In this document: one piece after another, positions 1 to 64,000 of the stretch
Position numbering within the stretch: position 1 is the first letter of the stretch
Layout: each line of letters begins with the position of its first letter
Virus record (IMG/VR): IMGVR_UViG_3300038379_000173
Span: 1 to 64,000 of that record
Reading direction: 5' to 3' (one strand)
Source of the DNA: a virus
Lineage: Duplodnaviria; Heunggongvirae; Uroviricota; Caudoviricetes
Length of the DNA stretch: 64,000 nt
Program-made: the position numbers and the translations under genes
The notes under the pieces: generated by a model
The model's input: only the letters and a program-made list of their open reading frames with translations
Told to the model about the DNA's origin: nothing
The model's database searches: none

Positions 1-315
1 CCAGAGGGAACGTTGACCGCCTACAAGTTGTGCAACGGTATCTTGGTTACCCTCGAAATTCCGGCGGAGGCTAAGCGCACTGCTTCGCTTGTCGGGCCCA
101 AATGCCGCGCGGAATTCGCTATCGTGCGCCACGTGGACCATCCGTGGAAGGTTGCACGTAGTAGTGCTCAGCGTCCTCATAATACGCCCGAAATTGTCTA
201 CATGGAGGGCGCCACCGTTCTCCCCGACCGTTTTGATGACGATATCCGCGTAGAGTGTACGCATGGGGTACATTTCTACAGGACTAAGGAAGAAACATTG
301 GCGAGCGGATTTTAG
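1..315 (+). CDS. pentapeptide-repeat-protein paralog, C-terminal domain (5' partial at window edge)
   Basis: frame-1 ORF is open from base 1; near-identical (nt) and ~93% aa identical to 9815..10129, the C-terminus of CDS 9395..10129. Confidence 0.6.
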   Translation, partial: PEGTLTAYKLCNGILVTLEIPAEAKRTASLVGPKCRAEFAIVRHVDHPWKVARSSAQRPHNTPEIVYMEGATVLPDRFDDDIRVECTHGVHFYRTKEETLASGF

Positions 316-320
316 GTAGT

Positions 321-542
321 ATGAAATCCATATGGAATGAGCGCCTAGCACTCCACCCAGATGTTTCTACGTTAGGTATAGAGATTAATCGCTTAGTAGA
401 GGATTTATTTAATAAATACAAAGCCTATAACCCTAGGGAAATTGCTACTGAAATCATATCAATCGCTTCAATAAAGGCCGCAAAGCGCATTTGTGAGTGG
501 AGACACCCACCAGATGATTGTGTAAACCACATGGTAGGATAA
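321..542 (+). CDS. hypothetical protein (73 aa)
   Basis: ORF starts 6 nt after the upstream stop. Confidence 0.4.
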   Translation: MKSIWNERLALHPDVSTLGIEINRLVEDLFNKYKAYNPREIATEIISIASIKAAKRICEWRHPPDDCVNHMVG

Positions 543-544
543 AC

Positions 545-868
545 ATGGATTGTGAATTAAAAGTACATTGGGTCGCGGCCCTGCGTAGCAAAAAATATAC
601 CCAAGGTCGAGGTAACCTACACAAAAGAACAAACGGCGAATTGTATTACTGTTGTATTGGTGCACTGTGCGACATTATAAACCCTTCCTGGAAGTATTCT
701 CTAGATAATGTAGGCGGCTGGTGGAATGGTTCACTGTACGGTATTGATACAGACACTCTCCATTCTATTGGATTATCTGAGTCAGACCAAACAGTACTTA
801 TTGAGATGAACGACAGGAAGAGTTGTTCCTTCGAAGAAATTGCTTCATATATAGAGAATACCCTATGA
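545..868 (+). CDS. hypothetical protein, paralog family W copy 1 (W-V-A-A-L-R-S-x-K-Y...CCxGxLCDI...FEEIAxYIE)
   Basis: ATG 2 nt after upstream TAA; shares N- and C-terminal motifs with 865..1230 and 29177..29503. Confidence 0.55.
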   Translation: MDCELKVHWVAALRSKKYTQGRGNLHKRTNGELYYCCIGALCDIINPSWKYSLDNVGGWWNGSLYGIDTDTLHSIGLSESDQTVLIEMNDRKSCSFEEIASYIENTL

Positions 869-1230
869 TGAACAAGGAACTAAAAGCACGCTGGGTGGCG
901 GCCCTTCGGTCTGGTAAATACGCCCAGGGCCAAGGATATTTGCGAGTGGGAGATAACTTTTGCTGCCTGGGTGTTCTGTGCGACATTATCGATAGTAAGG
1001 GGTGGACTCCAAATACTTCTCCTTATGACGGCAGCCAGTGGCTAGTCGATTCCATTCATTGGTGGTGGTCTGATGGCGATGGGTGTGCGGCTGGAGCACT
1101 TCCCGTTAAGGTCCTAAATAGGATTAACTTGTTCGATGAGCAAGAAGAATTTGTGTTGATGGATATGAATGACAGTGGTAAAACCTTTGAAGAAATCGCC
1201 CTCTATATTGAAGGAGCCAAAAATGTTTAG
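865..1230 (+). CDS. hypothetical protein, paralog family W copy 2
   Basis: ATGA start/stop overlap with previous gene; motif ARWVAALRSGKY...CCLGVLCDI...FEEIALYIE. Confidence 0.55.
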   Translation: MMNKELKARWVAALRSGKYAQGQGYLRVGDNFCCLGVLCDIIDSKGWTPNTSPYDGSQWLVDSIHWWWSDGDGCAAGALPVKVLNRINLFDEQEEFVLMDMNDSGKTFEEIALYIEGAKNV

Positions 1231-1465
1231 CGACAACGATACTTTTTATGACGACTATGGGGCATATGATTATGATGACGAACATTGCTTCTCGATGATG
1301 TTTGCGGACCCAGGCGGCCAAAGTGCCCTTAGGGCGGCCAGCCCAACTAATCCGCGCATTCATCCGTGCCCAACTTGTGGGGCGCAAGACCGGCTAACCC
1401 CCAAGGATGTTGCGTTGGGCTATCAATGTGATGATTGTGCGGCCACGGACGAAAGGGGATGGTGA
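1223..1465 (+). CDS. hypothetical acidic protein (80 aa)
   Basis: strong RBS aaggag 6 nt upstream of ATG 1223; Cys pairs near the C-terminus. Confidence 0.5.
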   Translation: MFSDNDTFYDDYGAYDYDDEHCFSMMFADPGGQSALRAASPTNPRIHPCPTCGAQDRLTPKDVALGYQCDDCAATDERGW

Positions 1466-1469
1466 AAGA

Positions 1470-1694
1470 ATGAATTTACTCCAACAACTGGAAAAACTTT
1501 TTCTTACTGGGTATAGTATAGGCGTGGCAGATTGTACGCTCAGTGCGTTGAAGCATGGCGTACAAGGCGCGTACACTATAAGCGATACAAGAAAGACACA
1601 AGCTACCAGGGAGTTTCTCTGTAGAGAGATAGCTAAAATAGAGGATGCTATCATAGCAGAGTTTACAAAGCCACCAACGCTATGTCTAAATTAA
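1470..1694 (+). CDS. hypothetical protein (74 aa)
   Basis: ATG 1470 preceded by aaagggg/ggtgaaag; starts 4 nt after upstream TGA. Confidence 0.45.
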   Translation: MNLLQQLEKLFLTGYSIGVADCTLSALKHGVQGAYTISDTRKTQATREFLCREIAKIEDAIIAEFTKPPTLCLN

Positions 1695-1843
1695 TCGCCA
1701 TAGAACGCCCTATATTGTGTCCGTCGTGCGGGCGCCCTAGCGGCTTAAAACAAGGGCCCGCCTGGATTGTTGTGCCCCAGGGAGGGTTAGCTTGCCAACA
1801 CTGTGGGGCAGTTGTTATTTTGCCTCTTAAAATCACTTGGTAG
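1682..1843 (+). CDS. small Zn-ribbon protein (53 aa; CPSCG...CQHCG)
   Basis: short ORF absent from the track (<60 aa); two CxxC pairs. Confidence 0.3.
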   Translation: MSKLIAIERPILCPSCGRPSGLKQGPAWIVVPQGGLACQHCGAVVILPLKITW

Positions 1844-2075
1844 CGACATCCTAGGCGAATTGCTACGTCATAGCTGGCTTCGGCTGGAAATACATATTGT
1901 GTCCCCAAGGGGTTAACGGTAGGCTACCATCGCCAAACTATACTACCCAATGATATGATTAGCAATGTGGGCGGCGGCCGTGGGTCCGTTATTCAAGTAA
2001 TGAGAGGTTCGAGACCTCTGCCGCTCATTCATTACAAATGATTCCACGGTGTGGAACACGGAGTGTGAGTAAAAA

Positions 2076-2264
2076 ATGAAAACGCCAGAACAAATAGCCG
2101 CCGCCATTAAAGCTCAGGCGGAACTTTGCCTCATCGCAAACATTCCTCATTTTGCCCCATACGACGGTCGTTGTTATTCATGCGGCGGCCAAATCTACCA
2201 TGTAGTAGATGGTAAAACATTCATTACTGGATGTCCATTGTGCCATAGGAGTTACTGTGACTGA
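2076..2264 (+). CDS. small Cys-rich protein (CYSCGG...CPLCH)
   Basis: ORF with Zn-ribbon-like Cys pairs; several hairpins lie upstream at 1950..2060. Confidence 0.45.
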   Translation: MKTPEQIAAAIKAQAELCLIANIPHFAPYDGRCYSCGGQIYHVVDGKTFITGCPLCHRSYCD

Positions 2265-2502
2265 AGATGCGCACTTTGATAAACTCCCCAGCTTGCTAAG
2301 AGACTTTGCCGACTATGTTCAAAGTAGCCCCGATAGGGTCGCTAGATGGCGGGTTATGTCTCCCCTCTCTGTTGAATATCGCCTAGCTCTCTCTGATGCG
2401 TGCAGGGGGATTGCTAAGTTAGTTGAGGCTATCCAGAAAGATGATAGTGGGGACTCATACGACACCTTTGAAAAACTCATGGCCTCTATGGGAGAAAGTT
2501 AA
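2257..2502 (+). CDS. hypothetical protein (possible GTG start)
   Basis: aggag sits 5 nt upstream of GTG 2257 inside the track ORF 2209..2502. Confidence 0.35.
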   Translation: MTEDAHFDKLPSLLRDFADYVQSSPDRVARWRVMSPLSVEYRLALSDACRGIAKLVEAIQKDDSGDSYDTFEKLMASMGES

Positions 2503-2529
2503 AATGATTCCTCGTAGGAACGGAGAGGA

Positions 2530-2796
2530 ATGCGGAGCGTGCTAAAACACTTCTTATTTGTCCGCCATGATAGCGGCGCGCGAGATGTAGTGGAATTGAG
2601 TGAAGCCGCGGCGACTATGGTCCGGGAACGGTATGTTTCACTTAAAGGAAACTGGCCGCTCGAAACTGTCCACGGCGACCTAGTACATATCAATTTCTCA
2701 AAAGTCACGCTCTATAGAGTTGTTACTCAAAATACCACCAAGAAGTCGCCAAATCCATTTAACGATGATGAAGTTTATGATGACGTAATGCACTGA
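2530..2796 (+). CDS. hypothetical protein (88 aa)
   Basis: RBS ggagagga before ATG. Confidence 0.5.
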   Translation: MRSVLKHFLFVRHDSGARDVVELSEAAATMVRERYVSLKGNWPLETVHGDLVHINFSKVTLYRVVTQNTTKKSPNPFNDDEVYDDVMH

Positions 2797-2983
2797 GGAT
2801 AGAATGAAAACGAAGAAGGGCCGCCGCATTCCCAATCAACCTATCTATATAGCGCCTGATGGAATAATTAGGTTCATGCCTAACAAAATAGTGAAGATGG
2901 ATAGTAGACCTCATTAGTGATTGGCGTGATGGCGACTATGTGTCGTTTAAACTGCCACACAATACATCTAGTGATGGTTATGC

Positions 2984-3181
2984 ATGGTGATGCGCGAATT
3001 ACTTAGTTCCTTCAGATGTCCCGATTGTGATTCAAGCGACATCGACATTAGTAGAGAGAACTACCATCCAGACGGAGCAGACATTGTGGATTGCGAAGGG
3101 TGTGGACATACCTTCCAAGTGTCGTACAAAATAGATACCGTGAAGAGAATTAAGACTCCAAGGGATACCGAAGATGTTTAA
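2984..3181 (+). CDS. small Zn-ribbon protein (CPDC...CEGCGH)
   Basis: ORF with two CxxC pairs. Confidence 0.45.
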   Translation: MVMRELLSSFRCPDCDSSDIDISRENYHPDGADIVDCEGCGHTFQVSYKIDTVKRIKTPRDTEDV

Positions 3182-3566
3182 TATCATAATGCGCATGGGC
3201 TCTTACGAAGACGCTATGGCGGGGGTTATGATGTGGGAGTCCGACATAGATTTTGACACATCCCAAGAAGCTCTCAACGACTTTGTGGATTTTCTTCTTG
3301 AATTTTACATAGAAGACAACTGCGACCCATTCATGGAGCATTCTGAAGAAGATATTATGGAGTGGCTCCATAGTCTGCCTATGCGCGCTTGTCACACTTT
3401 TTTTATGACAGCCCCAGAAACTTGGAATCCATTCGGACGACTAGATATACAAAATACTCTAGTTTTCATTGATAATGACGCTCTAGAGGATTTTACGCCC
3501 ATTGATATAGTGCGCGCAATGCAAGCAAAAGCAATAGTGGCGGGAATGGAAGGTAAGGATGAGTAA
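3174..3566 (+). CDS. hypothetical acidic protein (130 aa)
   Basis: ORF overlapping the upstream stop; highly acidic composition. Confidence 0.5.
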   Translation: MFNIIMRMGSYEDAMAGVMMWESDIDFDTSQEALNDFVDFLLEFYIEDNCDPFMEHSEEDIMEWLHSLPMRACHTFFMTAPETWNPFGRLDIQNTLVFIDNDALEDFTPIDIVRAMQAKAIVAGMEGKDE

Positions 3567-3810
3567 GGAAATTAAACTCTATAGTTGGCGCGCCAATGAC
3601 AATTTAGGAGAAAAGGCCGAAGCTATCGTAGCAGGGATGAGAGAACCGCGTATTGACTCAATGGATTTGCTTGCCGCGGTTTGGCATGAAGCTAAAAAAC
3701 AAGGTGTCAAATTATCGTTGAGGCGACTTGGTGCCAATTGGGCGACCGAAGCAGAATATACTCACGATGAAATTGAGGTCTGCTTAGAATACAATATAAG
3801 TTGCCTTTGA
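3559..3810 (+). CDS. hypothetical protein (83 aa)
   Basis: RBS ggaagg/aagga before ATG; ATGA overlap with upstream gene. Confidence 0.5.
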   Translation: MSKEIKLYSWRANDNLGEKAEAIVAGMREPRIDSMDLLAAVWHEAKKQGVKLSLRRLGANWATEAEYTHDEIEVCLEYNISCL

Positions 3811-3947
3811 GTGGCTTCATGGCAAATGCGTTGGCTATAACAGAACAAGGCGCAGTTGATAAATTCTACAGACATTTTGCCAGAAGTAAACGTCTCTCTC
3901 GTCCTTGGTGTAAGATAAACCGCCCCATGGGACGACATTAAAAGAGG

Positions 3948-4193
3948 ATGGCCGCACATATTATGAATTCAGCAGATATCGCAGTGAGAAGTAGGTTGGC
4001 CGCCCGACTCCAAGAAGTTATGGCGGTATATCCAGAAGTGTCTCTTGCGCGCCTCATAGTGAATTGTGCCGTGAAGCGCTATAAAACAAGCGAACCTACC
4101 TATGCGGTAACAGCTAATCTGACAGATGAAATGCTCTTAGAATACTTTGACAGTCTGCTTGAGAGCAAACCACTAGTGCGAGTCACCCTATGA
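3948..4193 (+). CDS. hypothetical protein (81 aa)
   Basis: RBS aaaagagg before ATG. Confidence 0.5.
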   Translation: MAAHIMNSADIAVRSRLAARLQEVMAVYPEVSLARLIVNCAVKRYKTSEPTYAVTANLTDEMLLEYFDSLLESKPLVRVTL

Positions 4194-4339
4194 ATTATAT
4201 TTGGTGGAACCTCTTCTCGTGGGTATGTTTGGCCGGTGCCATTATTCTGGCGCTCCAAGGTATTGATGGGTGGGGTTGGTTTTTGTTTGTAGCACTCATA
4301 ACGTGCGTGGCTCCCTCTGCAACTACGAAGAGTAGTTAG
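4190..4339 (+). CDS. small membrane protein (49 aa)
   Basis: ATGA overlap with upstream stop; hydrophobic, Trp-rich; not in the track (<60 aa). Confidence 0.35.
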   Translation: MNYIWWNLFSWVCLAGAIILALQGIDGWGWFLFVALITCVAPSATTKSS

Positions 4340-4367
4340 CTGTAGCTAACCATGTGGAGATTAAAGT

Positions 4368-4562
4368 ATGAAATACTGTGAATGTCAACATTGTGAACGT
4401 TTCCGCGCCAATATGCCCGAGCCGCGACTTCTAAAGGAATGCGCTGAGGCAATGGAGCGTCAATATTCTGCGTCGGAAGATAGCCGGAGGGGAAGGATTA
4501 AGCGCGGGCTTACCAAACAGGGTAATGTGCAAGCGCCAAAAACTCCCACAAGGAGTTACTAG
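4368..4562 (+). CDS. hypothetical protein (64 aa)
   Basis: RBS ggag before ATG. Confidence 0.45.
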   Translation: MKYCECQHCERFRANMPEPRLLKECAEAMERQYSASEDSRRGRIKRGLTKQGNVQAPKTPTRSY

Positions 4563-5401
4563 TGGAATTCCGCAAAATAAAATGCACATATCCCTTTGAC
4601 CCGATTAACGGGGGCCGCTTCATCATGCCGGCCAACACAATTTGTGCGGTATTAGATGTGGCGTTAACACCTAATACGGACAGTGGAGCTAGTGACTATA
4701 CAGTCATCACTCAAAATAATAAGTTTGGGAAAGTGGGTGGGGTTATACTCCCAGACACCTTTGTCAAGGTAACCCCGACCGAAAAAGTTCTTGCCACAAA
4801 ATATAAAGGCTATGACGTGGGCACCCTGTATTACGAGTTAGACAATGCGCTAAATCCTTCGCATCTCTTGATGTTTATTGATGGACGCTTTATTGAAGGA
4901 CCGATTATGTGCACAGATACTCCAGGGGATATAAAGGAAGTAAAGCAGACTCCAGAGTCGCCATCTGAACCAGTTAAACCAACGGTAAAAGAAATGACTA
5001 TGAAACCTATTAATCTAGACGATATCCACCACAATGGAAAATCTATCAAGGATGGTTTTGCCGGGAAAGCCAAAGAGACTACCGAAGAGGTTGTTAAGTT
5101 GCTTGGCGAAGTAGTTGCGGCAGATACTACTATGGAGCTAGAATGTGTGAAGGTTAACTTGCTTAACCGTATACAGGAGAGGGCTAAACTTATCAGTGTA
5201 GCCCAAGATGTTATGCGTAAGTCATCTTCTGTGAGTCTTTCTGAGTCGGCGGCCGATGATGTTAGGGGAAAAATAATCCCAACCCACGCGTACACACCCC
5301 CAGTCGTTGTATGTAAGGGGTATAATGGCCTGGAAGTACTTGTAGCATTTGCATTTGGGGCTATACTTATTCTAACAGCACTCTTTATGGGTTTGCTGTA
5401 A
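4562..5401 (+). CDS. hypothetical protein with C-terminal transmembrane anchor (279 aa)
   Basis: GTG start with aaggag 7 nt upstream; C-terminus VAFAFGAILILTALFMGLL is hydrophobic. Confidence 0.55.
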   Translation: MEFRKIKCTYPFDPINGGRFIMPANTICAVLDVALTPNTDSGASDYTVITQNNKFGKVGGVILPDTFVKVTPTEKVLATKYKGYDVGTLYYELDNALNPSHLLMFIDGRFIEGPIMCTDTPGDIKEVKQTPESPSEPVKPTVKEMTMKPINLDDIHHNGKSIKDGFAGKAKETTEEVVKLLGEVVAADTTMELECVKVNLLNRIQERAKLISVAQDVMRKSSSVSLSESAADDVRGKIIPTHAYTPPVVVCKGYNGLEVLVAFAFGAILILTALFMGLL

Positions 5402-5405
5402 TCCT

Positions 5406-5840
5406 ATGATTTATTTGATAAAGCGCGACGACGACATCTTATTATTCGATGGACCGTCCAACTCATCTGACGTTCTAAAAGAAGCTCTAGATGCATATGA
5501 CTTAGCTAGTTCTAATTTAGAGAATGAAAGGTATGAATATAACCGTAAGATAGACGAGGAATTTGCAGCCGCCCATCCTTTTCCTAAGGAAAAAGAAGTG
5601 TGTCTTAATTGGTTCCAAAGGGTTTTTAGTACAGACGCAACAATACTAAAAAATATCCAATTTACAAAAGACCTCAATGAATACTATGAGCAGCGAAGCA
5701 AGTTTTTCCGCGCTAAAAACGCTGCTAATCCCTTTGTATACACGCTACCAACTCCAAAGTGGTCAGATTTTGTGCCCGAAGGTTTCAAGCAACTGGAGCA
5801 CGAAGAAGTTGAAGTAGAGGGCGCGTGGCCATGCGAATAA
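5406..5840 (+). CDS. hypothetical protein (144 aa)
   Basis: ORF begins 5 nt after upstream stop. Confidence 0.5.
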   Translation: MIYLIKRDDDILLFDGPSNSSDVLKEALDAYDLASSNLENERYEYNRKIDEEFAAAHPFPKEKEVCLNWFQRVFSTDATILKNIQFTKDLNEYYEQRSKFFRAKNAANPFVYTLPTPKWSDFVPEGFKQLEHEEVEVEGAWPCE

Positions 5841-6211
5841 GTCGGAAACATGGCATTATGGGCGGTATAGCTTGTGTCGACGGCACACGAATACCAATCA
5901 CAATGGTTTGCGAGCGTACTGTAGACTATATTAGAGACGACGTTGAATCGGGTAGGACACTTAAACACTCGTTAGAATTGGCCGCTAAAGATTTTAGTGA
6001 CGACTTTGATATAACCCCCGAATTAACTGCCAAAGATATGGCAGATTGCCTGTGGGTTCATTTCGGCGGAGACCTAGAGACAACTACACAAGAGTTTCAG
6101 TCTACTGTGTTTTGTAACAAATATTGTTACCTAGCAAACAAAAAAAGAATCTGTAAATTAGAATTGAACCACAGCGGTGCTCATTATGATGGGCATTTAG
6201 GATGGTGGTAA
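5825..6211 (+). CDS. DUF433-like protein (motif GGIACVDGTRIPI)
   Basis: motif resembles the conserved G-x-P-x-I-x-GTRIPV core of DUF433; start uncertain (5825, 5831 or 5858). Confidence 0.45.
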   Translation: MAMRISRKHGIMGGIACVDGTRIPITMVCERTVDYIRDDVESGRTLKHSLELAAKDFSDDFDITPELTAKDMADCLWVHFGGDLETTTQEFQSTVFCNKYCYLANKKRICKLELNHSGAHYDGHLGWW

Positions 6212-6283
6212 TGTTGTCTCTCGAATTTTCCCATATGAAAATCAATTTGTGAAAATGATTCGCGATAGCGAACATGGTAATGT

Positions 6284-6826
6284 GTGACAAACATGTGGTT
6301 TACGTCTGACACCCATTTCGGCCACTCCAACATCATCACCCTCAGTGCAAGGCCATTCTCCTCCATTGAGGAAATGAATGAGGGATTAATCTCCCGTTGG
6401 AATGAGTGCGTTAAAACGTCAGACGTTGTCTATCACTTGGGTGACTTCTCATTTCGACCGGCTTCACAGTTTCGTAGGAAACTCAACGGCCGCATCTGCC
6501 TCATAAGGGGCAATCACGATAAGGATAAGTTACTAAAGGACGCCGGCTTTGAATGGATTAAGGACGCATATAATGCGCGCGGCGACACAGAGCGTTCAAT
6601 TGGCGCGCGCTTTTGGTTGTCGCACTATCCGCATAGGGCATGGCCGCAAAGTCACAAAGGTTCCTTCCATCTCCATGGCCATTCGCACGGAAATATGCCA
6701 CGGTTGGGCCGCTCGATGGATGTTGGGGTGGACGTAGAAGGGCGCTATCGCCCCTGGCATATCGACGAAGTAATAGATGTATTGAAGGATGCCACAACAA
6801 CAGAACATCATCCGAAGGAAATGTAA
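6284..6826 (+). CDS. calcineurin-like metallophosphoesterase
   Basis: motifs SDTHFGH, GDFSFR, GNHD, GHSHG; start at GTG 6284 or ATG 6293. Confidence 0.8.
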   Translation: MTNMWFTSDTHFGHSNIITLSARPFSSIEEMNEGLISRWNECVKTSDVVYHLGDFSFRPASQFRRKLNGRICLIRGNHDKDKLLKDAGFEWIKDAYNARGDTERSIGARFWLSHYPHRAWPQSHKGSFHLHGHSHGNMPRLGRSMDVGVDVEGRYRPWHIDEVIDVLKDATTTEHHPKEM

Positions 6827-6961
6827 AAAAAGTCGAGACGAGTAGCTTACTACTTCAAATTATTTAGGCGTAACTCTTCAGATGACACACTACGTGGCCT
6901 ATACCAATATTCTTTTATTTATCCCAATACATCAAAGTGGTTACCGTCTACTATCCCGCTG

Positions 6962-7213
6962 TTGTGTTGTAGCGTATATCATTGCTTAATGAGCATTACT
7001 CAATTAACTTCGTTTGCTTATCATTTTGATGAAAAGACCGTTGAGCTTTGGCTGGTAAAAGCCGATATCACAAAACAACAAATAACTACTGATAAAGTAG
7101 CAGTAAGGTCCATTAGACTATTGCGGCAATTGCCTATACCACGAAAGCTCCCAAAGACCAAGAGTGGTTGGCGCACACAGTTGAAACATTGGGAATTAAG
7201 GGCGGATTTTTAA
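6962..7213 (+). CDS. hypothetical protein (83 aa)
   Basis: ORF only; weak support. Confidence 0.3.
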   Translation: MCCSVYHCLMSITQLTSFAYHFDEKTVELWLVKADITKQQITTDKVAVRSIRLLRQLPIPRKLPKTKSGWRTQLKHWELRADF

Positions 7214-7224
7214 GTTGCGCAGCT

Positions 7225-7950
7225 ATGGACGAACATTCACTTTCCGCCGACGTTATATTAGAAGTTATCCATGGTTCAAGGGCCTATGGTACCCACCATC
7301 CTGATAGCGATGTAGACTACAAAGGGGTAGTGTTGCCAACAACCCCTGCCATTTATTTTGGATTTGGACACTTCGAACAGAAAGATAAATGGGCCGACGG
7401 CGTTGACCGTGTATGGTACGATTTGCGCAAGTTTTGCCGACTGGCCCTGATGTGTAACCCTAACATCATTGAGGTCCTTTGGGTGCCGCCAGAATGTATT
7501 AAGGTGTGCACCGATATTGGCCACGAACTCATAGAAATGCGCCAGAGTTTTCTTTCCAAAAGAATCTTTAGGTCATTTGCCGGGTATGCTTATGACCAGG
7601 GAAAGAAATTGGCGGCAAAGGTAGAAAGAGGCGAACAGCCAAACTGGAAACATGCTATGCATCTAGTGCGCCTTTCTAGGATGGCGAACGAGATAGCAAG
7701 TAATGGTTCCATTATAGTACGGCGGCCGGACGCAGAAGAATTGAAAGAAATACGCGCCGGCCGTTGGAGTTACGACAAAATTATGGCGCATGTCGAGTTC
7801 CTAAAGGAATCCACGCACGTCCTTGAGAGTAGTAGTCCGCTACCAGTCCACCCTAATGATAGGGGCGTTGAGGAGTGGGTGGTTGGAGTGATACAACGGA
7901 GATTGCTTGGCGATGATATATATCGAAATTATGGATGCGTTAAAGAATGA
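7225..7950 (+). CDS. pol-beta-superfamily nucleotidyltransferase
   Basis: G-S-x9-D-S-D-V-D motif (GSRAYGTHHPDSDVDY) near the N-terminus; track ORF starts at TTG 7168, ATG at 7225. Confidence 0.7.
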   Translation: MDEHSLSADVILEVIHGSRAYGTHHPDSDVDYKGVVLPTTPAIYFGFGHFEQKDKWADGVDRVWYDLRKFCRLALMCNPNIIEVLWVPPECIKVCTDIGHELIEMRQSFLSKRIFRSFAGYAYDQGKKLAAKVERGEQPNWKHAMHLVRLSRMANEIASNGSIIVRRPDAEELKEIRAGRWSYDKIMAHVEFLKESTHVLESSSPLPVHPNDRGVEEWVVGVIQRRLLGDDIYRNYGCVKE

Positions 7951-8245
7951 GCCACGGCCAGGCGGATTGAGTAAGTTGATGAGGATACTAAACTCAACAC
8001 TCTTAGCTGGCCATTTTAATGCAGTTGATAAGGTATTAAAGATTGCTGACCCGCGCGAACTATCGGTGCGCGCCTCTATAGCACTTCTAACTGTCACATT
8101 GTCTGGGACCGACCAAGGATTACCATCTCGCCTGGGTTTTTTTCAACGCACTCTCGAACACTTTGAATCTATCGGTGAAAACGATATCAGGGGGCTATTG
8201 GGCGGCCTAGGCCCACTACCAGCTAAATATACGGAGATACAATGA
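7907..8245 (+). CDS. hypothetical protein
   Basis: ORF overlapping the nucleotidyltransferase 3' end; start uncertain. Confidence 0.4.
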   Translation: MAMIYIEIMDALKNEPRPGGLSKLMRILNSTLLAGHFNAVDKVLKIADPRELSVRASIALLTVTLSGTDQGLPSRLGFFQRTLEHFESIGENDIRGLLGGLGPLPAKYTEIQ

Positions 8246-8544
8246 CACTAATAGAAAAACTTCATGCGTTGTGGCCAGAAACATACAAAGGGTCAAAAAC
8301 TCTTCGTGGTTTCGAAATCTACCTGTCAAAAACAGGAAATATAATAAGGGTAATAGTCTCGCAAATGTATGAATTTGTTGATTGTTCTTTTAAAATTCTC
8401 AAAGGGCTGGCCGACATTTTTGGCACAGAATCAATCGACGTGGAAGGTTACAGTACGAGTGGCTGCGAGACGTGCGATTTTGGCTCGTCTTACATCAAAA
8501 CCTTCATAATTGAAAAAGCCACTAAACACACAGATGAGATATGA
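8242..8544 (+). CDS. hypothetical protein (100 aa)
   Basis: ATGA overlap with upstream gene. Confidence 0.5.
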   Translation: MTLIEKLHALWPETYKGSKTLRGFEIYLSKTGNIIRVIVSQMYEFVDCSFKILKGLADIFGTESIDVEGYSTSGCETCDFGSSYIKTFIIEKATKHTDEI

Positions 8545-8723
8545 CTAAGAAACATTTCGTTGAAATCGCACGTATTATCAACGGTGTCACCCCGCACGAA
8601 TATGGAACGTGTGATGGTCGTCGTGTTGCCATAGAGATAGCTGAACGTCTTGCTACATTTTTCTCAACACTCAACACCCATTTTGACCGCGCCGTCTTTA
8701 TGGCCGCGGCTATCCCGGAGTAA
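8541..8723 (+). CDS. hypothetical protein (60 aa)
   Basis: ATGA overlap with upstream gene. Confidence 0.45.
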   Translation: MTKKHFVEIARIINGVTPHEYGTCDGRRVAIEIAERLATFFSTLNTHFDRAVFMAAAIPE

Positions 8724-8725
8724 AA

Positions 8726-9391
8726 GTGCTCGATAGAGATACAGTTATAAAAAGAGCTGCCGATAACCTAACACGCATTTGTAATCTATCAAATGCCATA
8801 GAAGAAGTAATATCATCAAAAGACCACGTATTGGTGGGCTCAGCGGTATATAAAGCCCTTTGGGGAATAAACAAAAATATCCGTCACATATGCACCAACT
8901 ACGATTTTTTAGTCTGGGACCGTCCGGATGTCACAAAAGTAATGGCGGCATTTACCAGTGTGGGACTGACTCCGCAAGGTATAAGTAGCTCTTATGGCGG
9001 AAGTGCATTACAAATTACTCTCGCTGGCGAATTAACTGTCGATGTCGTATATGCCCCAGCTATGTCTTGGGACTGTCTCAATGAATTTACAATCCGAACA
9101 CCTCTAACGCACCAGGCCGTCTTCTTTTCAGAAGTGTCCTATCGACGTGGAGTATCTGCAAGTTTGTCCCTACAAGGCCCTGGGATTGACGATGCAATGG
9201 CCGGACAATTTAGAATCAATCCCACTGGGGATTTTAAACCCTCCGTACAATATCCGACAGTAGAAAGCTATGCTGCAGCAATAGCCGCGCGCACTGGATT
9301 TAAATGGTTAGACAGCACACCAGAAAAACACAAGTGTCGTTGTGATATTGTCACTTTGATGGGCCGCGGATGTAAATGTGGCGGGATATAA
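8726..9391 (+). CDS. hypothetical protein (221 aa)
   Basis: GTG start with ggag upstream. Confidence 0.5.
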   Translation: MLDRDTVIKRAADNLTRICNLSNAIEEVISSKDHVLVGSAVYKALWGINKNIRHICTNYDFLVWDRPDVTKVMAAFTSVGLTPQGISSSYGGSALQITLAGELTVDVVYAPAMSWDCLNEFTIRTPLTHQAVFFSEVSYRRGVSASLSLQGPGIDDAMAGQFRINPTGDFKPSVQYPTVESYAAAIAARTGFKWLDSTPEKHKCRCDIVTLMGRGCKCGGI

Positions 9392-9394
9392 AAT

Positions 9395-10129
9395 ATGAAC
9401 GACTTCGAAAAACTCATTGCGGCCCTCCCGGCCCACCGTTTGTATGTCGATACTGACGGCGCCCAAGGCGCTCGAATTGAGATGGTGGGCGCAAACCTCT
9501 GGGGCGCAAATCTCAGGGGCGCAGACCTCAGGGGCGTATACCTCAGTGGCGCAAACCTCTGGGGCGCAAACCTCGAGGGCGCAAACCTCAGGGGCGCAAA
9601 CCTCAGGGGCGCAAACCTCTGGGGCGCAAACCTCTGGGGCGCAAACCTCGAGGGCGCAAACCTCAGGGGCGCAAACCTCTGGGGCGCAAAGCTCGAGGGC
9701 GCAGACCTCAGGGCTGCAAATCTCGTGGGCGCAAACCTCGGGGACGCATACCTCGGGGGCGCAAATCTCGACGGCGCAGACCTTTCTAACGCCACTCTCC
9801 CAGACTTTCAATTGCCAGAGGGAACGTTGACCGCCTACAAGTTGTGCAACGGTATCTTGGTTACCCTCGAAATTCCGGCAGAAGCACGCCGCACTGCTTC
9901 GCTTGTCGGGCCCAAATGCCGCGCGGAATTCGCTATCGTGCGCCACGTGGACCATCCGTGGAAGGTTGCACGTAGTAGTGCTCAGCGTCCTCATAATACG
10001 CCCGAGATTGTCTACACGGAGGGCTCTACCGTTTTCCCGGATTTGTTTAATGACGACATTCGCGTAGAGTGTACGCACGGCGTACATTTCTACAGGACTA
10101 AGGAAGAAGCATTGGCGAGCGGGTTTTGA
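9395..10129 (+). CDS. pentapeptide-repeat protein with ~100-aa C-terminal domain
   Basis: about 20 consecutive GANL(W/R/E) pentapeptides; the C-terminal domain is duplicated at 1..315. Confidence 0.85.
   Translation: MNDFEKLIAALPAHRLYVDTDGAQGARIEMVGANLWGANLRGADLRGVYLSGANLWGANLEGANLRGANLRGANLWGANLWGANLEGANLRGANLWGAKLEGADLRAANLVGANLGDAYLGGANLDGADLSNATLPDFQLPEGTLTAYKLCNGILVTLEIPAEARRTASLVGPKCRAEFAIVRHVDHPWKVARSSAQRPHNTPEIVYTEGSTVFPDLFNDDIRVECTHGVHFYRTKEEALASGF
9488..9786 (+). repeat. 15-bp tandem repeat array (ggcgcaaacctcNNN, ~20 units) inside the pentapeptide-repeat CDS
   Basis: visible periodicity encoding G-A-N-L-x; also explains spurious long antisense ORFs 9268..9795 and 9308..10201. Confidence 0.85.
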
Positions 10130-10130
10130 T

Positions 10131-11261
10131 ATGAAATTACAGCCACTAAATGTCCTTTTAGACGGTAAATTAGATGGTCCGCTAGACCCTATTAGTGTCA
10201 TCCGTCACTTTCATCCATCTCTCCCGCTCGTTGGCCTAAAATACCATAAAACAGAATCCCCAAAATTCCATCCCATCGTGCGCCAATGTCGCGGAACTGT
10301 GTTGGAGTTACCAACCTTTCGTATAGTTGCCCGCCCTTTCAACCGCTTCTTTAATCTCCACAAGGATGTTGACGGCCAGGAAGGCTTCACTTGGAATCAC
10401 TTTACAGCCGAAACGAAGGAAGATGGCACACTTATCATCGCATTCAATTACGAAGGAAGATGGTTAATTAAAACAGGGGGTAGTTGGGCTCTCGGCAATA
10501 TTACCGCAAATGCGCCAACGTGGCAGCAGGCATTTTTTGATATCCTGCCGGTAGCTAATTTTTCTGTTTTAGACCCAGCCTATACTTATATGTTCGAATT
10601 GTGTACGCCATACAACAAAGTAGTAGTAAAATACGACCAACCCAAAGTCTTTCTTCTTGGTGCTATAAATACCTCGTCTGGCTGGGAATTAGACCATTCC
10701 GTGCTGGATTATATTGCTAGCCGCCTTGGATGTGCGCGACCTACAGTTTTTAGTTGCTCAGGCAATAGTGATTTGAAACGCCTAGTTGATAGTCTCTCTA
10801 AAGGCGATGTCAAGGAAGGTTTCGTACTACGCGATATAGCGTGCAGACGTATCAAAGTAAAAACGGCAGAATATCAAGCCCTACACCATCTAAAGGACAA
10901 CGGCAACATACTGCTGCCGCGGCGCTTGGCCGCCCTTGTGCTCTCTTCGAGGGAAAAAGAAACTCTCGCCGTATTCCCTGAAATGGCCGGGGCTCTGTCA
11001 AAGGTATCCGCAGACCTATATAATGCTATGGCGGACGTAGAGAACCTTTGGTGGGCCCACCGACAATTAAGCCGCAAGGATTTTGCGATAGAAATAAAGG
11101 ATACCCCATTTACGTGGGTGCTCTTTGGTCTCTATACAAATCCACCGAGTGATGTTCGCAGCACAATCTATGCAGCATTTGCGAATAACGTCGAGAAGGT
11201 GGCCCAAAAATTGTGGGGCGGCCAGGTGTTTCAGTTTGATTGTGCAGCGGCAGATGAATAG
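10131..11261 (+). CDS. rnlA: T4 Rnl1-type RNA ligase
   Basis: 376 aa (T4 Rnl1 is 374 aa); nucleotidyltransferase motif I K-E-D-G-T (ETKEDGTLI) matches T4 Rnl1 KEDGSL. Confidence 0.8.
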   Translation: MKLQPLNVLLDGKLDGPLDPISVIRHFHPSLPLVGLKYHKTESPKFHPIVRQCRGTVLELPTFRIVARPFNRFFNLHKDVDGQEGFTWNHFTAETKEDGTLIIAFNYEGRWLIKTGGSWALGNITANAPTWQQAFFDILPVANFSVLDPAYTYMFELCTPYNKVVVKYDQPKVFLLGAINTSSGWELDHSVLDYIASRLGCARPTVFSCSGNSDLKRLVDSLSKGDVKEGFVLRDIACRRIKVKTAEYQALHHLKDNGNILLPRRLAALVLSSREKETLAVFPEMAGALSKVSADLYNAMADVENLWWAHRQLSRKDFAIEIKDTPFTWVLFGLYTNPPSDVRSTIYAAFANNVEKVAQKLWGGQVFQFDCAAADE

Positions 11262-11442
11262 GACAAAAGACTGGATAATCATCATTTTATTCATTATCTT
11301 TATTTTACCGGGCAGCTTGATTTCTAAAATAAGACATCAAAATGGTAAATATGATGACGTAGACAACGCAATTACTTTCTGGATATTTTTTTTGAGTGCA
11401 ATCATGGTATGTTATATTTGGATATACGCCTCTGTGGTTTAA
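11256..11442 (+). CDS. small membrane protein (62 aa)
   Basis: ATG overlaps the Rnl1 stop; strongly hydrophobic (WIIIILFIIFILPG...). Confidence 0.45.
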
Positions 11443-11553
11443 GAAGTAGTATGAAACTTTGTATCTCGAGTAATGCGAAGTTAATATTACTTCATAGGAA
11501 AACGTCGCTTCAGAAAGCGAAGATTGCTGGCACGAACCCAGCCTGGGGCATTT

Positions 11554-11659
11554 GGACATGTAGCTCATAGAGTGTGGTTAAGATGCGCACTTAATCCTAC
11601 GCGGATAGAGCACCGAGTATTTAATTCGGAGGATGTAGGTTCGACTCCTACCGTGTCCG
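11554..11659 (+). tRNA. tRNA-like gene, anticodon TTT (Lys), with ~31-nt insertion in the D-loop
   Basis: acceptor GGACATG/CGTGTCC (one G-U); U8; D-stem GCTC/GAGC; anticodon stem CCGAG/TTCGG; loop TATTTAA; 5-nt variable loop; perfect T-arm GTAGG-TTCGACT-CCTAC; discriminator G; total 106 nt. Confidence 0.5.
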
Positions 11660-11668
11660 TATGGAGGA

Positions 11669-11959
11669 ATGATGAATACTGTAGAAATTCTTCGTAATGT
11701 AGATGATATCTTAAGCGATGAAACAAAATGGTGTAAGCATGAGATGATAAACAGCAACGGCGCGTGTTGTTTGTTAGGCGCACTAGAATTAGCAAGCCCT
11801 GATGATTGGCCCACCGAAGCAAGGTTATTGTTGTCTCAAGTAGTTCAAAAAAGAGGACACAATATGGTTATAACGTTTAATGACGCATACAGTACGTCTT
11901 TCAAAGACATCAAAGAGGTAATCCAAGAAGCCATAGATATGGCATCAAGAGACGTATGA
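11669..11959 (+). CDS. hypothetical protein, paralog family X copy 1 (KWCK...CCLLGAL...FND...FKDIKEVI)
   Basis: RBS ggagg before ATG; related to 39592..39915 and 11956..12313. Confidence 0.55.
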   Translation: MMNTVEILRNVDDILSDETKWCKHEMINSNGACCLLGALELASPDDWPTEARLLLSQVVQKRGHNMVITFNDAYSTSFKDIKEVIQEAIDMASRDV

Positions 11960-12313
11960 CAGCCCAGGAAATATTCGACAAAGTCGCAACACATCTTTTA
12001 ACACAAAACCGTAAGACACGTGATTCTCTTGGTTGCCTCTACAGAGGCCCAAGGAACAAAATGCGCCGTTGGTTGTCTCATCCCAGATGACATTTATAGT
12101 GTGGCCATGGAAGGATGGGGTGTGCATGAACTAATAATAGGATGGCCGGCTCTTTCTTGGTTTAAAAAACACGAAGACCTACTTGCTTCTCTCCAATACG
12201 TCCACGATGGTATGACAGAAGATAAATGGCCAGCGGCGCTTCGTGATGTAGTACAACAATACGGTTTGTCGCCTCTAATCCTTGAGAGCTTTAAAAATGT
12301 TGCGCCCTTGTAA
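11956..12313 (+). CDS. paralog family X copy 3, split across two frames (apparent +1 frameshift at the A4 run ~12056..12059)
   Basis: ATGA-coupled ATG 11956 opens frame a to 12090; frame b (12020..12313) continues with KCAVGCLIPDD..., aligning to CCLLGAL of copy 1; joining requires skipping one A. Confidence 0.4.
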
Positions 12314-12932
12314 ATTTTGTGGAACAGAAGCCGGCCACTGCGCATGGCGTGACGAACTTTGCCCCAAACACTATCACACCCGCGTGGTAGTTAAGTTCAA
12401 CGGCGGCAAAGGTGCTTTGTTATGCAATAGTTGCCATGTGATTGTAGCTGATTATCTATCAAGTGAAGAACTAAAAGGTCACACTTATCTCATTAGATGT
12501 GAGAAACATATTGCGCCTCACAAGTATATCATGAAGTGGTGGACCCGCGAAGAAGTAGCCGCTGACCCTACATTCACTTATGTGTTTGGAGATAACGCGA
12601 AAGATGCGAAAAGTGGTTATACTCCTCACGCCACACAAGCCGTCATACGTGGATTACCAAACGCTATCGGAATAGCGACCAAGAAAGACCGCGGCTCCAA
12701 CATTAATTCGTTCTTCAATGAAGAAGACTATGATGAATTTGCCGCGCATCTTAATGCGGCGGCAGACAAAATACGGGCCGCCAGGCGCCCCCTGGCACTT
12801 CCTTATGACGGTATTGGAACTGGGGCAGCGATGCTCTATGAGACTTCACCAAAGTGTTTTGCACTACTAAACTTAACACTCCGGGAGCTTCTGTATGAGT
12901 GCTCAGCCAATAATCGTCCTGCCGGCAATTGA
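12297..12932 (+). CDS. hypothetical protein: N-terminal Zn-ribbon (CKFCG...CPKHYH...CNSCH) plus conserved C-terminal domain (VFGDN...IRGLPNAIGIATKK...GIGTG)
   Basis: ORF; track start is TTG 12282, ATG at 12297. Confidence 0.5.
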   Translation: MLRPCKFCGTEAGHCAWRDELCPKHYHTRVVVKFNGGKGALLCNSCHVIVADYLSSEELKGHTYLIRCEKHIAPHKYIMKWWTREEVAADPTFTYVFGDNAKDAKSGYTPHATQAVIRGLPNAIGIATKKDRGSNINSFFNEEDYDEFAAHLNAAADKIRAARRPLALPYDGIGTGAAMLYETSPKCFALLNLTLRELLYECSANNRPAGN

Positions 12933-13121
12933 TGCAGATAAAGGGCTGTTAGAGTTAGCAAATAAGGAGCGCGGCCAACCGCTATGGTTTACTCTCATTC
13001 CAGAAGAGATGTTAGACTCTCAGAGAAACTATTGGGCGCCGTGGATTGCTCTGACTGACTCTAGATGCCTCCCAGATATAGTAGATGTGAACCCCGAAGG
13101 GCTTCTATTCATAGGTTACAT

Positions 13122-13448
13122 GTGAGCGATGAAATATTGCGGCGGGCCCACAGGAATTTTGTTTCTGGCGCTCTAGACCCTCTTGAATATTATCAATTGA
13201 GATTACGTTATGGCCTGAGAGACCCAAAAGTTACGCCTGTGGTTGGTGATATTGTGTTAGTATACGGTGAAACTAAAGTTTTCTGGAAAAGAAAAGTGAC
13301 GCATGTAGATAAAGATGGTATTTATTGGGTTTTCACAGAAGCGTGTGATGAAGAATATCTAAGTTACTCTTCTTGTTCAGGAAGTAAATTACCACAAAGT
13401 TTGTGGTACTCAGAATTCTGTTATCCTCTTGTCTATGGTGATGAATGA
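13122..13448 (+). CDS. hypothetical protein
   Basis: GTG start inferred from the upstream in-frame stop; weak RBS. Confidence 0.35.
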   Translation: MSDEILRRAHRNFVSGALDPLEYYQLRLRYGLRDPKVTPVVGDIVLVYGETKVFWKRKVTHVDKDGIYWVFTEACDEEYLSYSSCSGSKLPQSLWYSEFCYPLVYGDE

Positions 13449-13870
13449 GGGGCTATGTCGCCATTGGACTATTCTGTCCTTCCAAAGACGTTAATATTGG
13501 CGGCACAATGCGCGCAGCTTACTGTTACGGGGCCGGCTTAGTCGTAATCCAAGGAGTATATAAGCGTTACAGCACCGATACTGTTGCCGCCCACCGACAT
13601 ATTCCAACAGTACTCTGCACTGACATCCTAACCAACATCCCCTATGATTGTGTGCCTGTCGCCGTAGAGATAGTAGAAGGAGCGCGACCTTTGCCATCCT
13701 ACACACACCCACAAAGAGCCTTTTATATCTTTGGCCCTGAAGGCGGCTCGTTACCAGAGAGAATTTTGAAAGGTTGCCGCGATGTTGTTTCTATTCCAAC
13801 GCGCGCCTGTATGAATTTGGCGGCCACAGTAAATGTTGTATTGTATGACAGGGCGGCTAAAGGTCAATGA
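13445..13870 (+). CDS. SpoU-family (SPOUT) RNA 2'-O-methyltransferase, minimal TrmH/TrmL-like
   Basis: 141 aa; motifs IFGPEGGSLPE and CMNLAATVNVVLYDR typical of SPOUT methyltransferases. Confidence 0.7.
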   Translation: MRGYVAIGLFCPSKDVNIGGTMRAAYCYGAGLVVIQGVYKRYSTDTVAAHRHIPTVLCTDILTNIPYDCVPVAVEIVEGARPLPSYTHPQRAFYIFGPEGGSLPERILKGCRDVVSIPTRACMNLAATVNVVLYDRAAKGQ

Positions 13871-14058
13871 GACTAATTAGATTTGTCTTTGTGCCGTTGC
13901 ACATCCTAATAAGATGTGTGCGCACAGTGCCGTTAGCACTCGCGGCTTTGTTAGCCGTTGCTTACGAAGTTTGGGGCAGCACAACATTTGCTTTGACTGC
14001 CATTAGTGTTATTACTATCGCACTCCTAACGCGCTTTTTACTACACGGGAGTTTATGA
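13867..14058 (+). CDS. small membrane protein (63 aa)
   Basis: ATGA overlap; two hydrophobic helices. Confidence 0.45.
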   Translation: MRLIRFVFVPLHILIRCVRTVPLALAALLAVAYEVWGSTTFALTAISVITIALLTRFLLHGSL

Positions 14059-14429
14059 TGTATTGCTTTAAGTTTCTTAATCACTCCATGTGGAGCCCAA
14101 ATAATAACACTCTGTTTCACCAGGATAAGTGGGCACCAAAAATCTCTGGAAAGTTAATACCATGCAAGAGAGGTTATCATGTTCTTCGTACTAGAGATTT
14201 GAGTCAATGGGTCTATATATACCCAGCATATGACTTATGGCTCGTTGAGGTTCCACCCAAAGGACACGTTAAGACTTCAGATAAAATGGTCGTTAGAACT
14301 CTCAAACCTGTAAGAAAGATAAAACTAAACCGTGATTATTATGGTTGCATTGAATTCCGCAGTTGGCCAACAACGCAAGGCGGATGGCGCAAGAAGCTAT
14401 CCTCATGGGGATTGCGGGCGGCGTTCTAA
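14055..14429 (+). CDS. hypothetical protein, paralog family Y copy 1 (PCxxGYHVxRxRxLSxW)
   Basis: ATGA overlap; shares motif with 15840..16238. Confidence 0.55.
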   Translation: MMYCFKFLNHSMWSPNNNTLFHQDKWAPKISGKLIPCKRGYHVLRTRDLSQWVYIYPAYDLWLVEVPPKGHVKTSDKMVVRTLKPVRKIKLNRDYYGCIEFRSWPTTQGGWRKKLSSWGLRAAF

Positions 14430-14438
14430 GGGGTGAAT

Positions 14439-14591
14439 ATGTTTTGGCGCATAACTGTATTATTTCTCTGTATTGTTTTTGCCATAATCACTACACTAAT
14501 CGGGGATATATTTAGTAGTATGATTTTTGGCGCCAACATTGGATTGTTATTGGTCTACATAGCCATGGAAGATTTTGGATGGTGCCCATGA
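14439..14591 (+). CDS. small membrane protein (50 aa)
   Basis: hydrophobic ORF not in the track; its end overlaps the start of the next gene. Confidence 0.35.
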   Translation: MFWRITVLFLCIVFAIITTLIGDIFSSMIFGANIGLLLVYIAMEDFGWCP

Positions 14592-15328
14592 CTAAACTAA
14601 CTTTCGGAAAAGGCAACGTCAAACTGGCCGCTCATATCGCCACTTTTAGTTTGCCGGCCGGCAAAACGTGTCCAGGTGCCCATCAATGCCATAGTTATGT
14701 AGTGAAGCGCGATGGTGCAAGACGCGTAGTAGATGGGCCGCAGACAACCTTTAGGTGCTATGCCGCTTCACAGGAAGCACTATACACTAGTGTCTATGAT
14801 AGTAGGGCCGCCAACTTAAAAGTCCTGAGGGAGGCACTTGGGAATGGTAATGCTGTCGAATTGATTCACAAATCATTGCCACCCGCCTCTCATATCCGCG
14901 TACATGTCTCTGGAGATTTTTTCTCACCTGAGTATTTTAGGGCCTGGATGAAGGTCGCGAAGCTTAATCCATCCAAGGTCTTTTATGCCTATACTAAGTC
15001 CATCAAAATATGGTTGCGTAACCGCCGCCATGTGCCACCAAACTTTATTCTTACGGCATCGCTGGGTGGCCGCTGGGACCATTTGGTTATCAAGCATGGG
15101 CTGAGAACTGTCAAAGTTGTGTGGGCGGAAAAGGAAGCTAAAGTTCTCAATCTGCCAATAGACAAAGACGACTCTAAAGCGTTACGTCCCGATGGGAATT
15201 TTGCACTCTTACTCCATGGAACGCAACCAGTTGGTTCAGCCGCTGGGGTTGCCTGGGGAAAACTAAGAAAGAAAAAACTAAGAAAGACGGGCAAGATGGG
15301 TTATAGCAGGAGGTTGCCCACCCTATGA
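14579..15328 (+). CDS. hypothetical protein (249 aa) with N-terminal Cys/His cluster (CPGAHQCH)
   Basis: ORF; basic C-terminus. Confidence 0.55.
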   Translation: MVPMTKLTFGKGNVKLAAHIATFSLPAGKTCPGAHQCHSYVVKRDGARRVVDGPQTTFRCYAASQEALYTSVYDSRAANLKVLREALGNGNAVELIHKSLPPASHIRVHVSGDFFSPEYFRAWMKVAKLNPSKVFYAYTKSIKIWLRNRRHVPPNFILTASLGGRWDHLVIKHGLRTVKVVWAEKEAKVLNLPIDKDDSKALRPDGNFALLLHGTQPVGSAAGVAWGKLRKKKLRKTGKMGYSRRLPTL

Positions 15329-15504
15329 TAGGTATTGCGATAGTATCACTGATATTCACGGTTCTCTTTTGGATTCTCTGTGTTATGAATTGGGAAGAAC
15401 CTAACCCCTCCATTTTCTTTGGTATCCTTTGGGGTGCGTTAGCTAACGTTTGTTTCGTAATAACTGTTTTGTCGGTTTGTAAATTCATATGGAAGTTACT
15501 ATGA
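15325..15504 (+). CDS. small membrane protein (59 aa)
   Basis: ATGA overlap with upstream stop; two hydrophobic segments; not in the track. Confidence 0.4.
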   Translation: MIGIAIVSLIFTVLFWILCVMNWEEPNPSIFFGILWGALANVCFVITVLSVCKFIWKLL

Positions 15505-15815
15505 GGACTGGGATGATTAGTATTTTTCACTGGCCGCCGGCCAAAGTTTCAATCGGAATTAAGGTAGACCATCTGGGCGCCGCATATTTGTCCATCGCAG
15601 CGTGCCGGCCGCCTGATGTTTTTACTAAAGCGCGCGCCACAGATGAAAATCTTTCCAAAAAACTCCTAGGGCCGGCTCGCGATGCCGTTAGGAGTCTCAA
15701 AAGGCGGCGCTCTATGAAAGATATTCTAGAGGTTGTTTGTCGTGGGGTAGGTGCAACGGTGCAGCCGAAAAAGACAACATACCTACGACGTTCGCCGCTA
15801 AGGCAAACGCACTAA
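15489..15815 (+). CDS. hypothetical protein (108 aa)
   Basis: ORF only. Confidence 0.4.
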   Translation: MEVTMRTGMISIFHWPPAKVSIGIKVDHLGAAYLSIAACRPPDVFTKARATDENLSKKLLGPARDAVRSLKRRRSMKDILEVVCRGVGATVQPKKTTYLRRSPLRQTH

Positions 15816-15839
15816 TAATCCTAACTGAGACAACAATTA

Positions 15840-16238
15840 ATGAGTAATTATTACCTCAAACTCCTCACATCCAAGCACACTGGAGGATGGTCGCGTTATA
15901 AATATCCAAAGAGTGGACAGAAAACCCCTCTTGTTGAAGGACCATTGGTGCCATGTCAGAATGGTTATCACGTAATTCGTCCTCGTAATCTATCTCTGTG
16001 GATAGAACAAAACGTATTTAGTGATATATACCTAGTTAAAGCTATAGGTGAAACGTGCGACGCGGGACATAAAACAGTCGCTAGGCAACTTAAAGTTATA
16101 AAACGTCTTTGTTCTGTGGTAGAGTACAAGGAAATGAAGTACCATTGGCTTATAGCTGATGGACCAAAGACATATGGCGAGTGCGTAAGAGATTTTTTTG
16201 CACCACGCGGGCTAACTATTAACTTACCCCGTTATTAA
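15840..16238 (+). CDS. hypothetical protein, paralog family Y copy 2
   Basis: motif PCQNGYHVIRPRNLSLW matches PCKRGYHVLRTRDLSQW of 14055..14429. Confidence 0.55.
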   Translation: MSNYYLKLLTSKHTGGWSRYKYPKSGQKTPLVEGPLVPCQNGYHVIRPRNLSLWIEQNVFSDIYLVKAIGETCDAGHKTVARQLKVIKRLCSVVEYKEMKYHWLIADGPKTYGECVRDFFAPRGLTINLPRY

Positions 16239-16280
16239 TGATTCGGAACGAAGTGATGAACACGGTAGTGTGAGAACAAA

Positions 16281-18374
16281 ATGAAATTGCAAGTGCCCGA
16301 CACCCCAGTGGTACGCTCAGGACCCTTTAAGGAAACCTCCTTCGGTTTTGGTGACCAACGAGTCATCATGGACATTCTTCGCCGCAGGATGTACCCAAAT
16401 CCTATAAAGGCTATCTGCCAGGAAGTGATGTGTAATGCGCGGGATGCTAATAGAGAGGCTGGGAGGGGCGAAGAACCGATTGTTGTGCGTATACCAACCG
16501 AACTTGCGCCAACCTATGAAGTCTCGGACCACGGACTAGGCATAACCCCCGAGAGAATGGAGGGCGTTTTCGTTCTTTATGGCGCCAGTACAAAGCGCGC
16601 TGACAACATCCAAACCGGCGGCTTTGGATTGGGCGCAAAAACTCCGTTTGCCTACTCAGACTCCTTCACTATTAGGACAACCAGTGATGAATCTGATGGT
16701 GTTAGGCGGACAAGACTCTATAGTGCCTATATTGATGAAACTCAGCTAGGCAAATTGGCTGAGATGTCAGTTGCAGTTACCCCGGACATGCCAACCGGCA
16801 CAACAATAAGTGTGGCAGTTAAACCAATTGACTTTCGCGCGTTCCTTACCTACTCCATTAGAGCCTCCAGGTGGTGGACACATAAACCATCCATACTACA
16901 CGCTAAAGTTACATGGCCAAATAGTTCTCCTGTCGTATGTGGCACTGACTGGTTCATTTCAAATGATGGTGATAGCGGAGTTTTGGTCGACGAAATTGAA
17001 TATCCACTCAATTGGGACTATACAGACAAAAGAAACGTTTTCCACTATATCTCATTGTTTATTAAATGCGGCGCAGCCGAAGTAAGCGTAAATGCTAATC
17101 GCGAAGAATTAGACTATAACGCAACCACAGTAGAATTCCTCAGAACTCGTATTGATGGAGTAATTGAGGAAATAAAAGAGAAGATAAATAAGGAAGTAGA
17201 AAGTGCGCCAAACCTCCTAGAGGCCATTTACACTTGGGAGAGCAAATCCGCCGCATTGGGCAACCTCTTCTATGGAATTACGCCAACGTGGCGTGGCAAA
17301 AAACTCTTTCGTACTATAGACTTTGGTCTCTGTCCACTATTATCAACAACTGATAAACTAGCAGACCATTTGTCGTTCACTAACGTGGAACGCGCAGTAG
17401 TAATGTATGGCAAACCAATTCGCTCATATCATAATAGGGCTTATATATCTGTCAAAACAAGGTGTCTTTGCATTGAAAATGATACTGGTAAGCCGCTAGA
17501 TAAGCGTATGCTGGTAAGCAGTTTTACGGCCGACGCTACCCTCGATTACATTTGGGTTGTAACGTTTAACAGTCAACACGGCCGCGATTGGCTTGAGAAT
17601 ACCTATTCGTGGAGCGACCTAGCTCCAATCAAACTCTCCACTCTCCCAATTCTCCCACTCCCAGTCCCGGATGGAGATGAGGAGAAGGAGGAGGAAAAGT
17701 TAGTAAGAAGGACACGTCCAAAGGGTTACAAAATCATTCCTGTCAAGCGTATCCAGGATGATGGGACAATAGTTAATGACGAAAATAAAAAAGTCGTTGA
17801 CCAGACTGGCGGCGTGTATGTATTAAAGCGCGACAACTATCTCTGGATGGTGAATGGAAAGAAAGTGCGCGCCGAAACAGTAGTAGAGGCCGCCAAGTGG
17901 CTCGGAGTCATTCCATACGTAATTTTAAATAGACACCACGAAAAAATATCTGTAAATTGGGTAAGTCTAGATTGCGCTCTCGAAAAACGCTTTAAAGAAA
18001 TACAGGACAGTGATGATTATAAAGCGTATATGACGTATGGAGAAGATGCTCATGTTGCAACCCTTTTTGGTAAGGTAACCATTAATGCTTTAAGTGCACA
18101 TAAATGGAGAGTAAGTAATTCATTCACCGAATGGCTAAACAAAACTCGTTTAGTGTTAGAAGGTCAGAAAAAACGAAACAGTTTGCACAAATATTGGACA
18201 ATGCTTTATAACACACCGCTTCTGACACCAGAAAACAAGGGTGTAGAGTTATTAGAAGAAGTTCATAAAGAATTTCCGCTTTTTATGTTCTTGACTAGGT
18301 CGTATCGTTTAGATTTTGATACGGCAACCAATGACCTAATTTCGTATTTTGAATTGAAAGGAACACCAGTATGA
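16281..18374 (+). CDS. rIIA: rIIA-like protein with N-terminal GHKL-type ATPase fold
   Basis: 697 aa; N box EVMCNARDA, G1 box DHGLGI, G2 box GGFGLGAK; followed by a translationally coupled rIIB-sized gene. Confidence 0.6.
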   Translation: MKLQVPDTPVVRSGPFKETSFGFGDQRVIMDILRRRMYPNPIKAICQEVMCNARDANREAGRGEEPIVVRIPTELAPTYEVSDHGLGITPERMEGVFVLYGASTKRADNIQTGGFGLGAKTPFAYSDSFTIRTTSDESDGVRRTRLYSAYIDETQLGKLAEMSVAVTPDMPTGTTISVAVKPIDFRAFLTYSIRASRWWTHKPSILHAKVTWPNSSPVVCGTDWFISNDGDSGVLVDEIEYPLNWDYTDKRNVFHYISLFIKCGAAEVSVNANREELDYNATTVEFLRTRIDGVIEEIKEKINKEVESAPNLLEAIYTWESKSAALGNLFYGITPTWRGKKLFRTIDFGLCPLLSTTDKLADHLSFTNVERAVVMYGKPIRSYHNRAYISVKTRCLCIENDTGKPLDKRMLVSSFTADATLDYIWVVTFNSQHGRDWLENTYSWSDLAPIKLSTLPILPLPVPDGDEEKEEEKLVRRTRPKGYKIIPVKRIQDDGTIVNDENKKVVDQTGGVYVLKRDNYLWMVNGKKVRAETVVEAAKWLGVIPYVILNRHHEKISVNWVSLDCALEKRFKEIQDSDDYKAYMTYGEDAHVATLFGKVTINALSAHKWRVSNSFTEWLNKTRLVLEGQKKRNSLHKYWTMLYNTPLLTPENKGVELLEEVHKEFPLFMFLTRSYRLDFDTATNDLISYFELKGTPV

Positions 18375-19432
18375 CAACAGTAGTTAATTTTCTCTTCACT
18401 CCTCAAAGTGCCATTATCATTACAGATGATGGGCGCGCACATACGGCTCTAAAAACTTCCGCGGACTTCCAACGTATTACTGGGCTGCTCCTGGCCGGCA
18501 AGAAGCAAGAAGCTCTAGAAATGCTGGATAAGTCAACGGCAATCAAAAAAGTATCTAAGGGTCATTTTAATATTGTGGATGGTAATGTAGTAATAGATGG
18601 TGAAGTGCTGCCGCCCGCCTTGTCTAACAAACTCATCGCCCTGCTGGAAAGCGGCCAAGATACAAGCCGCCTTGAGTCCTTCTGGGACAACTTGTCACTT
18701 AATCCTTCTGAGCAGTCCAAGGCAGACCTCTTTAAATTCCTCGAGGCTAACAAATTCCCACTGACTAAAGATGGGTGTTTTTTGGCGTACAAAAAGGTAC
18801 GTGACGATTGGAAAGATTGTCATACTGGCTCGTTTGATAACTCTCCTGGGAAGGTCGTAAGTGTGGATAGGGCTAATGTAGACCCAGATAGTTCGCGCAC
18901 TTGTTCGTATGGCCTACACGTTGCCGCCCACGAGTATGCAAAAGGATTTAGCTCCGGCCGCCTACTGGAAGTTAAGGTAAACCCAGCGGATGTAGTTTCA
19001 GTGCCGCCCGACCACTCTCAGCAAAAGATTCGGACATGTAAATATGTTGTGCTGCGCGAAGTTCCAGAAGACCAACCAGAATGCTCAACTGAGATTTTCG
19101 ATGGCGACGAAGGGGCTGCCCCGATTGTCGAGGCGCTAGGCGTCGTAAAGGTCCATGTGGATGGAGAGGGTCGACTCCGCATCCCCGGGAAGTTTGTAAG
19201 GTCTATTGGATGTGGGGTTGGACACACCGTAAAAGTTGTGGCGTCTAATGATGTTGTGACAGTTGAGAATATCGAAACGCCCTACGCATCACAAGATGCA
19301 GAATTGGCCACCTACAAAGTTCAGGATGATAACTCAGTGCGCCTCAGTGCATCGGTGCTAGACCAAGCTGGATTTGGTAGGCGCTCCGTTATTAACGTTG
19401 AGAAGGTAGACGGAGTCCTATGTCTTTCGTAA
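18371..19432 (+). CDS. rIIB: rIIB-like protein
   Basis: 353 aa, ATGA-coupled to the rIIA-like gene; call rests on size and synteny, weak on sequence. Confidence 0.45.
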   Translation: MTTVVNFLFTPQSAIIITDDGRAHTALKTSADFQRITGLLLAGKKQEALEMLDKSTAIKKVSKGHFNIVDGNVVIDGEVLPPALSNKLIALLESGQDTSRLESFWDNLSLNPSEQSKADLFKFLEANKFPLTKDGCFLAYKKVRDDWKDCHTGSFDNSPGKVVSVDRANVDPDSSRTCSYGLHVAAHEYAKGFSSGRLLEVKVNPADVVSVPPDHSQQKIRTCKYVVLREVPEDQPECSTEIFDGDEGAAPIVEALGVVKVHVDGEGRLRIPGKFVRSIGCGVGHTVKVVASNDVVTVENIETPYASQDAELATYKVQDDNSVRLSASVLDQAGFGRRSVINVEKVDGVLCLS

Positions 19433-19608
19433 ATTGCCCTAATCACGGTCCGGATGGTAAACAACGCGGTATTTTATACACGCAGCGCCAAAATTGTCTT
19501 CTTTGTGCTAAGACTCCCGAACATCCCAATAAATGCTCCTGTGGCGAAGAATGGGACGAGGAAGATAGCACAAAAGTCTGTTGGAGATGCGACGGAAATA
19601 GAGAATGA
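19420..19608 (+). CDS. small Cys-rich protein (62 aa)
   Basis: ORF with CPNHG...CLLC...CSCG...CWRCDG. Confidence 0.4.
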   Translation: MSFVNCPNHGPDGKQRGILYTQRQNCLLCAKTPEHPNKCSCGEEWDEEDSTKVCWRCDGNRE

Positions 19609-19614
19609 TTTGCA

Positions 19615-19700
19615 CAGGGCTGGCCCGGCCCTGGCGCACGGGCGCGAAGCTGAGCGGGGTCCCCACGGGGTCGAAGCGCGAGCAGGGCGGCCAACACATA
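19615..19700 (+). terminator. GC-rich cluster of stable hairpins (terminator or regulatory RNA)
   Basis: cagggc-tggcccg-gccctg (19615..19633), gcgc-acgg-gcgc (19634..19645), ggggtccccacgggg; GC far above the local average; lies between two + genes. Confidence 0.4.
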
Positions 19701-19713
19701 GGATGTATAAAAA

Positions 19714-20937
19714 ATGACCATCACTCGCCTCATTAAAACAGACGCAGATGCTAACAATAATAAGTTTTGGGAAGCCGTCCTAGACCCCAATGGCGATAAA
19801 GTAATGTGCCGCTGGGGTAGGGTTGGCGCAAACGGTCAGCGCAAAACATTCAACGGCGGCCAACATTACATTGATAGGAAGGTCAAAGAAAAAACTTCCG
19901 AAGGATATGTTATCGCACAGGTTGTTGGAGGCGGCGAAACTATCACATGTGATACTAGTGCCATCAAAACTATTGCACGTCAGCAAATTGTAGCAGACAA
20001 AGAAACAGTCGCCCTTGTAGATGAATTGGTTGCGTGGAACATCCATAATATAACACAAAAATCTACGATGACAGTAAGTGTCTCATCTGGTACTATCTGT
20101 CTGCCGTCCGGTCTAGGTGTGCTGACACAGTCCGCAATAGATGAGGCCCGTAGACTCCTAAACACCATCGGCAGTAGTTCCAGGACAAATGACCCGGCTG
20201 GACACAAAACTGTTATCAACAAATACCTTTCCCTCGTTCCACAGATTGTTCCGAGAAAGCGCGGCTGGATTAATACCATTTTTTCTACACCCGAAGAAAT
20301 TGCCGCTCAAGAACATCTTTTAGATTCGCTCCAGGCAACTATTCAGACCCTTACACCGACTCAATCTTCTAAGGTCTTTGATGTTACGCTGAACAAACTC
20401 CAAGATGGGAATGAAGTTGGTCGCATTACAAGATTGTATGACGCAACGCGTCAAAACATACACCAGTCGTGTAGTCTACGACCAATCAATATCTATAAAA
20501 TAACTATGGGTGCAATGCGAGAGCGATATAACAAGTGCCAAGTTGGTAACCCAATGGAGTTATGGCATGGAACTGGAGTTGGCAACCTATTATCTATTTT
20601 GAAATGCGGCCTCATAATCCCATCTCATGCTTCGCATGGCCGTAACTTTGGCAATGGAATATATTTAACTGACCAATCTACAAAGGCACTTAATTATGCT
20701 GCTGGTTATTGGGATGGTAGGAGAGAGAAGCGATGTTTTATGTTTTTGGCAAACGTAAAAATGGGCCGGCCGTATACACCAGGGCCATATGACAGGAGTA
20801 ACTTCCCTCGGAGCGGCTATGACAGTGTATATGCCAAGGCTGGCTTCTCTGGGATTTTGAACAACGAAATGATTGTGTACGATACAGACCGAGTCGATTT
20901 AACATTCATTGTTGAATTTTCTGAAAGGGCATTATGA
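19714..20937 (+). CDS. PARP-like ADP-ribosyltransferase (N-terminal WGR domain + PARP catalytic domain)
   Basis: WGR: FWEAVLDPNGDKVMCRWGRVGANGQ; catalytic: ELWHGTGVGNLLSILKCGL (H-G-T), GNGIYLTDQSTKALNYA (Tyr), NNEMIVYDTDRVDL (Glu) align to PARP1 LLWHGSR / GIYFAD / YNEYIVYD. Confidence 0.85.
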   Translation: MTITRLIKTDADANNNKFWEAVLDPNGDKVMCRWGRVGANGQRKTFNGGQHYIDRKVKEKTSEGYVIAQVVGGGETITCDTSAIKTIARQQIVADKETVALVDELVAWNIHNITQKSTMTVSVSSGTICLPSGLGVLTQSAIDEARRLLNTIGSSSRTNDPAGHKTVINKYLSLVPQIVPRKRGWINTIFSTPEEIAAQEHLLDSLQATIQTLTPTQSSKVFDVTLNKLQDGNEVGRITRLYDATRQNIHQSCSLRPINIYKITMGAMRERYNKCQVGNPMELWHGTGVGNLLSILKCGLIIPSHASHGRNFGNGIYLTDQSTKALNYAAGYWDGRREKRCFMFLANVKMGRPYTPGPYDRSNFPRSGYDSVYAKAGFSGILNNEMIVYDTDRVDLTFIVEFSERAL

Positions 20938-21683
20938 TTACTATTGACGATATCGCTGATTCTATTGAGACAATTGTGGACGACTTGACATATTCAGGCG
21001 AGATGTTTAGTGCATTCGATATCACACGTTTAGTGCGTATCGCACTACCTACAACTAAGGTAATGCATAAAACTGTCCGTGACATTTTGCGTCGCGAAAT
21101 TAATTTCACTTCCACGGGATATACTGAACAAACCTATCATGGAGATAGTTTTTCAACCCAAGTGTGGGTACCGCCAGGTGGCGATGTAAATAACTACAAT
21201 CCCGATGGGCACAAACCCTCCGTACCTGCGGTCATAAAATTTATGGCACCAAAAGTGCCCACAACTTATACTGCAACAAACGCAGTGACAATAAATGTAT
21301 CAAACGCAACATTAAAACAGAAGCGTAGCGGCCCAAAGGCTCACTTTAAAGACCAAAAGGACGGTAAGGTATACTGGACTGCAACTCCCAACGCATCAGG
21401 TAAATTGGTAATCACAAAGGATATGATTTTAACTCTCCTTGGTGCATCAATTACTTCACCACTACCATTGGGTACTCTTTGGATTGCTCCGCGCGCACAT
21501 AACCAAGATGGCCTAGTAGTGCTGACCAAGCAGCCAGCCAATCCAGCTTGGTCTATGGGAAGGGCTATCAAGCGCTGTAATATCACAGTGCCAAAGAAAG
21601 CATTGGCCAAAGCTCGTCTAACTACCCCAATGAAGGTCACGGTAACTGATGGAGTCATTGTCATTACCTCCGCTAATGCTTAG
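20934..21683 (+). CDS. hypothetical protein (249 aa), translationally coupled to the PARP-like gene
   Basis: ATGA overlap; Thr/Val-rich. Confidence 0.55.
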   Translation: MITIDDIADSIETIVDDLTYSGEMFSAFDITRLVRIALPTTKVMHKTVRDILRREINFTSTGYTEQTYHGDSFSTQVWVPPGGDVNNYNPDGHKPSVPAVIKFMAPKVPTTYTATNAVTINVSNATLKQKRSGPKAHFKDQKDGKVYWTATPNASGKLVITKDMILTLLGASITSPLPLGTLWIAPRAHNQDGLVVLTKQPANPAWSMGRAIKRCNITVPKKALAKARLTTPMKVTVTDGVIVITSANA

Positions 21684-21966
21684 GCGTGACTCTTTAACCT
21701 CCACCTACTATTTATACACGGCCACATCTGAATGGCGACAAATTTCAAATGTGGCCGCTGAATCTATCATAGAGTATGAGAGAGCGACGATTGCGGCCAA
21801 CGCATTATTCAATGCCGTTCAAGGACTCGAAGTAACAAAAGAAGCCGCCGAATTGTATGTAGAGGAGTTTAAAAAACTATGCGCGCAGCGCATAGAAGCA
21901 TACAAGGAAGTATGTCGGCAACGAAACGCCATATGGATTGCCTATAGTGGAATGGGACTAAATTAA
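21649..21966 (+). CDS. hypothetical protein
   Basis: ORF; start uncertain (21649 or ~21676). Confidence 0.4.
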   Translation: MESLSLPPLMLRRDSLTSTYYLYTATSEWRQISNVAAESIIEYERATIAANALFNAVQGLEVTKEAAELYVEEFKKLCAQRIEAYKEVCRQRNAIWIAYSGMGLN

Positions 21967-22338
21967 ATGATTCATACATCGTGCACAACGTGTGGACTAA
22001 AAGGCACTTATCTTGACCTTGATGACGAAAAAGACCTAAAGAGAGTGAAAGAAGTAGAGACACTCTTGGTAATGGTCAATGGATTATATTATGACTTTAT
22101 CTGCGCCCACGCAGCAGATGGCTATTGTATTGCTTGTGGACAACAAGCCATCCTCTACGAGGATAAGAGATGTAATGGTCCACTTTGGATATGTGCAGAG
22201 TGTATTAATCAACGGTGTGTCCATCGTGGAAGTTGCTATAAAGATGGATGTATGAGTTTGGAAGAGTTTGCCGAAGAATGTCAGATAGTGAACGAGCTTG
22301 AAGCGGATGAACAAGAGAATTGGAAGTGCGGAGAGTAA
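21967..22338 (+). CDS. Cys-rich hypothetical protein (123 aa)
   Basis: several CxxC pairs (CTTCG, CIACG, CAEC). Confidence 0.5.
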   Translation: MIHTSCTTCGLKGTYLDLDDEKDLKRVKEVETLLVMVNGLYYDFICAHAADGYCIACGQQAILYEDKRCNGPLWICAECINQRCVHRGSCYKDGCMSLEEFAEECQIVNELEADEQENWKCGE

Positions 22339-22612
22339 TAAACTACATAACTTGTGGTTTATTTCGATAGACAATTTGGCCGCTGCTGACGAATTCTCCA
22401 CATGGCTCAGCGAACGCTCTAAGTCTTTTGATTGCTCATCGTCCTTTCAAGAGTGGTTAATAGCCCACAAGACCTTTCCGCTCTCCCTCTATATAGGTGG
22501 AGTAATCTACAGAGTATTTTCTCGTGAAGAGGCCGCTATTTGGGCCGCTGGCTTCGAAGCCGCACTCTCGCTGATTAAATCCTCACGACAGACAGACAAT
22601 GATATTTTTTAG
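22298..22612 (+). CDS. hypothetical protein
   Basis: ORF overlapping the previous gene by 41 nt; start uncertain. Confidence 0.35.
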   Translation: MKRMNKRIGSAESNKLHNLWFISIDNLAAADEFSTWLSERSKSFDCSSSFQEWLIAHKTFPLSLYIGGVIYRVFSREEAAIWAAGFEAALSLIKSSRQTDNDIF

Positions 22613-22636
22613 CCCCTCTCTACGGATTTCTTAGGT

Positions 22637-22843
22637 ATGTTCAAAAAAGACTCAGACGATGACGATGTGGACGACAAGGCGGAGCGACGCGGACGTTTTG
22701 CACGACGAAAAAATAGCCGCCCAAAGAATGAATATGACACCCCGCTAAAGTTCACTAAAGGTCGTGCGCGAACGAAAATATCTAAGTTGCACTGGGATGA
22801 CTATGAGGATGTTGAAGATATTCTGGATGATGAGGAAGGATAA
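22637..22843 (+). CDS. small highly charged protein (acidic termini, basic core)
   Basis: DSDDDDVDD...DDYEDVEDILDDEEG. Confidence 0.45.
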   Translation: MFKKDSDDDDVDDKAERRGRFARRKNSRPKNEYDTPLKFTKGRARTKISKLHWDDYEDVEDILDDEEG

Positions 22844-22989
22844 TGGACAAGCCAATCATATCTTTTAGACTCCTATGTTTAATTGCCTTGGGCATAGCGC
22901 CAATTTTGGCTCTCTTCGACAATCCATATTCAATGGCATTCCTCGGAATGTCTTTTATATTTGCAGTAGTATCAACAATTCAGGATTAA
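22843..22989 (+). CDS. small membrane protein (48 aa)
   Basis: taATGg overlap with upstream stop; hydrophobic; not in the track. Confidence 0.35.
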   Translation: MDKPIISFRLLCLIALGIAPILALFDNPYSMAFLGMSFIFAVVSTIQD

Positions 22990-23029
22990 TCTAACGTGCG
23001 ACAAATGTGATTCTGTAAGTATTTTTTGG

Positions 23030-23058
23030 TTGACAACAAATAGGCCCAGTCCTATATA
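23030..23058 (+). promoter_or_regulatory. sigma70-type promoter TTGACA-N17-TATATA
   Basis: consensus -35, 17-nt spacer, near-consensus -10, 20 nt upstream of ATG 23079 (RBS taagg). Confidence 0.6.
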
Positions 23059-23078
23059 AGAGTATGCGGTGATAAGGC

Positions 23079-23381
23079 ATGGTACACCAAGATAAATGCA
23101 AAGAAAAGCTGATATTGCCCCTTGAGGCTCTGGACGAAGAATTGCGTGAGGATATTAAGAAGTGCGCCAAGGGCTGCTACCAACTAAGATTGGTCCAAGG
23201 CAATGCGTGTTGGCTCGGGAATGATTTGCAAGGCAAAGCAAAAACTTGGGCCAACAAATACAATGTTTCGCGCTATAGATTAATGAACCGTATTGTTAAT
23301 GTAATAAGCCACAAATACGTTCCAATCTTAATCTCTAATTTTGCTGATTGGCGCGCACACCTAGTATTTGAAATAAAATGA
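23079..23381 (+). CDS. hypothetical protein, paralog family Z copy 1
   Basis: motif LQGKAKTWANKYNVSRYRLMNRI matches the next gene. Confidence 0.55.
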   Translation: MVHQDKCKEKLILPLEALDEELREDIKKCAKGCYQLRLVQGNACWLGNDLQGKAKTWANKYNVSRYRLMNRIVNVISHKYVPILISNFADWRAHLVFEIK

Positions 23382-23683
23382 CATACTATATCAGAACTCT
23401 CTTGGATATCCCCGAAGAAATTCGCGCTGCTATACTAGAATGTCCAAAAGGGGAATATCAAAGCAATCTCCTAAACGGCACTGAAACATGGAGTGGGAGT
23501 AGTCTAAAGGGCAAGGCCAAAAAATGGCTGACGCGCTATTCCGCCTCTCGAAATAACCTTATAAAGCGCATCAATATGGCGATTGAACCATGTGGATATG
23601 AAGCTTATACTCTCCTAATACTTGATGAAACCTCTAGAAGATACAAAAGGACCCTGGTCATTGAACGCCCCTCTGACATTTAA
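23378..23683 (+). CDS. hypothetical protein, paralog family Z copy 2
   Basis: ATGA overlap; motif LKGKAKKWLTRYSASRNNLIKRI. Confidence 0.55.
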   Translation: MTYYIRTLLDIPEEIRAAILECPKGEYQSNLLNGTETWSGSSLKGKAKKWLTRYSASRNNLIKRINMAIEPCGYEAYTLLILDETSRRYKRTLVIERPSDI

Positions 23684-24605
23684 CGACTTCGTCGGCAACG
23701 CCCACGTTGTTGAAAAACTCAAATTACTCACCGAACGTGCGGCCAATGATAGTTTTGCTCGCATCCCAGATATGGCTTTCCTTGGGCCGCCAGGTCATGG
23801 CAAGAATTTTTGTGCCAAAATCCTGGCAGACAAACTAAAGAGAGGCTTTGTAGAGATTAATTCAACCACGGTGCGCGACCCATTTGTATTCCGCCAATTC
23901 ATTGTTAATGGTGAATACATTTCCAGTGGAGTAATTATCCATTTAGATGAATGCCACCAACTGCCGCGACGTATCCAAGACAATTTGCTAAGTGCTCTAG
24001 AGCACCCACGCCAACTCCACACCGCACATAAGGACCAATTGTTCAAGGATTCTTTGCCAGAAAATCTCTCGTTTATTTTCTCAACTACTCACGCTGGAAA
24101 TTTGCGAAAGCCTCTCCTGTCTCGCCTTGAGACAATAGAATTCCTCGAGTATACCGAAGACAACCTCATGGAGATGGCGGCTAAGTATCTACACAGACAA
24201 TATGGGTTGGCTCTAGACGCCATTGAGCCTAAGGCGCTAGCTGAATTAGCGAAACGGAGTCGTTCAGGCCGCCAAACTATTAGGTTCTGTGATAACTTAA
24301 TGCGCCTTAAGGAACTAAACGGTTGGGATAAAATAACACATGATGCGGCCGTCCAATGCTTTAAAATCATTGGAGTAGATGCAACTGGACTGACGCGAGT
24401 TGACAGAAAGATGCTAGCATATATGGCAAAAGCAGGGTCACACGTCGGTCTAGAAACACTGGAGGCCGTGCTTGATATTTCGAAGAAGGAAATATTGAGC
24501 AACATTGAGCCGTTTTTATTACGCAAGGGCCTCATGGTTCGCCACACCAGCGGGCGTCTTATAACACCACTTGGCAAGGCCCTAATGGAGGCGGCAAATG
24601 ACTAG
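23622..24605 (+). CDS. ruvB: RuvB-like AAA+ ATPase (Holliday-junction helicase family)
   Basis: Walker A FLGPPGHGKN, Walker B IIHLDECH, RuvB-like winged-helix C-terminus (TRVDRKMLAYMAK...GLETLEAV...IEPFLLRKGLMVRHTSGRLITPLG). Confidence 0.75.
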   Translation: MMKPLEDTKGPWSLNAPLTFNDFVGNAHVVEKLKLLTERAANDSFARIPDMAFLGPPGHGKNFCAKILADKLKRGFVEINSTTVRDPFVFRQFIVNGEYISSGVIIHLDECHQLPRRIQDNLLSALEHPRQLHTAHKDQLFKDSLPENLSFIFSTTHAGNLRKPLLSRLETIEFLEYTEDNLMEMAAKYLHRQYGLALDAIEPKALAELAKRSRSGRQTIRFCDNLMRLKELNGWDKITHDAAVQCFKIIGVDATGLTRVDRKMLAYMAKAGSHVGLETLEAVLDISKKEILSNIEPFLLRKGLMVRHTSGRLITPLGKALMEAAND

Positions 24606-25335
24606 CGAGAATGATTCACTAAAGGCAAATACAGTATCCGCAAAAAAACCTGACATAACAGAGTGGATGCGCGAGAATAATAGAATGTTTGTGCATATAG
24701 CCGGCAAGTGTTCTACATCGACCAAAGAATTTGGTGCAGATGAAGTGGATGTACACACACACGAGGAAGTGTTAGCTCAACGCGATTTGTGTCAAGAAGC
24801 TCGCTTGCATGCATTGCATGCACTTGAATCATTTGATTATGAGAACTTTCCAATAGAAAAATTAGGTAATTATGTTTATACTGTCGCACTTAATGCTACT
24901 CGTGAGTATGTCATGGACAATCAAAATAATATAAGGGTGCCCGGCTCAGCACGTAAGGAAAAACAAAAACTTAATGAGTTGTCAAACAAGGAACTCATTC
25001 AACTACCAAAATCTATCAATCTGCCGGTATATAATGATAGTGATAGACACGATAGTCCTGGATATATGAGTCTATCAGGTTTGATAGTAGACCCTGCGCC
25101 AACTCCTGATGTTGTGGTGGATGAGAAGGAACAAATTAGTATACTAATGGAAGAACTTGAAAGTCTGCGGCCTGAAGAACAAAAAGTATTGAAGGCAAGA
25201 TGGTTTAACGGTAGCACCCTCGATGATATTGCACTCCGTGAAGGTGTTAGTCGGCAAAGAGTTCATAGTTTACAGAGTAAAGCGATGGAGAAATTACGCA
25301 AGAAAGTCCTGACTCGACTAAGTGAGGAAGAGTAA
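24598..25335 (+). CDS. sigma-70 family RNA polymerase sigma factor
   Basis: C-terminal region 4.2 HTH (STLDDIALREGVSRQRVHSLQSKAMEKLR); region-2-like segment. Confidence 0.65.
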   Translation: MTSENDSLKANTVSAKKPDITEWMRENNRMFVHIAGKCSTSTKEFGADEVDVHTHEEVLAQRDLCQEARLHALHALESFDYENFPIEKLGNYVYTVALNATREYVMDNQNNIRVPGSARKEKQKLNELSNKELIQLPKSINLPVYNDSDRHDSPGYMSLSGLIVDPAPTPDVVVDEKEQISILMEELESLRPEEQKVLKARWFNGSTLDDIALREGVSRQRVHSLQSKAMEKLRKKVLTRLSEEE

Positions 25336-25745
25336 TGAAAGAAGTAATTGAAAAAAAACCAGGCCGCCGTCGGCATAATCCACTTACTCGTTGGAGTAAT
25401 AGCAAGCACAAAGGTTCCCTGTGGAGTATTCGGCGTGAGACAGTAAAGAGGCGCAACCAGCCCGACCGCATAGAGAATGTTGAATATTATGTGCCGCACG
25501 GATTGCTATACGACCCGAATATAACGGGCGGCCCTGAGCCTTTTGATACATTTAAATTAGATTGGAAGGAAGAATTGCAGCATTATGCAGTTAATAATGA
25601 AGCAAAGCTGCGGGTTCAGCCACTCCCAAATGGTGAATATGTCTATAGGGTTTACAAGGAAGGGGAGTCGAAAGATGACCCAGACCACGTATTAGTTGAA
25701 GTTGTTTCACAAACAAAAATGTTGTTAAAGAAAAGGAAGAAGTAA
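25335..25745 (+). CDS. hypothetical basic protein (136 aa)
   Basis: ATGA overlap. Confidence 0.5.
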   Translation: MKEVIEKKPGRRRHNPLTRWSNSKHKGSLWSIRRETVKRRNQPDRIENVEYYVPHGLLYDPNITGGPEPFDTFKLDWKEELQHYAVNNEAKLRVQPLPNGEYVYRVYKEGESKDDPDHVLVEVVSQTKMLLKKRKK

Positions 25746-25746
25746 T

Positions 25747-26127
25747 ATGGACATTCTATGGGTTGTTGCACAAAACGCATTACCGTTAGTTTTAGCTGTC
25801 CTTGGTATCCTTGGGGTTTTTCTTGCACACAAATTATTGGGGCGCCTAGGTATTCAGCGCTCCGAGGCCATTGATAAATTAATTGATAAGGCTGTGAACG
25901 TCGGTATTAATGCCGCAGAAGTTGCGGCTCGCAAACATCTCACTGCTAAAGCCGAGGCTCTAACATCTGAAAATAAGATGGCTAAGGCTGTAGAGGTGGT
26001 GATGGGTGAATTGAAACAAGCCGGCCTGACAAAGGTAGCCCAAGATTTGGTTGTAGCGCGCATTGAGTCCGCCCTGGAAGCTGGGGGCCATGAGCCTGGA
26101 GTGCCTAGCGACCCAAAAGACTCATAG
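25747..26127 (+). CDS. membrane-anchored hypothetical protein (126 aa)
   Basis: N-terminal TM helix ILWVVAQNALPLVLAVLGILGVFLA. Confidence 0.5.
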   Translation: MDILWVVAQNALPLVLAVLGILGVFLAHKLLGRLGIQRSEAIDKLIDKAVNVGINAAEVAARKHLTAKAEALTSENKMAKAVEVVMGELKQAGLTKVAQDLVVARIESALEAGGHEPGVPSDPKDS

Positions 26128-26159
26128 AACAAGCTCTATCTCGTCTTGATGTCGTAGAG

Positions 26160-26432
26160 ATGACCAAGGCCATCCAATTGATGGCCGCGCAGAAGCTTAA
26201 TTTGCGCAATGAGCTTGATAATGATATGTTTAATCACATCAGCTACGTGTGCAATCAATGTCTGCAAATCTCTAAACGAGAGGGGTTGGGCAGTGATAGT
26301 CTCGTGTCGATGGGCAAGATGTTATGGAGGCTCTTTAGGGTCTTTCAAGCTTACAATGAGAAAAAGTGCGAGGTTACTCTCTCGCGCATCATTGGGGTTG
26401 TAGAGGAATTTAAAGGAGTTTTTGGGGCATGA
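26160..26432 (+). CDS. hypothetical protein (90 aa)
   Basis: ORF only. Confidence 0.45.
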   Translation: MTKAIQLMAAQKLNLRNELDNDMFNHISYVCNQCLQISKREGLGSDSLVSMGKMLWRLFRVFQAYNEKKCEVTLSRIIGVVEEFKGVFGA

Positions 26433-26593
26433 AAAGACTATAGACCAAGCCGGTTGGAATGGCTTTCCAAGTCTTCTTAAAACGCAAAGGGTGTACTCAG
26501 AAAAAGGAATATATCCACGAAGGACAGGCGAAACGCGAAGCTTTCAAAAGGAACATGAGAGCTTATCGTTGTGATAATTGTGACAATTGGCAC

Positions 26594-26637
26594 CTAGCAA
26601 AAAGCTAGCAAAAAGCTAGCAAAAAGCTAGAAAAAAT
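26594..26637 (+). repeat. 11-bp direct tandem repeat (ctagcaaaaag x3 plus a degenerate fourth unit)
   Basis: seen directly; helical-turn spacing of A-tracts; every unit contains TAG. Confidence 0.8.
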
Positions 26638-26666
26638 ACATCTTACTCTATTGGAGAAATGAAACT

Positions 26667-26876
26667 GTGAAACTTATAGTTGAAAAGCGTGGCGGCAATA
26701 TCTATCTTTACCGCTCAAATGGAGTAGGGGTGGCCGCCCTTGATAAAGACCCCGATACGGTCGAATGCGCAGTTCCTGAAAGGGGTGAGGTTGTTTGTTT
26801 GAACAATGAGCCCGAAAGGTGTTATTTTGTCCTAAACCACTTCGAGGAGGCCCACAATGGCTTACAAGCCCGTTGA
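26667..26876 (+). CDS. hypothetical protein (GTG start)
   Basis: ggaga 9 nt upstream of GTG. Confidence 0.4.
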   Translation: MKLIVEKRGGNIYLYRSNGVGVAALDKDPDTVECAVPERGEVVCLNNEPERCYFVLNHFEEAHNGLQAR

Positions 26877-27069
26877 TTTATCCAAAGGTGTTGATTTGAG
26901 TGCTATAGATGAGCGGGAAGAGGCTATAAGAAATGCTATACCACAACTAGCCGTTTCAATTCTGATGTCACTTGTCAATGGCCGTGGTAATGATGTTATG
27001 GTCAACCAAACAGTAGATGTGGCCTTTAAACTAGCGCGCGAACTCCTAGAGCGTAGCCTACGTAAATGA
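26857..27069 (+). CDS. hypothetical protein (70 aa)
   Basis: strong RBS gaggagg before ATG. Confidence 0.5.
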   Translation: MAYKPVDLSKGVDLSAIDEREEAIRNAIPQLAVSILMSLVNGRGNDVMVNQTVDVAFKLARELLERSLRK

Positions 27070-27533
27070 GGTGTTTAACTCTCATGTTGGTGGCGGCGCT
27101 AAGTGGCTGCGGTATACTGCGACCCGGTTGGGTGCGCGAAGATTCATATGACATTGATGATTCTAAGATTACCACCAAGGATTTTGACGGCCCACTCGGC
27201 GGCCACTTTGATTCAGATGGCAATTGGGTTCCGAACAAAACTGAGATAGTCACAAGCTATAAGCTCCCAGATATTTCGGCAGGCTTTTTACTTGACGTGA
27301 AACAATGGGTAGTGACACCTACCATTCAAATAGAGTTATTGGAAGTGGACACTCACATCCCGTATGTGCGCACGTTGAAATTCGACTTTGGGGTTGGTTA
27401 TCAAAGGGCTTATGGCTACGTTGGCAAACTTCTGACTAACATCTTCGAAATCTCAATAGGCGCCGTTTTCGGCTGGAACTTTGAGGACAGAGAATTCTTC
27501 TATGGGCCAGCCTTCACCATCATTAAGTTTTGA
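27066..27533 (+). CDS. lipoprotein
   Basis: signal peptide with lipobox: MRCLTLMLVAALSGC. Confidence 0.6.
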   Translation: MRCLTLMLVAALSGCGILRPGWVREDSYDIDDSKITTKDFDGPLGGHFDSDGNWVPNKTEIVTSYKLPDISAGFLLDVKQWVVTPTIQIELLEVDTHIPYVRTLKFDFGVGYQRAYGYVGKLLTNIFEISIGAVFGWNFEDREFFYGPAFTIIKF

Positions 27534-27542
27534 GTAGCTGAT

Positions 27543-27701
27543 ATGACCAAGAAAGCTATGATGAAGAAAATCGCGCAGTTGGAAAAGCACATAAAGGAAT
27601 TGGAAGCTAAGGAGTCTCCTACTCCTATTGCGTATGTGTCTCCGCCTCAAACGATAAACCCAAGGTGGGGTTTAGGACCTCGGCCGCTCTATTATGATTA
27701 G
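27543..27701 (+). CDS. small hypothetical protein (52 aa)
   Basis: ORF not in the track. Confidence 0.3.
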   Translation: MTKKAMMKKIAQLEKHIKELEAKESPTPIAYVSPPQTINPRWGLGPRPLYYD

Positions 27702-27803
27702 GTTACTTTACATACTCGTTGTGTGCTTTATTGGCTACGGGCCGCCTACTAAGGCTAAAATCTCACGTACTGAGTCGGTAGAGAAAAAAGCAAAGGTGAA
27801 CAA

Positions 27804-28061
27804 ATGAATCAAAAGAACGAATTTTTTACATCCGTAGTAGCAGCAGTCTGGCATGTTTTCTTTCTCGCTTTGTTTTTAAGCGGGATAGTAATCTTTCTGC
27901 CTGATTTTGCCACATCTGGCAGTGTCTTTAGCGGAGTCGTCGGATTAATGTCAAGTGTTTTTGCATTACGTCTTGTTTATACAGGATGTCCTATGTGTTG
28001 GCACTATAAAGTTGTTAGGGAAAATAATGACCGACAAAATCAAAACCCGCGGCCCAACTGA
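27804..28061 (+). CDS. membrane protein (85 aa)
   Basis: RBS aaaggtg before ATG; two TM segments. Confidence 0.5.
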   Translation: MNQKNEFFTSVVAAVWHVFFLALFLSGIVIFLPDFATSGSVFSGVVGLMSSVFALRLVYTGCPMCWHYKVVRENNDRQNQNPRPN

Positions 28062-28281
28062 CGAATATCGCGGGGGCTGGGAGCGAATTTGGGGCGCCGA
28101 TAGGCGTAAGGCTGACTGTGATAGCCTACCTCCATTCGGAGCCGATGCTGCCGATGTAGAATGTCCTTTGCCAGTAAGACGGGGCCGGCCAGTTGAAATA
28201 ACAGACGAAATAATAGAGACTCTTAAATCTTTGCCGCAACCACCAGATGGTGACGATTATTTTGAGGAGAAATATAAATGA
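28027..28281 (+). CDS. hypothetical protein
   Basis: internal ATG of track ORF 27955..28281. Confidence 0.4.
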   Translation: MTDKIKTRGPTDEYRGGWERIWGADRRKADCDSLPPFGADAADVECPLPVRRGRPVEITDEIIETLKSLPQPPDGDDYFEEKYK

Positions 28282-29180
28282 AACATTACGGAGAATTATC
28301 AATAAAACAAATGGCCGCACTTGGCGGCTGCGGCCTATTGGTCTTCCTCGGGAGTATATGTGGTCTGCGCTCATATAAAACCATCGAGCCTGGCACCGTT
28401 GGGTTGGTCACACGTTTTGGCGGTCTCACAGGCAGCGTGCTTACCGAAGGGTTTAATTTAAAGTTGCCCATTGATTCAGTGGACATCATGGATGTAAAGA
28501 TTAATCAACATTCCGGGTTAGGAATGCACGCCTCTTCCAAGGACATGCAGATTGTGACTACGTCGGTGTTAGTAAACTATAAATTAAACATCGAGCGCAT
28601 CATAGATATACGGCGACATATCGGGAAGGATGAAAAAGTTATTGAGGAAGGAGTGCTACAACCTCAACTCAATGAGAGCGTAAAGGCAGTGTGCGCCAAA
28701 TACAAGGCCGACCAATTGCTGGCCCAGCGCGCAAAGGTGCGCGAGGAAATGAACGAAGCGTTCCAGGCCAAGCTGGATGGAATACTAAAGGGCGCCTTCG
28801 TGGTAGTCGAATTTGCTATCACAGACTTTACGTTCTCCAATGCATTTAATCAAGCTATTGAGGCTAAAGTTGAGGCAGAGCAAACTGCTTTGCGCAAAGT
28901 AAATGAATTGGAGCAATCCAAGGCGGATGCAGAAAAGAAAATGGCGGTAGCGCGTGGTGAAGCCGAAAGTGCAAAGATTACCGCGGCGGCCAACGCAGAG
29001 GTAATCAAAATGAGAGCTAAAGCCGAAGCAGACGCTCTCTCTATTCAAAACCAAGTTCTAAAGTCCAATTTGGAATGGTTGGAGATGGAGCGACTGAGAC
29101 GCTGGGACGGTAAGCTACCTCTTGTAGTGGGTAGTGATAAGGTCTTTATGGATATTGGTAAGTTAGGAGGCGGCAAATGA
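28278..29180 (+). CDS. SPFH/Band-7 (prohibitin/HflK-like) membrane protein
   Basis: N-terminal TM helix followed by an SPFH-like core and a long Ala/Glu/Lys coiled-coil tail (AEQTALRKVNELEQSKADAEKKMAVARGEAESAK). Confidence 0.75.
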   Translation: MKHYGELSIKQMAALGGCGLLVFLGSICGLRSYKTIEPGTVGLVTRFGGLTGSVLTEGFNLKLPIDSVDIMDVKINQHSGLGMHASSKDMQIVTTSVLVNYKLNIERIIDIRRHIGKDEKVIEEGVLQPQLNESVKAVCAKYKADQLLAQRAKVREEMNEAFQAKLDGILKGAFVVVEFAITDFTFSNAFNQAIEAKVEAEQTALRKVNELEQSKADAEKKMAVARGEAESAKITAAANAEVIKMRAKAEADALSIQNQVLKSNLEWLEMERLRRWDGKLPLVVGSDKVFMDIGKLGGGK

Positions 29181-29503
29181 ACGAGAATATTAAACGCAAG
29201 TGGGTAAAGGCTTTGAGGTCTGAGAAATATAAACAATGGCAAGGCCAACTAAGAGACGTTAAAGGCTATTGTTGCTTGGGTGTTCTATGCGATATTGCAC
29301 CGAAAAAGGTAGGTCGTTGGTGTGCTGATGACGACAAAATCTTTATGTCTTCTGATAAAGATTCTTCAATTGAATTTCCAACTAAAGCTGTTAAAAAATG
29401 GGCTGGGTTGACGATGCGCCAATGCAAGCAACTTTCACATCTTAATGACAATAACCGTTGGTCATTCGAACAAATCGCTGACCATATAGAGCGGAAATAT
29501 TAA
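29177..29503 (+). CDS. hypothetical protein, paralog family W copy 3
   Basis: KWVKALRSEKYKQWQGQL...CCLGVLCDI...FEQIADHIE. Confidence 0.55.
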   Translation: MNENIKRKWVKALRSEKYKQWQGQLRDVKGYCCLGVLCDIAPKKVGRWCADDDKIFMSSDKDSSIEFPTKAVKKWAGLTMRQCKQLSHLNDNNRWSFEQIADHIERKY

Positions 29504-29805
29504 TGGATAACACTCTATTACTTCTCGTTTTGATTTCTGCGGCCACATTTGGAACCATTTACGTTTCCAGTTGGCTAGGTATGGCTAACTATTCTAATGA
29601 CATTGTCGTAGAGCGCCGACTATCTACCAACCGCGACATGCAAGTAGTGGGTCGCGCCTTTCCCCTCATTGTTGGGGCGGCCATGATTTGTGTGAGTGCA
29701 ACGATTTGGGGTGGAGAAAACAGCGCCGGCCTCATTCTTGTCCTCCTACCTCTCTTTGGTTTGGTGGCATGGAAAACAATAGTTGGGGTTAGTAGTAATG
29801 AGTAA
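29503..29805 (+). CDS. membrane protein (100 aa, three TM segments)
   Basis: ORF; hydrophobic. Confidence 0.5.
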   Translation: MDNTLLLLVLISAATFGTIYVSSWLGMANYSNDIVVERRLSTNRDMQVVGRAFPLIVGAAMICVSATIWGGENSAGLILVLLPLFGLVAWKTIVGVSSNE

Positions 29806-29971
29806 TGAGCATAGAGTTCAAACTCGTCGCATAGAACCTCCACAAATAGAACCTTTTGTGAGCGAAAAATTGCCTGTTGAGCGTTGGCTTGTTCATTTGA
29901 ACATAATAATGGGCGTTGGTATTTGCATTGCGGGTATATATACAGTATTCTATCTACTCTTTTTGAGATAA
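29798..29971 (+). CDS. small membrane protein
   Basis: ORF; C-terminal TM. Confidence 0.35.
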   Translation: MSNEHRVQTRRIEPPQIEPFVSEKLPVERWLVHLNIIMGVGICIAGIYTVFYLLFLR

Positions 29972-29984
29972 GGATTGTAGACTA

Positions 29985-30308
29985 ATGAGTCTGGAATTTA
30001 TTATGTTAAGTGACGACCTTCCTAGTTTTAGGATGCCTACTATAGCAGAGCATGTTATACCTTCTGGTTGCCCAACACCTCCAAGCAACCTAGAATCGCT
30101 ACCTCCGCGACCTGGTGAATTTCAATGGAAGCTCCCGTTTGGGACTTATCTTGCTAAGCATTACAACGGAGACGTGTGCGTACTAGAAGTAACCGATAGT
30201 GGATATTATGTAGCTGGTAGCGATGAAACGTTTGACGACAGTGATTTTTACGAGGTTGAGCGATTGGCCGCCACTGGCGAAGTAATAAAACTTCCAATTG
30301 AAGGTTAA
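29985..30308 (+). CDS. hypothetical protein (107 aa)
   Basis: ORF. Confidence 0.5.
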   Translation: MSLEFIMLSDDLPSFRMPTIAEHVIPSGCPTPPSNLESLPPRPGEFQWKLPFGTYLAKHYNGDVCVLEVTDSGYYVAGSDETFDDSDFYEVERLAATGEVIKLPIEG

Positions 30309-30858
30309 ATGGTTCCAATAACATACTACGACAACTTTGTCCTAGAGCCCAATAAAGTCCTGGCCGCCCTTCAAAAAGACCTCGCATGGGAGCGCCATGG
30401 AGACACGCCGCGCTGCGAATATTACATCAATGATTACGGCGCGCCATATACATATGGGAGGGGCTTGGGGGCAGCGCACATATAAACCTGGTCCATCCCA
30501 TCCTCTGGTGGATGAAATAAGGGTCGCGGCCGAGGAGTCGCTTCATTATACCTTCGACACTTGCTTCCTTAATCGCTATTTGAATCAAAGAGATAGTTTA
30601 GGATGGCATGCCGACAACGAGCCCGAAATGGACAATGAAAGGCCCATCCTAACAGTTTCACTTGGGGCCGAGCGCGAAATTTGGTTCCGTCCTTTAAATA
30701 ACCTGAGTGACGTTACTAAGGTCCTATTGCGGAATAGCTCCTTGTGTGTCATGGCGCCTGGTATGCAACAAACTCACCAACATCGTATACCAAAAGCATC
30801 CTTTATATGTGGAGAGAGAATTTCATTGACGTTCAGGGGGTATGTGCGTGGAAGATGA
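30309..30858 (+). pseudogene. alkB: AlkB-like 2OG-Fe(II) dioxygenase split across two frames (30309..30485 and 30397..30858); +1 frameshift in G-run ~30456..30470
   Basis: N-part MVPITYYDNFVLEPNK...YGAPYTYG ends at TAA 30483; C-part carries LGWHADNEPEMDNERPILTVSLGAEREIWFRP and a second His (HQHRIP); could be a sequencing indel or a real frameshift. Confidence 0.55.
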
Positions 30859-30984
30859 CAATCGTGAGATGTGGTATGTGGCGCTAATCATCTTGGTGGT
30901 TGGTGCGCTAGTTGGAGCCGCAACGTGCTCAATACCACGGCCCGACAGCATCATCAATGAACACAAAGAAAGGTCGAAGACTAA

Positions 30985-31320
30985 ATGACTGAATGGCAGA
31001 AAATTGGCACCATTGGCGTGGATGCGGGTATGTGTTGGATTGGCGACCCATGCTACATCATTGGGAAAGATGCTACAGAGTCGTGGGATACGTGGCGCGA
31101 CTTTCTAAGAGACCTCGGCCGCCCATACAAGGGTTTTAAATCATTTCCCTACAAAATGGGCCACGAGGGACGCGGTGTAGTTGTTGATTCTGGCTTCGGA
31201 GATGGTGTTTATCCAGTTATGGCGCGATTTGATTCTGGCTGTCGTGTAGCCGAAGTTCGTGTGATTTTCATAAGGGAAGATGAAGATAAAGAAAATTGCG
31301 ATGATGACTACGACCCATAG
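30985..31320 (+). CDS. hypothetical protein (111 aa)
   Basis: ORF. Confidence 0.5.
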   Translation: MTEWQKIGTIGVDAGMCWIGDPCYIIGKDATESWDTWRDFLRDLGRPYKGFKSFPYKMGHEGRGVVVDSGFGDGVYPVMARFDSGCRVAEVRVIFIREDEDKENCDDDYDP

Positions 31321-31406
31321 ATTGACAAGCCGCCAGACGAAAAACTCTTAAAGGCCATCGGAGAAGCCGACCAAGCAGCTGAAGGTGCTCATCCTGAGGT
31401 CACTCC

Positions 31407-31790
31407 ATGGACTTAATTCCACACAACAGTTGGTTCTCAATAGAGGAGTTGGACCTACAGTCTATTGGATTGACATTAGGACAAGCTAAGCCGGCGGCCC
31501 ATAGTTTAGCTAAACGTGGATTGCTAGATGAAAAAGTAATAAAAAGTGCGCGACTTATTCTTACAGAAAAAGGCTTTCTTGAAACCATTATGGGTCTCTC
31601 AGAGTTACACATCATGGATGTATTATTTGAACGCGAAGAAAGAGAAAAGGATAAACCTCCAGAGGAGCAGGTTTGGATGAGTCCAGATGAGGTTATTGAC
31701 GAGGTGGTCAGAAGAAGGCAAGTTAAACTTCGTGAATGGCTTGACAAAGCTGCCGATGACACTCATCCTGAGGCTACACAATGGACATAG
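31407..31790 (+). CDS. hypothetical protein (127 aa)
   Basis: ORF. Confidence 0.5.
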   Translation: MDLIPHNSWFSIEELDLQSIGLTLGQAKPAAHSLAKRGLLDEKVIKSARLILTEKGFLETIMGLSELHIMDVLFEREEREKDKPPEEQVWMSPDEVIDEVVRRRQVKLREWLDKAADDTHPEATQWT

Positions 31791-32020
31791 TTTTATTGAA
31801 TGAAGCCAACGACATACGACATTCATTTCAAATTTGGTTAGATGACAACGGTGATGACTCAATTTTAGATGACCTGATAGTTGATAAGGCTATTGATGAA
31901 TTAGAAAAGGCATTCTGTGCGGTTTTAGGCTGCGTGCCGACCCAAGACCATTGCGGCCGGCCCGAACATGATTTTTGTATGTGGTGCCGCAAACCGACAC
32001 CTGGCCTAGCGACACGATGA
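31781..32020 (+). CDS. hypothetical Cys-containing protein (79 aa)
   Basis: ORF. Confidence 0.4.
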   Translation: MDIVLLNEANDIRHSFQIWLDDNGDDSILDDLIVDKAIDELEKAFCAVLGCVPTQDHCGRPEHDFCMWCRKPTPGLATR

Positions 32021-32529
32021 CTAAAATTCGTAACGTGATAGACCACTATGCATACTGGCGCACAGAAGCTATTAAGGCTGAACTAAATACACGCCGCCAT
32101 CCGTTTGGGATATTAATCTCAAACCTTCAAAATGATTTTAATATTGGCACTGTAATACGCTCGGCCAACGCCTTTCTGGCGCGCGAAGTAATTATTTGCG
32201 GCAGGAAAAAGTATGACCGCCGCGGCACTGTAGGAACCCACCATTATGAGAATTTACGCTGGGTGAAGGAAGAAGATGTGGCCGCCCTGGGCTACCATTA
32301 CAATCTCGTGGCCATTGACAATGTGGATGGAGCCGAACCTATTGAGACCTTCAAATGGCCGACGAACCCTCTCATGCTGTTCGGACAAGAACAGGGCGGG
32401 CTGCCTTCTTCTTTGTTGTCTATTGCCGCCCACAAGGTTTACATCCGCCAATATGGCTCTGTGCGCTCATTAAACGTCGGGAGTGCGGCCTCCATTGCAA
32501 TGTATGATTGGTGTGTGAAGAACGGATGA
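32017..32529 (+). CDS. SpoU-family (SPOUT) RNA 2'-O-methyltransferase, TrmL-like
   Basis: ATGA-coupled start; motifs LFGQEQGGLP and RSLNVGSAASIAMYD. Confidence 0.7.
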   Translation: MTKIRNVIDHYAYWRTEAIKAELNTRRHPFGILISNLQNDFNIGTVIRSANAFLAREVIICGRKKYDRRGTVGTHHYENLRWVKEEDVAALGYHYNLVAIDNVDGAEPIETFKWPTNPLMLFGQEQGGLPSSLLSIAAHKVYIRQYGSVRSLNVGSAASIAMYDWCVKNG

Positions 32530-33026
32530 GCAGGAAGAGGGTAGGTAATAGTCGTTGTAAGTGGGCACGCGGCCCAAAGATTGTGCCTGATGCACAAAAT
32601 CGTTTGCCTATTGGCTGGGGTACCAAGTACAGAAGTTATGACGAGCGATGTAGGCAGTGGTTGCTGCGGCCCAACAAAGAAAGGGCCGCCTGTCCACTCC
32701 CACGCTTCGAACAACCGCCAGTAATTACTTACCTTCCTATAGAAGGTTTATGTAGCAGGTTTATATTAGACGGGTTGTCTTTATTTTGGTCGAATGGACA
32801 CGCCTATATAGGCAAGCGGGAAATTGAGAGATTTAGGCCCCGCAAAGGCTTCTGGTATAAAGAAGCATTCGGTACATTCTACATTGGACAGACCGTCCAA
32901 GAAGCACTAACGTGGTTCGAAACCCAAAGTTTTGGGATTATCAATTTTATACTTGGAATGTTAGCTTACAATGATTTTCGTAGACAAATTCAAAAGTTTC
33001 TACAAGAAATCGGTGAAACGGAATGA
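32526..33026 (+). CDS. hypothetical protein
   Basis: internal ATG of track ORF 32508..33026. Confidence 0.4.
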   Translation: MSRKRVGNSRCKWARGPKIVPDAQNRLPIGWGTKYRSYDERCRQWLLRPNKERAACPLPRFEQPPVITYLPIEGLCSRFILDGLSLFWSNGHAYIGKREIERFRPRKGFWYKEAFGTFYIGQTVQEALTWFETQSFGIINFILGMLAYNDFRRQIQKFLQEIGETE

Positions 33027-33406
33027 GTGAGATAAATCGCGAAGACACGATTAAGTTGCTACGCGCCGCTCTCTCTGGGTCGGAGTCGTCTAGCGTCCTA
33101 GAGATTCTAAGTAAGGCTGCGACGTGCAATGGTTCGACTGAAGCAACTCTATTGGTGTTAGAAACCCTATCATGCCAGCCAACCATAGAGATGCAAGAGG
33201 CTCTCTGGGAAGTTATAGAGGATTGTTTGGTATTTAAACATTACGACTGTATGCTTCCTGCTATAAAAGCCGCGAAGTTTTTGGTTGAACCTTGGCGCAA
33301 AAACATCAAGGAGTTGTTAGCGGCCTACATTACAGATGTCTATGATAACTATGACGATTTAGACGAAAAAACAAAGGCCGCGGCCAAGGCGTTCTTGGAG
33401 GAATAA
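33023..33406 (+). CDS. hypothetical protein (127 aa)
   Basis: ATGA overlap. Confidence 0.45.
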   Translation: MSEINREDTIKLLRAALSGSESSSVLEILSKAATCNGSTEATLLVLETLSCQPTIEMQEALWEVIEDCLVFKHYDCMLPAIKAAKFLVEPWRKNIKELLAAYITDVYDNYDDLDEKTKAAAKAFLEE

Positions 33407-33699
33407 TGGGTGAGCTAATGGGCGAGCTAACGAGCGAACAAGATATTGATTGGTCAAAGGTTCATGGATTGCGTTATGGTATTGTGGAGTGGATGGACCC
33501 ACATGGTCGCAATTTCTTTTCAATCGAAACTATCTATGTAGATGACAAAGGTAGAGTTATTACTCATTCGATGGGATATAATGCGGCGGCTGATTCAATT
33601 GAGGAGTTAATAGAGGATTTACGAATAATGTTGAAAGATATTGAAAATAATCCCAATCCTGTAGCGAGGACAGAATATGAGCCGGAGGATAATCAGTAA
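33406..33699 (+). CDS. hypothetical protein (97 aa)
   Basis: taATGg overlap. Confidence 0.45.
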   Translation: MGELMGELTSEQDIDWSKVHGLRYGIVEWMDPHGRNFFSIETIYVDDKGRVITHSMGYNAAADSIEELIEDLRIMLKDIENNPNPVARTEYEPEDNQ

Positions 33700-33887
33700 T
33701 GGATAGCCATATCCTTGAGTTGGAAAGAAAATTCGCTGCGTCAAACTCCATTGAGGATGGTATCAAACTCGGCATTGCTAGAGCGCGGATAACCCCCCCC
33801 TACCCCGGCACCGGCACCGAGGCCCCGGCGCTCGAGGCCGCGTTCAAAAAAATCGTTAATAGAGATATTGGCAAAAGATTTCTGTAA
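33699..33887 (+). CDS. hypothetical protein (62 aa)
   Basis: ORF; contains a GC-rich Pro/Gly-rich stretch. Confidence 0.4.
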   Translation: MDSHILELERKFAASNSIEDGIKLGIARARITPPYPGTGTEAPALEAAFKKIVNRDIGKRFL

Positions 33888-34002
33888 TAATTGGATTGAT
33901 ATAGGAAAAAACCAACATATACTAAATCTTCCAAACGGATGTATTTATGTTGGTTTGAGATATGAGAATTATGCTGTTTTTATTCCTGGAGTAAACGTAT
34001 CA

Positions 34003-34179
34003 TGAAAACTTGGGCTGAAAATATGGCTGAATACTGGAAAGTAACACGCGAAGAATATCACGATGCATATAAAAAGGCTTGCGAGACTCTTAAAGAAGAA
34101 GATATAAAATATGCAAACTTTAAGGCAGATGAGTTGATTAGAATAGCAAAGACTAGATTCGACGAATATGACAATTGAA
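34003..34179 (+). CDS. small hypothetical protein (58 aa) in an AT-rich island
   Basis: ORF not in the track. Confidence 0.3.
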
Positions 34180-34292
34180 GACGATTGTTTTCTACGATTA
34201 GAAAGGTTTTGTTCTCTAGATTGCTTACAAAACAAAAATGAAGCTACTGAAATACAACTTCTGGTATTGAGAATACAAATTTTGGAATTGGA

Positions 34293-34589
34293 GTGTCGTG
34301 TCTCGTCATGGATGAACAATTAAGAACACTAGAGCGTGCCGCCGCCCAAGGAGACACTGAGGCCCAACAGCAATTGGAGAGGCAAGGAGCCAGGTGTGGC
34401 TCACCGTGGGATGAATATGTAGGGAAGAACATTTATTGTCACTTTTCAGATAAAAGAGATTCCAGTGGAGTATTGCGTTGGGTTAAACGTGCTGGTTATC
34501 ACTATGTTGGTCGTGTAGATAGTATACAAAGTAATAAAATTCGTATTGTTAATTTAACACTAGCATTGCTAATAGAAGTAACACCATGA
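34293..34589 (+). CDS. hypothetical protein (98 aa)
   Basis: ORF. Confidence 0.4.
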   Translation: MSCLVMDEQLRTLERAAAQGDTEAQQQLERQGARCGSPWDEYVGKNIYCHFSDKRDSSGVLRWVKRAGYHYVGRVDSIQSNKIRIVNLTLALLIEVTP

Positions 34590-35251
34590 AAATAGTCGCA
34601 ACCTCAGACACTCACGGCCAACTTGGGAAAGTCAAGCTGCCGCCAGGCGATGTATTGGTCGTCGCTGGGGACATCCTAAGGAACTTTACACTAGACCGTC
34701 ACATAGATTCACAAATACAGTTGAAGCATTTAAAGTGCGACTTTGTGCCGTGGCTTATAATGTGCCGCAAAATTTACAGCACCATCCTGGTCATCCCTGG
34801 CAATCACGACAGGTGTTTTGAACATCTAGAGAATGAGTGTAGGCGGCTTGTTGAAGAAGTTGATAGAACATTCCTATTGATTGACCGCACTATCGATATT
34901 GATGGAGTAAAATTTTACGGTAGCCCTTGGACGCCTTGGTTTTACGGTGATGTTTGGTCGTTCAATATACCAGAAAAAGAGGGCGCGGCCAAAGCAATTT
35001 GGGAAAAGATACCCGCAGATACTGACGTTGTGATAACGCATGGGCCGCCTTATGGTATCAGGGATTATTGTGATAGACACGCTGGGTGTTCAGTGTTGGG
35101 CTCTAGGATTTTAGAAATAAAGCCGCGCGCCCATATATTTGGACACATCCACGAAGGTGCGGGACAGTCGTTAATAGACAGTACCCTATATGTTAATGCA
35201 GCATTCATGGATAAAGGTAGCGGGCCGCAAGTTTCTGAGGTTACCAAATGA
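34586..35251 (+). CDS. calcineurin-like metallophosphoesterase (second copy)
   Basis: motifs SDTHGQ, GDIL, PGNHD, GPPYG, GHIHEG. Confidence 0.8.
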   Translation: MKIVATSDTHGQLGKVKLPPGDVLVVAGDILRNFTLDRHIDSQIQLKHLKCDFVPWLIMCRKIYSTILVIPGNHDRCFEHLENECRRLVEEVDRTFLLIDRTIDIDGVKFYGSPWTPWFYGDVWSFNIPEKEGAAKAIWEKIPADTDVVITHGPPYGIRDYCDRHAGCSVLGSRILEIKPRAHIFGHIHEGAGQSLIDSTLYVNAAFMDKGSGPQVSEVTK

Positions 35252-35583
35252 AACTAATTGATGAGATACGTACAATCCGTGAGAAACATACGAAAGATTT
35301 GTCAACAATTAAATCCGATGCACTGAAATGTTTTCTATCTAATACTCCAAGACATATCAAGCATCTAAAAGAAGTCGCGGCTACAACACATAGCTGTATT
35401 TATATTATTCCCGAATTTTATCTGGATGAAAATCTTATGAAGTGCTGGGCGAAAGATACACCGGAAACTTCATTTTATTACTGTCACCACGCCAAGGAAT
35501 ATTTTGAGTCGGAAGGATTTGAGTGTGTAATAGAAAAAGACACTTTAGCAAAATGGCGACTACAAATAAAGTTGCCGCTCTGA
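35248..35583 (+). CDS. hypothetical protein (111 aa)
   Basis: ATGA overlap. Confidence 0.5.
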   Translation: MKLIDEIRTIREKHTKDLSTIKSDALKCFLSNTPRHIKHLKEVAATTHSCIYIIPEFYLDENLMKCWAKDTPETSFYYCHHAKEYFESEGFECVIEKDTLAKWRLQIKLPL

Positions 35584-35601
35584 AGAAATGACACATTAAC
35601 C

Positions 35602-35856
35602 ATGGAAAGATTTCGTCATACACAAATATTTATGGGTAATGGTCGCCATAGTGAAGCTCAATGTGAAGAGATGATAGCACGTTTGGACGAAGCATTTGAG
35701 ATAATAAGTGGGGCTCAACAAGGCGAAGTGTTACGTGGCACCAAAGAATTTGACGACTATATTGAATATCTGAAGGGAGTTACTCTAGACATTGCCACTT
35801 CCCTTGGGATTAAAATAGTAGTGGTAGGAGAATTACAATGGAACGAAAAGCAATAG
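35602..35856 (+). CDS. hypothetical protein (84 aa)
   Basis: ORF. Confidence 0.45.
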   Translation: MERFRHTQIFMGNGRHSEAQCEEMIARLDEAFEIISGAQQGEVLRGTKEFDDYIEYLKGVTLDIATSLGIKIVVVGELQWNEKQ

Positions 35857-35859
35857 CGC

Positions 35860-36036
35860 ATGCCAATCTTTGAAGGTCCCATCCAACAGGATGATTTTGC
35901 CGCCCAACAACGTGCACTTAACGACAAAGTAATGCGCTTGCAATGGCGGCGGCTTGAAGAAACTTTGGAATTAGAAAAACAACTGAGTGTTGAAGCAGAA
36001 GAGATTGAAGAAAGCGGCCAAGATGTCGAAAAATAA
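35860..36036 (+). CDS. small hypothetical protein (58 aa)
   Basis: ORF not in the track. Confidence 0.35.
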   Translation: MPIFEGPIQQDDFAAQQRALNDKVMRLQWRRLEETLELEKQLSVEAEEIEESGQDVEK

Positions 36037-36090
36037 AAATGGTTATCATAATTCCGACCGCAGGGCGGAACGCGGTAGCGTGATATAAAC

Positions 36091-36459
36091 ATGAAACCGT
36101 TCATACACGCTCACATTAGTGCCAAGAAATTTGGCGGCAAACCATCTGACTACCAATCCATCCATGACTTTATCGATAGCACCAAGGCCCACCATGCTGA
36201 CGTACGCCATCGCGCCCTGCTACATTCATCGTGGGGCTGCTTTTTAGTTGAGAAGGTTTTTGGCATCACGATGGTTAATTCAGACGGCCGCGAATTCTCA
36301 ACAAGGGATATAGCCGAGCAACACATCCTAGATGACCTTGGCTCCATTCCTTCGGTGTCCCATTGGTTGAACAACATGGCATTCCAACCCTGGATGGGCG
36401 GCCATGTGAGAAGTAAGGCTCGGCAATATCAGACACTTCCAAGGAAGGATAAAGTATGA
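36091..36459 (+). CDS. hypothetical protein (122 aa)
   Basis: ORF. Confidence 0.5.
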   Translation: MKPFIHAHISAKKFGGKPSDYQSIHDFIDSTKAHHADVRHRALLHSSWGCFLVEKVFGITMVNSDGREFSTRDIAEQHILDDLGSIPSVSHWLNNMAFQPWMGGHVRSKARQYQTLPRKDKV

Positions 36460-36839
36460 ATTTACTAGGTGATTTACAAACCACGCTGGATGAGTTAAAT
36501 GTCCTGAAGGAAACACTCTACTCGAAAATTCGCCAAGAGGGTCGCCGTGCCCTTGAGGAGGGATTTGCGAAGGTTTTTAAGCAACATCCTGAAATACTAA
36601 GTATTACATGGATGCAATTCACTCCTTATTTTAACGATGGGGATGCGTGCACGTTCTCAGTGAATGAACCTGACTTTGAAATAGAAGGGGAGAAGAGTTC
36701 CGAACTTGAGGACTTTTTGTGTGACCTTAGTTACCAAATATTAGACGCAAAGAAAGTTCTTGAGTGGGTATTTGGCGACCACATTAGAGTTACTGTGACC
36801 CCCGAAGGAATAACAACCGACTATTGTCATCACGAGTAA
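36456..36839 (+). CDS. hypothetical protein (127 aa)
   Basis: ATGA overlap. Confidence 0.5.
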   Translation: MNLLGDLQTTLDELNVLKETLYSKIRQEGRRALEEGFAKVFKQHPEILSITWMQFTPYFNDGDACTFSVNEPDFEIEGEKSSELEDFLCDLSYQILDAKKVLEWVFGDHIRVTVTPEGITTDYCHHE

Positions 36840-36841
36840 GT

Positions 36842-37087
36842 ATGATTATGTCTGAAGATGTAGTAGAGATTGACTATACAAATTGGAAGGGTAGCCGCGG
36901 CCAACGGACTATACGTCCTATCTCAATAATATTTAACAACTCTTTATGGCATCCTGAGCCGCAGTGGTTATTGCGCGCTTTAGATATTAAAAAGGACGCC
37001 ATAAGATATTTTGCCCTGAAGGACGTGCATGGTTGGAAAAAATCGGCCCCATCCCAACAAGATAGCCCCACTCTGGGTCATTCTTAG
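36842..37087 (+). CDS. hypothetical protein
   Basis: ATG 3 nt after upstream stop. Confidence 0.4.
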   Translation: MIMSEDVVEIDYTNWKGSRGQRTIRPISIIFNNSLWHPEPQWLLRALDIKKDAIRYFALKDVHGWKKSAPSQQDSPTLGHS

Positions 37088-37370
37088 AGTTGACAGTATT
37101 GTTCCAGCGACAGACTGGACCGTTGAAATTAATGGATTTGTTGTTGGGTCTAATTTTCTATCCACAGGCCCAATTGTCCTCCCTGGTATACGTAAACCAT
37201 TAGAAGAAATAGGTCAGGGTGAAATATTGCGCCTAACTTGGTATGTGTCGAAGAACAAAGTGCGGCCAGACCCAGACGCTACGCTTGCCTTTGCTGACAA
37301 AGGACTTAAGTATGAAAAAGAGGGGGCGGCCGGCTGGGAATTACTCTTTGAGGAGATGGGAGAGGTATGA
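37029..37370 (+). CDS. hypothetical protein
   Basis: ORF overlapping its neighbour; start uncertain. Confidence 0.35.
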   Translation: MVGKNRPHPNKIAPLWVILRVDSIVPATDWTVEINGFVVGSNFLSTGPIVLPGIRKPLEEIGQGEILRLTWYVSKNKVRPDPDATLAFADKGLKYEKEGAAGWELLFEEMGEV

Positions 37371-37654
37371 CTAGAGGAATGTTTTTCAAAAAAGCTATAC
37401 AACTGACTCATGATGCCCTAGAGGCAAATAAAAAAAGAGAGGTAGACAGAACGCGCGAAAAAGCACAACTCGAAATACCCAAAATATACGAAGGAATAAA
37501 TAAGGCTGCGGCCAGAGGAGAAACTAATCTTGCTTGGGGTGTAGGAGATGAGCACAATGAATTTTTTGATGTTATTCATCAAGAACTTCAAGCGGAAGGT
37601 TTTGGAACCTACAGTAAAGGAGAATGTATCTATATCTCATGGAGAGATTGGTAG
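37367..37654 (+). CDS. hypothetical protein (95 aa)
   Basis: ATGA overlap. Confidence 0.5.
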   Translation: MTRGMFFKKAIQLTHDALEANKKREVDRTREKAQLEIPKIYEGINKAAARGETNLAWGVGDEHNEFFDVIHQELQAEGFGTYSKGECIYISWRDW

Positions 37655-38124
37655 TGCTTAAACTTCTCTTCCTAGACATTGATGGCGTTCTAAACACCCA
37701 TGACTTTGACGAGATAGCTAACTCCAATACCATCGAGAGAGATAAAGTAGCACTACTAAACCAAGTATTAGACCGCACTGGATGTCATTTGGTTATTAGT
37801 AGTGCTTGGCGCTACACCATTCTAAATGGCGCACAAACTCTCCTCGGCTTTGAATATATGCTGCGCTCTCACTCCATTCATTGTTGCGGGAAGGTTCATG
37901 GTCATACATGTAGCGACGAAGCAATTGATGGAAGTTTGGTACGCGAAGCCCAAATACTCAATTATCTGAATGTACGGACAACGTTTGGACAAAAATTTGC
38001 AGTGGTGGATGATTTACCGCTTCGACTCCCAAAGGATGTGTTTGTACAAACAGACGCAGAGTGTGGACTAACACAATCAAATGTTGATAGACTCATAGAA
38101 ATACTAGGGGAACATGACAGTTAA
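37639..38124 (+). CDS. HAD-superfamily phosphatase (T4 Pnkp-phosphatase-like DxDGT motif)
   Basis: motif I LLFLDIDGVLN, motif II VISSAW, motif IV VVDD. Confidence 0.6.
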   Translation: MERLVVLKLLFLDIDGVLNTHDFDEIANSNTIERDKVALLNQVLDRTGCHLVISSAWRYTILNGAQTLLGFEYMLRSHSIHCCGKVHGHTCSDEAIDGSLVREAQILNYLNVRTTFGQKFAVVDDLPLRLPKDVFVQTDAECGLTQSNVDRLIEILGEHDS

Positions 38125-38425
38125 AGAAGCTGAGAAAAAATTAGAGAGAGTAAAAAGACAATTCAAAGTTTTAGAACACAAGCTATGGCAAGCTAAGTTT
38201 AATATAACAAAGGCTGAGGAAAACCTAAAGAAAACTGTATGGGTAAAAAAAGTCCGTAAATCAAAATGTATCAAGTGTAAAAGAATGTTAGCACGTGACA
38301 AATCAGCCATGACAGATGGAAGATACGAAAAGACACACACTGGCTTTATATGTAGCAGGTGTGTTTATATACCAACGCCATGTAGTAGACATGGTAACCT
38401 CTATTGTGCTTGTGAAGACAGATAG
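38114..38425 (+). CDS. hypothetical Lys-rich protein with C-terminal Cys cluster
   Basis: ORF. Confidence 0.5.
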   Translation: MTVKEAEKKLERVKRQFKVLEHKLWQAKFNITKAEENLKKTVWVKKVRKSKCIKCKRMLARDKSAMTDGRYEKTHTGFICSRCVYIPTPCSRHGNLYCACEDR

Positions 38426-38433
38426 GAGATATA

Positions 38434-38715
38434 ATGAAAAAGCGTCCATTCTTAAATATCCAAGTGTCGCGCGCTGGCACTTCTTCCAAAGACCCAGATG
38501 TGACTATCCATTGGGATGGGCCGGCCCCAACAACTCAAAAGCGCGACAAGATATATAACGCCATCCATGCTCTATTAGCTGCCCTTGGTCCAGTGCCGCG
38601 CGGCAACTGGGAAGTAACAGTGCGGGCTGAAGATATTGATGGTTATTTTAAAAGGACACCCAAGGATGTTGGGGGTATATTAAAGGAAGAAGAAAAGGAG
38701 GGTCAACCAAATTAA
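38434..38715 (+). CDS. hypothetical protein (93 aa)
   Basis: ORF followed by a terminator. Confidence 0.5.
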   Translation: MKKRPFLNIQVSRAGTSSKDPDVTIHWDGPAPTTQKRDKIYNAIHALLAALGPVPRGNWEVTVRAEDIDGYFKRTPKDVGGILKEEEKEGQPN

Positions 38716-38717
38716 AA

Positions 38718-38749
38718 GGCAACGTTAGTTGCCGCCAAATTATTATTTT
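38718..38749 (+). terminator. rho-independent terminator
   Basis: ggcaac-gtta-gttgcc hairpin followed by gccaaattattatttt. Confidence 0.7.
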
Positions 38750-39119
38750 GGGGGTGAATTAGCTTCGATTAGTATTGCCAAAATATCCGTGCAGGTCGTG
38801 GTGGAGTAGGCCACGTTAAACCGCTCCAAAGTTTAAATGCCAAGACTACGGTCAAAGCAAGCCGGTTCGCCGGCATCCGCGGCTATCGCGTTGTTCGCAG
38901 CGCGCCTGTCGCACTCGTCGCCTAACGAGCAATTAGGTAAAGGCTCCGGGCCTCCTCTCGGAAGTTCCTATGAGGAGTCTAAGTAATAGGTACTAATACA
39001 TAGACTATTTGCTCAATAGAAATTGAGATAGGTTGGTTGAACCGACAAAACAACCCAAGCTTGTGGATGAATGGATATAGCGGAATATTGAGACGCGGGT
39101 GCAAGTCCCGCCACCTCCA
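38750..39119 (+). ncRNA. ssrA: probable tmRNA (ssrA), CCA not encoded
   Basis: 5' GGGGGTG pairs with 3' CACCTCC including a G3-U wobble; discriminator A; T-arm GCGGG-TGCAAGT-CCCGC; 3' end GACGCGGGTGCAAGTCCCGCCACCTCCA closely resembles the E. coli ssrA 3' end; 5' GGGGGTGAATTAGCTTCGA resembles tmRNA 5'; internal frame ends ...SAPVALVA-TAA at 38923..38925; about 370 nt with no protein ORF. Confidence 0.6.
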
Positions 39120-39133
39120 TCGAAAGGGGTTTT

Positions 39134-39580
39134 ATGCGTGCCAAATCGCTTCGGCTTCATACATTCCCAGAAGATGAGAATGTATTGCGGACTAAGTGTC
39201 GTGAAGTAACAGTTGCGGACATCGATACAATACAGAAAGTCGCCCCAGAAATGTATCATTTGGGCCGCTCGCTCGCCGCGGCAGCTATAGCTGCCCCCCA
39301 AGTGGGGCTTGACTTAGCTTTCTTCGTTCACTGCGGATTGCGCTCTGAAGTAGTGATAAATCCCCGCTATAGGGTTTTGTCATACGCCTCAAGCGTGGTG
39401 GCCCCAGAGGGATGTTTGAGTTTCCCAGACAAAGTCCAAGACGTTGCACGTTGGAATTGTATAGCAGTAGATTACTTGACGTCGCGCTGGACTGTAGTAG
39501 AGAAACATCTCTATGATTTTGAAGCAAGAGTTTTTCAGCACGAGGTTGACCACCTCGAAGGTAAATTGTTCATTGATTGA
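39134..39580 (+). CDS. def: peptide deformylase
   Basis: three PDF motifs: G-L-AAPQVG, EGCLSFP, QHEVDHLEG. Confidence 0.85.
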   Translation: MRAKSLRLHTFPEDENVLRTKCREVTVADIDTIQKVAPEMYHLGRSLAAAAIAAPQVGLDLAFFVHCGLRSEVVINPRYRVLSYASSVVAPEGCLSFPDKVQDVARWNCIAVDYLTSRWTVVEKHLYDFEARVFQHEVDHLEGKLFID

Positions 39581-39591
39581 AGGAGCCTAAC

Positions 39592-39915
39592 ATGGCTGTT
39601 GACGCACGAAAACTACTACGTACAGCAGACGAAATCCTCTCACATCCGAATAAGTGGTGTAAGGGAAGTGGACGTACAGAAGGTGGGAGAGTTTGCCTCT
39701 TCGGGGCTTTAGCAGAAGCCGCGGCAAAATTAAATTTGGATGACGACATGAAAATGTTAGATGCGGCTCACGCGATGCTGCTTAACTTTATACCTGAAGC
39801 AACAGATGAAGATGCCGAATATGGTATTAGTTATGGTATAAGTGAATTTAACGACGCCCCCAAAACAACATTCAAGGATGTCAAGAAATTAATCAAACGG
39901 ACCCTCAAGGGTTAA
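39592..39915 (+). CDS. hypothetical protein, paralog family X copy 2
   Basis: RBS aaggag before ATG 39592; motifs KWCKG...CLFGAL...FNDA...FKDVKKLI. Confidence 0.5.
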   Translation: MAVDARKLLRTADEILSHPNKWCKGSGRTEGGRVCLFGALAEAAAKLNLDDDMKMLDAAHAMLLNFIPEATDEDAEYGISYGISEFNDAPKTTFKDVKKLIKRTLKG

Positions 39916-39925
39916 GGAGTTTAAG

Positions 39926-40363
39926 ATGGATAGCGGCCAAACATTTGTTGTTGATGAACAAGCGGTTCAAGATATTGCAAAGGTTTTCAAGCGCAACCCA
40001 GACAAATTGCGCGACAAAATCTTGGGACATACATTTATCATTCCAAAGTCTCTTTCTGGTGTTCCCAACATAGATGCGGTTTTGGTTCGTGGCGCTCGCA
40101 TTATCAACGGTAATATTCAGCGTGGTCGGCCGGCCAAATTCCCGCGCTTTGTTGTGGCCCGCCTTTTGGGCGAGATGGATGACCCCTCAATTGAGGACTA
40201 CGAAACAAAAATAACAGACACAAAATTTGTTGCACAAAGTACACCAACAGCACCATCTAATGTAATATCACAAGAAGTTTTGGCGGCCAAGGTTGCTAAA
40301 GAGGATGCCGAAAGGGAAGCTAAAGCACTACGTATTCTAAGTACTCTTCCAACTGAAGGTTAA
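39926..40363 (+). CDS. hypothetical protein (145 aa)
   Basis: ORF. Confidence 0.5.
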   Translation: MDSGQTFVVDEQAVQDIAKVFKRNPDKLRDKILGHTFIIPKSLSGVPNIDAVLVRGARIINGNIQRGRPAKFPRFVVARLLGEMDDPSIEDYETKITDTKFVAQSTPTAPSNVISQEVLAAKVAKEDAEREAKALRILSTLPTEG

Positions 40364-40442
40364 CTTGACGACTTTAGGGGCGCCCCGTGTATTATTATGC
40401 GGGCCGCCAACTTCTCTGACCCCGCGCGGCTATGGGTTTTTC

Positions 40443-41147
40443 ATGCAACGTAAAAAAGGTAAACATGGTGGACGTTCTAAGATTCTTTTTAAACCGCGAA
40501 GTGAGGGTCAACGACGATACGTCGAATCTATAGAAAATAATACAGTAACTTTATGTGCGGGATATGCTGGGACTGGCAAGACACTCTGTGCAATTGCTAC
40601 TGCTATCGGACTTTGTCAAAATCCGACAACACCATATAGGCGTATTATTTTAGTTAGGCCCGCGGTTGAAGCTTGCGGTGAGCGTATTGGTTATTTGCCA
40701 GGCGGCATTAATGACAAAATGCGCCCACTTGTCCAACCTATCATTGACGCTATGCGTGTGCTTACAGACGATGAGTCGTTTATCAATGAATTGATTGACG
40801 GCCATAGTATTCATGGGCCTGGTATGGAAATAGTCCCCATGGCTTTTATGCGCGGCCGGACATTTTCCAATGCCATTGTGCTATTGGATGAAGCACAAAA
40901 TGCCTCACCGGCGCAGATTAAACTTTTCCTAACGCGCATTGGGGAAAACTGCAAGGTTATTATCGAAGGCGACCCGACTCAATCGGACATCTATGATGAT
41001 AGAGATAAAACAGGGTTGATGGATGCGATAAGGCGCATTGGAAGCTTGGACGACGTTGGAGTTGTGACCCTAGAGGTCTCAGATATACAACGCAACCCAA
41101 TCCTAGAGAGTATTTTGAAACGCTATGGGGATGTGAAGGGTACGTAG
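40443..41147 (+). CDS. phoH: PhoH-family ATPase
   Basis: Walker A GYAGTGKT, LLDEAQN, GDPTQSD; internal ATG 40443 gives the PhoH-typical size (track ORF starts 40365). Confidence 0.8.
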   Translation: MQRKKGKHGGRSKILFKPRSEGQRRYVESIENNTVTLCAGYAGTGKTLCAIATAIGLCQNPTTPYRRIILVRPAVEACGERIGYLPGGINDKMRPLVQPIIDAMRVLTDDESFINELIDGHSIHGPGMEIVPMAFMRGRTFSNAIVLLDEAQNASPAQIKLFLTRIGENCKVIIEGDPTQSDIYDDRDKTGLMDAIRRIGSLDDVGVVTLEVSDIQRNPILESILKRYGDVKGT

Positions 41148-41666
41148 TTGGCGTCAGTCCACAAAGAGTGTAAAGAGACCGTTCATCTAACACCGCCAAA
41201 AATTATTGCACTCGTAACAAAACATTTTGGTGGTCAAATATCACTGGACCCAGCCACTGAACCTAATAATCCAACTGGAGCCGCCACATTCTACACAGAA
41301 AAAGATAACTGCTTAATTTTACCCTGGCTGCCCAACACTTTTGTTAATCCGCCCTATGGGCGCGATTTACCACTTTGGGTCGAGAAAATAGCAACCGAAG
41401 TTGCACTCGGACATCCTACAATAGCTCTATTGCCCGCCGGCAGTGGGCGGCCAGGAACTAAATATTGGCAGAAATATGTGCTAAATAGCAATCTGCGCGC
41501 CATTTGCTATACACGTGGCCCCATAGCATTTCTAAATGCTGCTGGAGTACCACAAAAGAATAATACATACCCGAGTTATTTTTTCGGCTACAATGTAGAT
41601 TTTAACCGTTTTCTAGAGTGTTTTGGCACCCTGGGTAAAGTTCTCAGGGTTACAGTGGAGAATTGA
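41148..41666 (+). CDS. dam: phage-type DNA N6-adenine methyltransferase (Dam)
   Basis: FGGQISLDPATEPNN and NPPYGRD motifs; TTG start. Confidence 0.55.
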   Translation: MASVHKECKETVHLTPPKIIALVTKHFGGQISLDPATEPNNPTGAATFYTEKDNCLILPWLPNTFVNPPYGRDLPLWVEKIATEVALGHPTIALLPAGSGRPGTKYWQKYVLNSNLRAICYTRGPIAFLNAAGVPQKNNTYPSYFFGYNVDFNRFLECFGTLGKVLRVTVEN

Positions 41667-41667
41667 A

Positions 41668-41832
41668 ATGAATGATTGGCTGCCAGAAGATGCACGTGAA
41701 GCGTTAGATGGTGAACACACACACCCAAATTATGTGGCATATTTAGCGCCAGATGGTTCAACCTATTCTTATATTGCTAGTGACAAAGAAATCGCTTGGT
41801 ATAAAAAGGCTTTCCAATGGACTTTGAAATAG
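41668..41832 (+). CDS. small hypothetical protein
   Basis: RBS ggagaa before ATG. Confidence 0.4.
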   Translation: MNDWLPEDAREALDGEHTHPNYVAYLAPDGSTYSYIASDKEIAWYKKAFQWTLK

Positions 41833-42077
41833 TACGTGAACCAATTCGTTGGGTGCAAAAGTTTGTTAATGCTTCCACTGGCTTTATAGATAGCTTAGTA
41901 GTCGGCGTACAATCCATCCTCTTGGCGCCCGTTGTTTTTATCCAACAATTAGCGCGCCATGAAATTGTCTTGTTGGTTCCAAAGGATACCCAACAGCCAA
42001 CCCAAGTAATCTCACCAGATGATGGTGAAGACTGGAAGCGTCAACATGATGAATTGTATGGAGGTAACAGTGGCTAA
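41817..42077 (+). CDS. hypothetical protein (86 aa)
   Basis: ORF. Confidence 0.4.
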   Translation: MDFEIVREPIRWVQKFVNASTGFIDSLVVGVQSILLAPVVFIQQLARHEIVLLVPKDTQQPTQVISPDDGEDWKRQHDELYGGNSG

Positions 42078-42738
42078 AATACGATGTGTTGTGTTCGACT
42101 TAGCCGGGACACTTGTGGTGGACAGCGGCCAAGTGGCTTCCTGCCTCCTCACTGCGACACAAAGTGACTTGGCGCGTGACTCTATCGGCCGCATTGGGTT
42201 GGATGACATTGAGCGCTTCATGGGTGAGTCTAAGATGGATACAATAAAGAAGGTGTTCCAGCCGACATTTGTTGCAATAGAGAATATATTTAACGGCCTC
42301 ATGGCTTCTAAGTATATGAAAAAAGTTGAACTTTACGATGGCGTAGTAGAGACACTGGAAGTTCTGAGGAACTCAAAGTATGAAGTGGTGTGTAATACTG
42401 GATTTCCTGAGGTTGTAGCGAAAGTCATTATTGAAAACTCTCAACTTAAAGACCTTATTACATTTGTTGTAACCCCCGATGATGTAGGAGGACGCGGCAG
42501 GCCGCAGGCCGACATGCTTTTCTATATCAAAGACAGATTATATTTTCCATCTACCACTTGGATAGCTAAAGTTGGCGACACAAATGCGGATGTTGAAGAG
42601 GGTCGCAATGCGCGCGTTGGACTTAATATCTGGAAAGATAATGGTACTCGCACTAAACCAGCAGGCGACGATTATCATACTATCTCTAAAATAGAAGAAA
42701 TAATTCCACTTTTGGAAAAACACAATGGCAAACAGTGA
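42058..42738 (+). CDS. HAD-superfamily hydrolase (motif I D-x-A-G-T, phosphonatase-like variant)
   Basis: motif I RCVVFDLAGTLV near the N-terminus; ATG 42058 inside track ORF 42019..42738. Confidence 0.6.
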   Translation: MEVTVAKIRCVVFDLAGTLVVDSGQVASCLLTATQSDLARDSIGRIGLDDIERFMGESKMDTIKKVFQPTFVAIENIFNGLMASKYMKKVELYDGVVETLEVLRNSKYEVVCNTGFPEVVAKVIIENSQLKDLITFVVTPDDVGGRGRPQADMLFYIKDRLYFPSTTWIAKVGDTNADVEEGRNARVGLNIWKDNGTRTKPAGDDYHTISKIEEIIPLLEKHNGKQ

Positions 42739-42788
42739 ATATGTAAAATTACGCCAGTTAGTGAAGGTTATCCTATGGGAACTAGGAT

Positions 42789-43124
42789 ATGACTTGCGCG
42801 ACTGTAAAGAATGTGCTGGTGATGGCCAGCGTAACAATTTACAATGTTTCTTCTGTGCTGGAGCCGGCTCAACAATTGTGGAGACACACAAACTTCATGA
42901 TTAATGAAAACGATATTGATAGGGCTGTTGGTAAACTAGAAAACAGAATAGAAGAACAATTTTACGAGATAAATCGCAAACTTGACGCACTTTTACGAAA
43001 GTTTAATTTAGAGATTGCAGATTGTTACGATTGTACTAGCGGTAGAGTTAAAATAGACGACCATCCTTGGTATACTGATTGTAAGACATGTAGTGGTTCA
43101 TCTATTGTGGTTAGAGAAATATGA
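42789..43124 (+). CDS. Cys-rich hypothetical protein
   Basis: CKECAGDG...CFFCAGAG and CYDCTSG...CKTCSG pairs. Confidence 0.4.
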   Translation: MTCATVKNVLVMASVTIYNVSSVLEPAQQLWRHTNFMINENDIDRAVGKLENRIEEQFYEINRKLDALLRKFNLEIADCYDCTSGRVKIDDHPWYTDCKTCSGSSIVVREI

Positions 43125-43714
43125 ACGAATATTTGGAATGGCTGGCCGCCGATGGTTGGATGGCGTGTCAGCGTTGTCCGCGATTGGCTGGCAATCGCAC
43201 ACAAGTTGTGCCAGGGTATGGACAAACAGTCCGACCCATCCTTTACCTATTAGGTGAAGCTCCAGGAACAACAGAAGACAAAGTGGGCCGCCCTTTTAGC
43301 GGGCGAGCCGGCTTAGATGTCCTAAATGGATTGCTTAAAATAGCCGGCGTGACGCGCGAAGAAATTTTCATCGCCAATACGTGTTTGTGCCGGCCGCCGG
43401 CAAATGCAAAACCGACACCAACTGAGGTTTACAATTGCCTGCCACGTCTCACACAGGAAATAAAAATGCTAGCGCCCCACGTTATCGTATCTATGGGCGC
43501 CACACCACTTTTCGCACTTACTAAACAAAGTGCACTGGCAAAAAACCGCGGCTGGAAAAAAACCGCCTTACATCCTAAGGTTTTTATTACCTACCATCCG
43601 GCTTCCGTTTTTTATGGTACACACGCGGAGATGGCAGCAAAGCGTGCCGCCATGGAAGAAGATTGGGCCAAAATAGGGCAGGCTGCCAAGGAACTTAGAA
43701 ATGAAACCGCTTAG
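43121..43714 (+). CDS. family-4 uracil-DNA glycosylase
   Basis: GEAPGTTEDKVGRPFSGRAG motif; conserved Cys; HP motif near the C-terminus (ITYHPASV). Confidence 0.75.
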   Translation: MNEYLEWLAADGWMACQRCPRLAGNRTQVVPGYGQTVRPILYLLGEAPGTTEDKVGRPFSGRAGLDVLNGLLKIAGVTREEIFIANTCLCRPPANAKPTPTEVYNCLPRLTQEIKMLAPHVIVSMGATPLFALTKQSALAKNRGWKKTALHPKVFITYHPASVFYGTHAEMAAKRAAMEEDWAKIGQAAKELRNETA

Positions 43715-43997
43715 CTATCAACAACCAATAACTTCTGCTCACTATCCGCCAAAATTACCCCCGAAGGGCGACGTTGTGCGCCTGGGGCGTGAAAGTCAAA
43801 TCGTGACTCACTTACCTACAAACTCCAGGGGAGATGTAGTAGTTGCTTGGGAGGGAGTTGTGGAGTATGACAAGAGAAGAAAGGTGACCAAAGGGGTATG
43901 TTCAGTCTTCCATTGGGCAGATAAAAAGCGTCTAGCGGCTCGGTTAGCAGAAACAATTTTTGCTGTAGACGCCGATGATGCGATGGATGTAGGATAA
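43701..43997 (+). CDS. hypothetical protein (98 aa)
   Basis: ORF. Confidence 0.45.
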   Translation: MKPLSYQQPITSAHYPPKLPPKGDVVRLGRESQIVTHLPTNSRGDVVVAWEGVVEYDKRRKVTKGVCSVFHWADKKRLAARLAETIFAVDADDAMDVG

Positions 43998-44251
43998 TGA
44001 CTAAGGATGAATTTTGGCGTAACCTTTGTTCGATTGTTGATTCTACTAGAATATCTTCGATAGATTTAGAGATGTTAAGTTTGTACCGTCTTAATGTGCT
44101 ATTGCGCACACAACATAACTACAATACGGCACCAAATTCTTTAGATGAAGTTTTGGAATTGATTGACGTAATGGGTTGTTTGCGCATTCTAACTGCTTCG
44201 GATATTTATGTAAAACGCATGGAAGCAAAGTCGCTATGGACGAACGATTAA
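43997..44251 (+). CDS. hypothetical protein (84 aa)
   Basis: ATGA overlap. Confidence 0.4.
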   Translation: MTKDEFWRNLCSIVDSTRISSIDLEMLSLYRLNVLLRTQHNYNTAPNSLDEVLELIDVMGCLRILTASDIYVKRMEAKSLWTND

Positions 44252-44736
44252 AACGTTTGGCCGCGGCTCATGCTGCAAATCCTTACGACATTGAATTACA
44301 TGCTCAATTAATACGCAATGCTTATAGGGCCGGACTAATTCCACGCGAGAATGTTGGATTAGCCTCCCTCATTAGGGTTCCAGTGATAGTTCAAGTTTTT
44401 CCCGATATAGTAAAATCGACTTATATGATTTGGGAAAATGAAAAACTCATCAACTACACAATACAGGATACGCTTAAAATCATACAGCGACCTCTGTTCG
44501 AACATAAACTACGTCTAATTCTCCTAAAGAATTTTTGTGAGTGCGCAGTCAAATACGTTTGTGTGTTCTCGATTAGGTATAATGTAGGTCTTATAGAAAA
44601 AATGGTTTCTATCCGAAAGATTGTTAATTTTGCGTGTCATTTAGATAGACATGCAAAAGTGAAAGTTTCGGAGAATGCGTTACGTTCAGAATGGGCCGCG
44701 GCTTGCGCCCCTTTGCTTCTTGGAGAATTTGCATGA
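44236..44736 (+). CDS. hypothetical protein
   Basis: internal ATG of track ORF 44176..44736. Confidence 0.4.
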   Translation: MDERLKRLAAAHAANPYDIELHAQLIRNAYRAGLIPRENVGLASLIRVPVIVQVFPDIVKSTYMIWENEKLINYTIQDTLKIIQRPLFEHKLRLILLKNFCECAVKYVCVFSIRYNVGLIEKMVSIRKIVNFACHLDRHAKVKVSENALRSEWAAACAPLLLGEFA

Positions 44737-44939
44737 TTCTATCATGGGACAAATATTTCGAAGATGGGGCGAGTGTATTTAACTCATTAAAATTCTACTA
44801 TGTGGTTACTGAAAAATACATGTGGCCAGATTTGATTGGCGTCAATGGATGTTTACACGAAGACGCAACGGACCTTGAAATAGCATGGATGGATTTGGTC
44901 ACACCATTTCGCCATTATTACAGACAGAGAGACCCATGA
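44733..44939 (+). CDS. hypothetical protein
   Basis: ATGA overlap. Confidence 0.4.
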   Translation: MILSWDKYFEDGASVFNSLKFYYVVTEKYMWPDLIGVNGCLHEDATDLEIAWMDLVTPFRHYYRQRDP

Positions 44940-45451
44940 TAATTGCTCTAACTGGTCACCGGCCCGATAAACTTAACAATGAGTGGGATGGCCGCGGCCC
45001 ATGTAGCGATTATTTGCGTTACTGTCTCGCTCCGTATGCCGAAAAAGCCTCAGTGGGGATTAGCGGGATGGCGCTCGGAGCCGATTTGTTGTGGGCCGAA
45101 GAGGTGATTAAGGCTGGGAAAGAACTTTGGGCCGCAATCCCGTTTGAAGGACAAGCGCAAACGTGGTCACACAAACATCGCAAACGTTATAGAGACATAA
45201 TTGACAAGGCTGACTGTTTCGTTTTGGCGAAAACTCCTAATAAGGCCGCCTATCAAGTTCGTAATCAATGGATGGTCGATAGGTGCGATTTGTTAGTAGC
45301 CATTTAGGATGGCTCTAATGGCGGCACTGCGAATTGTGTGAGATATGCTGAGAAAGTGGGGCGGCAAATTCAACAGATACATCCTTCGGGATGGTTAACG
45401 TGGCGACCCGAAAGAAAGTCAGGGGGAGAATTAGGGAATGAAAGTCTATAG
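44936..45451 (+). CDS. SLOG/YpsA-like (DprA-related Rossmann) protein interrupted by an in-frame TAG at 45305..45307
   Basis: N-part MIIALTGHRPDK...GMALGADLLWAEE ends at TAG; the same frame continues DGSNGGTANCVRYAEKVGRQIQQI (the expected GGT...A...GK motif) to TAG 45449..45451. Confidence 0.55.
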
Positions 45452-45656
45452 ATGTCCCAAAGGACACAAGGACAACTTGCAAGTTCACTCTGTTTTAACG
45501 CGCTGTACGTTCCTATCAGATGACTCAGGATATCCAATCCCCGGCACTTTAGAATTAGAAGAGATAGATAGTAATTATCGATACTGTTGGTTTTACACAT
45601 GCGGTGTATGTAAGGAGTTTGTAGATGCTACCGAAGTGTCCGAACCCACTATGTAA
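45438..45656 (+). CDS. small Cys-containing protein (72 aa)
   Basis: RBS gggggag before ATG. Confidence 0.45.
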   Translation: MKVYRCPKGHKDNLQVHSVLTRCTFLSDDSGYPIPGTLELEEIDSNYRYCWFYTCGVCKEFVDATEVSEPTM

Positions 45657-45822
45657 CAGCACCACAATTTGTAAGTTAGTTCAAGGTAACATCATTGTAG
45701 AAAAAGACCTAGAAGGTAATGTCGTTGATTTGGAAATAGTTTCATATATCAACGAAGAAGGTGAGATGTGGTGTGGAAAATGCTGCGATGACATCCCAAG
45801 AGAGAATAATACAGATAGGTGA
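45625..45822 (+). CDS. small Cys-rich protein (65 aa)
   Basis: ORF; CPNPLC...CGKCC. Confidence 0.4.
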   Translation: MLPKCPNPLCNSTTICKLVQGNIIVEKDLEGNVVDLEIVSYINEEGEMWCGKCCDDIPRENNTDR

Positions 45823-45973
45823 CTTGTTAGATTTATTCTTTAGAGAACAACGCACATACGAATATGACCTATGTGGCAAAAGTTGGTTTGAGTTTTCCGA
45901 ACATTTAACCCCGAAGGCCATCAAAACTCTTCGCACTATACATAAACTTCTCTATGGTTATGAATTGAGGTAA
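45788..45973 (+). CDS. hypothetical protein
   Basis: internal ATG of track ORF 45761..45973. Confidence 0.35.
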   Translation: MTSQERIIQIGDLLDLFFREQRTYEYDLCGKSWFEFSEHLTPKAIKTLRTIHKLLYGYELR

Positions 45974-45974
45974 T

Positions 45975-46490
45975 ATGTTACGCGCCCTTTGCATTGTCAT
46001 TGTATTCTTCCTAATCTCGTGCGGCGCGCCTTCGCCGAGTGTCAAGGCGCCAATCACCTTTGAGGTGCGACCAGCTAATTTTGTATTCCATAGCATATAT
46101 AAAGGCGCGGCATTGCATTTTCATCGTGACACACAGGGATGGCAACGCGTCCTGCTCCAGGAAGCTGCTTCGAAACACATCGATGTGTTCTGTAATGATT
46201 GGGACATTAAGCGTATAAAACCTGTTGACATCTATTGTTTTGATGTTCGTAATGTCCCATGTGGTGTGTTACGGGGTAAGTTTACCGGCTGCCACTATGG
46301 GAACGCTAAAACTAGCGCAGTAATACACGTAACATACGGTAAGGAACTTACTCTTCCGGCTCTATATCATGAATTGGTCCACGACATCCTACCGGGATTT
46401 GACCGCGACCATACGGATAAGCGTTGGTATCTCTGGGACGCTCGTTGTATAGACATTCATAACAAGATTCTAGAAGAACGATTAAAATAG
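45975..46490 (+). CDS. lipoprotein (171 aa)
   Basis: signal peptide plus lipobox: MLRALCIVIVFFLISC. Confidence 0.55.
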   Translation: MLRALCIVIVFFLISCGAPSPSVKAPITFEVRPANFVFHSIYKGAALHFHRDTQGWQRVLLQEAASKHIDVFCNDWDIKRIKPVDIYCFDVRNVPCGVLRGKFTGCHYGNAKTSAVIHVTYGKELTLPALYHELVHDILPGFDRDHTDKRWYLWDARCIDIHNKILEERLK

Positions 46491-46493
46491 AAA

Positions 46494-46515
46494 GGCGCCG
46501 GACAAAGCCGGCGCC
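46494..46515. terminator. bidirectional terminator hairpin between convergent genes
   Basis: ggcgccgg-acaaag-ccggcgcc; a U-run follows on the minus strand (tttctattt). Confidence 0.6.
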
Positions 46516-46542
46516 AATTCGGACCCCCTAAACTAGGCTAAT

Positions 46543-47331
46543 TTAGAGGCTTACACCCCACTTTGAAGCAAGGTGGGTCTTTACACTGTCCTCTTCGGAA
46601 GCACTAAGAATACGCGAGAAGACAAGTACCTCGTGGATGTCACCAGTGAGTTTGGTGTCGAATGTGCTACGCGCAACTGCGCCAAGGACTGTGTAGTTGC
46701 CGGCGAGACCAATTGAAGAAGAAGCATTGGCACTCTCGTTGGCTCCATTGTATTTAACTGAGTGGTAAGTAGCCGCTTCAATCTTTGCACTGTAAAGACC
46801 AACTTCGTTGTCTACTACGGTTGTGGTCGCTAGAGCTTGCACAGGGGTGCCACCACCACGCAATATGCAAACTGGAACACTAGCCGAATTACCAACTGTC
46901 GCATAAACACTTGAAGAAGTACTTTGTCCTTGAGACCAGAACGTATGATTACTACTTACGCCACTAATGGACCCAACAAGGAAAATGTGGGCTGGACGGC
47001 TAGCGAGTAAAGCTGCTGCATGTTGCAGACGCTCAGTGGCCGCGCCATTAAACCTTATGGCTGGCTTGCCATTAGCGACATTAGCGACGAAAAGTGGACC
47101 AATCGCAACGGGTGTCATGTCGAATGCGCTAGCAGACTTATCTGCCCATTCAGTTACACGATTGCTACCATCTAGGGTAAGTGTTGATGCGTCCGCGGCA
47201 TCGTGCCACATTACTAGGCCGCTTACGCTCTCTGGCGTGAATCCTTCATCAGTTACCGACAAATTGAGAACTAGAGAAGTTCCCGCGATTTGAATTGATA
47301 GAGGCTGGTTCAATAGTATACTCATGTTCAC
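46543..47331 (-). CDS. putative structural/lectin-like protein, paralog A (262 aa)
   Basis: ~40% identical to the adjacent 47362..48150; shared motifs DGSNRVTEW.DKS, GNVANG.PA.RFN, GDIHEV.V...L..EED. Confidence 0.55.
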   Translation of the reverse strand: MNMSILLNQPLSIQIAGTSLVLNLSVTDEGFTPESVSGLVMWHDAADASTLTLDGSNRVTEWADKSASAFDMTPVAIGPLFVANVANGKPAIRFNGAATERLQHAAALLASRPAHIFLVGSISGVSSNHTFWSQGQSTSSSVYATVGNSASVPVCILRGGGTPVQALATTTVVDNEVGLYSAKIEAATYHSVKYNGANESANASSSIGLAGNYTVLGAVARSTFDTKLTGDIHEVLVFSRILSASEEDSVKTHLASKWGVSL

Positions 47332-47361
47332 TCCTATGTGGTTGTTCTATAGTTAATACAC

Positions 47362-48150
47362 CTAGAGTCCAAGTCCCCATTTGTCAGACAAATAATCAAC
47401 TACCTGGTCTTCTTCACCACTTGCGAGAATTACATTGTAAACTATGACTTCATGTATATCGCCATCTAATTTATTATCGAAGCCACTACGGGCGTTGCTT
47501 CCGATGACTAAGTGTGTACCCGTTATTGCTATTGCCGCGCTAGCTAATCCTCCAGCGACAGAGTCATACTCAATAAGGAATTGATTTCCTTGATGAAAGC
47601 GACCCATATAAATACCTATGTTGCCACTTCCGATTGTAGTGGAGACTGTCGCGTCTATGGGCATTCCACCACCACGTAGCGTAGCTCGTGGCACACCAGT
47701 AATACTCCAGATATTACAGTAGATACTTGTTGATGATGTATTTCCTTGTGAGAAAAATGTATAGGAGTTAGCCAAACTATCATGAGAAGCAACAACAAAT
47801 ATCGTCGCTGGGCGACCTGGTATTAAAGCCGGTGTCCGCTGTAAACGCTCTGAGGCGTTAAAACGCAGTGCAGGCCGCCCATTTGCGACATTACCAACAT
47901 ATTGCGGCCCAGTGGCAGCAGGCGTCACGTGATAAAGAGATGGTGATTTATCGCGCCATTCTGTTACTCTATTTGAGCCGTCAAGAGTGACAGTCGCTTC
48001 ATCAGAGCCATCTAGCCATAATATTGTTCCGGAAAGTGTCGCTGGAGTAAAAACAAATGGATATGTAGCAGTAGATGGCCTAATGCTAAATGGGCCAACG
48101 AAATCTCCTGCGCCCAAAAGTACAGACGGTTTAATGAATTTACTAGCCAC
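47362..48150 (-). CDS. putative structural/lectin-like protein, paralog B (262 aa)
   Basis: tandem paralog of 46543..47331. Confidence 0.55.
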   Translation of the reverse strand: MASKFIKPSVLLGAGDFVGPFSIRPSTATYPFVFTPATLSGTILWLDGSDEATVTLDGSNRVTEWRDKSPSLYHVTPAATGPQYVGNVANGRPALRFNASERLQRTPALIPGRPATIFVVASHDSLANSYTFFSQGNTSSTSIYCNIWSITGVPRATLRGGGMPIDATVSTTIGSGNIGIYMGRFHQGNQFLIEYDSVAGGLASAAIAITGTHLVIGSNARSGFDNKLDGDIHEVIVYNVILASGEEDQVVDYLSDKWGLGL

Positions 48151-48464
48151 TAATTGACTTTCTTATACTTACGTGTTACCCTTTTGACATCACCTAGGCC
48201 CTTTGTTACTTCTTGCACTATATCATCTAATTCTGCGGCTACACCACAGTCTTTGGTGCGCTTTGCAATTTTGCGTGCAACCTCTTTGCGTATCTCTACT
48301 GGAAGGTCTTTTTTTGCGTCTTCAACCCCTTCGATAGTCGACACTAGTAATTTTTCATTATTATCAGCGCGCGCAGCTTCTTCTTTAGCTTTGCGCCATT
48401 CAAAATATGCTTTGGCCGCTCCGGCTAATGTTGTGAGCAATAAAATGGCAGTTTCAATATTCAT
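48150..48464 (-). CDS. membrane-anchored protein (104 aa, N-terminal TM)
   Basis: MNIETAILLLTTLAGAAKAYF, then a charged helical tail. Confidence 0.45.
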   Translation of the reverse strand: MNIETAILLLTTLAGAAKAYFEWRKAKEEAARADNNEKLLVSTIEGVEDAKKDLPVEIRKEVARKIAKRTKDCGVAAELDDIVQEVTKGLGDVKRVTRKYKKVN

Positions 48465-48524
48465 TGTAGCCCCTGGGGAATAATACCCTGTAGGTGTGTC
48501 GTTTGGCGCATATGTTAAATCTGC

Positions 48525-48553
48525 TTGATTAGAGGATTTTACAACTCTATATT
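48525..48553 (+). promoter_or_regulatory. sigma70-type promoter TTGATT-N17-TATATT
   Basis: 17-nt spacer; 13 nt upstream of RBS agagga and ATG 48567; in a divergent intergenic region. Confidence 0.5.
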
Positions 48554-48566
48554 TATAGAGGACACT

Positions 48567-48734
48567 ATGGATGACTACACGCTCAAGTCAGACAAACCGC
48601 ATAGTAAATATTGGGAGAAGATTATAGAGATGGCTAGAAACAATCCTGAGTATAAAAGAAAATATGGGCGCAGGAAGCTTAGACGTAAAACTAATGAAAA
48701 ACTTCGCCACCTAAAGGATTTACATGACATTTGA
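48567..48734 (+). CDS. small basic protein (55 aa)
   Basis: ATG downstream of the promoter; track lists TTG 48525. Confidence 0.4.
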   Translation: MDDYTLKSDKPHSKYWEKIIEMARNNPEYKRKYGRRKLRRKTNEKLRHLKDLHDI

Positions 48735-49017
48735 GGACTACTATAATGACGTTTATTTGCCGCGCCACTCTGCTGGAATTAACCGCGCACTCCATGTTGT
48801 TGGCACGCTTTGTTCCTTTGGAGTGTTTATTGGCGGCCTTGCTACTCTATCTCTAGGACTAACACTCTTGTCATTTCTTGTACCGTATCCTTTTGCATGG
48901 TTTGGTCACTTTTTAGAGGGCAACAAGCCAGTCGCTTGGAACGGTCCGTTGCGTGCGCGATTAGCAGATTGGCGTATGACTTATGAAACGATAAAGGCTA
49001 TTGTATGGCGCAAGTAA
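48724..49017 (+). CDS. membrane protein (two TM; DUF962/Mpo1-like?)
   Basis: YY..Y.P.H...N...H..G then two TM helices; family assignment tentative. Confidence 0.45.
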   Translation: MTFEDYYNDVYLPRHSAGINRALHVVGTLCSFGVFIGGLATLSLGLTLLSFLVPYPFAWFGHFLEGNKPVAWNGPLRARLADWRMTYETIKAIVWRK

Positions 49018-49460
49018 CTCTTTGCGATTTTTGCGGTGAAAAAGCTACTGTGCTCGAACTAAATATTTATTCTGAATTGTCGCAGAAAAACACTGTAGTG
49101 ACTATCAAAGAAACGGCCATCGACCTTTGTGCATCTTGCTTCGAATTGGTACGCGAATCACATGGAATAGGGGCTATGCCGGCAAAGTTAAATCAAACAA
49201 AACCCAATACTACCAAAGTACCATCAAAAGAATTGGCCGCTGATGAGATGGTTTACGTGCCATCCGCTGTAGATATCCGTAAGGGCAGTACGGGTTATAA
49301 ACAGTTGAGTGAGAAGGTTTCTGCTATACGGCCATGCACCCATCCGTTTAAAGGATTTGAAAATAATAGATTCGTATGTAGGTCGGCCCCTGCTGGAATG
49401 CATGGGGAGTTGGCCTCTTTCAAAGGATGTGGAGCAGTCTTAGAGGAGAACGAAGTGTGA
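49005..49460 (+). CDS. hypothetical protein with N-terminal Zn-ribbon (CDFCG...CASC)
   Basis: ORF. Confidence 0.5.
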   Translation: MAQVTLCDFCGEKATVLELNIYSELSQKNTVVTIKETAIDLCASCFELVRESHGIGAMPAKLNQTKPNTTKVPSKELAADEMVYVPSAVDIRKGSTGYKQLSEKVSAIRPCTHPFKGFENNRFVCRSAPAGMHGELASFKGCGAVLEENEV

Positions 49461-49720
49461 TGGATGAAGAAGAGTCGGAGAGTGACTATACTTCAGTTTT
49501 AACTGATGATGAAAAAAACTTCATACAGAAATATATGAAGCAATTAGCAACGCTTATCAATCAAATAAGGGAGCCAATGGACCCGCGTATAGAAGGACTA
49601 TTGGTTATTTCTGGCCAACTTCTTGAACAACAACTAGAGATGGACCTACGTTTCCAATATACAGATGATAGTGATGGTAAGATTCCGTCATCGGATGACC
49701 TAAAGGATTGGTTTAAATGA
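49460..49720 (+). CDS. hypothetical acidic protein
   Basis: internal ATG of track ORF 49427..49720. Confidence 0.4.
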   Translation: MDEEESESDYTSVLTDDEKNFIQKYMKQLATLINQIREPMDPRIEGLLVISGQLLEQQLEMDLRFQYTDDSDGKIPSSDDLKDWFK

Positions 49721-49959
49721 GCACACACTTTGTACCATCTAGGGATAAGCGCGCAATACGCCTAGAACAATTTGAAAAACTTCTAGAAGAGAAATTGAAG
49801 GAGTTGGGGATTGCAAAAAAATACTGCAAACTTCTATCAGATTTCCTGCGCCCTTGGCTCAAACTTCCAGAGGCACCATCTAAAGGTGCAACCATTATGA
49901 CAGAGGCTGCTGCGACTAATAAAGATGGTAAATATATTAAGCCGCCGGAGAGCGTATGA
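49717..49959 (+). CDS. hypothetical protein (80 aa)
   Basis: ATGA overlap. Confidence 0.45.
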   Translation: MSTHFVPSRDKRAIRLEQFEKLLEEKLKELGIAKKYCKLLSDFLRPWLKLPEAPSKGATIMTEAAATNKDGKYIKPPESV

Positions 49960-50219
49960 ATATTAAATTAGACGACAATGATGTCGTGCGGCTTGAGCGA
50001 ATAATTCTTAAAGAAGAGAATGCACAATTGCGTTTTTCGCTAGCCCAACATGAATGCCTAGAGGAGCGGAGTGAACTATTCCGGCTTATAGCCGCAAAAT
50101 ACTCAATTGATGTTACCAAACACCAAATGTCTGTTAATTTGTCAGAGCGCACAATTACTTTAATGCCGCGTGAAATGCCGCCCGCTCCTCTATGTCCTGG
50201 CAACCCTCAACCCGCGTAG
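49956..50219 (+). CDS. hypothetical protein (87 aa)
   Basis: ATGA overlap. Confidence 0.45.
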   Translation: MNIKLDDNDVVRLERIILKEENAQLRFSLAQHECLEERSELFRLIAAKYSIDVTKHQMSVNLSERTITLMPREMPPAPLCPGNPQPA

Positions 50220-50512
50220 GAAATAACGACGAGACTTGTGCGTATGATGATTGCAGAGAGCGCAATACTGACACTTCTTTATATGTAGTGGAGGGGTTTG
50301 AGTGTGTGCGATATTTATGTGCGCAACACTTTGCGGAGATTGCGCGACTTTTTAGATTGATTGAAAAATGTCATAGGTGTGAAAGAAATAAAGCGGCCGA
50401 GAATGACCGCTTTTTACTTTCCTTTTTTAGTTTAAAGTTCAACGGTCGCGTCTGGGAATGTTGCGATAGCCATCGGCTAGCCTACGACTCCCTTGTTATT
50501 CCGCTTTATTGA
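50192..50512 (+). CDS. hypothetical Cys-rich protein
   Basis: ORF. Confidence 0.35.
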   Translation: MSWQPSTRVGNNDETCAYDDCRERNTDTSLYVVEGFECVRYLCAQHFAEIARLFRLIEKCHRCERNKAAENDRFLLSFFSLKFNGRVWECCDSHRLAYDSLVIPLY

Positions 50513-50937
50513 TTACCAGCGACGTTTGGTACCCGCGTAATTGTTTTGCCAGTATAAGAAGCAGCGCGTGCTGCGGCTTTTGTAATTGGCGTGCGCTCAT
50601 CAAATTGATAGTAGTATGCTGTAACTTCTACGCTCCCAGATGTTTTCATCTGTCCATATAGACCACTGCCGATACCTAAATCAACCGGGCCTTGGCCGGG
50701 TTTGTCCCAAATGAGAGTGCCGGAAGCCCCAAGAGCGATTTGAGGGCAAAGTTTAGAAGTGCGTTGTTCATAAAAGTTAATAGCACGCGTGTCTGTTTCT
50801 AGGTTGGCCGCCAATAAATTTGTAATAGCATATTGATAGCCACTAGCTGGTGCTAAAATCTCAGTAAAGCCGTTCGGAGCGACTCCGCTTACTATAACAG
50901 TTATGCGTTTTTCATTAAACCTTAAGTGAGGCGTCAT
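50506..50937 (-). CDS. Gly/Ser/Thr-rich protein, last gene of the tandem array (143 aa)
   Basis: ATGA-coupled to the upstream gene. Confidence 0.5.
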   Translation of the reverse strand: MTPHLRFNEKRITVIVSGVAPNGFTEILAPASGYQYAITNLLAANLETDTRAINFYEQRTSKLCPQIALGASGTLIWDKPGQGPVDLGIGSGLYGQMKTSGSVEVTAYYYQFDERTPITKAAARAASYTGKTITRVPNVAGNQ

Positions 50938-51389
50938 TAGGCCGCCGGGTCAATGCTGCCTGAGTTTACAGCGCGAGTTATTAATGTGTCGCCGATAGAT
51001 TGGCGGCCTACTAAACGATTTCCAGTATGGACCCAGCCTTCTTGGGCGTTGTCATTCTGAAGGGTATCAGCTACCACAGCAATTGTAGCATTCCCGGATG
51101 TATCAGCAAATACAGTACGCGAAGCACCGACTTCGGAAGCAATGCGTGCGGTAGTAAAGCGCGCCTGGAAAGCACCACCCCAGACAACTTCATCAAAATA
51201 ACTTGTAGTGCCGTTATCACGCACTATACTGCCGCTTCCAAGCGGACGAACTAAATCATGACGATGTGAAGTGACAGTTGTTACTGTGTCATCTTCCGAA
51301 GCAGTAGCAGTAATACGAGCAGAGCGCTGCCGATAAGAAACATTGTCCTTTGCTACCACTGAAATACCAGAAGCGTTTAATGAACCCAT
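50937..51389 (-). CDS. MGSLN-family protein 3 (150 aa)
   Basis: starts MGSLNAS; RBS aggag; part of the tandem paralog array. Confidence 0.55.
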   Translation of the reverse strand: MGSLNASGISVVAKDNVSYRQRSARITATASEDDTVTTVTSHRHDLVRPLGSGSIVRDNGTTSYFDEVVWGGAFQARFTTARIASEVGASRTVFADTSGNATIAVVADTLQNDNAQEGWVHTGNRLVGRQSIGDTLITRAVNSGSIDPAA

Positions 51390-51397
51390 GGGAACTC

Positions 51398-51949
51398 CTA
51401 GATAATATTGTAAGTGGCCTCAGGTAGCGAGTCCATATCGGTTGTGCCAGCCGAAGCCCCAACCGCAAGGCCAGTAGCATTAAAAATGGTCCAGTCAGCA
51501 AAACCGCTTGTGCGACCACGGTCAGAATCAATAAAAAATACCTTGCGCTCTTGGACTGTGCGTAGAGCGTCATGTGTTGCGTCTGCTTGTAAGTGCGAGA
51601 CAGATGAATGAATACCCATGGCACGGGTCACTTGATGTGAAAGATAGCCTGAGGCATTAACGTATTTTATTTTGTCTAATCCCTCTATACCAGAGCCGGC
51701 CGCGCTCAGTTGTAATTCAACGCGATTACGCGGCATACCACTAACAAAAGTGCGCCCATCGTTATCATACTCGAGTGAAACGCCAAAAGGCTCAGCGTAA
51801 TTACCACGGTCAACTGTCCCACTATTAGACAGCTTCACAATTTCTGTATCTGTGGCAGTATTCGTACGCCGCAGATAATTCCCATAGTGAGAAATTCTTA
51901 GCACGTTACCAGATTGTGTTATAACACTACCATTATTCAGGCTACCCAT
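51398..51949 (-). CDS. MGSLN-family protein 2 (183 aa)
   Basis: starts MGSLNNGS; RBS aggtgg. Confidence 0.55.
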   Translation of the reverse strand: MGSLNNGSVITQSGNVLRISHYGNYLRRTNTATDTEIVKLSNSGTVDRGNYAEPFGVSLEYDNDGRTFVSGMPRNRVELQLSAAGSGIEGLDKIKYVNASGYLSHQVTRAMGIHSSVSHLQADATHDALRTVQERKVFFIDSDRGRTSGFADWTIFNATGLAVGASAGTTDMDSLPEATYNII

Positions 51950-52380
51950 TATCCACCTGCGAATGAAGTGTTAGCTGTCCGAGTAGTAACGTCCGAAGCT
52001 GTATCACTATTCAAAATACGTGCGCCGGCGTGAGCGTGATGATTTGTTGTGATATCTAATAGACCAATTTCAGGATGAGCACCAGAGGCTAGTGACACTG
52101 TATCTGTTAGACGCCTAATTGTAAAATCTTCAGCAGAATCAGTAACTTTCACCCCACGACTCATAATATACGTACTTTGGACTAGGCCAGTCGGAGGAGT
52201 TATAATAAGTGTGGAAGTTCTAAATTGCCCTTCGACCAACCCACCATCTATTGTAAGGTCAGATGATTGAGCGAAATGTGCAACATCTCCACTTGCTATA
52301 GTTATATTGCGGCCCAGTGACCTTGTGGTCAAATTCCTCTTAGGTTGAACGTTTACATCCGAGGAATTAAGAGAGCCCAT
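51949..52380 (-). CDS. MGSLN-family protein 1 (143 aa)
   Basis: starts MGSLNSS. Confidence 0.55.
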   Translation of the reverse strand: MGSLNSSDVNVQPKRNLTTRSLGRNITIASGDVAHFAQSSDLTIDGGLVEGQFRTSTLIITPPTGLVQSTYIMSRGVKVTDSAEDFTIRRLTDTVSLASGAHPEIGLLDITTNHHAHAGARILNSDTASDVTTRTANTSFAGG

Positions 52381-52382
52381 TT

Positions 52383-52811
52383 TTAAGCCTCGAGATAGGT
52401 AATTCCAACTCGACCTTGGAGTGCCCTGTTGGTATCAAGGGCTGTACCGACAGTATAGCGCATTGTGAGTGTGCTACCGCTAGCAAGCACGCGCGCGTTG
52501 CCCTGGTCCTCACTCCAAGTAAACATGTGGCCTTGTAGGCTATCAAGAGTGCCAGAGGCAAGTAAGCCAGTGTTGGACCACAGTGCAACGTCAGGACCGG
52601 CGGCTTCTGCTGTATCAATTTCGAAGCTCACGAAATCAAGTGATGCGCGGCGAGCAAGAAAATGTGTGCCGATACCGTTAGCGGTACTTAATAGTACTTG
52701 GTTGTTAATTGTCCCAGAGAGGGATGTGGCGTTACCAAGAAAAACATCGCGCCCTAAAACTGTTGGGCGACCTTGAAGTTCCTTGACGCGTTTTTTATAT
52801 TCACGGCCCAT
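52383..52811 (-). CDS. Gly/Ser/Thr/Leu-rich protein, first gene of the tandem array (142 aa)
   Basis: starts MGREYKK; composition similar to the downstream paralogs. Confidence 0.5.
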   Translation of the reverse strand: MGREYKKRVKELQGRPTVLGRDVFLGNATSLSGTINNQVLLSTANGIGTHFLARRASLDFVSFEIDTAEAAGPDVALWSNTGLLASGTLDSLQGHMFTWSEDQGNARVLASGSTLTMRYTVGTALDTNRALQGRVGITYLEA

Positions 52812-52893
52812 GGTAATTCCTCCGATGTGGCGTTAATCGTCATAGAATAATACACCACGAAGGAAAAAAAGAAAGGTCTATATAGATACTTCC

Positions 52894-53406
52894 TTACCAT
52901 CCCAAAATAATTTCTACACCGCGCCTAAGTGCAACTAGAAGAAGGGCCGCCTCATCCATTCCAACTGGAATTGACAATTTGGTTAATTCCTCACCCTTGC
53001 CTTTTTGGGCCGCTACGCTCATGAAATAGCCGGGCCGCTCCTTGTATTCCTGATATTTAAACTCAATGGATTTATTACCACCACCTGGAGTTTCGTGATA
53101 GAGTTTAAGTGGATAGGACGGTTTGTGTTCTTGAAGGTAGGCTAAAAACTTTGAAATGTCTGGTAAGCCTAACTTCACACATACCTTGTTATCCCAGTCG
53201 TACGGTCGCTCGCTATCCATTGGAGCGATTTGTTTTGCACATTCCAAAAACATGCAATCGCGGCTGCTACTAATAGAAAACTGGGCCGCACTCCCGGTAT
53301 TTTTTTGGTTGGCTTTGTAGATAGACAAATTGCGCGTGCGCTTTTTGAAAATCTTTTTGCCTGCCGATTTTTCTTTTTGCTCAACTTTTTCTTCTTGCTC
53401 AGACAT
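52894..53406 (-). CDS. hypothetical Lys-rich protein (170 aa)
   Basis: ORF. Confidence 0.5.
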   Translation of the reverse strand: MSEQEEKVEQKEKSAGKKIFKKRTRNLSIYKANQKNTGSAAQFSISSSRDCMFLECAKQIAPMDSERPYDWDNKVCVKLGLPDISKFLAYLQEHKPSYPLKLYHETPGGGNKSIEFKYQEYKERPGYFMSVAAQKGKGEELTKLSIPVGMDEAALLLVALRRGVEIILGW

Positions 53407-53408
53407 TT

Positions 53409-53684
53409 TTAAACCTCGATTTTACGTGTGCATTTACAATAAGATAGGATTGGTTGCGGAACGTCTTGTTGTGGTAGCCTACTGTTGTAGAGGGGATTTT
53501 GCTTAGATGGACTTGGTGTGTAATAAACAGTTCCTTGGCCCCAACACATGCCACAGTTTTTTTTGGCAACCATAACAAATTGAGGGTCGGAACGCATTAC
53601 TTTGTCGGGGTCTAACCCAACAGCAGCAGCAGAATCTCTGATACCCTGGATGGCTTCCGATTGATTTGTAAAAATATCGCTCAT
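53409..53684 (-). CDS. hypothetical Cys-containing protein (91 aa)
   Basis: ORF. Confidence 0.45.
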   Translation of the reverse strand: MSDIFTNQSEAIQGIRDSAAAVGLDPDKVMRSDPQFVMVAKKNCGMCWGQGTVYYTPSPSKQNPLYNSRLPQQDVPQPILSYCKCTRKIEV

Positions 53685-54334
53685 TTGTTTAGAGCCTTAA
53701 TAAGAGTGCTCGCCTCATCCTTTGTTAGTTCATCCGCCGAAGACTTCTTAGATTTGATAAGTGCCAAAGCGGCTTTTTCATTAATCTTCTTGCGTTCCGA
53801 CAAATTCTTAATGGCGTTTAGTTGAGCATCCGTCACACTCTCATCTTCGGGCTGCCCAATTTCCTCGCGTGTGGCCTTAGAGATATTGAACGCTTGACGA
53901 AAGGCTCTTGAGGCCGCCTTTGATTCTGCGACTGCTACAAGGTGATGACTGTAGGGTGCTTTATGTGCAGTTGGCGTCGCGTCGGCCACTCCACTAAATT
54001 GTGTGCCATCTTTGAATATCACAACGACTTTAACGGCAGCTATTGGATTATCCCTGGAGGGCGTATTGATAATCTCTGCACTGTAGATTTGAATACCACC
54101 GCGGTGTTTGTGGGCAATTCGTTGTAAGCCGCGCAGTAGAGGATACTCAGAGTCACCTTCCTTCCATCTCTCTTCGGATGTCAACTCGGCATAGTAGTCT
54201 TTGTCGGCATCAAATGGATTGGTGGTATACAATATACCTATTGAGGTAGTTGGAGATGGTAATTCCCCATAAGTTGTTTGGGGAAACAATGGTTTCATCC
54301 ATTGTTGTGGGTCGCCTGCGGTTGTCTCAATCAT
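53681..54334 (-). CDS. hypothetical protein (217 aa) with helical C-terminus
   Basis: ATGA overlaps. Confidence 0.5.
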   Translation of the reverse strand: MIETTAGDPQQWMKPLFPQTTYGELPSPTTSIGILYTTNPFDADKDYYAELTSEERWKEGDSEYPLLRGLQRIAHKHRGGIQIYSAEIINTPSRDNPIAAVKVVVIFKDGTQFSGVADATPTAHKAPYSHHLVAVAESKAASRAFRQAFNISKATREEIGQPEDESVTDAQLNAIKNLSERKKINEKAALALIKSKKSSADELTKDEASTLIKALNK

Positions 54335-54935
54335 ATAATGTCTCCGGTGCTCCTTGAGTTAAATAATACTCGACTTTACCATCCATCATTTCAACGGCAT
54401 GAACGATGTAAGCCTCGACGAATTGAGGAATGACAGGGGATGACCAGGCGCGGCGGCCATGGTGACTTAGAATAATATGGAGGAGGTTATTAGCCAACGC
54501 TGTGTTTATTCGAAGGGCCGGGTCAGCAAATTCATTCCACTTATCAATAGCCTTAGAAATATAAATTGTTCCCATCGGAATGTGATGTAGAAGGGCTGCC
54601 TGCTCATTGTATGAAGGTTTCCCGTTCTCGTCATACGAATAACTCCACGACTTTCCAATGTCATGTAGTAGTGTGCCCGCAACAACAAGGTCTTTGTCTA
54701 CATTAAAACCCATTGCGATATAGTGGTCAGCGATTGAAGCGGCTAAGCGAGTTGCGTGGACTGTATGAAAGGCTAGTCCACCTTTATATGCATGATGCTT
54801 ACCAGTTGAGCCGGCTGCCCCATAAAAATCTGTTGCACATTGCCCACCTGGCGCAAATAGCCACAATATAAAGCCGGCTAGATTTTTCTTGGCCATGCCG
54901 GCCGTCAAATCTTCGATGATGTTATATAAGTTCAT
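54327..54935 (-). CDS. HD-domain phosphohydrolase (YhaM-like)
   Basis: HHAYKGGLAFHT, LLHDIGK, ILSHHG motifs. Confidence 0.65.
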   Translation of the reverse strand: MNLYNIIEDLTAGMAKKNLAGFILWLFAPGGQCATDFYGAAGSTGKHHAYKGGLAFHTVHATRLAASIADHYIAMGFNVDKDLVVAGTLLHDIGKSWSYSYDENGKPSYNEQAALLHHIPMGTIYISKAIDKWNEFADPALRINTALANNLLHIILSHHGRRAWSSPVIPQFVEAYIVHAVEMMDGKVEYYLTQGAPETLYD

Positions 54936-54937
54936 GT

Positions 54938-55717
54938 TTACCTAGCATTAATATAGTGGACTTTATGCCTGTCGCCATTTTTCATTACTTCCTCAATGGC
55001 ATCCACAGCGCGCTCACAGAAAATCTTAGAGTGACTAGTAGAATGGTCACGCACTCTAAGGACAGTCCAATTATTTGACAACAACGTGGCATTTTTCCGC
55101 TCATCCTTATCTTGGACGCGTGCTAAATCATCTTCCCCGTAGATTGGACTAAAATGTGCTGGGCCATCCCACTCAATCGCAATGGCTTCGGATGGGATAG
55201 CGATATCAATTTCGAATGCGCCTCCTGGCGTATATTCTGTTGTACGCTGGGCCAATTTATAGCCGCGTGCAGCTAAAAGTCTTGCCACCATATTTTCATT
55301 TTTACTGCCGCGCCCCTGAGCCTTCCTATTTCCGCTCGTCATTTTACGAACTGCGAGGTCTTTTTCCTCGTCAGTCTTGCTTTGCCAAGTGCGCTTGGAA
55401 CGCTGAGCAATTTCCTCACACCGCTCTCTTTTTTCGTCCTCACTCATCCTATCCCAGTGGGCTTTTATGCCAGACGTAATGCGCTCCTTGGCTTCTTGGC
55501 TACGCGTGGTGCCAGTCGCAGGATGGTCGTGGGCCGCCAAATAATTAACCTGAGCATCAGAGCGCTCGCGCAATTTAATACCGAAGGATTTTAGAGCGCG
55601 CCGCACAGTGTTGGGGTGTGTACCAACATCACGTGCGATTTGCCACGTTGAAAGATTTTTATTGACATAATGCTCAGTCAGCCATGCGGCTGTTTTCCAA
55701 TTAATCTTGTTTGTCAT
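54938..55717 (-). CDS. HTH + Vsr/DUF559-like PD-(D/E)xK endonuclease-domain protein
   Basis: N-terminal HTH LSTWQIARDVGTHPNTVRRAL; C-terminal GGAFEIDIAIPSEAIAIEWDGPAHF (Vsr-like FVDG..H); ATG 55717 preferred over TTG 55744. Confidence 0.55.
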   Translation of the reverse strand: MTNKINWKTAAWLTEHYVNKNLSTWQIARDVGTHPNTVRRALKSFGIKLRERSDAQVNYLAAHDHPATGTTRSQEAKERITSGIKAHWDRMSEDEKRERCEEIAQRSKRTWQSKTDEEKDLAVRKMTSGNRKAQGRGSKNENMVARLLAARGYKLAQRTTEYTPGGAFEIDIAIPSEAIAIEWDGPAHFSPIYGEDDLARVQDKDERKNATLLSNNWTVLRVRDHSTSHSKIFCERAVDAIEEVMKNGDRHKVHYINAR

Positions 55718-55874
55718 TGTCTTTAAAAATTCGATGTGGGGCAAGACGCCGAAGTTCTGCTAAAATCTCTTCCGCACTCCTACCGTATTTCTTCTCCAAA
55801 AACTCAATGCCATAGTCAGTATATTCTGCTAAAAAGGCCCGCTCACGCTGCTTATTACCCTCTGGGATTATCAC
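55701..55874 (-). CDS. small hypothetical protein (57 aa)
   Basis: GTG with perfect RBS aggagg 6 nt upstream; not in the track (<60 aa). Confidence 0.4.
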   Translation of the reverse strand: MIIPEGNKQRERAFLAEYTDYGIEFLEKKYGRSAEEILAELRRLAPHRIFKDNDKQD

Positions 55875-56137
55875 TGAGACCTCCTGCGATTTTTAAGCTC
55901 CTCTTGGAGTTGACTCCAAAGAGTTTCTAATTCCCTGCGTAATTCGTCACGGCGCGCTTTTTGTTTCTCGCGTGCTTCGTTATCCGCAATTGAGACTTTT
56001 GGCATCGAGACCATTTCTTCGCGAATAGCGTTGTAACGACGGTAATAAGGCGCCAGGAAACTAGCGTCCTTAACTTCTTCGTCACTCTGAAAATTAAACT
56101 GGCGACGCAAACGTTTCATTGAAGCACCATTATCCAA
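55871..56137 (-). CDS. hypothetical charged helical protein (88 aa)
   Basis: ORF. Confidence 0.45.
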   Translation of the reverse strand: MDNGASMKRLRRQFNFQSDEEVKDASFLAPYYRRYNAIREEMVSMPKVSIADNEAREKQKARRDELRRELETLWSQLQEELKNRRRSQ

Positions 56138-56332
56138 CGCTTCTATGAACGCCTTCCGTTCCTCGTCATTTAAACTGCGACCGCAGTCAGGTTTGGAGCC
56201 TCAGCGGCGCCTTGGTTTCTTTTCAGTCATTATTGTCAAACAAGCTCAAGATTTCAAAGATTACACCAAAAATAAACAAGTAAACAAGAAATTCTAGCAA
56301 ACATGACATCAGCCATAACATAACTGTGGACA

Positions 56333-57298
56333 TTAGCCGCCCAAGCGCTTAAGGTCCGCACGCACCATTTCAGCTACTAACTCACTAAAGAAATAGAGCG
56401 GCTGCCACCCCAACGTCTCACGAATTTTGGTAGCATCCCCACAAAGCAAATCGACTTCAGCCGGCCGCATATAAGCCGTGTCACTTTGGACGTAACGCTC
56501 CCAATCATTAATACCCACAAAATGGAAAGCTTCGCGGCAAAAATCTGCCACACTATGAGTTTTACCAGTTGCAATAACAAAATCGTCCGGGGAAGAGTGT
56601 TGGAGAATGCGCCAGATTGCCTCCACTGAATCTTTGGCGTGCCCCCAGTCGCGTTTAGCCGCCAAATTCCCTAGGGTGAGTTTATCAGCTAGACCGAGCT
56701 TAATGCGTGCTACTCCATCTGTGATTTTGCGTGTAACAAATTCCAAACCCCTACGCGGGCCTTCTGAATTAAATAATATACCATTGGCAGCAAACATTCC
56801 GTAGGACTCGCGATAATTTCGTGTAATCCAATAGCCATATAGCTTGGCCGCCGCATAAGGGCTACGGGGATAGAAAGGTGTGGACTCGCGCTGTGGTGTC
56901 TCTTGCACCTTCCCATACATTTCGCTGGAAGAAGCTTGATAAAACCGCGTCGTTGGTGATATTTGTCGGAGAGCCTCAAGACAATTTGTAACTCCAAGGC
57001 CAGTCACCATTCCGGTATGAAATGGCTCATTCCACGAAGCTTTGACAAACGACATGGCCGCTAAGTTATAGAATTCATCAGGCCGCCACTTCTCTACCAA
57101 TCTATTGATTGACCCAGAATCTATGATATCGGCTTGTTCTAAATGAAACTTCTCAGAAGTGACGTGAGATAGATTGTCAAGACCGCCGACTGCACGACGG
57201 CGAGTCGTGCCAACTACCGTATAGGACTTTTCTAGTAGAAGGTCGATTAGGTGGGAGCCAAGCTGCCCATTAGCACCTGTTACTATAGCGACGGCCAT
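56333..57298 (-). CDS. gmd: GDP-mannose 4,6-dehydratase-like SDR
   Basis: N-terminal Rossmann VTGANGQLGSHLIDLLLEKSY; 321 aa extended-SDR. Confidence 0.75.
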   Translation of the reverse strand: MAVAIVTGANGQLGSHLIDLLLEKSYTVVGTTRRRAVGGLDNLSHVTSEKFHLEQADIIDSGSINRLVEKWRPDEFYNLAAMSFVKASWNEPFHTGMVTGLGVTNCLEALRQISPTTRFYQASSSEMYGKVQETPQRESTPFYPRSPYAAAKLYGYWITRNYRESYGMFAANGILFNSEGPRRGLEFVTRKITDGVARIKLGLADKLTLGNLAAKRDWGHAKDSVEAIWRILQHSSPDDFVIATGKTHSVADFCREAFHFVGINDWERYVQSDTAYMRPAEVDLLCGDATKIRETLGWQPLYFFSELVAEMVRADLKRLGG

Positions 57299-57516
57299 GA
57301 TGCACCTCTGCTATTAATTAAGCTTTTGAATTCACTATGATGATATAGTATTTGTCGTATGTATTCTACAACCTGAACAAAGCGGACCTTGTCTTTTAAC
57401 CTGTCATATATTGCTTCATTATCTAGGTCGCAGTTTAAAAAATCGTCAAGTCGCTCAACGTGGTAGAGTAGCTCTCGAAAGCTACCCCATTCTTCATTGC
57501 TTAAAATATGATGCAT
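57283..57516 (-). CDS. hypothetical protein (77 aa)
   Basis: ORF. Confidence 0.4.
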   Translation of the reverse strand: MHHILSNEEWGSFRELLYHVERLDDFLNCDLDNEAIYDRLKDKVRFVQVVEYIRQILYHHSEFKSLINSRGASWPSL

Positions 57517-57581
57517 TTGTTACCTCATTTGTTCCGCAAAAGTTGCGCAAACATTTGCGTGTAAAACCATGTGAACATCCT

Positions 57582-57935
57582 CTATTTTTGACACGATGAT
57601 ACTTTGAGTAGCACGCAACCGTTGGGACCGGCCACAATACGATGTAGGAGCGGCGGACGCACTATGATTGGTGTGAAATATAGCATGGTAAGGTCAATTA
57701 GGTTGTAGTTGTCCCACTCGTCGGGTTGCTCTAATTGGAGAGTAGCCGCCCCTTTTATGAGACTAAGATACTCCACTACAGATTGATTGTAAGTGAGCGG
57801 TAATCGTTCATTTGGTTTGATTTGTAGTTCTTCAACTATATATTTGGGCTTAGCGACCAATACCTCAGACGTGCCCCATGACATAGTGGCGACAGCTCGC
57901 GGTAATTCATTTACTTCTTCTATTGTCATCAGCAT
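57582..57935 (-). CDS. hypothetical protein (117 aa)
   Basis: ORF. Confidence 0.45.
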   Translation of the reverse strand: MLMTIEEVNELPRAVATMSWGTSEVLVAKPKYIVEELQIKPNERLPLTYNQSVVEYLSLIKGAATLQLEQPDEWDNYNLIDLTMLYFTPIIVRPPLLHRIVAGPNGCVLLKVSSCQK

Positions 57936-58591
57936 TGCTTACCCCGCATTCTACTAATATGGTCAAAGAGAGTGCGTACGTTTAAATCCTCGAAAGAGGA
58001 TAATTCCCAGACATAACATCCAGCTTCGCGGGCGCTTTGAATCCCCTTGGGGCTATCCTCTACTACCAAACAATTCTTAGGCGGAACATACAAGAGATGG
58101 GCCGCCTTTTGATATGGAAAAGGAGATGGTTTAATAGCTTCGCCCACATCTTCGTTCGTAACAACAACGCTCATAAATTGCTTTAGATGAGCGCGTTCCA
58201 ACATCATCTCGGTTGTATAGCGAGAACAATTTGTTACTAGACCTACGGGCGCTAAAGATTCGGCATATGCGACTGTATCTGTTACGCGTGTTATTGGGTG
58301 ACAATATTTCTCTATGTATTGAACGGTCAAAAGCTGTTTCTGTTGGTTTATTGTGTCCCAGAGAGCTTTATCGTTTGATAGCCGACCTTCAGCAGCCAAT
58401 ATTTGCAGTTTGCGTTGTGTAGATAGACCGTTGAATCGTTGGGAGTGTTCTAGTTCGGTAACCTGAATACCAGCACACCAAGAAAGTGCGGCCAAAAACG
58501 CCTGTTCGTGCCACTGGGCCGCATTAACTAGCGTTCCATCTAAATCAAACAGGAAAGCTGCTGGGATTCTAGGTCTATCCAGACTGTCCAT
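57929..58591 (-). CDS. HAD-superfamily hydrolase (beta-phosphoglucomutase/phosphatase-like)
   Basis: motif I FLFDLDGTLV. Confidence 0.7.
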   Translation of the reverse strand: MDSLDRPRIPAAFLFDLDGTLVNAAQWHEQAFLAALSWCAGIQVTELEHSQRFNGLSTQRKLQILAAEGRLSNDKALWDTINQQKQLLTVQYIEKYCHPITRVTDTVAYAESLAPVGLVTNCSRYTTEMMLERAHLKQFMSVVVTNEDVGEAIKPSPFPYQKAAHLLYVPPKNCLVVEDSPKGIQSAREAGCYVWELSSFEDLNVRTLFDHISRMRGKQC

Positions 58592-58826
58592 AGGACTTTA
58601 CCTCATCTGTAACATTAGCAGCCCCAGGGGTCATTTTATTCAGGAGATTTTTGAGTTTAGACCGTTGCTCGCACAACGCTATGTCTTTAGCCATTAGAGC
58701 GGCCAACTCTTCCTTTGTATAATTCTCTGGACTACGCGCCATTAAAGTTTTGGTATTACACAAATCATACATTTTTGCGTTAACTATAGAGAGAGCATCT
58801 ACCAAATCACCAAGTAGCATTACCAT
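58575..58826 (-). CDS. hypothetical protein (83 aa)
   Basis: ORF. Confidence 0.45.
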   Translation of the reverse strand: MVMLLGDLVDALSIVNAKMYDLCNTKTLMARSPENYTKEELAALMAKDIALCEQRSKLKNLLNKMTPGAANVTDEVKSYGQSG

Positions 58827-59644
58827 TTCTCCAAATCTAGCCCATAAGCAGCTAGGGCTGCTGCGTTTTTAGCTTCACGTTGCTCTCGCGGACAATGCAA
58901 TTGGTTGCCGAAATGTATAAATGAACCCCAGTGAGAATGCACACCCCATTGAACCGGGCGATGCTTGCAAACTTTGTATGTGAGACGGTCCAACAAAATA
59001 GTAGTAGTATCACCCCAGCCACAATACTTGCGGTAAGTTTTCTCTACAAGATTCTCAACTAAAGTTTTCTCTGTAGAGAATTGTTCTTGTAATGAAGAGA
59101 CCTTCATGTCATACAAAAATGTAGTATCCTTTGCAAATTCGTGGTCTACTGCAAAAATCTGCGGCATAATTTCATGGCCATCAAATGTTAGCTCAAAGGA
59201 CTGTCCACCATGCTCCATTTGATATGGCCCCTGTGGCCCTACCGTATCACATGCGACTGGCCGCCCGCTTACCTTCCACTTTTCAAACTCAGCCCAAAAC
59301 CCCTGTTCGTTCAACAGTAGTATGTCCCCGTGCATATGCAGGATGTTTTCAATTGGCCCCATCTCGCGCTCTAAGTCCTTTATTTCCAACATTCCATGTG
59401 TGATTTGGCGCATGATGGAAGTGGAGACCAATTCGTTGAATTTCTTTCCTACTATATCTTTCAGATGCACCACGCGCGTGTATGGGTCGCTTTCAAAGCG
59501 TAAGGTGTGGTCCTTGTCGCCAGTAATAACCACTACGATGGGCGCTTCGCGCGCGGAGGTCCATTTGGTGCGCAACATATTGACTGTAAAAGTCACTTCC
59601 TTCATAGTATCGTAGGAAGTTATTAGGAAAGCTAGCTTAGGCAA
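58820..59644 (-). CDS. hypothetical protein (274 aa), possible glycosyltransferase
   Basis: position within the sugar operon only; no motif confidently recognised. Confidence 0.45.
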   Translation of the reverse strand: MPKLAFLITSYDTMKEVTFTVNMLRTKWTSAREAPIVVVITGDKDHTLRFESDPYTRVVHLKDIVGKKFNELVSTSIMRQITHGMLEIKDLEREMGPIENILHMHGDILLLNEQGFWAEFEKWKVSGRPVACDTVGPQGPYQMEHGGQSFELTFDGHEIMPQIFAVDHEFAKDTTFLYDMKVSSLQEQFSTEKTLVENLVEKTYRKYCGWGDTTTILLDRLTYKVCKHRPVQWGVHSHWGSFIHFGNQLHCPREQREAKNAAALAAYGLDLEKW

Positions 59645-60530
59645 GTGTCACCATTCTTTGTAATTTTCCATCCCAATTAAAAGCTTCAAACGATTCAGTG
59701 TCGTTTAGAGAATAAATGGCCACCTTGTAGTCGTCTGGGGTTCCCATTGGAACCATCAACTCAACTGGATATGTTCTAATATCAAATTTTAGTATTTCAT
59801 TGTAAACTGGACAGACATAAAATTCGCCATTAACCCTCTTATTTTGTTTTATCATAGAGTGCGCCGCATCAACGAAGGTCCCGCCGGTCCAAAAATAATA
59901 GATACCGACTGTAGCTCGGTCACTTATTGGCTGTTTCTCTGCAACTTCTTCAACAAAACCGCGTTGGTTCAACTTAGCATACGACCAACGAGTATCATTC
60001 TCCTTGTAAGGTTTAAAGGTCGCAATCATACCTCCGCACGAATCGTAAATTGCTTGGTTCAACATGTCTTGGATTGTACCAGTCTCCATAATCCATTGAT
60101 GGCCACCCTGGAACGCACGGACATGCACTTTATTTCGCACATTCCAAACACACAATTGGTCTGAATTCGCAATGACTAACTCGTCATAATTATCGATTAG
60201 GTCTTCTGCCATCAAGACAGTACAAGCCGCACCCTCAGTTACTTTGTCAACTACACGAACGACTGTTTTAGCCCTCAACTCTTCTGGCATCTGTGATTCC
60301 CAGAGAGGAAGATGCTCTGAGCGTAATAGAACAATATAGCGATGTGGCATAAGGGGCATGACATTATACATTACGCGCGCCAACATTGGCAGACCACCAA
60401 CATCCAAGAATGGTTTTGGCGTAGTATAGCCAGCTTCCAAGAAGCGCCGACCAGCCCCAGCCGCAGGTATAACAATATTAAGCATTTTTGTTCCAAACCC
60501 CAAAGATAACAGCGCCGCCATCTGTGCCAA
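59637..60530 (-). CDS. sugar-phosphate nucleotidyltransferase
   Basis: N-terminal IVIPAAGAGRRF...PKPFLDVGGLPM signature. Confidence 0.75.
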   Translation of the reverse strand: MAQMAALLSLGFGTKMLNIVIPAAGAGRRFLEAGYTTPKPFLDVGGLPMLARVMYNVMPLMPHRYIVLLRSEHLPLWESQMPEELRAKTVVRVVDKVTEGAACTVLMAEDLIDNYDELVIANSDQLCVWNVRNKVHVRAFQGGHQWIMETGTIQDMLNQAIYDSCGGMIATFKPYKENDTRWSYAKLNQRGFVEEVAEKQPISDRATVGIYYFWTGGTFVDAAHSMIKQNKRVNGEFYVCPVYNEILKFDIRTYPVELMVPMGTPDDYKVAIYSLNDTESFEAFNWDGKLQRMVTLA

Positions 60531-61083
60531 TTTGTGCCGCGCACTGTTTCACCCTATGATAATTCCTATCGCAATCGACAGTAAATCCCAGGGCGACTAA
60601 ATCCTCCGTAACCCATGTACTTTTGTGTCGCTGTGCCTCTACTGCCACTTCTTTTTCACCCTTAGCTTCAATTTTAGCAGCACAGCTTGTTTCGCCAAAC
60701 CCGAAAGATTCTTCACCACTCTGGTTACAAGTCCCGTGTGGCGCAAAGATAATGATGCGCCGCGCGACTTTTTGAAGACGCTTAAGTAAATCCAACCCCG
60801 CATCTTTTTCTACGTGCTCGAGAAAATCAATGAGAGTGAAAACATCGGGAGTTATACCAGATGTGGCTAACAGTCTATCGAATTCAAGAGCGTTCCCATG
60901 TATGACAACCCAATCGCCTGGCACGCGGTTCTCAATATAAGATGAAATTAACTCTATACCAACACGCTGCCGACTACGGTAGTGTGGAAAATTCTCGAAG
61001 TGTCCAGCGCCCAATTCACACACACTATACATATCCTTAGTATTGTCGGACAAGAAACTCAAGAATTTAGGCATGTTGGCCAT
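60478..61083 (-). CDS. putative SAM-dependent methyltransferase
   Basis: VCELGAGHF (motif I-like) and VFTLIDFLEHV; tentative. Confidence 0.45.
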   Translation of the reverse strand: MANMPKFLSFLSDNTKDMYSVCELGAGHFENFPHYRSRQRVGIELISSYIENRVPGDWVVIHGNALEFDRLLATSGITPDVFTLIDFLEHVEKDAGLDLLKRLQKVARRIIIFAPHGTCNQSGEESFGFGETSCAAKIEAKGEKEVAVEAQRHKSTWVTEDLVALGFTVDCDRNYHRVKQCAAQIGTDGGAVIFGVWNKNA

Positions 61084-62188
61084 TATGAAGTCTCCTAAAG
61101 TATTCTACTACTTCCTTGACTGTCTCTTCTAGAGAGATATCTGCCTTCCAACCTAACTCATTGGCTGCTAACTCAACAGATGGTAGACGCACTTGAACGT
61201 CATGTTCAAATGGTTTTTCGCTTTCCCACGCAAATGGGACTGCCGACCCGTGAACTTCTCGCCATACCATTTCGGCCAACTCTAATATGGAAGTTTTACG
61301 GGCAACAGAGATATTAAAAGCGCGGTTAATCTTTCCTCTGTGTTCCATGACCGCAGCGACGCCACGCGCAATATCCTTGCCATGCGTAAAACATCTTACT
61401 TGCTGACCATCTCCGTAGAGTCTCAGTGGATTTTGGCCGCGCAAACATTTTACGACTAGGTCAGGTAGCACATGAGACATGCGTAACTTGATATTGCCAC
61501 TTTGAACTTCAGGCTCATTCGGTGACTCTTCCTCGCCTAACCCCACAGCATTGAATGGTCGCACTATACCATAGTCTAGTCCGTATTGAGTGTGAGCGCC
61601 CTCGGCAAAATATTCAATGGCCAACTTGCTAAATCCATAGGTACTATAGGGGGGTGGAAATTGTTTAGTTTGCCACTCGTGAGAAGGCCAAATAGATTTG
61701 TGTAACGCGCTCTGGTAAACTTTATCATCTACAGAATTATCATTAGATATATATTGAAGGTGTTCTAAATGTGCGTCCGCACCTTCGTATACCATCGAGG
61801 AAGATATAACAACTACTTTCTCTAGGGCCGATTCTTTGTATGCTTTAATAGCCGCATCGAAAGTGTTGGCCGCAATCCGCTCGTTTGTTGCCAGGAGGTC
61901 ATAGGCCCTGTCATGGAAGTATTTAATGCCGCCGACCATTGCGGCCCCGGCAATCAAATATTTAACTGAATAGCGCTTTAGAACATTGAATAACTTCACC
62001 ACAGCATACATGCCAGTAAGGTCCATCTCAACAAAGCGGAAATATGGATGGTTATCGTAGTCGCGTGCAACCTTCCCATATTTTGAATAGTTATCAATTC
62101 CAATAACGCGATAATCGTTCTCAAGTAGGTGGCGGCAAATATAGCCACCAAGAAAACCCTGGGAACCCGTCACACAGACAGTTTTCAT
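61067..62188 (-). CDS. NAD-dependent sugar epimerase/dehydratase (extended SDR)
   Basis: VCVTGSQGFLGGYICRHL Rossmann; YGFSKLAIEYF (YxxxK). Confidence 0.8.
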   Translation of the reverse strand: MKTVCVTGSQGFLGGYICRHLLENDYRVIGIDNYSKYGKVARDYDNHPYFRFVEMDLTGMYAVVKLFNVLKRYSVKYLIAGAAMVGGIKYFHDRAYDLLATNERIAANTFDAAIKAYKESALEKVVVISSSMVYEGADAHLEHLQYISNDNSVDDKVYQSALHKSIWPSHEWQTKQFPPPYSTYGFSKLAIEYFAEGAHTQYGLDYGIVRPFNAVGLGEEESPNEPEVQSGNIKLRMSHVLPDLVVKCLRGQNPLRLYGDGQQVRCFTHGKDIARGVAAVMEHRGKINRAFNISVARKTSILELAEMVWREVHGSAVPFAWESEKPFEHDVQVRLPSVELAANELGWKADISLEETVKEVVEYFRRLHNGQHA

Positions 62189-62481
62189 TGGGCCACATCA
62201 CCTTTCAATTCATTCTTGGGCGGCAAATCGTAATCATATAAGCCAAGTCGTTGGGCCTCGGCTGTTAATTCGTCGGCTGCTGCTTTTAGTTTTTCGTTAT
62301 CGTCACCGAAGAACTGTTTATTCCACAAAGAGGCAAGGCCCCACACTTCCCTTTGGTCCTCTGGCGACAATTGTTCGTAGATATCATCTAAGGATGAATG
62401 TAGTGCGGCCATTCTTTCATAGAGTTTGGCACGTACCCTTAGTAGGGTTAGATACACGCCTTTGTAGTCATCTATTGTCAT
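62185..62481 (-). CDS. hypothetical protein (98 aa)
   Basis: ATGA overlap. Confidence 0.45.
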   Translation of the reverse strand: MTIDDYKGVYLTLLRVRAKLYERMAALHSSLDDIYEQLSPEDQREVWGLASLWNKQFFGDDNEKLKAAADELTAEAQRLGLYDYDLPPKNELKGDVAQ

Positions 62482-62633
62482 AGATAAATCCTAAGGAGAA
62501 TAAGGATGGTGGCAAGTAAACATACTGTGCCGTAGCACACACCGTATTGAATATAGGTCAATAGACACAAAATAGCCGCACAAAACCATGCACCATATTC
62601 AACATGGGCTAATGACTTAAACTGACGATTCAT
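62478..62633 (-). CDS. small membrane protein (51 aa)
   Basis: ATGA-coupled at both ends; hydrophobic; not in the track. Confidence 0.35.
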   Translation of the reverse strand: MNRQFKSLAHVEYGAWFCAAILCLLTYIQYGVCYGTVCLLATILILLRIYL

Positions 62634-63523
62634 TTGCGCATCCCACTTGGGACAGTAACATCATAGAGTTTGTTGTCATCGCGCACTACACGAAATATTT
62701 CGGCCGGAACATCTAAGTCACTGGCAAGTTTTGTGAACGCTGAAACTTCCTTGGGTAGACATTGGCCTGCATACCCACGCCATTGTTCATTACAATCCAA
62801 ATAGGAATTTTCAATGCAAGATTGTTTGCACACCGCGTTTTTAACTGCTGTGTAATCAGCCCCAAGACGCTCGCATACCTCATAGAAACCATTGGCAAAA
62901 ATAATTTTGGTGGCCCTATAGACATTATTAAAGTATTTGACCAATTCTGCCTCAGTGGAGGTGAGGCGAACGAAATTTTGTGGGTAATGACCATGAAGGT
63001 CGCAGATTATCTTGTATACCTGTGCGTCATAATCTACCCAATGCGGCATTGGCTCAGAACGATAAGGTAGGCCCACAACACATACTTCATGGTGCTCAGT
63101 GAAGTCGCTAAAAGCCGAACGCTCACGTAAAAATTCAGGGACGAAACAAAGGCGGAGTAGATGGCCATCGCGAAATTCATCTGAATACTTTTGGTAAGTC
63201 TCTTGATATTTATTGAAAAGCCGCTGTGTCGTGCCAGGTAAAACGGTAGACTTAATCGCAATGATTCCAAGATAGCGCGCAGCTATCAATTCGTCAACTA
63301 CACCCTCAACAATGGATGTGTCGCAACTACCATCAGCAGCCATTGGCGTAGGCACACAGATAAAACACACTCCGGTGTTGAGTACCGCCTGGATTGTAGT
63401 GCCAAGACGTAAATCGTGCCTAAAAATGCGGTGGCCGAGGCGCTCGAGACCGAGCGCCACGGCACTACCGACACAACCTTCACTGCCAATAATGCCTATG
63501 GGGACATTAATCAATTGGAACAT
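62630..63523 (-). CDS. UDP-glucose/GDP-mannose dehydrogenase-family protein (shortened)
   Basis: GIIGSEGCVGSAVALGLERLGH; CVPTPMAADGSCD; VPEFLRERSAFSDF; ATG 63523 preferred over 63598. Confidence 0.65.
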   Translation of the reverse strand: MFQLINVPIGIIGSEGCVGSAVALGLERLGHRIFRHDLRLGTTIQAVLNTGVCFICVPTPMAADGSCDTSIVEGVVDELIAARYLGIIAIKSTVLPGTTQRLFNKYQETYQKYSDEFRDGHLLRLCFVPEFLRERSAFSDFTEHHEVCVVGLPYRSEPMPHWVDYDAQVYKIICDLHGHYPQNFVRLTSTEAELVKYFNNVYRATKIIFANGFYEVCERLGADYTAVKNAVCKQSCIENSYLDCNEQWRGYAGQCLPKEVSAFTKLASDLDVPAEIFRVVRDDNKLYDVTVPSGMRK

Positions 63524-63869
63524 TAACCTCATCCAGTCTTGTTGACTGTCTCGGCACACGAATTGTAAGTACTCCATCTGCAAGAGTAGCCTTAACATCC
63601 TGTGGAGTAGCCGTTCCGATTGTCACCGACTTAGCGAAACTAAGACCTTTCTTAGAGCCCGAAACATTAAGTCTGGTAGGCGTTACAGTTACTTTTACAT
63701 CCTTCTTGGAAACCCCAGGAAGTTCCAATGTATAAACCCATTCTTTATCAGTTGGCTCAACTGATAAACCAGAAGATGCTGACAAATCCATAAAAAGAGA
63801 CGATGGCCAATCCAAAATTTGTCGGGTTGGCGCATTAAAAACATCATCCAAGAGAGACAACATTCCCAC
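63507..63869 (-). CDS. Hsp20/alpha-crystallin small heat-shock protein
   Basis: C-terminal ADGVLTIRVPRQ motif; ~120 aa; GTG 63869 or ATG 63863. Confidence 0.7.
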   Translation of the reverse strand: MGMLSLLDDVFNAPTRQILDWPSSLFMDLSASSGLSVEPTDKEWVYTLELPGVSKKDVKVTVTPTRLNVSGSKKGLSFAKSVTIGTATPQDVKATLADGVLTIRVPRQSTRLDEVNVPID

Positions 63870-63892
63870 AATACACCTTCCTTTCTGTCTTT

Positions 63893-63921
63893 AATATAGG
63901 GCGAGTGACATTAAAAGTCAA
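63893..63921 (-). promoter_or_regulatory. sigma70-type promoter TTGACT-N17-TATATT (minus strand) for the Hsp20/sugar operon
   Basis: reverse complement of 63893..63921 reads ttgact-17 nt-tatatt, ~25 nt upstream of the first start codon. Confidence 0.55.
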
Positions 63922-64000
63922 CAGGTGAGCATTTTTCATTTTGCATCATTTTTTGTGGCACAAAGACGACACACAGGGACTATTTAATGATACGTAAATC

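What the first reader, a model, noticed from the sequence alone, without database searches (positions are those of the whole stretch)
6284..13870. Scattered RNA-repair / tRNA-modification gene set
The window carries a T4 Rnl1-type ligase (10131..11261), a pol-beta nucleotidyltransferase (7225..7950) and two metallophosphoesterases (6284..6826, 34586..35251). It also has a Pnkp-phosphatase-like HAD enzyme (37639..38124), two minimal SpoU 2'-O-methyltransferases (13445..13870, 32017..32529), the tRNA-like gene and the tmRNA. This is more RNA-end-healing and tRNA-modification capacity than a phage needs for routine functions. It fits a programme to repair or pre-emptively modify tRNAs and keep translation running during host RNA-targeting defence. 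No polynucleotide kinase P-loop was found, so the pathway may use a different end-healing route.
Basis: inference. Interest (0 to 1): 0.6.

Follow-up and report, generated by a model that had tools for sequence, protein, structure and literature searches.

The report
Phage tRNA-break repair gene module
A large uncultured phage carries a conserved gene cluster for mending cut host tRNAs (end-cleaning phosphatases, a nucleotide-adding enzyme and a T4-type RNA ligase). This toolkit is already known from big phages, but here it sits next to an oddly built lysine tRNA gene.

Summary
Profile searches assign them to RNA families, not DNA families: Rnl1 ligase with all catalytic motifs, RlaP nucleotidyltransferase, a standalone 'Swiss-army-knife' HAD phosphatase, two intact metallophosphoesterases, two SpoU methylases and a genuine tmRNA.

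The set is only partly scattered. The run 6.3-13.9 kb (phosphoesterase, RlaP, an unannotated ligase-adjacent protein, Rnl1, DUF7831, SpoU) keeps its gene order in a relative whose ligase is 55% identical.

The 'tRNA-like gene' is a tRNA-Lys(UUU) cloverleaf, 293 nt after the ligase. It has a ~35-nt insertion in the D-loop and A instead of U at position 33. ARAGORN and Rfam both reject it.

No polynucleotide kinase is present in the window or in the 8 kb beyond it. About 95 kb of this ≥167 kb genome was not seen, so the 'alternative healing route' stays unproven.

This toolkit was described for jumbo phages (Burroughs & Aravind 2016; Iyer et al. 2021), and RlaP now has biochemistry. Verdict: a new member of a known kind. 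The SpoU 'pre-emptive modification' idea is inference only. The odd tRNA-Lys and the unannotated ligase-adjacent family are the parts worth following.

The parts
6284..6826 (+). MPP1: calcineurin-type metallophosphoesterase of the aq_1665-like / PHROG 547 family. Candidate healer of 2',3'-cyclic-phosphate and 3'-phosphate ends.
   Evidence: Pfam Metallophos 26 bits. PHROG 547 7.6e-55. PDB 1xm7 1.3e-13. Motifs DTH, GD, GNHD, H and GHSH are all present. 69% identical ortholog sits at the same position in L001.
7225..7950 (+). [quoted passage not shown]
   Evidence: PF10127 74.6 bits, cut-off 23. PHROG 388 1.8e-55. 'HGS...DSDVD' signature. 61% ortholog in L001. 29% homolog lies 0.8 kb after Rnl1 in L005.
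8242..8723 (+). Two small conserved ORFs (100 aa and 60 aa) of unknown function inside the block.
   Evidence: 64% and 43% identical orthologs in the same order in L001. No Pfam hit.
8726..9391 (+). Unannotated ligase-adjacent protein. It has an N-terminal 'VG[GS]..Y..L ... [DN]xD ... D' pattern resembling a Pol-beta nucleotidyltransferase, and a C-terminal CxC...GCKCGG knuckle.
   Evidence: Only this lineage is found in 1.8-5.8 billion proteins. Ortholog in L001 is 35% identical. A homolog lies immediately after Rnl1 in L003. No Pfam or PDB match. The AF2 model is unusable, pLDDT 35.
9395..10129 (+). Pentapeptide-repeat + DUF5758 protein. An insertion relative to L001, probably not part of the repair module.
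   Evidence: Pfam Pentapeptide 5.5e-41 and DUF5758 4e-16. No gene at this position in L001.
10131..11261 (+). T4 Rnl1-type ATP-dependent RNA ligase.
   Evidence: PF09511 54 bits. PHROG 562 5e-47. Alignment to T4 Rnl1 2c5u conserves KEDG (the adenylated lysine), FEL, EGFV and KVK. An identical protein sits on a 167,041-bp JGI contig.
11554..11660 (+). tRNA-Lys(UUU)-derived gene with a ~35-nt insertion in the D-loop and anticodon loop UAUUUAA (A33). No CCA is encoded.
   Evidence: 7/7 acceptor pairing and canonical anticodon and T arms. MFE fold is a cloverleaf, z = -3.2. Rejected by ARAGORN and Rfam. ARAGORN calls tRNA-Lys(ttt) after in-silico deletion. Identical in an independent assembly, L006. 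Absent at this site in L001.
11669..11959 (+). DUF6197 small protein, starting 9 nt after the tRNA-like gene.
   Evidence: PF19698 3e-11. A 33% identical paralog at 39577-39915 follows the tmRNA and deformylase genes.
12282..12932 (+). Cys-rich N-terminus + DUF7831 domain. Fold resembles a macrodomain only weakly; candidate ADP-ribose or phosphate-processing enzyme.
13445..13870 (+). SpoU1: minimal SPOUT 2'-O-methyltransferase (141 aa), target unknown.
   Evidence: PF00588 49.7 bits. Motifs NIGGTMRAA, IFGPEGGSLP and MNLAATVNVVLY. Best-conserved gene of the block, 78% identical to L001. TrmL match only 23.9 bits against a cut-off of 190.
28278..29503 (+). SPFH/Band-7 protein and the adjacent DUF8296 protein. 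Possible scaffold; the link to repair is weak.
   Evidence: Band_7 3.2e-26. DUF8296. A DUF8296 homolog sits next to a Metallophos gene near Rnl1 in L003.
30397..30858 (+). AlkB-like 2OG-Fe(II) oxygenase: removal of DNA/RNA alkylation or methyl marks.
   Evidence: Precomputed Pfam PF13532 on the identical Logan contig.
32017..32529 (+). SpoU2: SPOUT 2'-O-methyltransferase (170 aa), target unknown.
   Evidence: PF00588 79.5 bits. PDB AviRb 1x7o and TrmH, 5e-6 to 1e-4. 28% identical to SpoU1. RlmB/TrmH scores are far below cut-offs.
34586..35251 (+). MPP2: second metallophosphoesterase, from a different family than MPP1.
   Evidence: Metallophos 53 bits. All five motifs present. 35% identical (5e-34) to the MPP encoded right after an Rnl2-type ligase in the L005 repair cluster.
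37639..38124 (+). Standalone HAD phosphatase of the RNA-repair 'Swiss-army-knife' family. Candidate 3'-phosphatase.
   Evidence: PF18143 68 bits, cut-off 27.5. DIDGV, SS and VVDD motifs. The family is described as a standalone RNA 3'-phosphatase in jumbo phages.
38750..39122 (+). tmRNA.
   Evidence: Rfam RF00023 89.9 bits, full length. G3.U70 pair in the acceptor stem. Tag reading frame AKTTVKASRFAGIRGYRVVRSAPVALVA*.
39134..39580 (+). Peptide deformylase, starting 12 nt after the tmRNA.
   Evidence: PF01327 2.3e-30.
40365..41147 (+). PhoH-like ATPase. Holds the only strict Walker A in a sizeable ORF of the window.
   Evidence: PF02562 1.4e-61. Walker A GYAGTGKT.

Best explanation
The window is part of a tailed phage genome of at least 167 kb that carries rIIA/rIIB and has no close cultured relative.

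Genes 6284-13870 form a co-directional RNA (chiefly tRNA) break-repair module of the kind known from T4 and jumbo phages. The proposed steps are as follows.
1. A host anticodon nuclease cuts tRNAs, leaving 2',3'-cyclic phosphate or 3'-phosphate ends, sometimes with a nucleotide missing.
2. The metallophosphoesterase(s) and the standalone HAD phosphatase convert the 3' end to 3'-OH.
3. RlaP adds back one or two nucleotides if any were lost.
4. The Rnl1 ligase, through its KEDG lysine-AMP intermediate, seals 3'-OH to 5'-phosphate.

What is shown and what is inferred:
- Shown: family membership, intact active-site motifs and conserved gene order.
- Established for homologs only: the chemistry of Rnl1 and RlaP.
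- Inferred: the substrates of the two phosphoesterases and the HAD enzyme, and any role for the SpoU methylases (for example 2'-O-methylation that blocks re-cleavage).

The 5'-kinase step has no candidate in the window. It is most likely encoded elsewhere in the genome, or unnecessary if the host nuclease leaves 5'-phosphate ends.

The tRNA-Lys(UUU)-derived gene just after the ligase suggests that tRNA-Lys is the contested substrate. The second loose set at 28-41 kb (SpoU2, MPP2, HAD, tmRNA, deformylase, PhoH) plausibly supports translation rescue. It is linked to the module only by proximity.
For: - Pfam, PHROG and PDB assignments to RNA-repair families with intact motifs.
- Gene-by-gene synteny with relative L001: MPP 69%, RlaP 61%, unknown 35%, Rnl1 55%, DUF7831 59%, SpoU 78%.
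- The association recurs in a different order in a distant phage, L005: Rnl1, RlaP, HD, AAA_33 kinase, Rnl2, then an MPP homologous to MPP2.
- A homolog of the 221-aa unknown lies directly after Rnl1 in L003.
- Published description of exactly this toolkit in jumbo phages (PMC7824862).
- RlaP biochemistry: it adds 1-2 NMP to RNA 3'-OH and prefers damaged RNA (PMC12776372).
- tRNA-Lys is a known target of PrrC and PARIS, and phages answer with ligases or variant tRNA-Lys (PMC10264068 and PMC11464382).
- A tRNA-Lys(UUU)-derived gene lies 293 nt after Rnl1.
Against: - No polynucleotide kinase in the window or the next 8 kb. The nearest cultured phages with this ligase type have Pnkp 0.1-4.6 kb away.
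- Synteny with L001 may reflect recent common ancestry rather than functional coupling.
- The MPP1 family occurs in 1,872 phage records, more than the 1,064 that hold this ligase type, so it need not act on RNA.
- T4 Rnl1 (gp63) also has a tail-fibre attachment role, as the PHROG 562 name states.
- DUF7831 associates elsewhere with NAD/ADP-ribose genes rather than with ligases.
- The SpoU targets are unassignable.
- No expression or biochemical data exist for this phage.
Confidence: 0.7

Rival explanations
1. The genes are independent accessory functions that merely lie in the same early-gene region. Under this reading the Rnl1 homolog serves tail-fibre attachment as T4 gp63 does. The metallophosphoesterases act on proteins or signalling nucleotides. 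The SpoU enzymes modify rRNA or tRNA for translational takeover. The tmRNA is a stand-alone acquisition.
For: PHROG 562 is named 'RNA ligase and tail fiber protein attachment catalyst'. MPP1-like genes occur in 1,872 phage records, more than the 1,064 that hold this ligase type. The second set is spread over 13 kb among many unrelated small ORFs. Promoter and terminator scans show no operon structure above background.
Against: RlaP and HAD_SAK_2 are families defined by their association with RNA-repair ligases. The ligase, RlaP and MPP association recurs in a different order in L005. All ligase catalytic residues are kept, although the tail-fibre role does not require them (my own knowledge of T4 gp63 genetics).
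Confidence: 0.15
2. Part of the block belongs to an NAD+/ADP-ribose-centred conflict system rather than to RNA end repair. The candidates are DUF7831 and possibly MPP1, working with the nearby WGR-PARP and the YpsA SLOG protein. They would process ADP-ribose derivatives or nucleotide signals made by host defence.
Confidence: 0.2
3. The tRNA-like element is a decaying tRNA-Lys pseudogene, or a remnant of an insertion event, with no function. Its position next to the ligase is coincidental.
For: It lies in a ~1 kb segment that L001 lacks. It has two defects, the D-loop insertion and A33, that make ARAGORN and Rfam reject it. A33/UUU loops are rare and hardly commoner than G33 in viral contigs: 4 versus 2, against at least 120 canonical. 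No sequence variants are available to test covariation.
Against: All four stems remain perfectly paired, G18G19 and the T-loop are kept, and the inserted sequence can itself form a hairpin. A decaying gene would be expected to lose pairing as well. Canonical cloverleaves with the same UAUUUAA loop and an encoded CCA occur in other phage tRNA arrays.
Confidence: 0.4

Closest known systems
T4 tRNA-Lys repair pathway (Rnl1/gp63 + Pnkp, countering the PrrC anticodon nuclease), with T4 NrdC.11 as the RlaP member
   Same: An Rnl1-type ligase with identical catalytic motifs. An RlaP family nucleotidyltransferase (T4 NrdC.11 is an RlaP per PMC12776372). A HAD-type phosphatase. An rIIA/rIIB-bearing large phage. 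tRNA-Lys(UUU) is implicated.
   Different: There is no Pnkp: the HAD phosphatase is a standalone 'Swiss-army-knife' type with no fused kinase, and no kinase was found in 72 kb. The ligase is only about 27-32% identical to cultured-phage Rnl1 and scores far below the NCBIfam T4 RnlA equivalog cut-off (65 vs 242 bits).
Jumbo-phage RNA-repair toolkits and RlaP-centred repair systems (Burroughs & Aravind 2016, NAR 44:8525, not readable here; Iyer et al. 2021, PMC7824862)
   Same: The same parts list: ATP-dependent ligase, RlaP, standalone SAK HAD phosphatase, calcineurin-like phosphoesterase and PhoH. The relative L001 adds Thg1.
   Different: Additional conserved, unannotated members lie in the block: the 221-aa NTase-like/Cys-knuckle family and DUF7831. 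A SpoU methylase is the best-conserved gene of the block. A non-canonical tRNA-Lys gene lies inside the cluster.
Bacterial Pnkp/Hen1 and Clostridium thermocellum Pnkp (kinase, metallophosphoesterase, ligase) repair systems. This comparison rests on my own knowledge of the work of Shuman and of Huang.
   Same: A metallophosphoesterase as the 2',3'-cyclic phosphodiesterase/3'-phosphatase module. A 2'-O-methyltransferase that could protect the repaired junction.
   Different: The methylase here is SPOUT-class SpoU, not Hen1. The proteins are separate rather than fused. No kinase module is seen. The MPP families differ (aq_1665-like).
Phage-encoded nuclease-resistant tRNA-Lys (T5 tRNA-Lys versus PARIS AriB; PMC11464382)
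   Same: A phage-borne tRNA-Lys(UUU) variant with changes in the anticodon stem-loop.
   Different: The T5 tRNA is a canonical, functional tRNA with stem substitutions. This one has A33 and a ~35-nt D-loop insertion and is not recognised as a tRNA by standard tools. Its function is untested.

Membership tests
T4 Rnl1 RNA ligase family (PF09511) | Profile match above the curated threshold | tested here: met
   PF09511 54.1 bits, cut-off 28.3. PHROG 562 5e-47 over residues 36-357.
T4 Rnl1 RNA ligase family (PF09511) | Nucleotidyl-transferase motifs I (KxDG lysine), III, IV (EGxV) and V (KxK) | tested here: met
   Alignment to T4 Rnl1 2c5u: TKEDGT/TKEDGS, FEL/FEF, EGFV/EGYV, KVKT/KIKS.
T4 Rnl1 RNA ligase family (PF09511) | Equivalog of T4 RnlA (NCBIfam TIGR02308 cut-off) | tested here: not met
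   65.3 bits against a cut-off of 242. It is a divergent family member, not a T4 ortholog-grade match.
T4 Rnl1 RNA ligase family (PF09511) | C-terminal tRNA-specificity domain | tested here: inconclusive
   Same length as T4 Rnl1 (376 vs 374 aa), but the PDB alignment stops at residue 283.
RlaP (PF10127) | Profile match above threshold and the Pol-beta G[GS]...DxD signature | tested here: met
   74.6 bits, cut-off 23. 'IHGSRAYG...DSDVDY'.
RlaP (PF10127) | Genomic association with an RNA ligase | tested here: met
   2.2 kb upstream of Rnl1 on the same strand. Conserved in L001. 0.8 kb after Rnl1 in L005.
RlaP (PF10127) | Adds 1-2 NMP to RNA 3'-OH | not testable with these tools
   Shown for the Pseudomonas enzymes only (PMC12776372).
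HAD 'Swiss-army-knife' RNA-repair phosphatase (PF18143) | Profile match above threshold and HAD motifs I (DxDx[TV]) and IV (DD) | tested here: met
   68.1 bits, cut-off 27.5, full-length 1-139/139. 'DIDGV' and 'VVDD'.
Calcineurin-like metallophosphoesterases acting as RNA 3'-end healers | Five metal-binding motifs: DxH, GD, GNH[DE], H, GHxH | tested here: met
   Both MPP1 and MPP2 carry all five. Pfam scores are above cut-off.
Calcineurin-like metallophosphoesterases acting as RNA 3'-end healers | 2',3'-cyclic phosphodiesterase / 3'-phosphatase activity on RNA | not testable with these tools
   Context only: MPP1 is adjacent to RlaP, and an MPP2 homolog lies after Rnl2 in L005.
T4-type Pnkp + Rnl1 pathway | P-loop polynucleotide 5'-kinase | tested here: not met
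   None in the window or the next 8 kb: Walker A scan, tblastn with four PNKs, custom HMM, Pfam scans. About 95 kb of the genome was not examined.
SpoU/TrmH SPOUT 2'-O-methyltransferases (PF00588) | Profile match above threshold and the three SpoU motifs | tested here: met
   49.7 and 79.5 bits, cut-off 29.7. Motifs read in both sequences.
SpoU/TrmH SPOUT 2'-O-methyltransferases (PF00588) | Assignment to a target-specific subfamily (TrmL Nm34, TrmH Gm18, RlmB, TrmJ) | tested here: not met
   The best scores are 23.9 bits (TrmL, cut-off 190.6) for SpoU1 and 46.5 bits (RlmB, cut-off 160) for SpoU2.
tmRNA (RF00023) | Covariance-model score above gathering, G3.U70 pair, tag ORF | tested here: met
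   89.9 bits, cut-off 47, model positions 1-374. GGGGGUG/CACCUCC gives G3.U70. Tag ends ...PVALVA*. ARAGORN does not call it.
Canonical tRNA (RF00005 / ARAGORN) | Recognition by a tRNA model | tested here: not met
   ARAGORN gives none. Rfam gives 18.4 bits against a cut-off of 29, and only by skipping the D-arm.
Canonical tRNA (RF00005 / ARAGORN) | Cloverleaf with a 7-bp acceptor stem, 5-bp anticodon and T stems, T-loop TTCGANT, G18G19 and U33 | tested here: inconclusive
   All stems and the T-loop are present. ARAGORN calls tRNA-Lys(ttt) after a 30-40 nt D-loop deletion. However, position 33 is A and the D-loop carries ~35 extra nt.

The most novel reading that the evidence does not exclude
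The non-canonical tRNA-Lys(UUU) RNA (D-loop hairpin insertion, A33) encoded 293 nt after the ligase is a purpose-built counter-defence RNA. It could be a cleavage-resistant substitute for host tRNA-Lys, or a decoy for a nuclease that targets tRNA-Lys (PrrC-, RloC- or PARIS-like). It would work with a kinase-less repair module in which the unannotated ligase-adjacent NTase-like/Cys-knuckle family and the macro-like DUF7831 supply end-processing steps not yet described. An even bolder version is that the D-loop insertion is removed and the halves are rejoined by the phage ligase.
Probability: 0.12. Interest if true: 0.7.

Novelty: new member of a known kind. Interest (0 to 1): 0.36.

Why it matters
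tRNA cleavage is now recognised as a widespread anti-phage strategy (PrrC, RloC, PARIS, retron effectors, Schlafens). Phage answers to it, by repair or by resistant tRNAs, are being actively mapped.

This locus adds a deep-branching, uncultured example in which the repair genes form a conserved block. It also offers three concrete leads:
- a ligase-adjacent protein family with no annotation;
- a DUF (DUF7831) with a macro-like fold whose gene overlaps the ligase gene's stop codon in a relative;
- a structurally aberrant tRNA-Lys gene embedded in the repair cluster.

If the kinase is truly absent from the whole genome, the module would define a repair route for 5'-phosphate breaks or a new end-healing chemistry. 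That cannot be claimed from this window.

Tried and rejected
- Megablast of the block against 50,697 phage records gave no match. A single-sequence ligase scan of IMG/VR gave no relatives.
- The source JGI contig could not be fetched by exact-protein look-up. The identical Logan contig was reached through other proteins.
- The 221-aa protein has no homologs beyond its lineage. AlphaFold on two sequences gave pLDDT 35, so no fold search was run. Profile searches against PDB and Pfam gave nothing significant. The NTase reading therefore rests on a short motif only.
- The afdb50 fold library was unavailable. BFVD returned only other DUF7831 proteins.
- Thg1, present in L001, was sought in the window and not found.
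- I tested whether tRNAs with D-loop insertions or A33 loops form a recurrent, repair-linked class. A few real D-loop-insertion tRNA-likes exist (L007, L009/L013, L015), but most pattern hits were partial tRNA duplications. A33 is barely commoner than G33. None of these loci has repair genes nearby. The idea of a class was dropped.
- Promoter and terminator scans of the block were at background level.
- Burroughs & Aravind 2016 could not be read. It is cited only through papers that reference it.
- The host hint from the tmRNA 3' end is too weak to use: only 27-28 nt are shared with two Clostridia MAG tmRNAs.

Full report
**What the window is.** The 64-kb window has about 45% G+C and is packed with about 130 mostly small ORFs. 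These run on the + strand up to about 46 kb, with a - strand block from about 50 kb. It has no close DNA relative among 50,697 deposited phage genomes. It encodes rIIA (16281-18374) and rIIB (18371-19432), a sigma factor, a RuvB-like AAA protein, PhoH, Dam and UDG. The ligase protein is identical to one on a 167,041-bp JGI contig. A 148,759-bp contig from an independent run (Logan SRR12687280) is 99.99% identical over the 12.9 kb compared. The source is therefore a large uncultured tailed phage seen in two datasets. The best cultured matches are only 25-33% identical for rIIA and 27-32% for the ligase.

**Checking the observation.** Each listed protein is present at the stated coordinates and passes Pfam's curated thresholds: Metallophos (6284-6826 and 34586-35251), RlaP (7225-7950), RNA_lig_T4_1 (10131-11261), SpoU_methylase (13445-13870 and 32017-32529) and HAD_SAK_2 (37639-38124). 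PHROG matches are stronger still for the first three: phrog_547 7.6e-55, phrog_388 1.8e-55 and phrog_562 5e-47.

Active sites look intact:
- The ligase aligns to T4 Rnl1 (2c5u) with motif I KEDG, FEL, EGFV and KVK conserved.
- Both phosphoesterases carry DxH, GD, GNHD, H and GHxH.
- RlaP has GS...DVD.
- The HAD enzyme has DIDGV and VVDD.
- Both SpoU proteins have the three SPOUT motifs.

The tmRNA is genuine. Rfam scores it at 89.9 bits against a threshold of 47 over the full model. It has a G3.U70 acceptor pair and a tag frame ending ...PVALVA*. ARAGORN misses it.

**The kinase.** The only strict Walker A in a sizeable ORF is in PhoH. tblastn with four phage polynucleotide kinases finds nothing, and neither does a custom kinase HMM run with filters off. 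Pfam scans of about 60 ORFs, plus precomputed annotation of the identical contig out to 8 kb beyond the window, show no kinase. This covers roughly 72 kb of a genome of at least 167 kb. The closest cultured phages with this ligase type encode a canonical Pnkp 0.1 kb (Pseudomonas phage SYP) or 4.6 kb (Paraglaciecola GD virus 1) downstream of the ligase. More distant metagenomic relatives have an AAA_33 kinase in or near the cluster. A kinase elsewhere in the genome is thus the default expectation. The 'different end-healing route' is not established.

**Not really scattered.** A relative (L001, a 99-kb Logan contig, ligase 55% identical) has the same order and orientation: Metallophos, RlaP, a 100-aa ORF, a 67-aa ORF, a 215-aa ORF, Rnl1, DUF7831, three small ORFs, SpoU, GP88, then rIIA, rIIB and WGR-PARP. 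A Thg1 gene lies further upstream. Pairwise identities are:

| Gene | Identity to L001 |
|---|---|
| MPP1 | 69% |
| RlaP | 61% |
| 100-aa ORF | 64% |
| 60-aa ORF | 43% |
| 221-aa unknown | 35% |
| Rnl1 | 55% |
| DUF7831 | 59% |
| SpoU1 | 78% |

The pentapeptide/DUF5758 gene (9395-10129) and the ~1-kb segment 11262-12280 are insertions relative to L001. Synteny between two related phages is weak evidence for functional coupling on its own. However, the association recurs in another order in a distant phage, L005: Rnl1, RlaP, HD, AAA_33, Rnl2, Metallophos. That Metallophos is a 35%-identical homolog of the window's second phosphoesterase (5e-34). Thg1 was not found in the window.

**The tRNA-like gene.** A 107-nt sequence lies 293 nt after the ligase stop codon, at 11554-11660. 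It reads as a cloverleaf:
- acceptor stem GGACATG/CGTGTCC (7/7 pairs);
- D stem GCTC/GAGC;
- anticodon stem CCGAG/TTCGG with loop TATTTAA;
- variable loop AGGAT;
- T arm GTAGG-TTCGACT-CCTAC;
- discriminator G, with no encoded CCA.

Two features are non-canonical. About 35 extra nucleotides sit in the D-loop between A14 and G18G19 and are able to form a hairpin. Position 33 is A rather than the near-universal U. The minimum-free-energy fold is a cloverleaf with an expanded D domain, z = -3.2. ARAGORN reports nothing. Rfam's tRNA model reaches only 18.4 bits (threshold 29), and only by skipping the D arm. Deleting 30-40 nt from the D-loop in silico makes ARAGORN call tRNA-Lys(ttt) in every register tried. 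The element is identical in the independent assembly, so it is not an assembly artefact. It also offers no variation for a covariation test.

I asked whether it belongs to a recurrent class, and the evidence does not support that.
- A pattern scan of IMG/VR for D-arms split by 24-50 nt found a few genuine cases with 7/7 acceptor pairing and also odd anticodon loops (L007, L009/L013, L015). Most hits were partial tRNA duplications. None has repair genes nearby.
- The UAUUUAA loop occurs in 4 viral and 11 metagenomic loci, including otherwise canonical tRNAs with CCA in huge-phage tRNA arrays.
- As a control, the G33 variant occurs twice, C33 never, and the canonical U33 form at least 120 times in a capped scan.

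A33 is therefore rare and not clearly selected. The element could be a cleavage-resistant or decoy tRNA-Lys, or a decaying gene.

The context makes the first option worth testing. tRNA-Lys(UUU) is the target of PrrC, which T4 counters with its ligase (PMC10264068). It is also the target of PARIS, which T5 counters with a variant tRNA-Lys (PMC11464382).

**Two conserved unknowns inside the block.** The first is the 221-aa protein at 8726-9391. It has no homologs outside its own lineage in two very large protein searches and no Pfam, NCBIfam or PDB match. Local comparison showed that the protein encoded immediately after Rnl1 in L003 (ligase 39% identical) is a homolog. The three sequences share 'VG[GS]..Y..L', an acidic motif (DLD or DWD; NYD in the window copy), a third invariant Asp and a C-terminal CxC...GCKCGG knuckle. 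The pattern resembles a Pol-beta nucleotidyltransferase signature. The only support is that motif and a non-significant NTP_transf_6 hit (E = 0.31). The AlphaFold model was unusable (pLDDT 35). I record it as an unannotated ligase-adjacent family of unknown function.

**The second set (28-41 kb).** The identical contig's precomputed annotation, together with my scans, gives this order:
- Band_7/SPFH (28278-29180);
- DUF8296 (29177-29503);
- an AlkB-like oxygenase (30397-30858);
- SpoU2;
- MPP2;
- a weak WYL hit;
- HAD_SAK_2;
- tmRNA;
- peptide deformylase, starting 12 nt after the tmRNA;
- a second DUF6197;
- PhoH.

These genes are interspersed with many unannotated small ORFs. Apart from the MPP2 homolog in the L005 cluster, only proximity ties them to the first block. 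The two SpoU proteins are distant paralogs, 28% identical. Neither can be assigned to a target-specific subfamily: the best scores are TrmL 23.9 bits against 190.6 and RlmB 46.5 bits against 160. The idea that they pre-emptively 2'-O-methylate tRNA to block transesterifying nucleases is chemically reasonable. It echoes Hen1 in bacterial Pnkp/Hen1 repair (my own knowledge), but it is untested.

**How it most likely works.**
1. A host nuclease cuts tRNA anticodon loops.
2. MPP1, MPP2 and/or the HAD enzyme remove the 2',3'-cyclic or 3'-phosphate. This is inferred from family and context.
3. RlaP adds one or two nucleotides to the 3'-OH when the nuclease also excised a base. This is shown for the Pseudomonas enzymes, and its authors propose it as the answer to RloC-type nucleases.
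4. Rnl1 seals the break, as established for T4 Rnl1; the motifs are conserved here.

The 5'-phosphate must come from a kinase outside the window, from the host, or from a nuclease that leaves 5'-phosphate. The tmRNA, deformylase and PhoH may help clear stalled ribosomes, as Iyer et al. suggest for PhoH. I put 0.7 on the core block being an RNA-repair module, and much less on the SpoU and tmRNA links.

**Comparison with what is known, and verdict.** Iyer et al. 2021 describe in jumbo phages the same parts: Rnl1/Rnl2, RlaP mirroring the ligases, standalone 'Swiss-army-knife' HAD phosphatases, occasional calcineurin-like phosphatases, Thg1 and PhoH. The framework goes back to Burroughs & Aravind 2016, cited but not readable here. 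RlaP homologs occur in 748 deposited phage genomes, Rnl1-like genes in 1,064 and MPP1-like genes in 1,872.

The finding is therefore a correct recognition of a known kind of system in a new, deep-branching phage. It is a new member, not a new kind. The pieces that are not yet in the literature, as far as I could check, are the non-canonical tRNA-Lys gene inside the cluster, the unannotated ligase-adjacent family, and the placement of DUF7831 and a SpoU methylase in the conserved block.

Noticed in passing
window 19714-20937 (+): A WGR + PARP catalytic-domain protein (407 aa), 67% identical to one in relative L001. Phage PARPs are reported in only a few jumbo phages (PMC7824862). It may connect with the macro-like DUF7831 and with the YpsA SLOG protein at about 44.9 kb.
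   Followed up: partly
window 1967-2028 (+): A small structured element in an intergenic gap: a 9-bp terminal stem enclosing three hairpins, the last of them T-arm-like (AGAGG-TTCGAGA-CCTCT). MFE -29.1 kcal/mol, z = -3.35. No Rfam family and not a tRNA.
   Followed up: partly
window 11669-11959 and 39577-39915 (+): Two DUF6197 paralogs (33% identical). Each lies just downstream of a structured RNA gene: the tRNA-like gene, and the tmRNA-deformylase pair. DUF8296 (29177-29503) shares the same 'W..G.CCLG ... FND..SF..I' pattern and may belong to the same superfamily.
   Followed up: partly
window 38750-39122 (+); L172 4487-4864, L173 7763-8000: ARAGORN fails to call the phage tmRNA that Rfam scores at 89.9 bits. 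Its last 27-28 nt (unusual T-loop TGCAAGT) are identical to the tmRNA 3' ends of two uncultured Clostridia MAGs, the only matches among 185,579 species genomes. The rest of the RNA differs. This is a weak host hint, or a relic of an attachment site.
   Followed up: partly
L007 757-859; L009 5896-5981; L013 167-252; L015 1193-1281: Viral contigs carry tRNA-shaped genes with perfect 7-bp acceptor stems, 34-50-nt insertions in the D-loop and abnormal anticodon loops (C33, or loops of 5-6 nt). ARAGORN does not call any of them.
   Followed up: partly
L030 1866-1906, L031 7971-8011, L036 517-557 and 1392-1432, L039 1173-1213: Otherwise canonical tRNAs with anticodon loop UAUUUAA (A33) and an encoded CCA. 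Several sit in tRNA arrays of 0.4-Mb phage contigs next to suppressor-type tRNAs. ARAGORN skips the L030 and L031 genes; it was not run on L036 or L039.
   Followed up: partly
window 9395-10129 and 13-315 (+): A pentapeptide-repeat protein fused to DUF5758 is inserted between the ligase-adjacent unknown and Rnl1. Its DUF5758 part is 65% identical to a stand-alone protein of L001, whose window counterpart is the ORF at 13-315.
   Followed up: no
window 54327-63598 (-) and about 8 kb beyond (L174): A long minus-strand block of sugar-nucleotide genes: GDP-mannose dehydratase-like, epimerases, NTP transferase, UDP-glucose dehydrogenase, UDP-GlcNAc 2-epimerase and a glycosyltransferase. It also holds an HD-domain protein, HSP20 and a trypsin-like protease. 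This may serve DNA or surface glycosylation.
   Followed up: no
window 23622-25335 (+): A RuvB-like AAA+ protein is immediately followed by a sigma-70 family factor (regions 2 and 4). The phage probably redirects host RNA polymerase with its own sigma factor.
   Followed up: no
L001 4287-5039: The closest relative encodes Thg1 (3'-5' tRNA-His guanylyltransferase) 2.3 kb upstream of its repair block. No Thg1 is detectable in the window.
   Followed up: yes

Follow-up and report, generated by a model that had tools for sequence, protein, structure and literature searches.

A 106-nt element in the genome of a large bacteriophage, lying in the window analyzed here (the whole 64,000-nt stretch), resembles a tRNA-Lys(UUU) gene but departs from the standard form of that tRNA in three respects, namely a 33-nt hairpin in its D-loop, A33 in place of U33 and a G discriminator. 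An Rnl1-family RNA ligase is encoded upstream of it, and in phage T4 Rnl1 and Pnkp are known to repair tRNA-Lys cut by the nuclease PrrC. This raises the questions of whether the element is a real tRNA gene, whether its hairpin is retained or removed, and whether the tRNA and the ligase form a counter-defense module, as the first-pass annotation had proposed.

A lysine-type tRNA gene with an expanded D-loop

The earlier claim that all the canonical tRNA elements occur in order was upheld, and each of them could be located (Table 1). They define a 7/4/5/5-bp cloverleaf in which, going by the sequence and its folds, each of the 21 stem pairs is either standard or G-U. T8 and A9 lie directly 3' of the 5' strand of the acceptor stem, A26 sits between the D stem and the anticodon stem, and the variable loop is the 5-nt AGGAT. 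The 41-nt D-loop (11567-11607) runs A14-U-A, hairpin, G18-G19-A-U-A21, while the anticodon loop (11618-11624) comprises U32, A33 (11619), the anticodon TTT/UUU (11620-11622), A37 and A38. As read from the sequence, the bases that make tertiary contacts (U8, A14, G18G19, A21, G53, T54, T55, C56, A58 and C61) are all retained.

Table 1. Features of the tRNA-like element and of its neighborhood in the window
Feature	Position	Strand	Evidence and remarks
Calcineurin-like phosphoesterase, candidate RNA end-healing enzyme	6284-6826	+	PF00149; phrog_547 E = 8e-55; syntenic with L001
RlaP nucleotidyltransferase	7168-7950	+	PF10127 E = 1e-20; phrog_388; Pfam title 'RNA repair pathway DNA polymerase beta family'
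Rnl1-family (T4 RnlA-type) RNA ligase	10131-11261	+	PF09511 54 bits; TIGR02308 E = 5e-18, below cut-off; phrog_562
62-aa ORF, two hydrophobic helices (predicted membrane protein)	11254-11442	+	ORF list, sequence; ATG overlaps the ligase end
Structured 5' leader	11443-11553	+	Long imperfect hairpin 11443-11493 right after the small-ORF stop, then smaller hairpins; fold of 11430-11675
Non-canonical tRNA-Lys(UUU)-type gene	11554-11659	+	106 nt; CCA not encoded; source a large bacteriophage
Acceptor stem, GGACATG with CGTGTCC	11554-11560 with 11652-11658	+	7 bp, one G-U; sequence and folds
D arm, stem GCTC with GAGC	11563-11611 (stem 11563-11566 with 11608-11611)	+	Sequence and folds
33-nt insertion, irregular hairpin in the D-loop alpha region	11570-11602	+	Core GGTTAAG-ATGCGCA-CTTAATC
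Anticodon arm, CCGAG-TATTTAA-TTCGG	11613-11629	+	Loop TATTTAA at 11618-11624
T arm, GTAGG-TTCGACT-CCTAC	11635-11651	+	G53, T54, T55, C56, A58 and C61 all present
Discriminator G	11659	+
DUF6197 gene	11669-11959	+	PF19698; phrog_762; Shine-Dalgarno GGAGG starts 5 nt past the tRNA 3' end
Minimal SPOUT (SpoU) RNA 2'-O-methyltransferase	13445-13870	+	PF00588

A canonical tRNA-Lys(UUU), such as that at 1239-1313 of the phage locus L242, has in common with the element the 7-bp acceptor stem, U8 and A9, the D stem GCUC/GAGC, A14, G18G19, A21 and A26, as well as the 5-bp anticodon stem, the UUU-A37-A38 stretch, a 5-nt variable loop with G46 and the T-arm residues G53-T54-T55-C56-A58-C61. In contrast, the element has a D-loop of 41 rather than 7-12 nt, A33 rather than U33, U32 rather than C32 and a discriminator G rather than A. 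Among 108 canonical phage tRNA-Lys(UUU) genes used as controls, 104 have a D-loop of 7-12 nt, and the discriminator is A in 104 and G in none; A33 was seen in only 3/291 strict canonical tRNAs of the fetched loci. U33 is nearly universal and forms the U-turn of the anticodon loop, and hence A33 may impair decoding. Lysine identity for LysRS lies in the anticodon UUU, with U35 as the main element; charging by this enzyme is nevertheless uncertain, given that G73 is not the usual discriminator of tRNA-Lys. The first-pass assignment to the tRNA-Lys(UUU) type with A33 and a ~31-nt insertion was borne out by the sequence, the fold and in-silico excision, which place the insert at ~31-33 nt.

The D-loop hairpin TTAAG-ATGCGCA-CTTAA recognized earlier is indeed present, and extends to an irregular hairpin of 11 pairs spanning the entire insert. 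This is placed exactly between position 16/17 and G18G19 (11603-11604), which follow directly 3' of it, i.e. in the alpha region of the D-loop, a solvent-exposed segment that is variable in length. An alternative pairing of the insert (GAGTGTG/CGCACTT plus ATCC/GGAT) is also possible. Folding energies were -21.9 kcal/mol for the cloverleaf alone and -31.2 kcal/mol with the long hairpin, the minimum free energy being -36.3 kcal/mol, and the cloverleaf emerged as the unconstrained minimum-free-energy fold (z = -3.0). A direct repeat, ATAGAG, flanks the insert (11568-11573 and 11605-11610).

Detection by tRNA finders and tests against chance

ARAGORN at default settings reported no tRNA, and the Rfam tRNA model (RF00005) reached 18.4 bits, short of the gathering score of 29, aligning only the 3' part (11603-11659), although the T arm fits this model with high posterior probability. 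When 30-33 nt were removed in silico, ARAGORN called a tRNA-Lys(ttt) with a score of up to 115% of the default threshold, the best rescue being obtained by deletion of exactly the hairpin (11570-11602), which leaves a 73-nt remainder that folds as a perfect cloverleaf. This rescue indicates that the insert is the reason for the failure of the default models. The expectation that a tRNA model ought to score the region if introns are allowed therefore held in part: ARAGORN and Rfam stay below threshold by default, whereas the excised form lies above it. Run with introns permitted, ARAGORN yielded a poor tRNA-Arg(acg) with a 17-nt intron and not tRNA-Lys; this call was rejected as forced, as its D-loop would have only 3 nt, its anticodon stem would contain a G.A mismatch along with three G-U pairs, and the true anticodon arm would be taken for a variable arm. 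Rfam matches across 11300-11900 included no YrlA/Y RNA or other catalogued tRNA-like RNA, and consisted only of the sub-threshold tRNA and chance-level matches.

A strict scanner that accepted only D-loops of 15-70 nt and demanded T8, a consensus T-loop and four perfect stems recovered the element as its sole match in the window, and gave no matches in 300 shuffled windows or in other phage loci with Rnl1 (506 kb). An identical element is present in an independent assembly (L450; Logan SRR12687280) with 99.99% identity over 11.9 kb, which argues that it is not an assembly artifact. Chance and assembly artifact are excluded by these three results, and the element is confirmed as a real but non-standard lysine-type tRNA gene. 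No sequence homolog of it was found outside its own phage: in INPHARED, megablast and blastn matched just the 3' half, through similarity common to tRNAs in general; queries of IMG/VR with an exact 21-mer and with a degenerate pattern both came back empty; the degenerate pattern had no match either in a metagenome collection that evidently lacks the source contig; and exact look-ups of the ligase and DUF6197 proteins were unsuccessful. As standard finders miss both the element and its relatives described below, phage tRNA inventories are incomplete, and conclusions on codon supplementation, recoding and counter-defense that are drawn from such inventories inherit this gap.

Genomic neighborhood and the question of linkage to Rnl1

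The element occupies a 226-nt non-coding gap in an otherwise tightly packed genome. The first-pass annotation had placed it directly downstream of an Rnl1-type ligase; the family assignment holds (170 homologs at E <= 1e-10), but the 62-aa ORF (11254-11442) intervenes between the ligase stop at 11261 and the tRNA. The leader region contains no convincing sigma-70 promoter or terminator. On the 3' side, the proximity of the Shine-Dalgarno sequence to the tRNA end suggests that the tRNA and the DUF6197 gene are probably co-transcribed; the only relative found for the DUF6197 protein is that of the same phage (L450).

The predicted phosphoesterase, RlaP, Rnl1 and SPOUT methylase support the interpretation of the neighborhood as an RNA-repair or tRNA-modification cluster. 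The nearest matches of the methylase, both weak, are TrmL (position 34) and TrmJ (position 32), the scores for TIGR00185 and TIGR00050 being far below their cut-offs. Scans of the nearby ORFs against Pfam, NCBIfam and PHROGs recovered no kinase domain of the Pnkp type, while the calcineurin-like phosphoesterase is present. Elsewhere in the window, at ~1967-2030, the sequence folds into a second, minimal tRNA-like structure that comprises a T arm and an acceptor stem but lacks an anticodon loop.

The proposed counter-defense pairing of Rnl1 with tRNA-Lys fares less well. In the closest relative (L001), which has a ligase 55% identical and the same gene order, the ligase runs straight into a DUF7831 gene, and the tRNA, the DUF6197 gene and the 62-aa ORF are all absent; thus, the suggestion that homologous phages might show the locus free of the insertion led instead to one with no tRNA there at all. 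The tRNAs found near Rnl1 in 86 loci (506 kb) are of mixed type (Leu-UAA 6, Met 4, and others) with no enrichment of tRNA-Lys; just one phage (L241/L242) has a Lys-UUU gene there, which is canonical and lies 2.7 kb upstream of the ligase gene. A D-insert tRNA was found in 0/86 of these loci, including the Rnl1 neighborhoods fetched by protein identity (five) and by profile (80). Conversely, 48 phage loci with D-loop-insert tRNAs lacked Rnl1 within the fetched loci, and no protein was found to be common to the repair cluster of the window and the loci of other A33 or D-insert tRNAs. Hence, the RNA-repair neighborhood stands but the pairing is not conserved in L001 or the 86 loci, and on these sequence comparisons a conserved linkage of a tRNA-Lys gene to the Rnl1 ligase is not supported.

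Recurrence of the unusual anticodon loop and of D-loop inserts

A scan of IMG/VR for D-loop hairpin insertions recovered at least 119 loci, of which 58 passed stem checks and ~48 remained after removal of tandem partial duplicates, many pattern matches elsewhere being tandem partial duplications of tRNA 5' halves. The UAUUUAA anticodon loop was also found in independent phage contigs (L326, L327, L328/L329, L464/L469, L465, L466, L472 and L474). In those phage tRNAs that combine this loop with a valid cloverleaf, the D-loops measure 7, 8, 9, 14, 40, 110, 110 and 112 nt, such that the D-loop is expanded in 5/8 of them as against at most 4/108 of the canonical CUUUUAA controls (Fisher p = 4e-5). 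One of these, on the 165.8-kb contig L466, shares the architecture of our element: its D-loop measures 40 nt and has a long hairpin in the alpha region with GGTA after it, and its T-loop is UUCGACU. In L326 and L327 the UAUUUAA variant is an extra copy, a canonical tRNA-Lys being encoded as well. In the sister tRNAs the D-loop inserts amount to 110-135 nt, and the anticodon stem is the site of inserts in other tRNAs of the same arrays. Among D-insert tRNAs in general A33 occurs in 3/29 versus 3/203 (p = 0.03), a weak enrichment that is not relied upon, one of the three calls being doubtful. The joint recurrence of A33 and D-loop expansion in lysine-type phage tRNAs points to a selected function rather than decay. 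A literature search on insertions in the D-loop or D arm of tRNAs from bacteria or phages found nothing relevant, which is not proof of their absence.

A variant tRNA-Lys that might escape host nucleases

The reading that we favor, albeit tentatively, is that the element is a variant tRNA-Lys(UUU) that keeps its hairpin and escapes host nucleases acting on tRNA-Lys. The RNA would be transcribed together with the flanking genes and the tRNA released by the action of RNase P and of enzymes that process the 3' end, with CCA presumably added after processing as the gene encodes none. The mature RNA would retain the hairpin, which would protrude from the elbow to form a fifth arm. Such a molecule would decode lysine codons, or at least resemble tRNA-Lys, and its altered position 33 and altered elbow might render it a poor substrate for those host enzymes that have tRNA-Lys as their target, including anticodon nucleases such as PrrC and possibly also the modification enzymes whose products such nucleases need. 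Such a variant would complement the nearby healing-and-sealing genes (phosphoesterase, RlaP and Rnl1) and the TrmL/TrmJ-like ribose methylase. The intact structure, its non-randomness, the copy in L450, the recurrence of UAUUUAA with an expanded D-loop and the repair-cluster context all speak for this proposal. Against it, the hairpin adjoining G18G19 could disturb the elbow contacted by RNase P and the ribosome, and L001 keeps the repair cluster without the tRNA. Moreover, the 110-135-nt D-loops of the sister tRNAs are hard to imagine inside the ribosome, so that, at least in their case, removal of the insert or a role other than decoding is favored.

That phage tRNA-Lys variants counter tRNA-Lys-cleaving defenses, as the first-pass annotation supposed, is an established idea: the tRNA-Lys of T5 defeats PARIS (PMC11464382), and phage tRNA variants altered in the anticodon loop escape anticodon nucleases (PMC10264068). 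A single swap of U-A to A-U in the anticodon stem-loop of E. coli tRNA-Lys suffices for resistance to PARIS, whose AriB cuts at 40/41 (PMC11464382), while PrrC cuts immediately 3' of nucleotide U33 (PMC2610378, PMC2275089). Our element is comparable to these resistant variants and to the T4 repair system in being a phage tRNA-Lys with a change in the anticodon stem-loop, in the presence of an Rnl1-family ligase in the genome, and in that position 33 borders the PrrC site (PMC2610378). However, the T5 variant is otherwise canonical and changed in the stem-loop only, whereas the element combines U33A with the D-loop hairpin and its resistance is putative; it further differs from the T4 repair module in that no Pnkp was detected among the nearby ORFs scanned. 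The effect of A33 is enzyme-specific, given that U33A in an anticodon stem-loop raised cleavage by the yeast gamma-toxin instead of preventing it (PMC2275089). A structural escape route, beside the anticodon-stem route of T5, would exist if the variant proved resistant to tRNA-Lys-directed nucleases or acted as a bait for them.

Alternative interpretations

A somewhat doubtful alternative is that the element is a non-decoding tRNA mimic, serving either as a decoy or sponge for a tRNA-Lys-specific nuclease or modification enzyme, or as a processing signal that frees the DUF6197 mRNA by means of RNase P and 3' enzymes. The absence of the U-turn base, the atypical G73 and the altered elbow would be tolerable in a mimic but costly for a decoder, and the better performance of the U33A stem-loop as a gamma-toxin substrate (PMC2275089) is compatible with a bait. 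Consistent with a role of this kind are also the UAUUUAA variants that occur beside canonical tRNA-Lys genes in L326 and L327, the abutment of the element on the Shine-Dalgarno sequence of the next gene (starting 5 nt after the tRNA end) and the second, minimal tRNA-like fold at ~1967-2030. However, the anticodon arm is intact, with a 5-bp stem and a 7-nt loop bearing UUU-A37-A38, and the identical anticodon loop in independent phages argues for selection on the loop sequence and not for relaxed constraint. For a pure processing signal, furthermore, an acceptor and T minihelix would suffice.

The hairpin could alternatively be an intervening sequence, with an endonuclease cutting both of its sides, the phosphoesterase and a putative kinase healing the ends and Rnl1 sealing them to yield a 73-nt tRNA-Lys. 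This we consider distinctly unlikely, even though excision of 11570-11602 yields a perfect cloverleaf above the default ARAGORN threshold, Rnl1, phosphoesterase and RlaP are all encoded within 5 kb upstream, and the 110-135-nt D-loop inserts and anticodon-stem inserts of the sister tRNAs look too disruptive to be retained. The known intron types find no match here. The archaeal BHB motif consists of two 3-nt bulges 4 bp apart; no such motif of either handedness that would excise 22-40 nt was found, even when 2-bp flanking helices were allowed, and the longer phage tRNA inserts tested also lack it. By the same test 17% of shuffled D-loops yield the motif by chance, and the positive control (L147) scores positive. 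A group I intron has a ribozyme core, P3-P9, takes up ~200 nt or more and usually lies in the anticodon loop; the insert has only 33 nt, lies in the D-loop and has no Rfam intron or ribozyme match (E <= 10 locally, E <= 5 window-wide). Self-cleaving ribozymes were likewise rejected, there being no Rfam match in the inserts of the element or its sisters, and the long sister inserts have no conserved core in common. No splicing endonuclease (EndA) was found among the 28 nearby ORFs of the 167-kb genome that were scanned against Pfam, NCBIfam or PHROGs. In addition, A33 and G73 would remain after splicing, and D-insert tRNAs and Rnl1 did not co-occur in either the 48 or the 86 loci. A hairpin conserved and covarying across the bacterial order Solirubrobacterales (see below) also counts against excision; this order is not known to splice its tRNAs.

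Short D-loop inserts whose excision restores a canonical D-loop are known from archaeal BHB introns (e.g. PMC3241643; hits L147, L216, L221 and L238). The element differs from these in lacking a BHB even under very relaxed rules and in its genomic setting, which includes a bacterial-type tmRNA that points to a bacterial host. Another parallel is offered by the 'enigmatic introns' reported in the tRNAs of Lak megaphages (PMC6784885), again phage tRNA genes broken by short sequences and missed by bacterial finders; these were called using the eukaryote settings of tRNAscan (Devoto et al. 2019, PMC6784885). In our element the alpha region of the D-loop carries the insert, which goes together with an A33 anticodon loop. 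If the insert is removed, this would constitute a new tRNA-processing pathway in bacteria or their viruses.

Decay of a former tRNA-Lys gene, disrupted by a small insertion or local duplication of which the ATAGAG repeat would be the trace, and now non-functional, is quite improbable. Three departures (insert, A33 and G73) in one gene, the direct repeat, the absence from L001 of the entire 1-kb segment with the element, and the tandem partial duplications of tRNA 5' halves that account for many pattern matches elsewhere would fit it. Set against these are the integrity of 21/21 stem pairs and of every tertiary-contact base, the location of the insert exactly in the only part of the D-loop where differences in length are tolerated, the maintenance of a 226-nt non-coding gap in a tightly packed genome, and the recurrence of UAUUUAA with an expanded D-loop in unrelated phages, at a frequency far above that of the controls. 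Very improbable, finally, is the broader proposition that phage D-loop inserts are true introns without BHB or ribozyme, removed by a protein-only cut-heal-seal pathway of phage phosphoesterase or kinase, RlaP and Rnl1, with the unspliced A33 form perhaps a nuclease-proof reserve. Codon supply was discarded as an explanation, as AAA makes up 58% of the Lys codons in 18 window genes, which gives no sign of special demand and is uninformative without the host.

A comparable hairpin in a bacterial tRNA-Glu

The tRNA-Glu(UUC) of ~35 Solirubrobacterales assemblies among the GTDB genomes is reminiscent of our element in having an extra hairpin within the D-loop of an otherwise canonical tRNA, and related copies occur in phage contigs. 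We found no description of this tRNA-Glu hairpin in the literature. Its hairpin follows G18G19 (beta region), is ~14-18 nt long with tetraloop caps, and goes with a normal U33, whereas that of the phage element precedes G18G19, is 33 nt long and irregular. Compensatory changes affect 5/7 of its predicted pairs, with columns 26/41 alone showing 8 double changes and 6 pair types. This covariation implies that selection can maintain a D-loop hairpin within a bacterial tRNA gene, and retention in the mature RNA is the favored reading for the tRNA-Glu too, where the covariation shows that the hairpin is structurally selected. A hairpin of this kind that covaries throughout a bacterial order shows that structural selection can act on a tRNA gene with five arms.

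A tRNA-Lys-type gene with a hairpin in the D-loop

The element at 11554-11659 (see table) is a real tRNA-type gene and no artefact. The first-pass annotation had claimed a tRNA-Lys(UUU)-like cloverleaf with a D-loop insertion, and this is borne out by the agreement of 21 of 21 pairs, the tertiary bases and the minimum-free-energy fold. As read from the sequence, all four stems are perfect (three of the 21 pairs being G-U), and the tRNA-core bases U8, A14, G18G19, A21, A26, G46, G53, T54, T55, C56, A58 and C61 are all retained; the cloverleaf is the unconstrained minimum-free-energy fold, with z = -3.0 versus shuffles. The 41-nt D-loop comprises an ordinary 8-nt loop (A-U-A/G-G-A-U-A) and a 33-nt irregular hairpin, inserted in the alpha region, which is naturally variable in length.

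The proposed check against tRNA models gave a divided result: default ARAGORN reports no tRNA in the whole 64-kb window and the Rfam tRNA model reaches 18.4 bits (gathering score 29) over the 3' part only, but upon in-silico deletion of 30-33 nt ARAGORN calls a tRNA-Lys(ttt) at up to 115% of threshold, and the 73-nt product has a textbook cloverleaf fold. A strict scanner, demanding that every stem be perfect, a consensus T-loop and a D-loop of 15-70 nt, recovered this gene as its single match in the window, and neither 506 kb of other phage loci nor 300 shuffled windows yielded a match. A second, independent assembly of this phage, from Logan (L450; 99.99% identity over 11.9 kb), has an identical copy of the gene; no divergent homologue was found in the collections scanned with restrictive patterns.

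The gene departs from a normal tRNA-Lys in three ways, namely the D-loop hairpin, A33 and a discriminator G. Among 291 strict canonical tRNAs in the fetched loci position 33 is U in 276 and A in 3, while in a control set of at least 108 canonical phage tRNA-Lys(UUU) genes the discriminator is A in 104/108 and G in 0/108. The 3' CCA is not encoded. It falls outside the definition of a canonical tRNA on three counts: the size of the D-loop, the missing U33 and the model score.

Several identities for the insert were rejected. No bulge-helix-bulge (BHB) motif of either handedness excises 22-40 nt, even when the flanking helices need be only 2 bp long, whereas the same relaxed rules find a chance motif in 17% of shuffled D-loops; in an archaeal control (L147) the motif is present and excision restores a canonical D-loop. 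A group I intron would be longer than this insert, and the gene has no Rfam match to a known ribozyme, intron or Y-RNA.

D-loop inserts as a recurrent class

The gene belongs to a recurrent class of D-insert tRNAs. A scan of IMG/VR for D stems of the form GCTC/GAGC around a loop of 30-57 nt, with the T-loop at canonical spacing, recovered at least 119 loci; among the matches listed 58 passed stem checks, and removal of tandem partial duplications left about 48 full cloverleaves, which have many different anticodons and D-loop inserts able to form a hairpin. As the patterns of these collection scans are restrictive, the counts give minimum numbers rather than prevalences. The viral examples (L002-L120, e.g. 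L003, L005, L013, L015/L033, L016, L021, L023, L034, L050 and L054) have inserts of 28-55 nt. In L015, whose contig bears a giant-virus MAG label, the insert of a tRNA-Lys(UUU) includes an anticodon-arm-like hairpin, ACAGG-CTTTTCA-CCTGT.

The same pattern in GTDB recovered, among the matches listed, archaeal cases, which are probably known non-canonical introns, and a chromosomal tRNA-Glu(UUC) of the Solirubrobacterales. The latter bears a hairpin of ~14-18 nt with a tetraloop cap after G18G19 (layout GCTC-AGTGGTCAACGG[hairpin]CCAAA-GAGC) in at least about 35 assemblies of this one bacterial order (Solirubrobacterales/Solirubrobacteraceae MAGs L123, L127, L139, L144, L145 ... L234). Its scaffold is also seen in IMG/VR phage contigs (L011, L018, L022, L024, L059, L061, L079, L102 and L107) with anticodons UUC, CCU, UGC and UUU. 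When 16 distinct members, phage copies included, are aligned, compensatory double changes occur at 5/7 predicted hairpin pairs, with up to six pair types at one pair, a level of covariation equal to that of the anticodon and T stems. Therefore, tRNA genes of the bacterial domain can have a D-loop hairpin that is under selection as part of their structure.

Phage tRNAs with interruptions have been described before, under the name 'enigmatic introns' (PMC6784885), and nuclease-evading phage tRNAs are established. Three points are new as far as the literature searched shows: that the insert lies in the D-loop, that it is coupled to the UAUUUAA loop, and that a D-loop hairpin covaries across a bacterial order.

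Coupling of A33 to D-loop expansion

IMG/VR was scanned for TATTTAA at canonical distance from the T-loop, with the D-loop unconstrained. Leaving out the gene under study, valid cloverleaves with UAUUUAA have D-loops of 7 (L472), 8 (L464/L469), 9 (L465), 14 (L328/L329), 40 (L466), 110 (L327 and, separately, L474) and 112 nt (L326). In a control scan with CTTTTAA (at least 108 distinct genes) the D-loop is 7-12 nt in 104, and 24 and 95 nt in two; with the two remaining controls, of no assigned length, counted as expanded, the listed matches give 5/8 versus at most 4/108 (Fisher p = 4e-5). A33 and D-loop expansion thus go together in Lys-type phage tRNAs. With U32-A33, G34 anticodons (GCA, GCU, GAU, GUU) have normal D-loops in nine distinct sequences and anticodon UAU (L485) a 135-nt D-loop, counts that are only indicative because related sequences, some of them near-identical contigs, are included. 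No conserved core was found among the 110-135-nt inserts.

The closest architectural analogue among those found is L466 (a 165.8-kb contig), which has a 40-nt D-loop, where a long alpha-region hairpin precedes GGTA, together with T-loop UUCGACU and loop UAUUUAA; as it has a single weak protein match to the window, homology is not claimed. In L326 and L327 canonical tRNA-Lys genes co-occur with the UAUUUAA variants, as do additional tRNAs of 113-139 nt with inserts within or beside the anticodon stem, which pass the Rfam tRNA threshold (38-50 bits), are missed by ARAGORN and have no BHB motif. The A33 Lys-type tRNA of L328/L329 (a 455-kb phage contig; discriminator G, CCA encoded) lies beside two CUA (amber-suppressor) tRNAs and an ARAGORN 4-base anticodon tRNA (gcaa), an arrangement that may point to a set of tRNAs that are recoding or non-standard in some other way.

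Genomic neighbourhood

The gene comes from a ~167-kb phage contig, of which the 64-kb window was analyzed; the plus-strand genes around the tRNA are tightly packed.

Coordinates of the tRNA-Lys-type gene, its neighbours and other features
Feature	Position	Strand	Remarks
Mini tRNA-like fold	~1967-2030	+	intergenic
Calcineurin-like phosphoesterase	6284-6826	+	
RlaP nucleotidyltransferase	7168-7950	+	
Spurious ORFs	9268-10201		opposite strand and other frames
Pentapeptide-repeat/DUF5758 protein gene	9395-10129	+	
Rnl1-family ligase	10131-11261	+	
62-aa membrane ORF	11254-11442	+	between ligase and non-coding gap
Non-coding gap, 226 nt			contains long hairpin (11443-11493) and tRNA
tRNA-Lys-type gene	11554-11659	+	GGACATG TA GCTC [ATA-GAGTGTGGTTAAGATGCGCACTTAATCCTACGC-GGATA] GAGC A CCGAG TATTTAA TTCGG AGGAT GTAGG TTCGACT CCTAC CGTGTCC G
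D-loop hairpin	11570-11602	+	between position 16/17 and G18
DUF6197 gene	11669-11959	+	Shine-Dalgarno begins 5 nt past tRNA end
97-aa ORF, then DUF7831 gene			downstream of DUF6197 gene, before SPOUT methylase
Minimal SPOUT methylase	13445-13870	+	nearest, weakly, TrmL/TrmJ
rIIB-like gene and WGR + PARP gene	18371-20937	+	L450 8303-10869
tmRNA	38750-39122	+	
tRNAs of 113-139 nt, L326	3336-3474, 9495-9620, 9679-9805 (-)		large phage tRNA array
tRNA of 113-139 nt, L327	11715-11827 (-)		large phage tRNA array
tRNA cluster, L328 (= L329)	1560-2010 (7665-8115)	-	includes A33 Lys-type tRNA

The repair-cluster setting is suggestive. The counter-defence module of Rnl1 with tRNA-Lys envisaged earlier is not a conserved one. 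In a survey of 86 Rnl1 loci (506 kb) tRNAs lie near the ligase in ~20 and are of mixed types (Leu-UAA six times, Met four times); Lys-UUU is found in one phage only (L241/L242), in canonical form 2.7 kb upstream of the ligase, and D-insert tRNAs in none. Conversely, none of 48 phage loci bearing D-insert tRNAs has Rnl1 within the fetched sequence. In the closest relative, L001, the ligase is 55% identical and the order phosphoesterase, RlaP, ligase, DUF7831, SpoU, GP88 is the same, but the ligase runs straight into DUF7831, a ~1-kb segment (small ORF, tRNA, DUF6197, 97-aa ORF) being missing; no tRNA was found in its 11-kb locus.

The pentapeptide-repeat/DUF5758 gene is not visible in L001, and its repetitive nature accounts for the long spurious ORFs over it. 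The repair cluster is followed, a few kb downstream, by an rIIB-like gene and a WGR + PARP (poly-ADP-ribose polymerase-like) gene, assigned from precomputed Pfam matches on the identical contig L450.

Potential function

The gene product is likely to act as a tRNA-Lys or to mimic one. Our tentative preference, held at somewhat below even chances, is for a tRNA-Lys variant that would be processed out of a polycistronic transcript, might keep the hairpin as a fifth arm, and could be handled poorly by host enzymes directed at tRNA-Lys. PrrC cleaves immediately 3' of nucleotide 33 (PMC2610378, PMC2275089), and PARIS and anticodon nucleases are defeated by phage tRNA-Lys and other anticodon-loop variants (PMC11464382, PMC10264068). 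Against this reading, the U-turn base is lost with A33, a G at position 73 is unusual for tRNA-Lys, and the 110-135-nt inserts of the sister genes would be hard to accommodate on the ribosome; moreover, U33A raised cleavage by the yeast gamma-toxin (PMC2275089), so the effect of A33 depends on the enzyme.

Such difficulties with decoding would sit more easily with a non-decoding mimic, serving as a decoy or as a signal for processing of the DUF6197 mRNA that it abuts, which we consider rather unlikely. An intervening sequence, spliced by proteins via the neighbouring heal-and-seal enzymes, would fit the cloverleaf restored by deletion; set beside the covarying hairpin of the tRNA-Glu genes, it appears improbable. 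A decaying gene might account for the departures from the canonical form and, with every stem intact, is slightly more improbable.

Other RNA elements in the window

The mini tRNA-like fold has an acceptor stem (GGGCGGC/GCCGCTC), a T arm (AGAGG-TTCGAGA-CCTCT) and two short hairpins, GGCC-GTG-GGTC and CGTTAT-TCAA-GTAATG (a tetraloop), without an anticodon loop. It has no Rfam match and its z-score of -0.56 is not significant; it may be a second tRNA-like element that does not decode. The window also encodes a bacterial-type phage tmRNA (Rfam RF00023, 89.9 bits, E = 1e-33) that default ARAGORN misses. Its T-loop is UGCAAGU rather than UUCGAnU, its 3' end (...CCAUCG) encodes no CCA, and its predicted tag, AKTTVKASRFAGIRGYRVVRSAPVALVA*, is unusually long at 28 aa.
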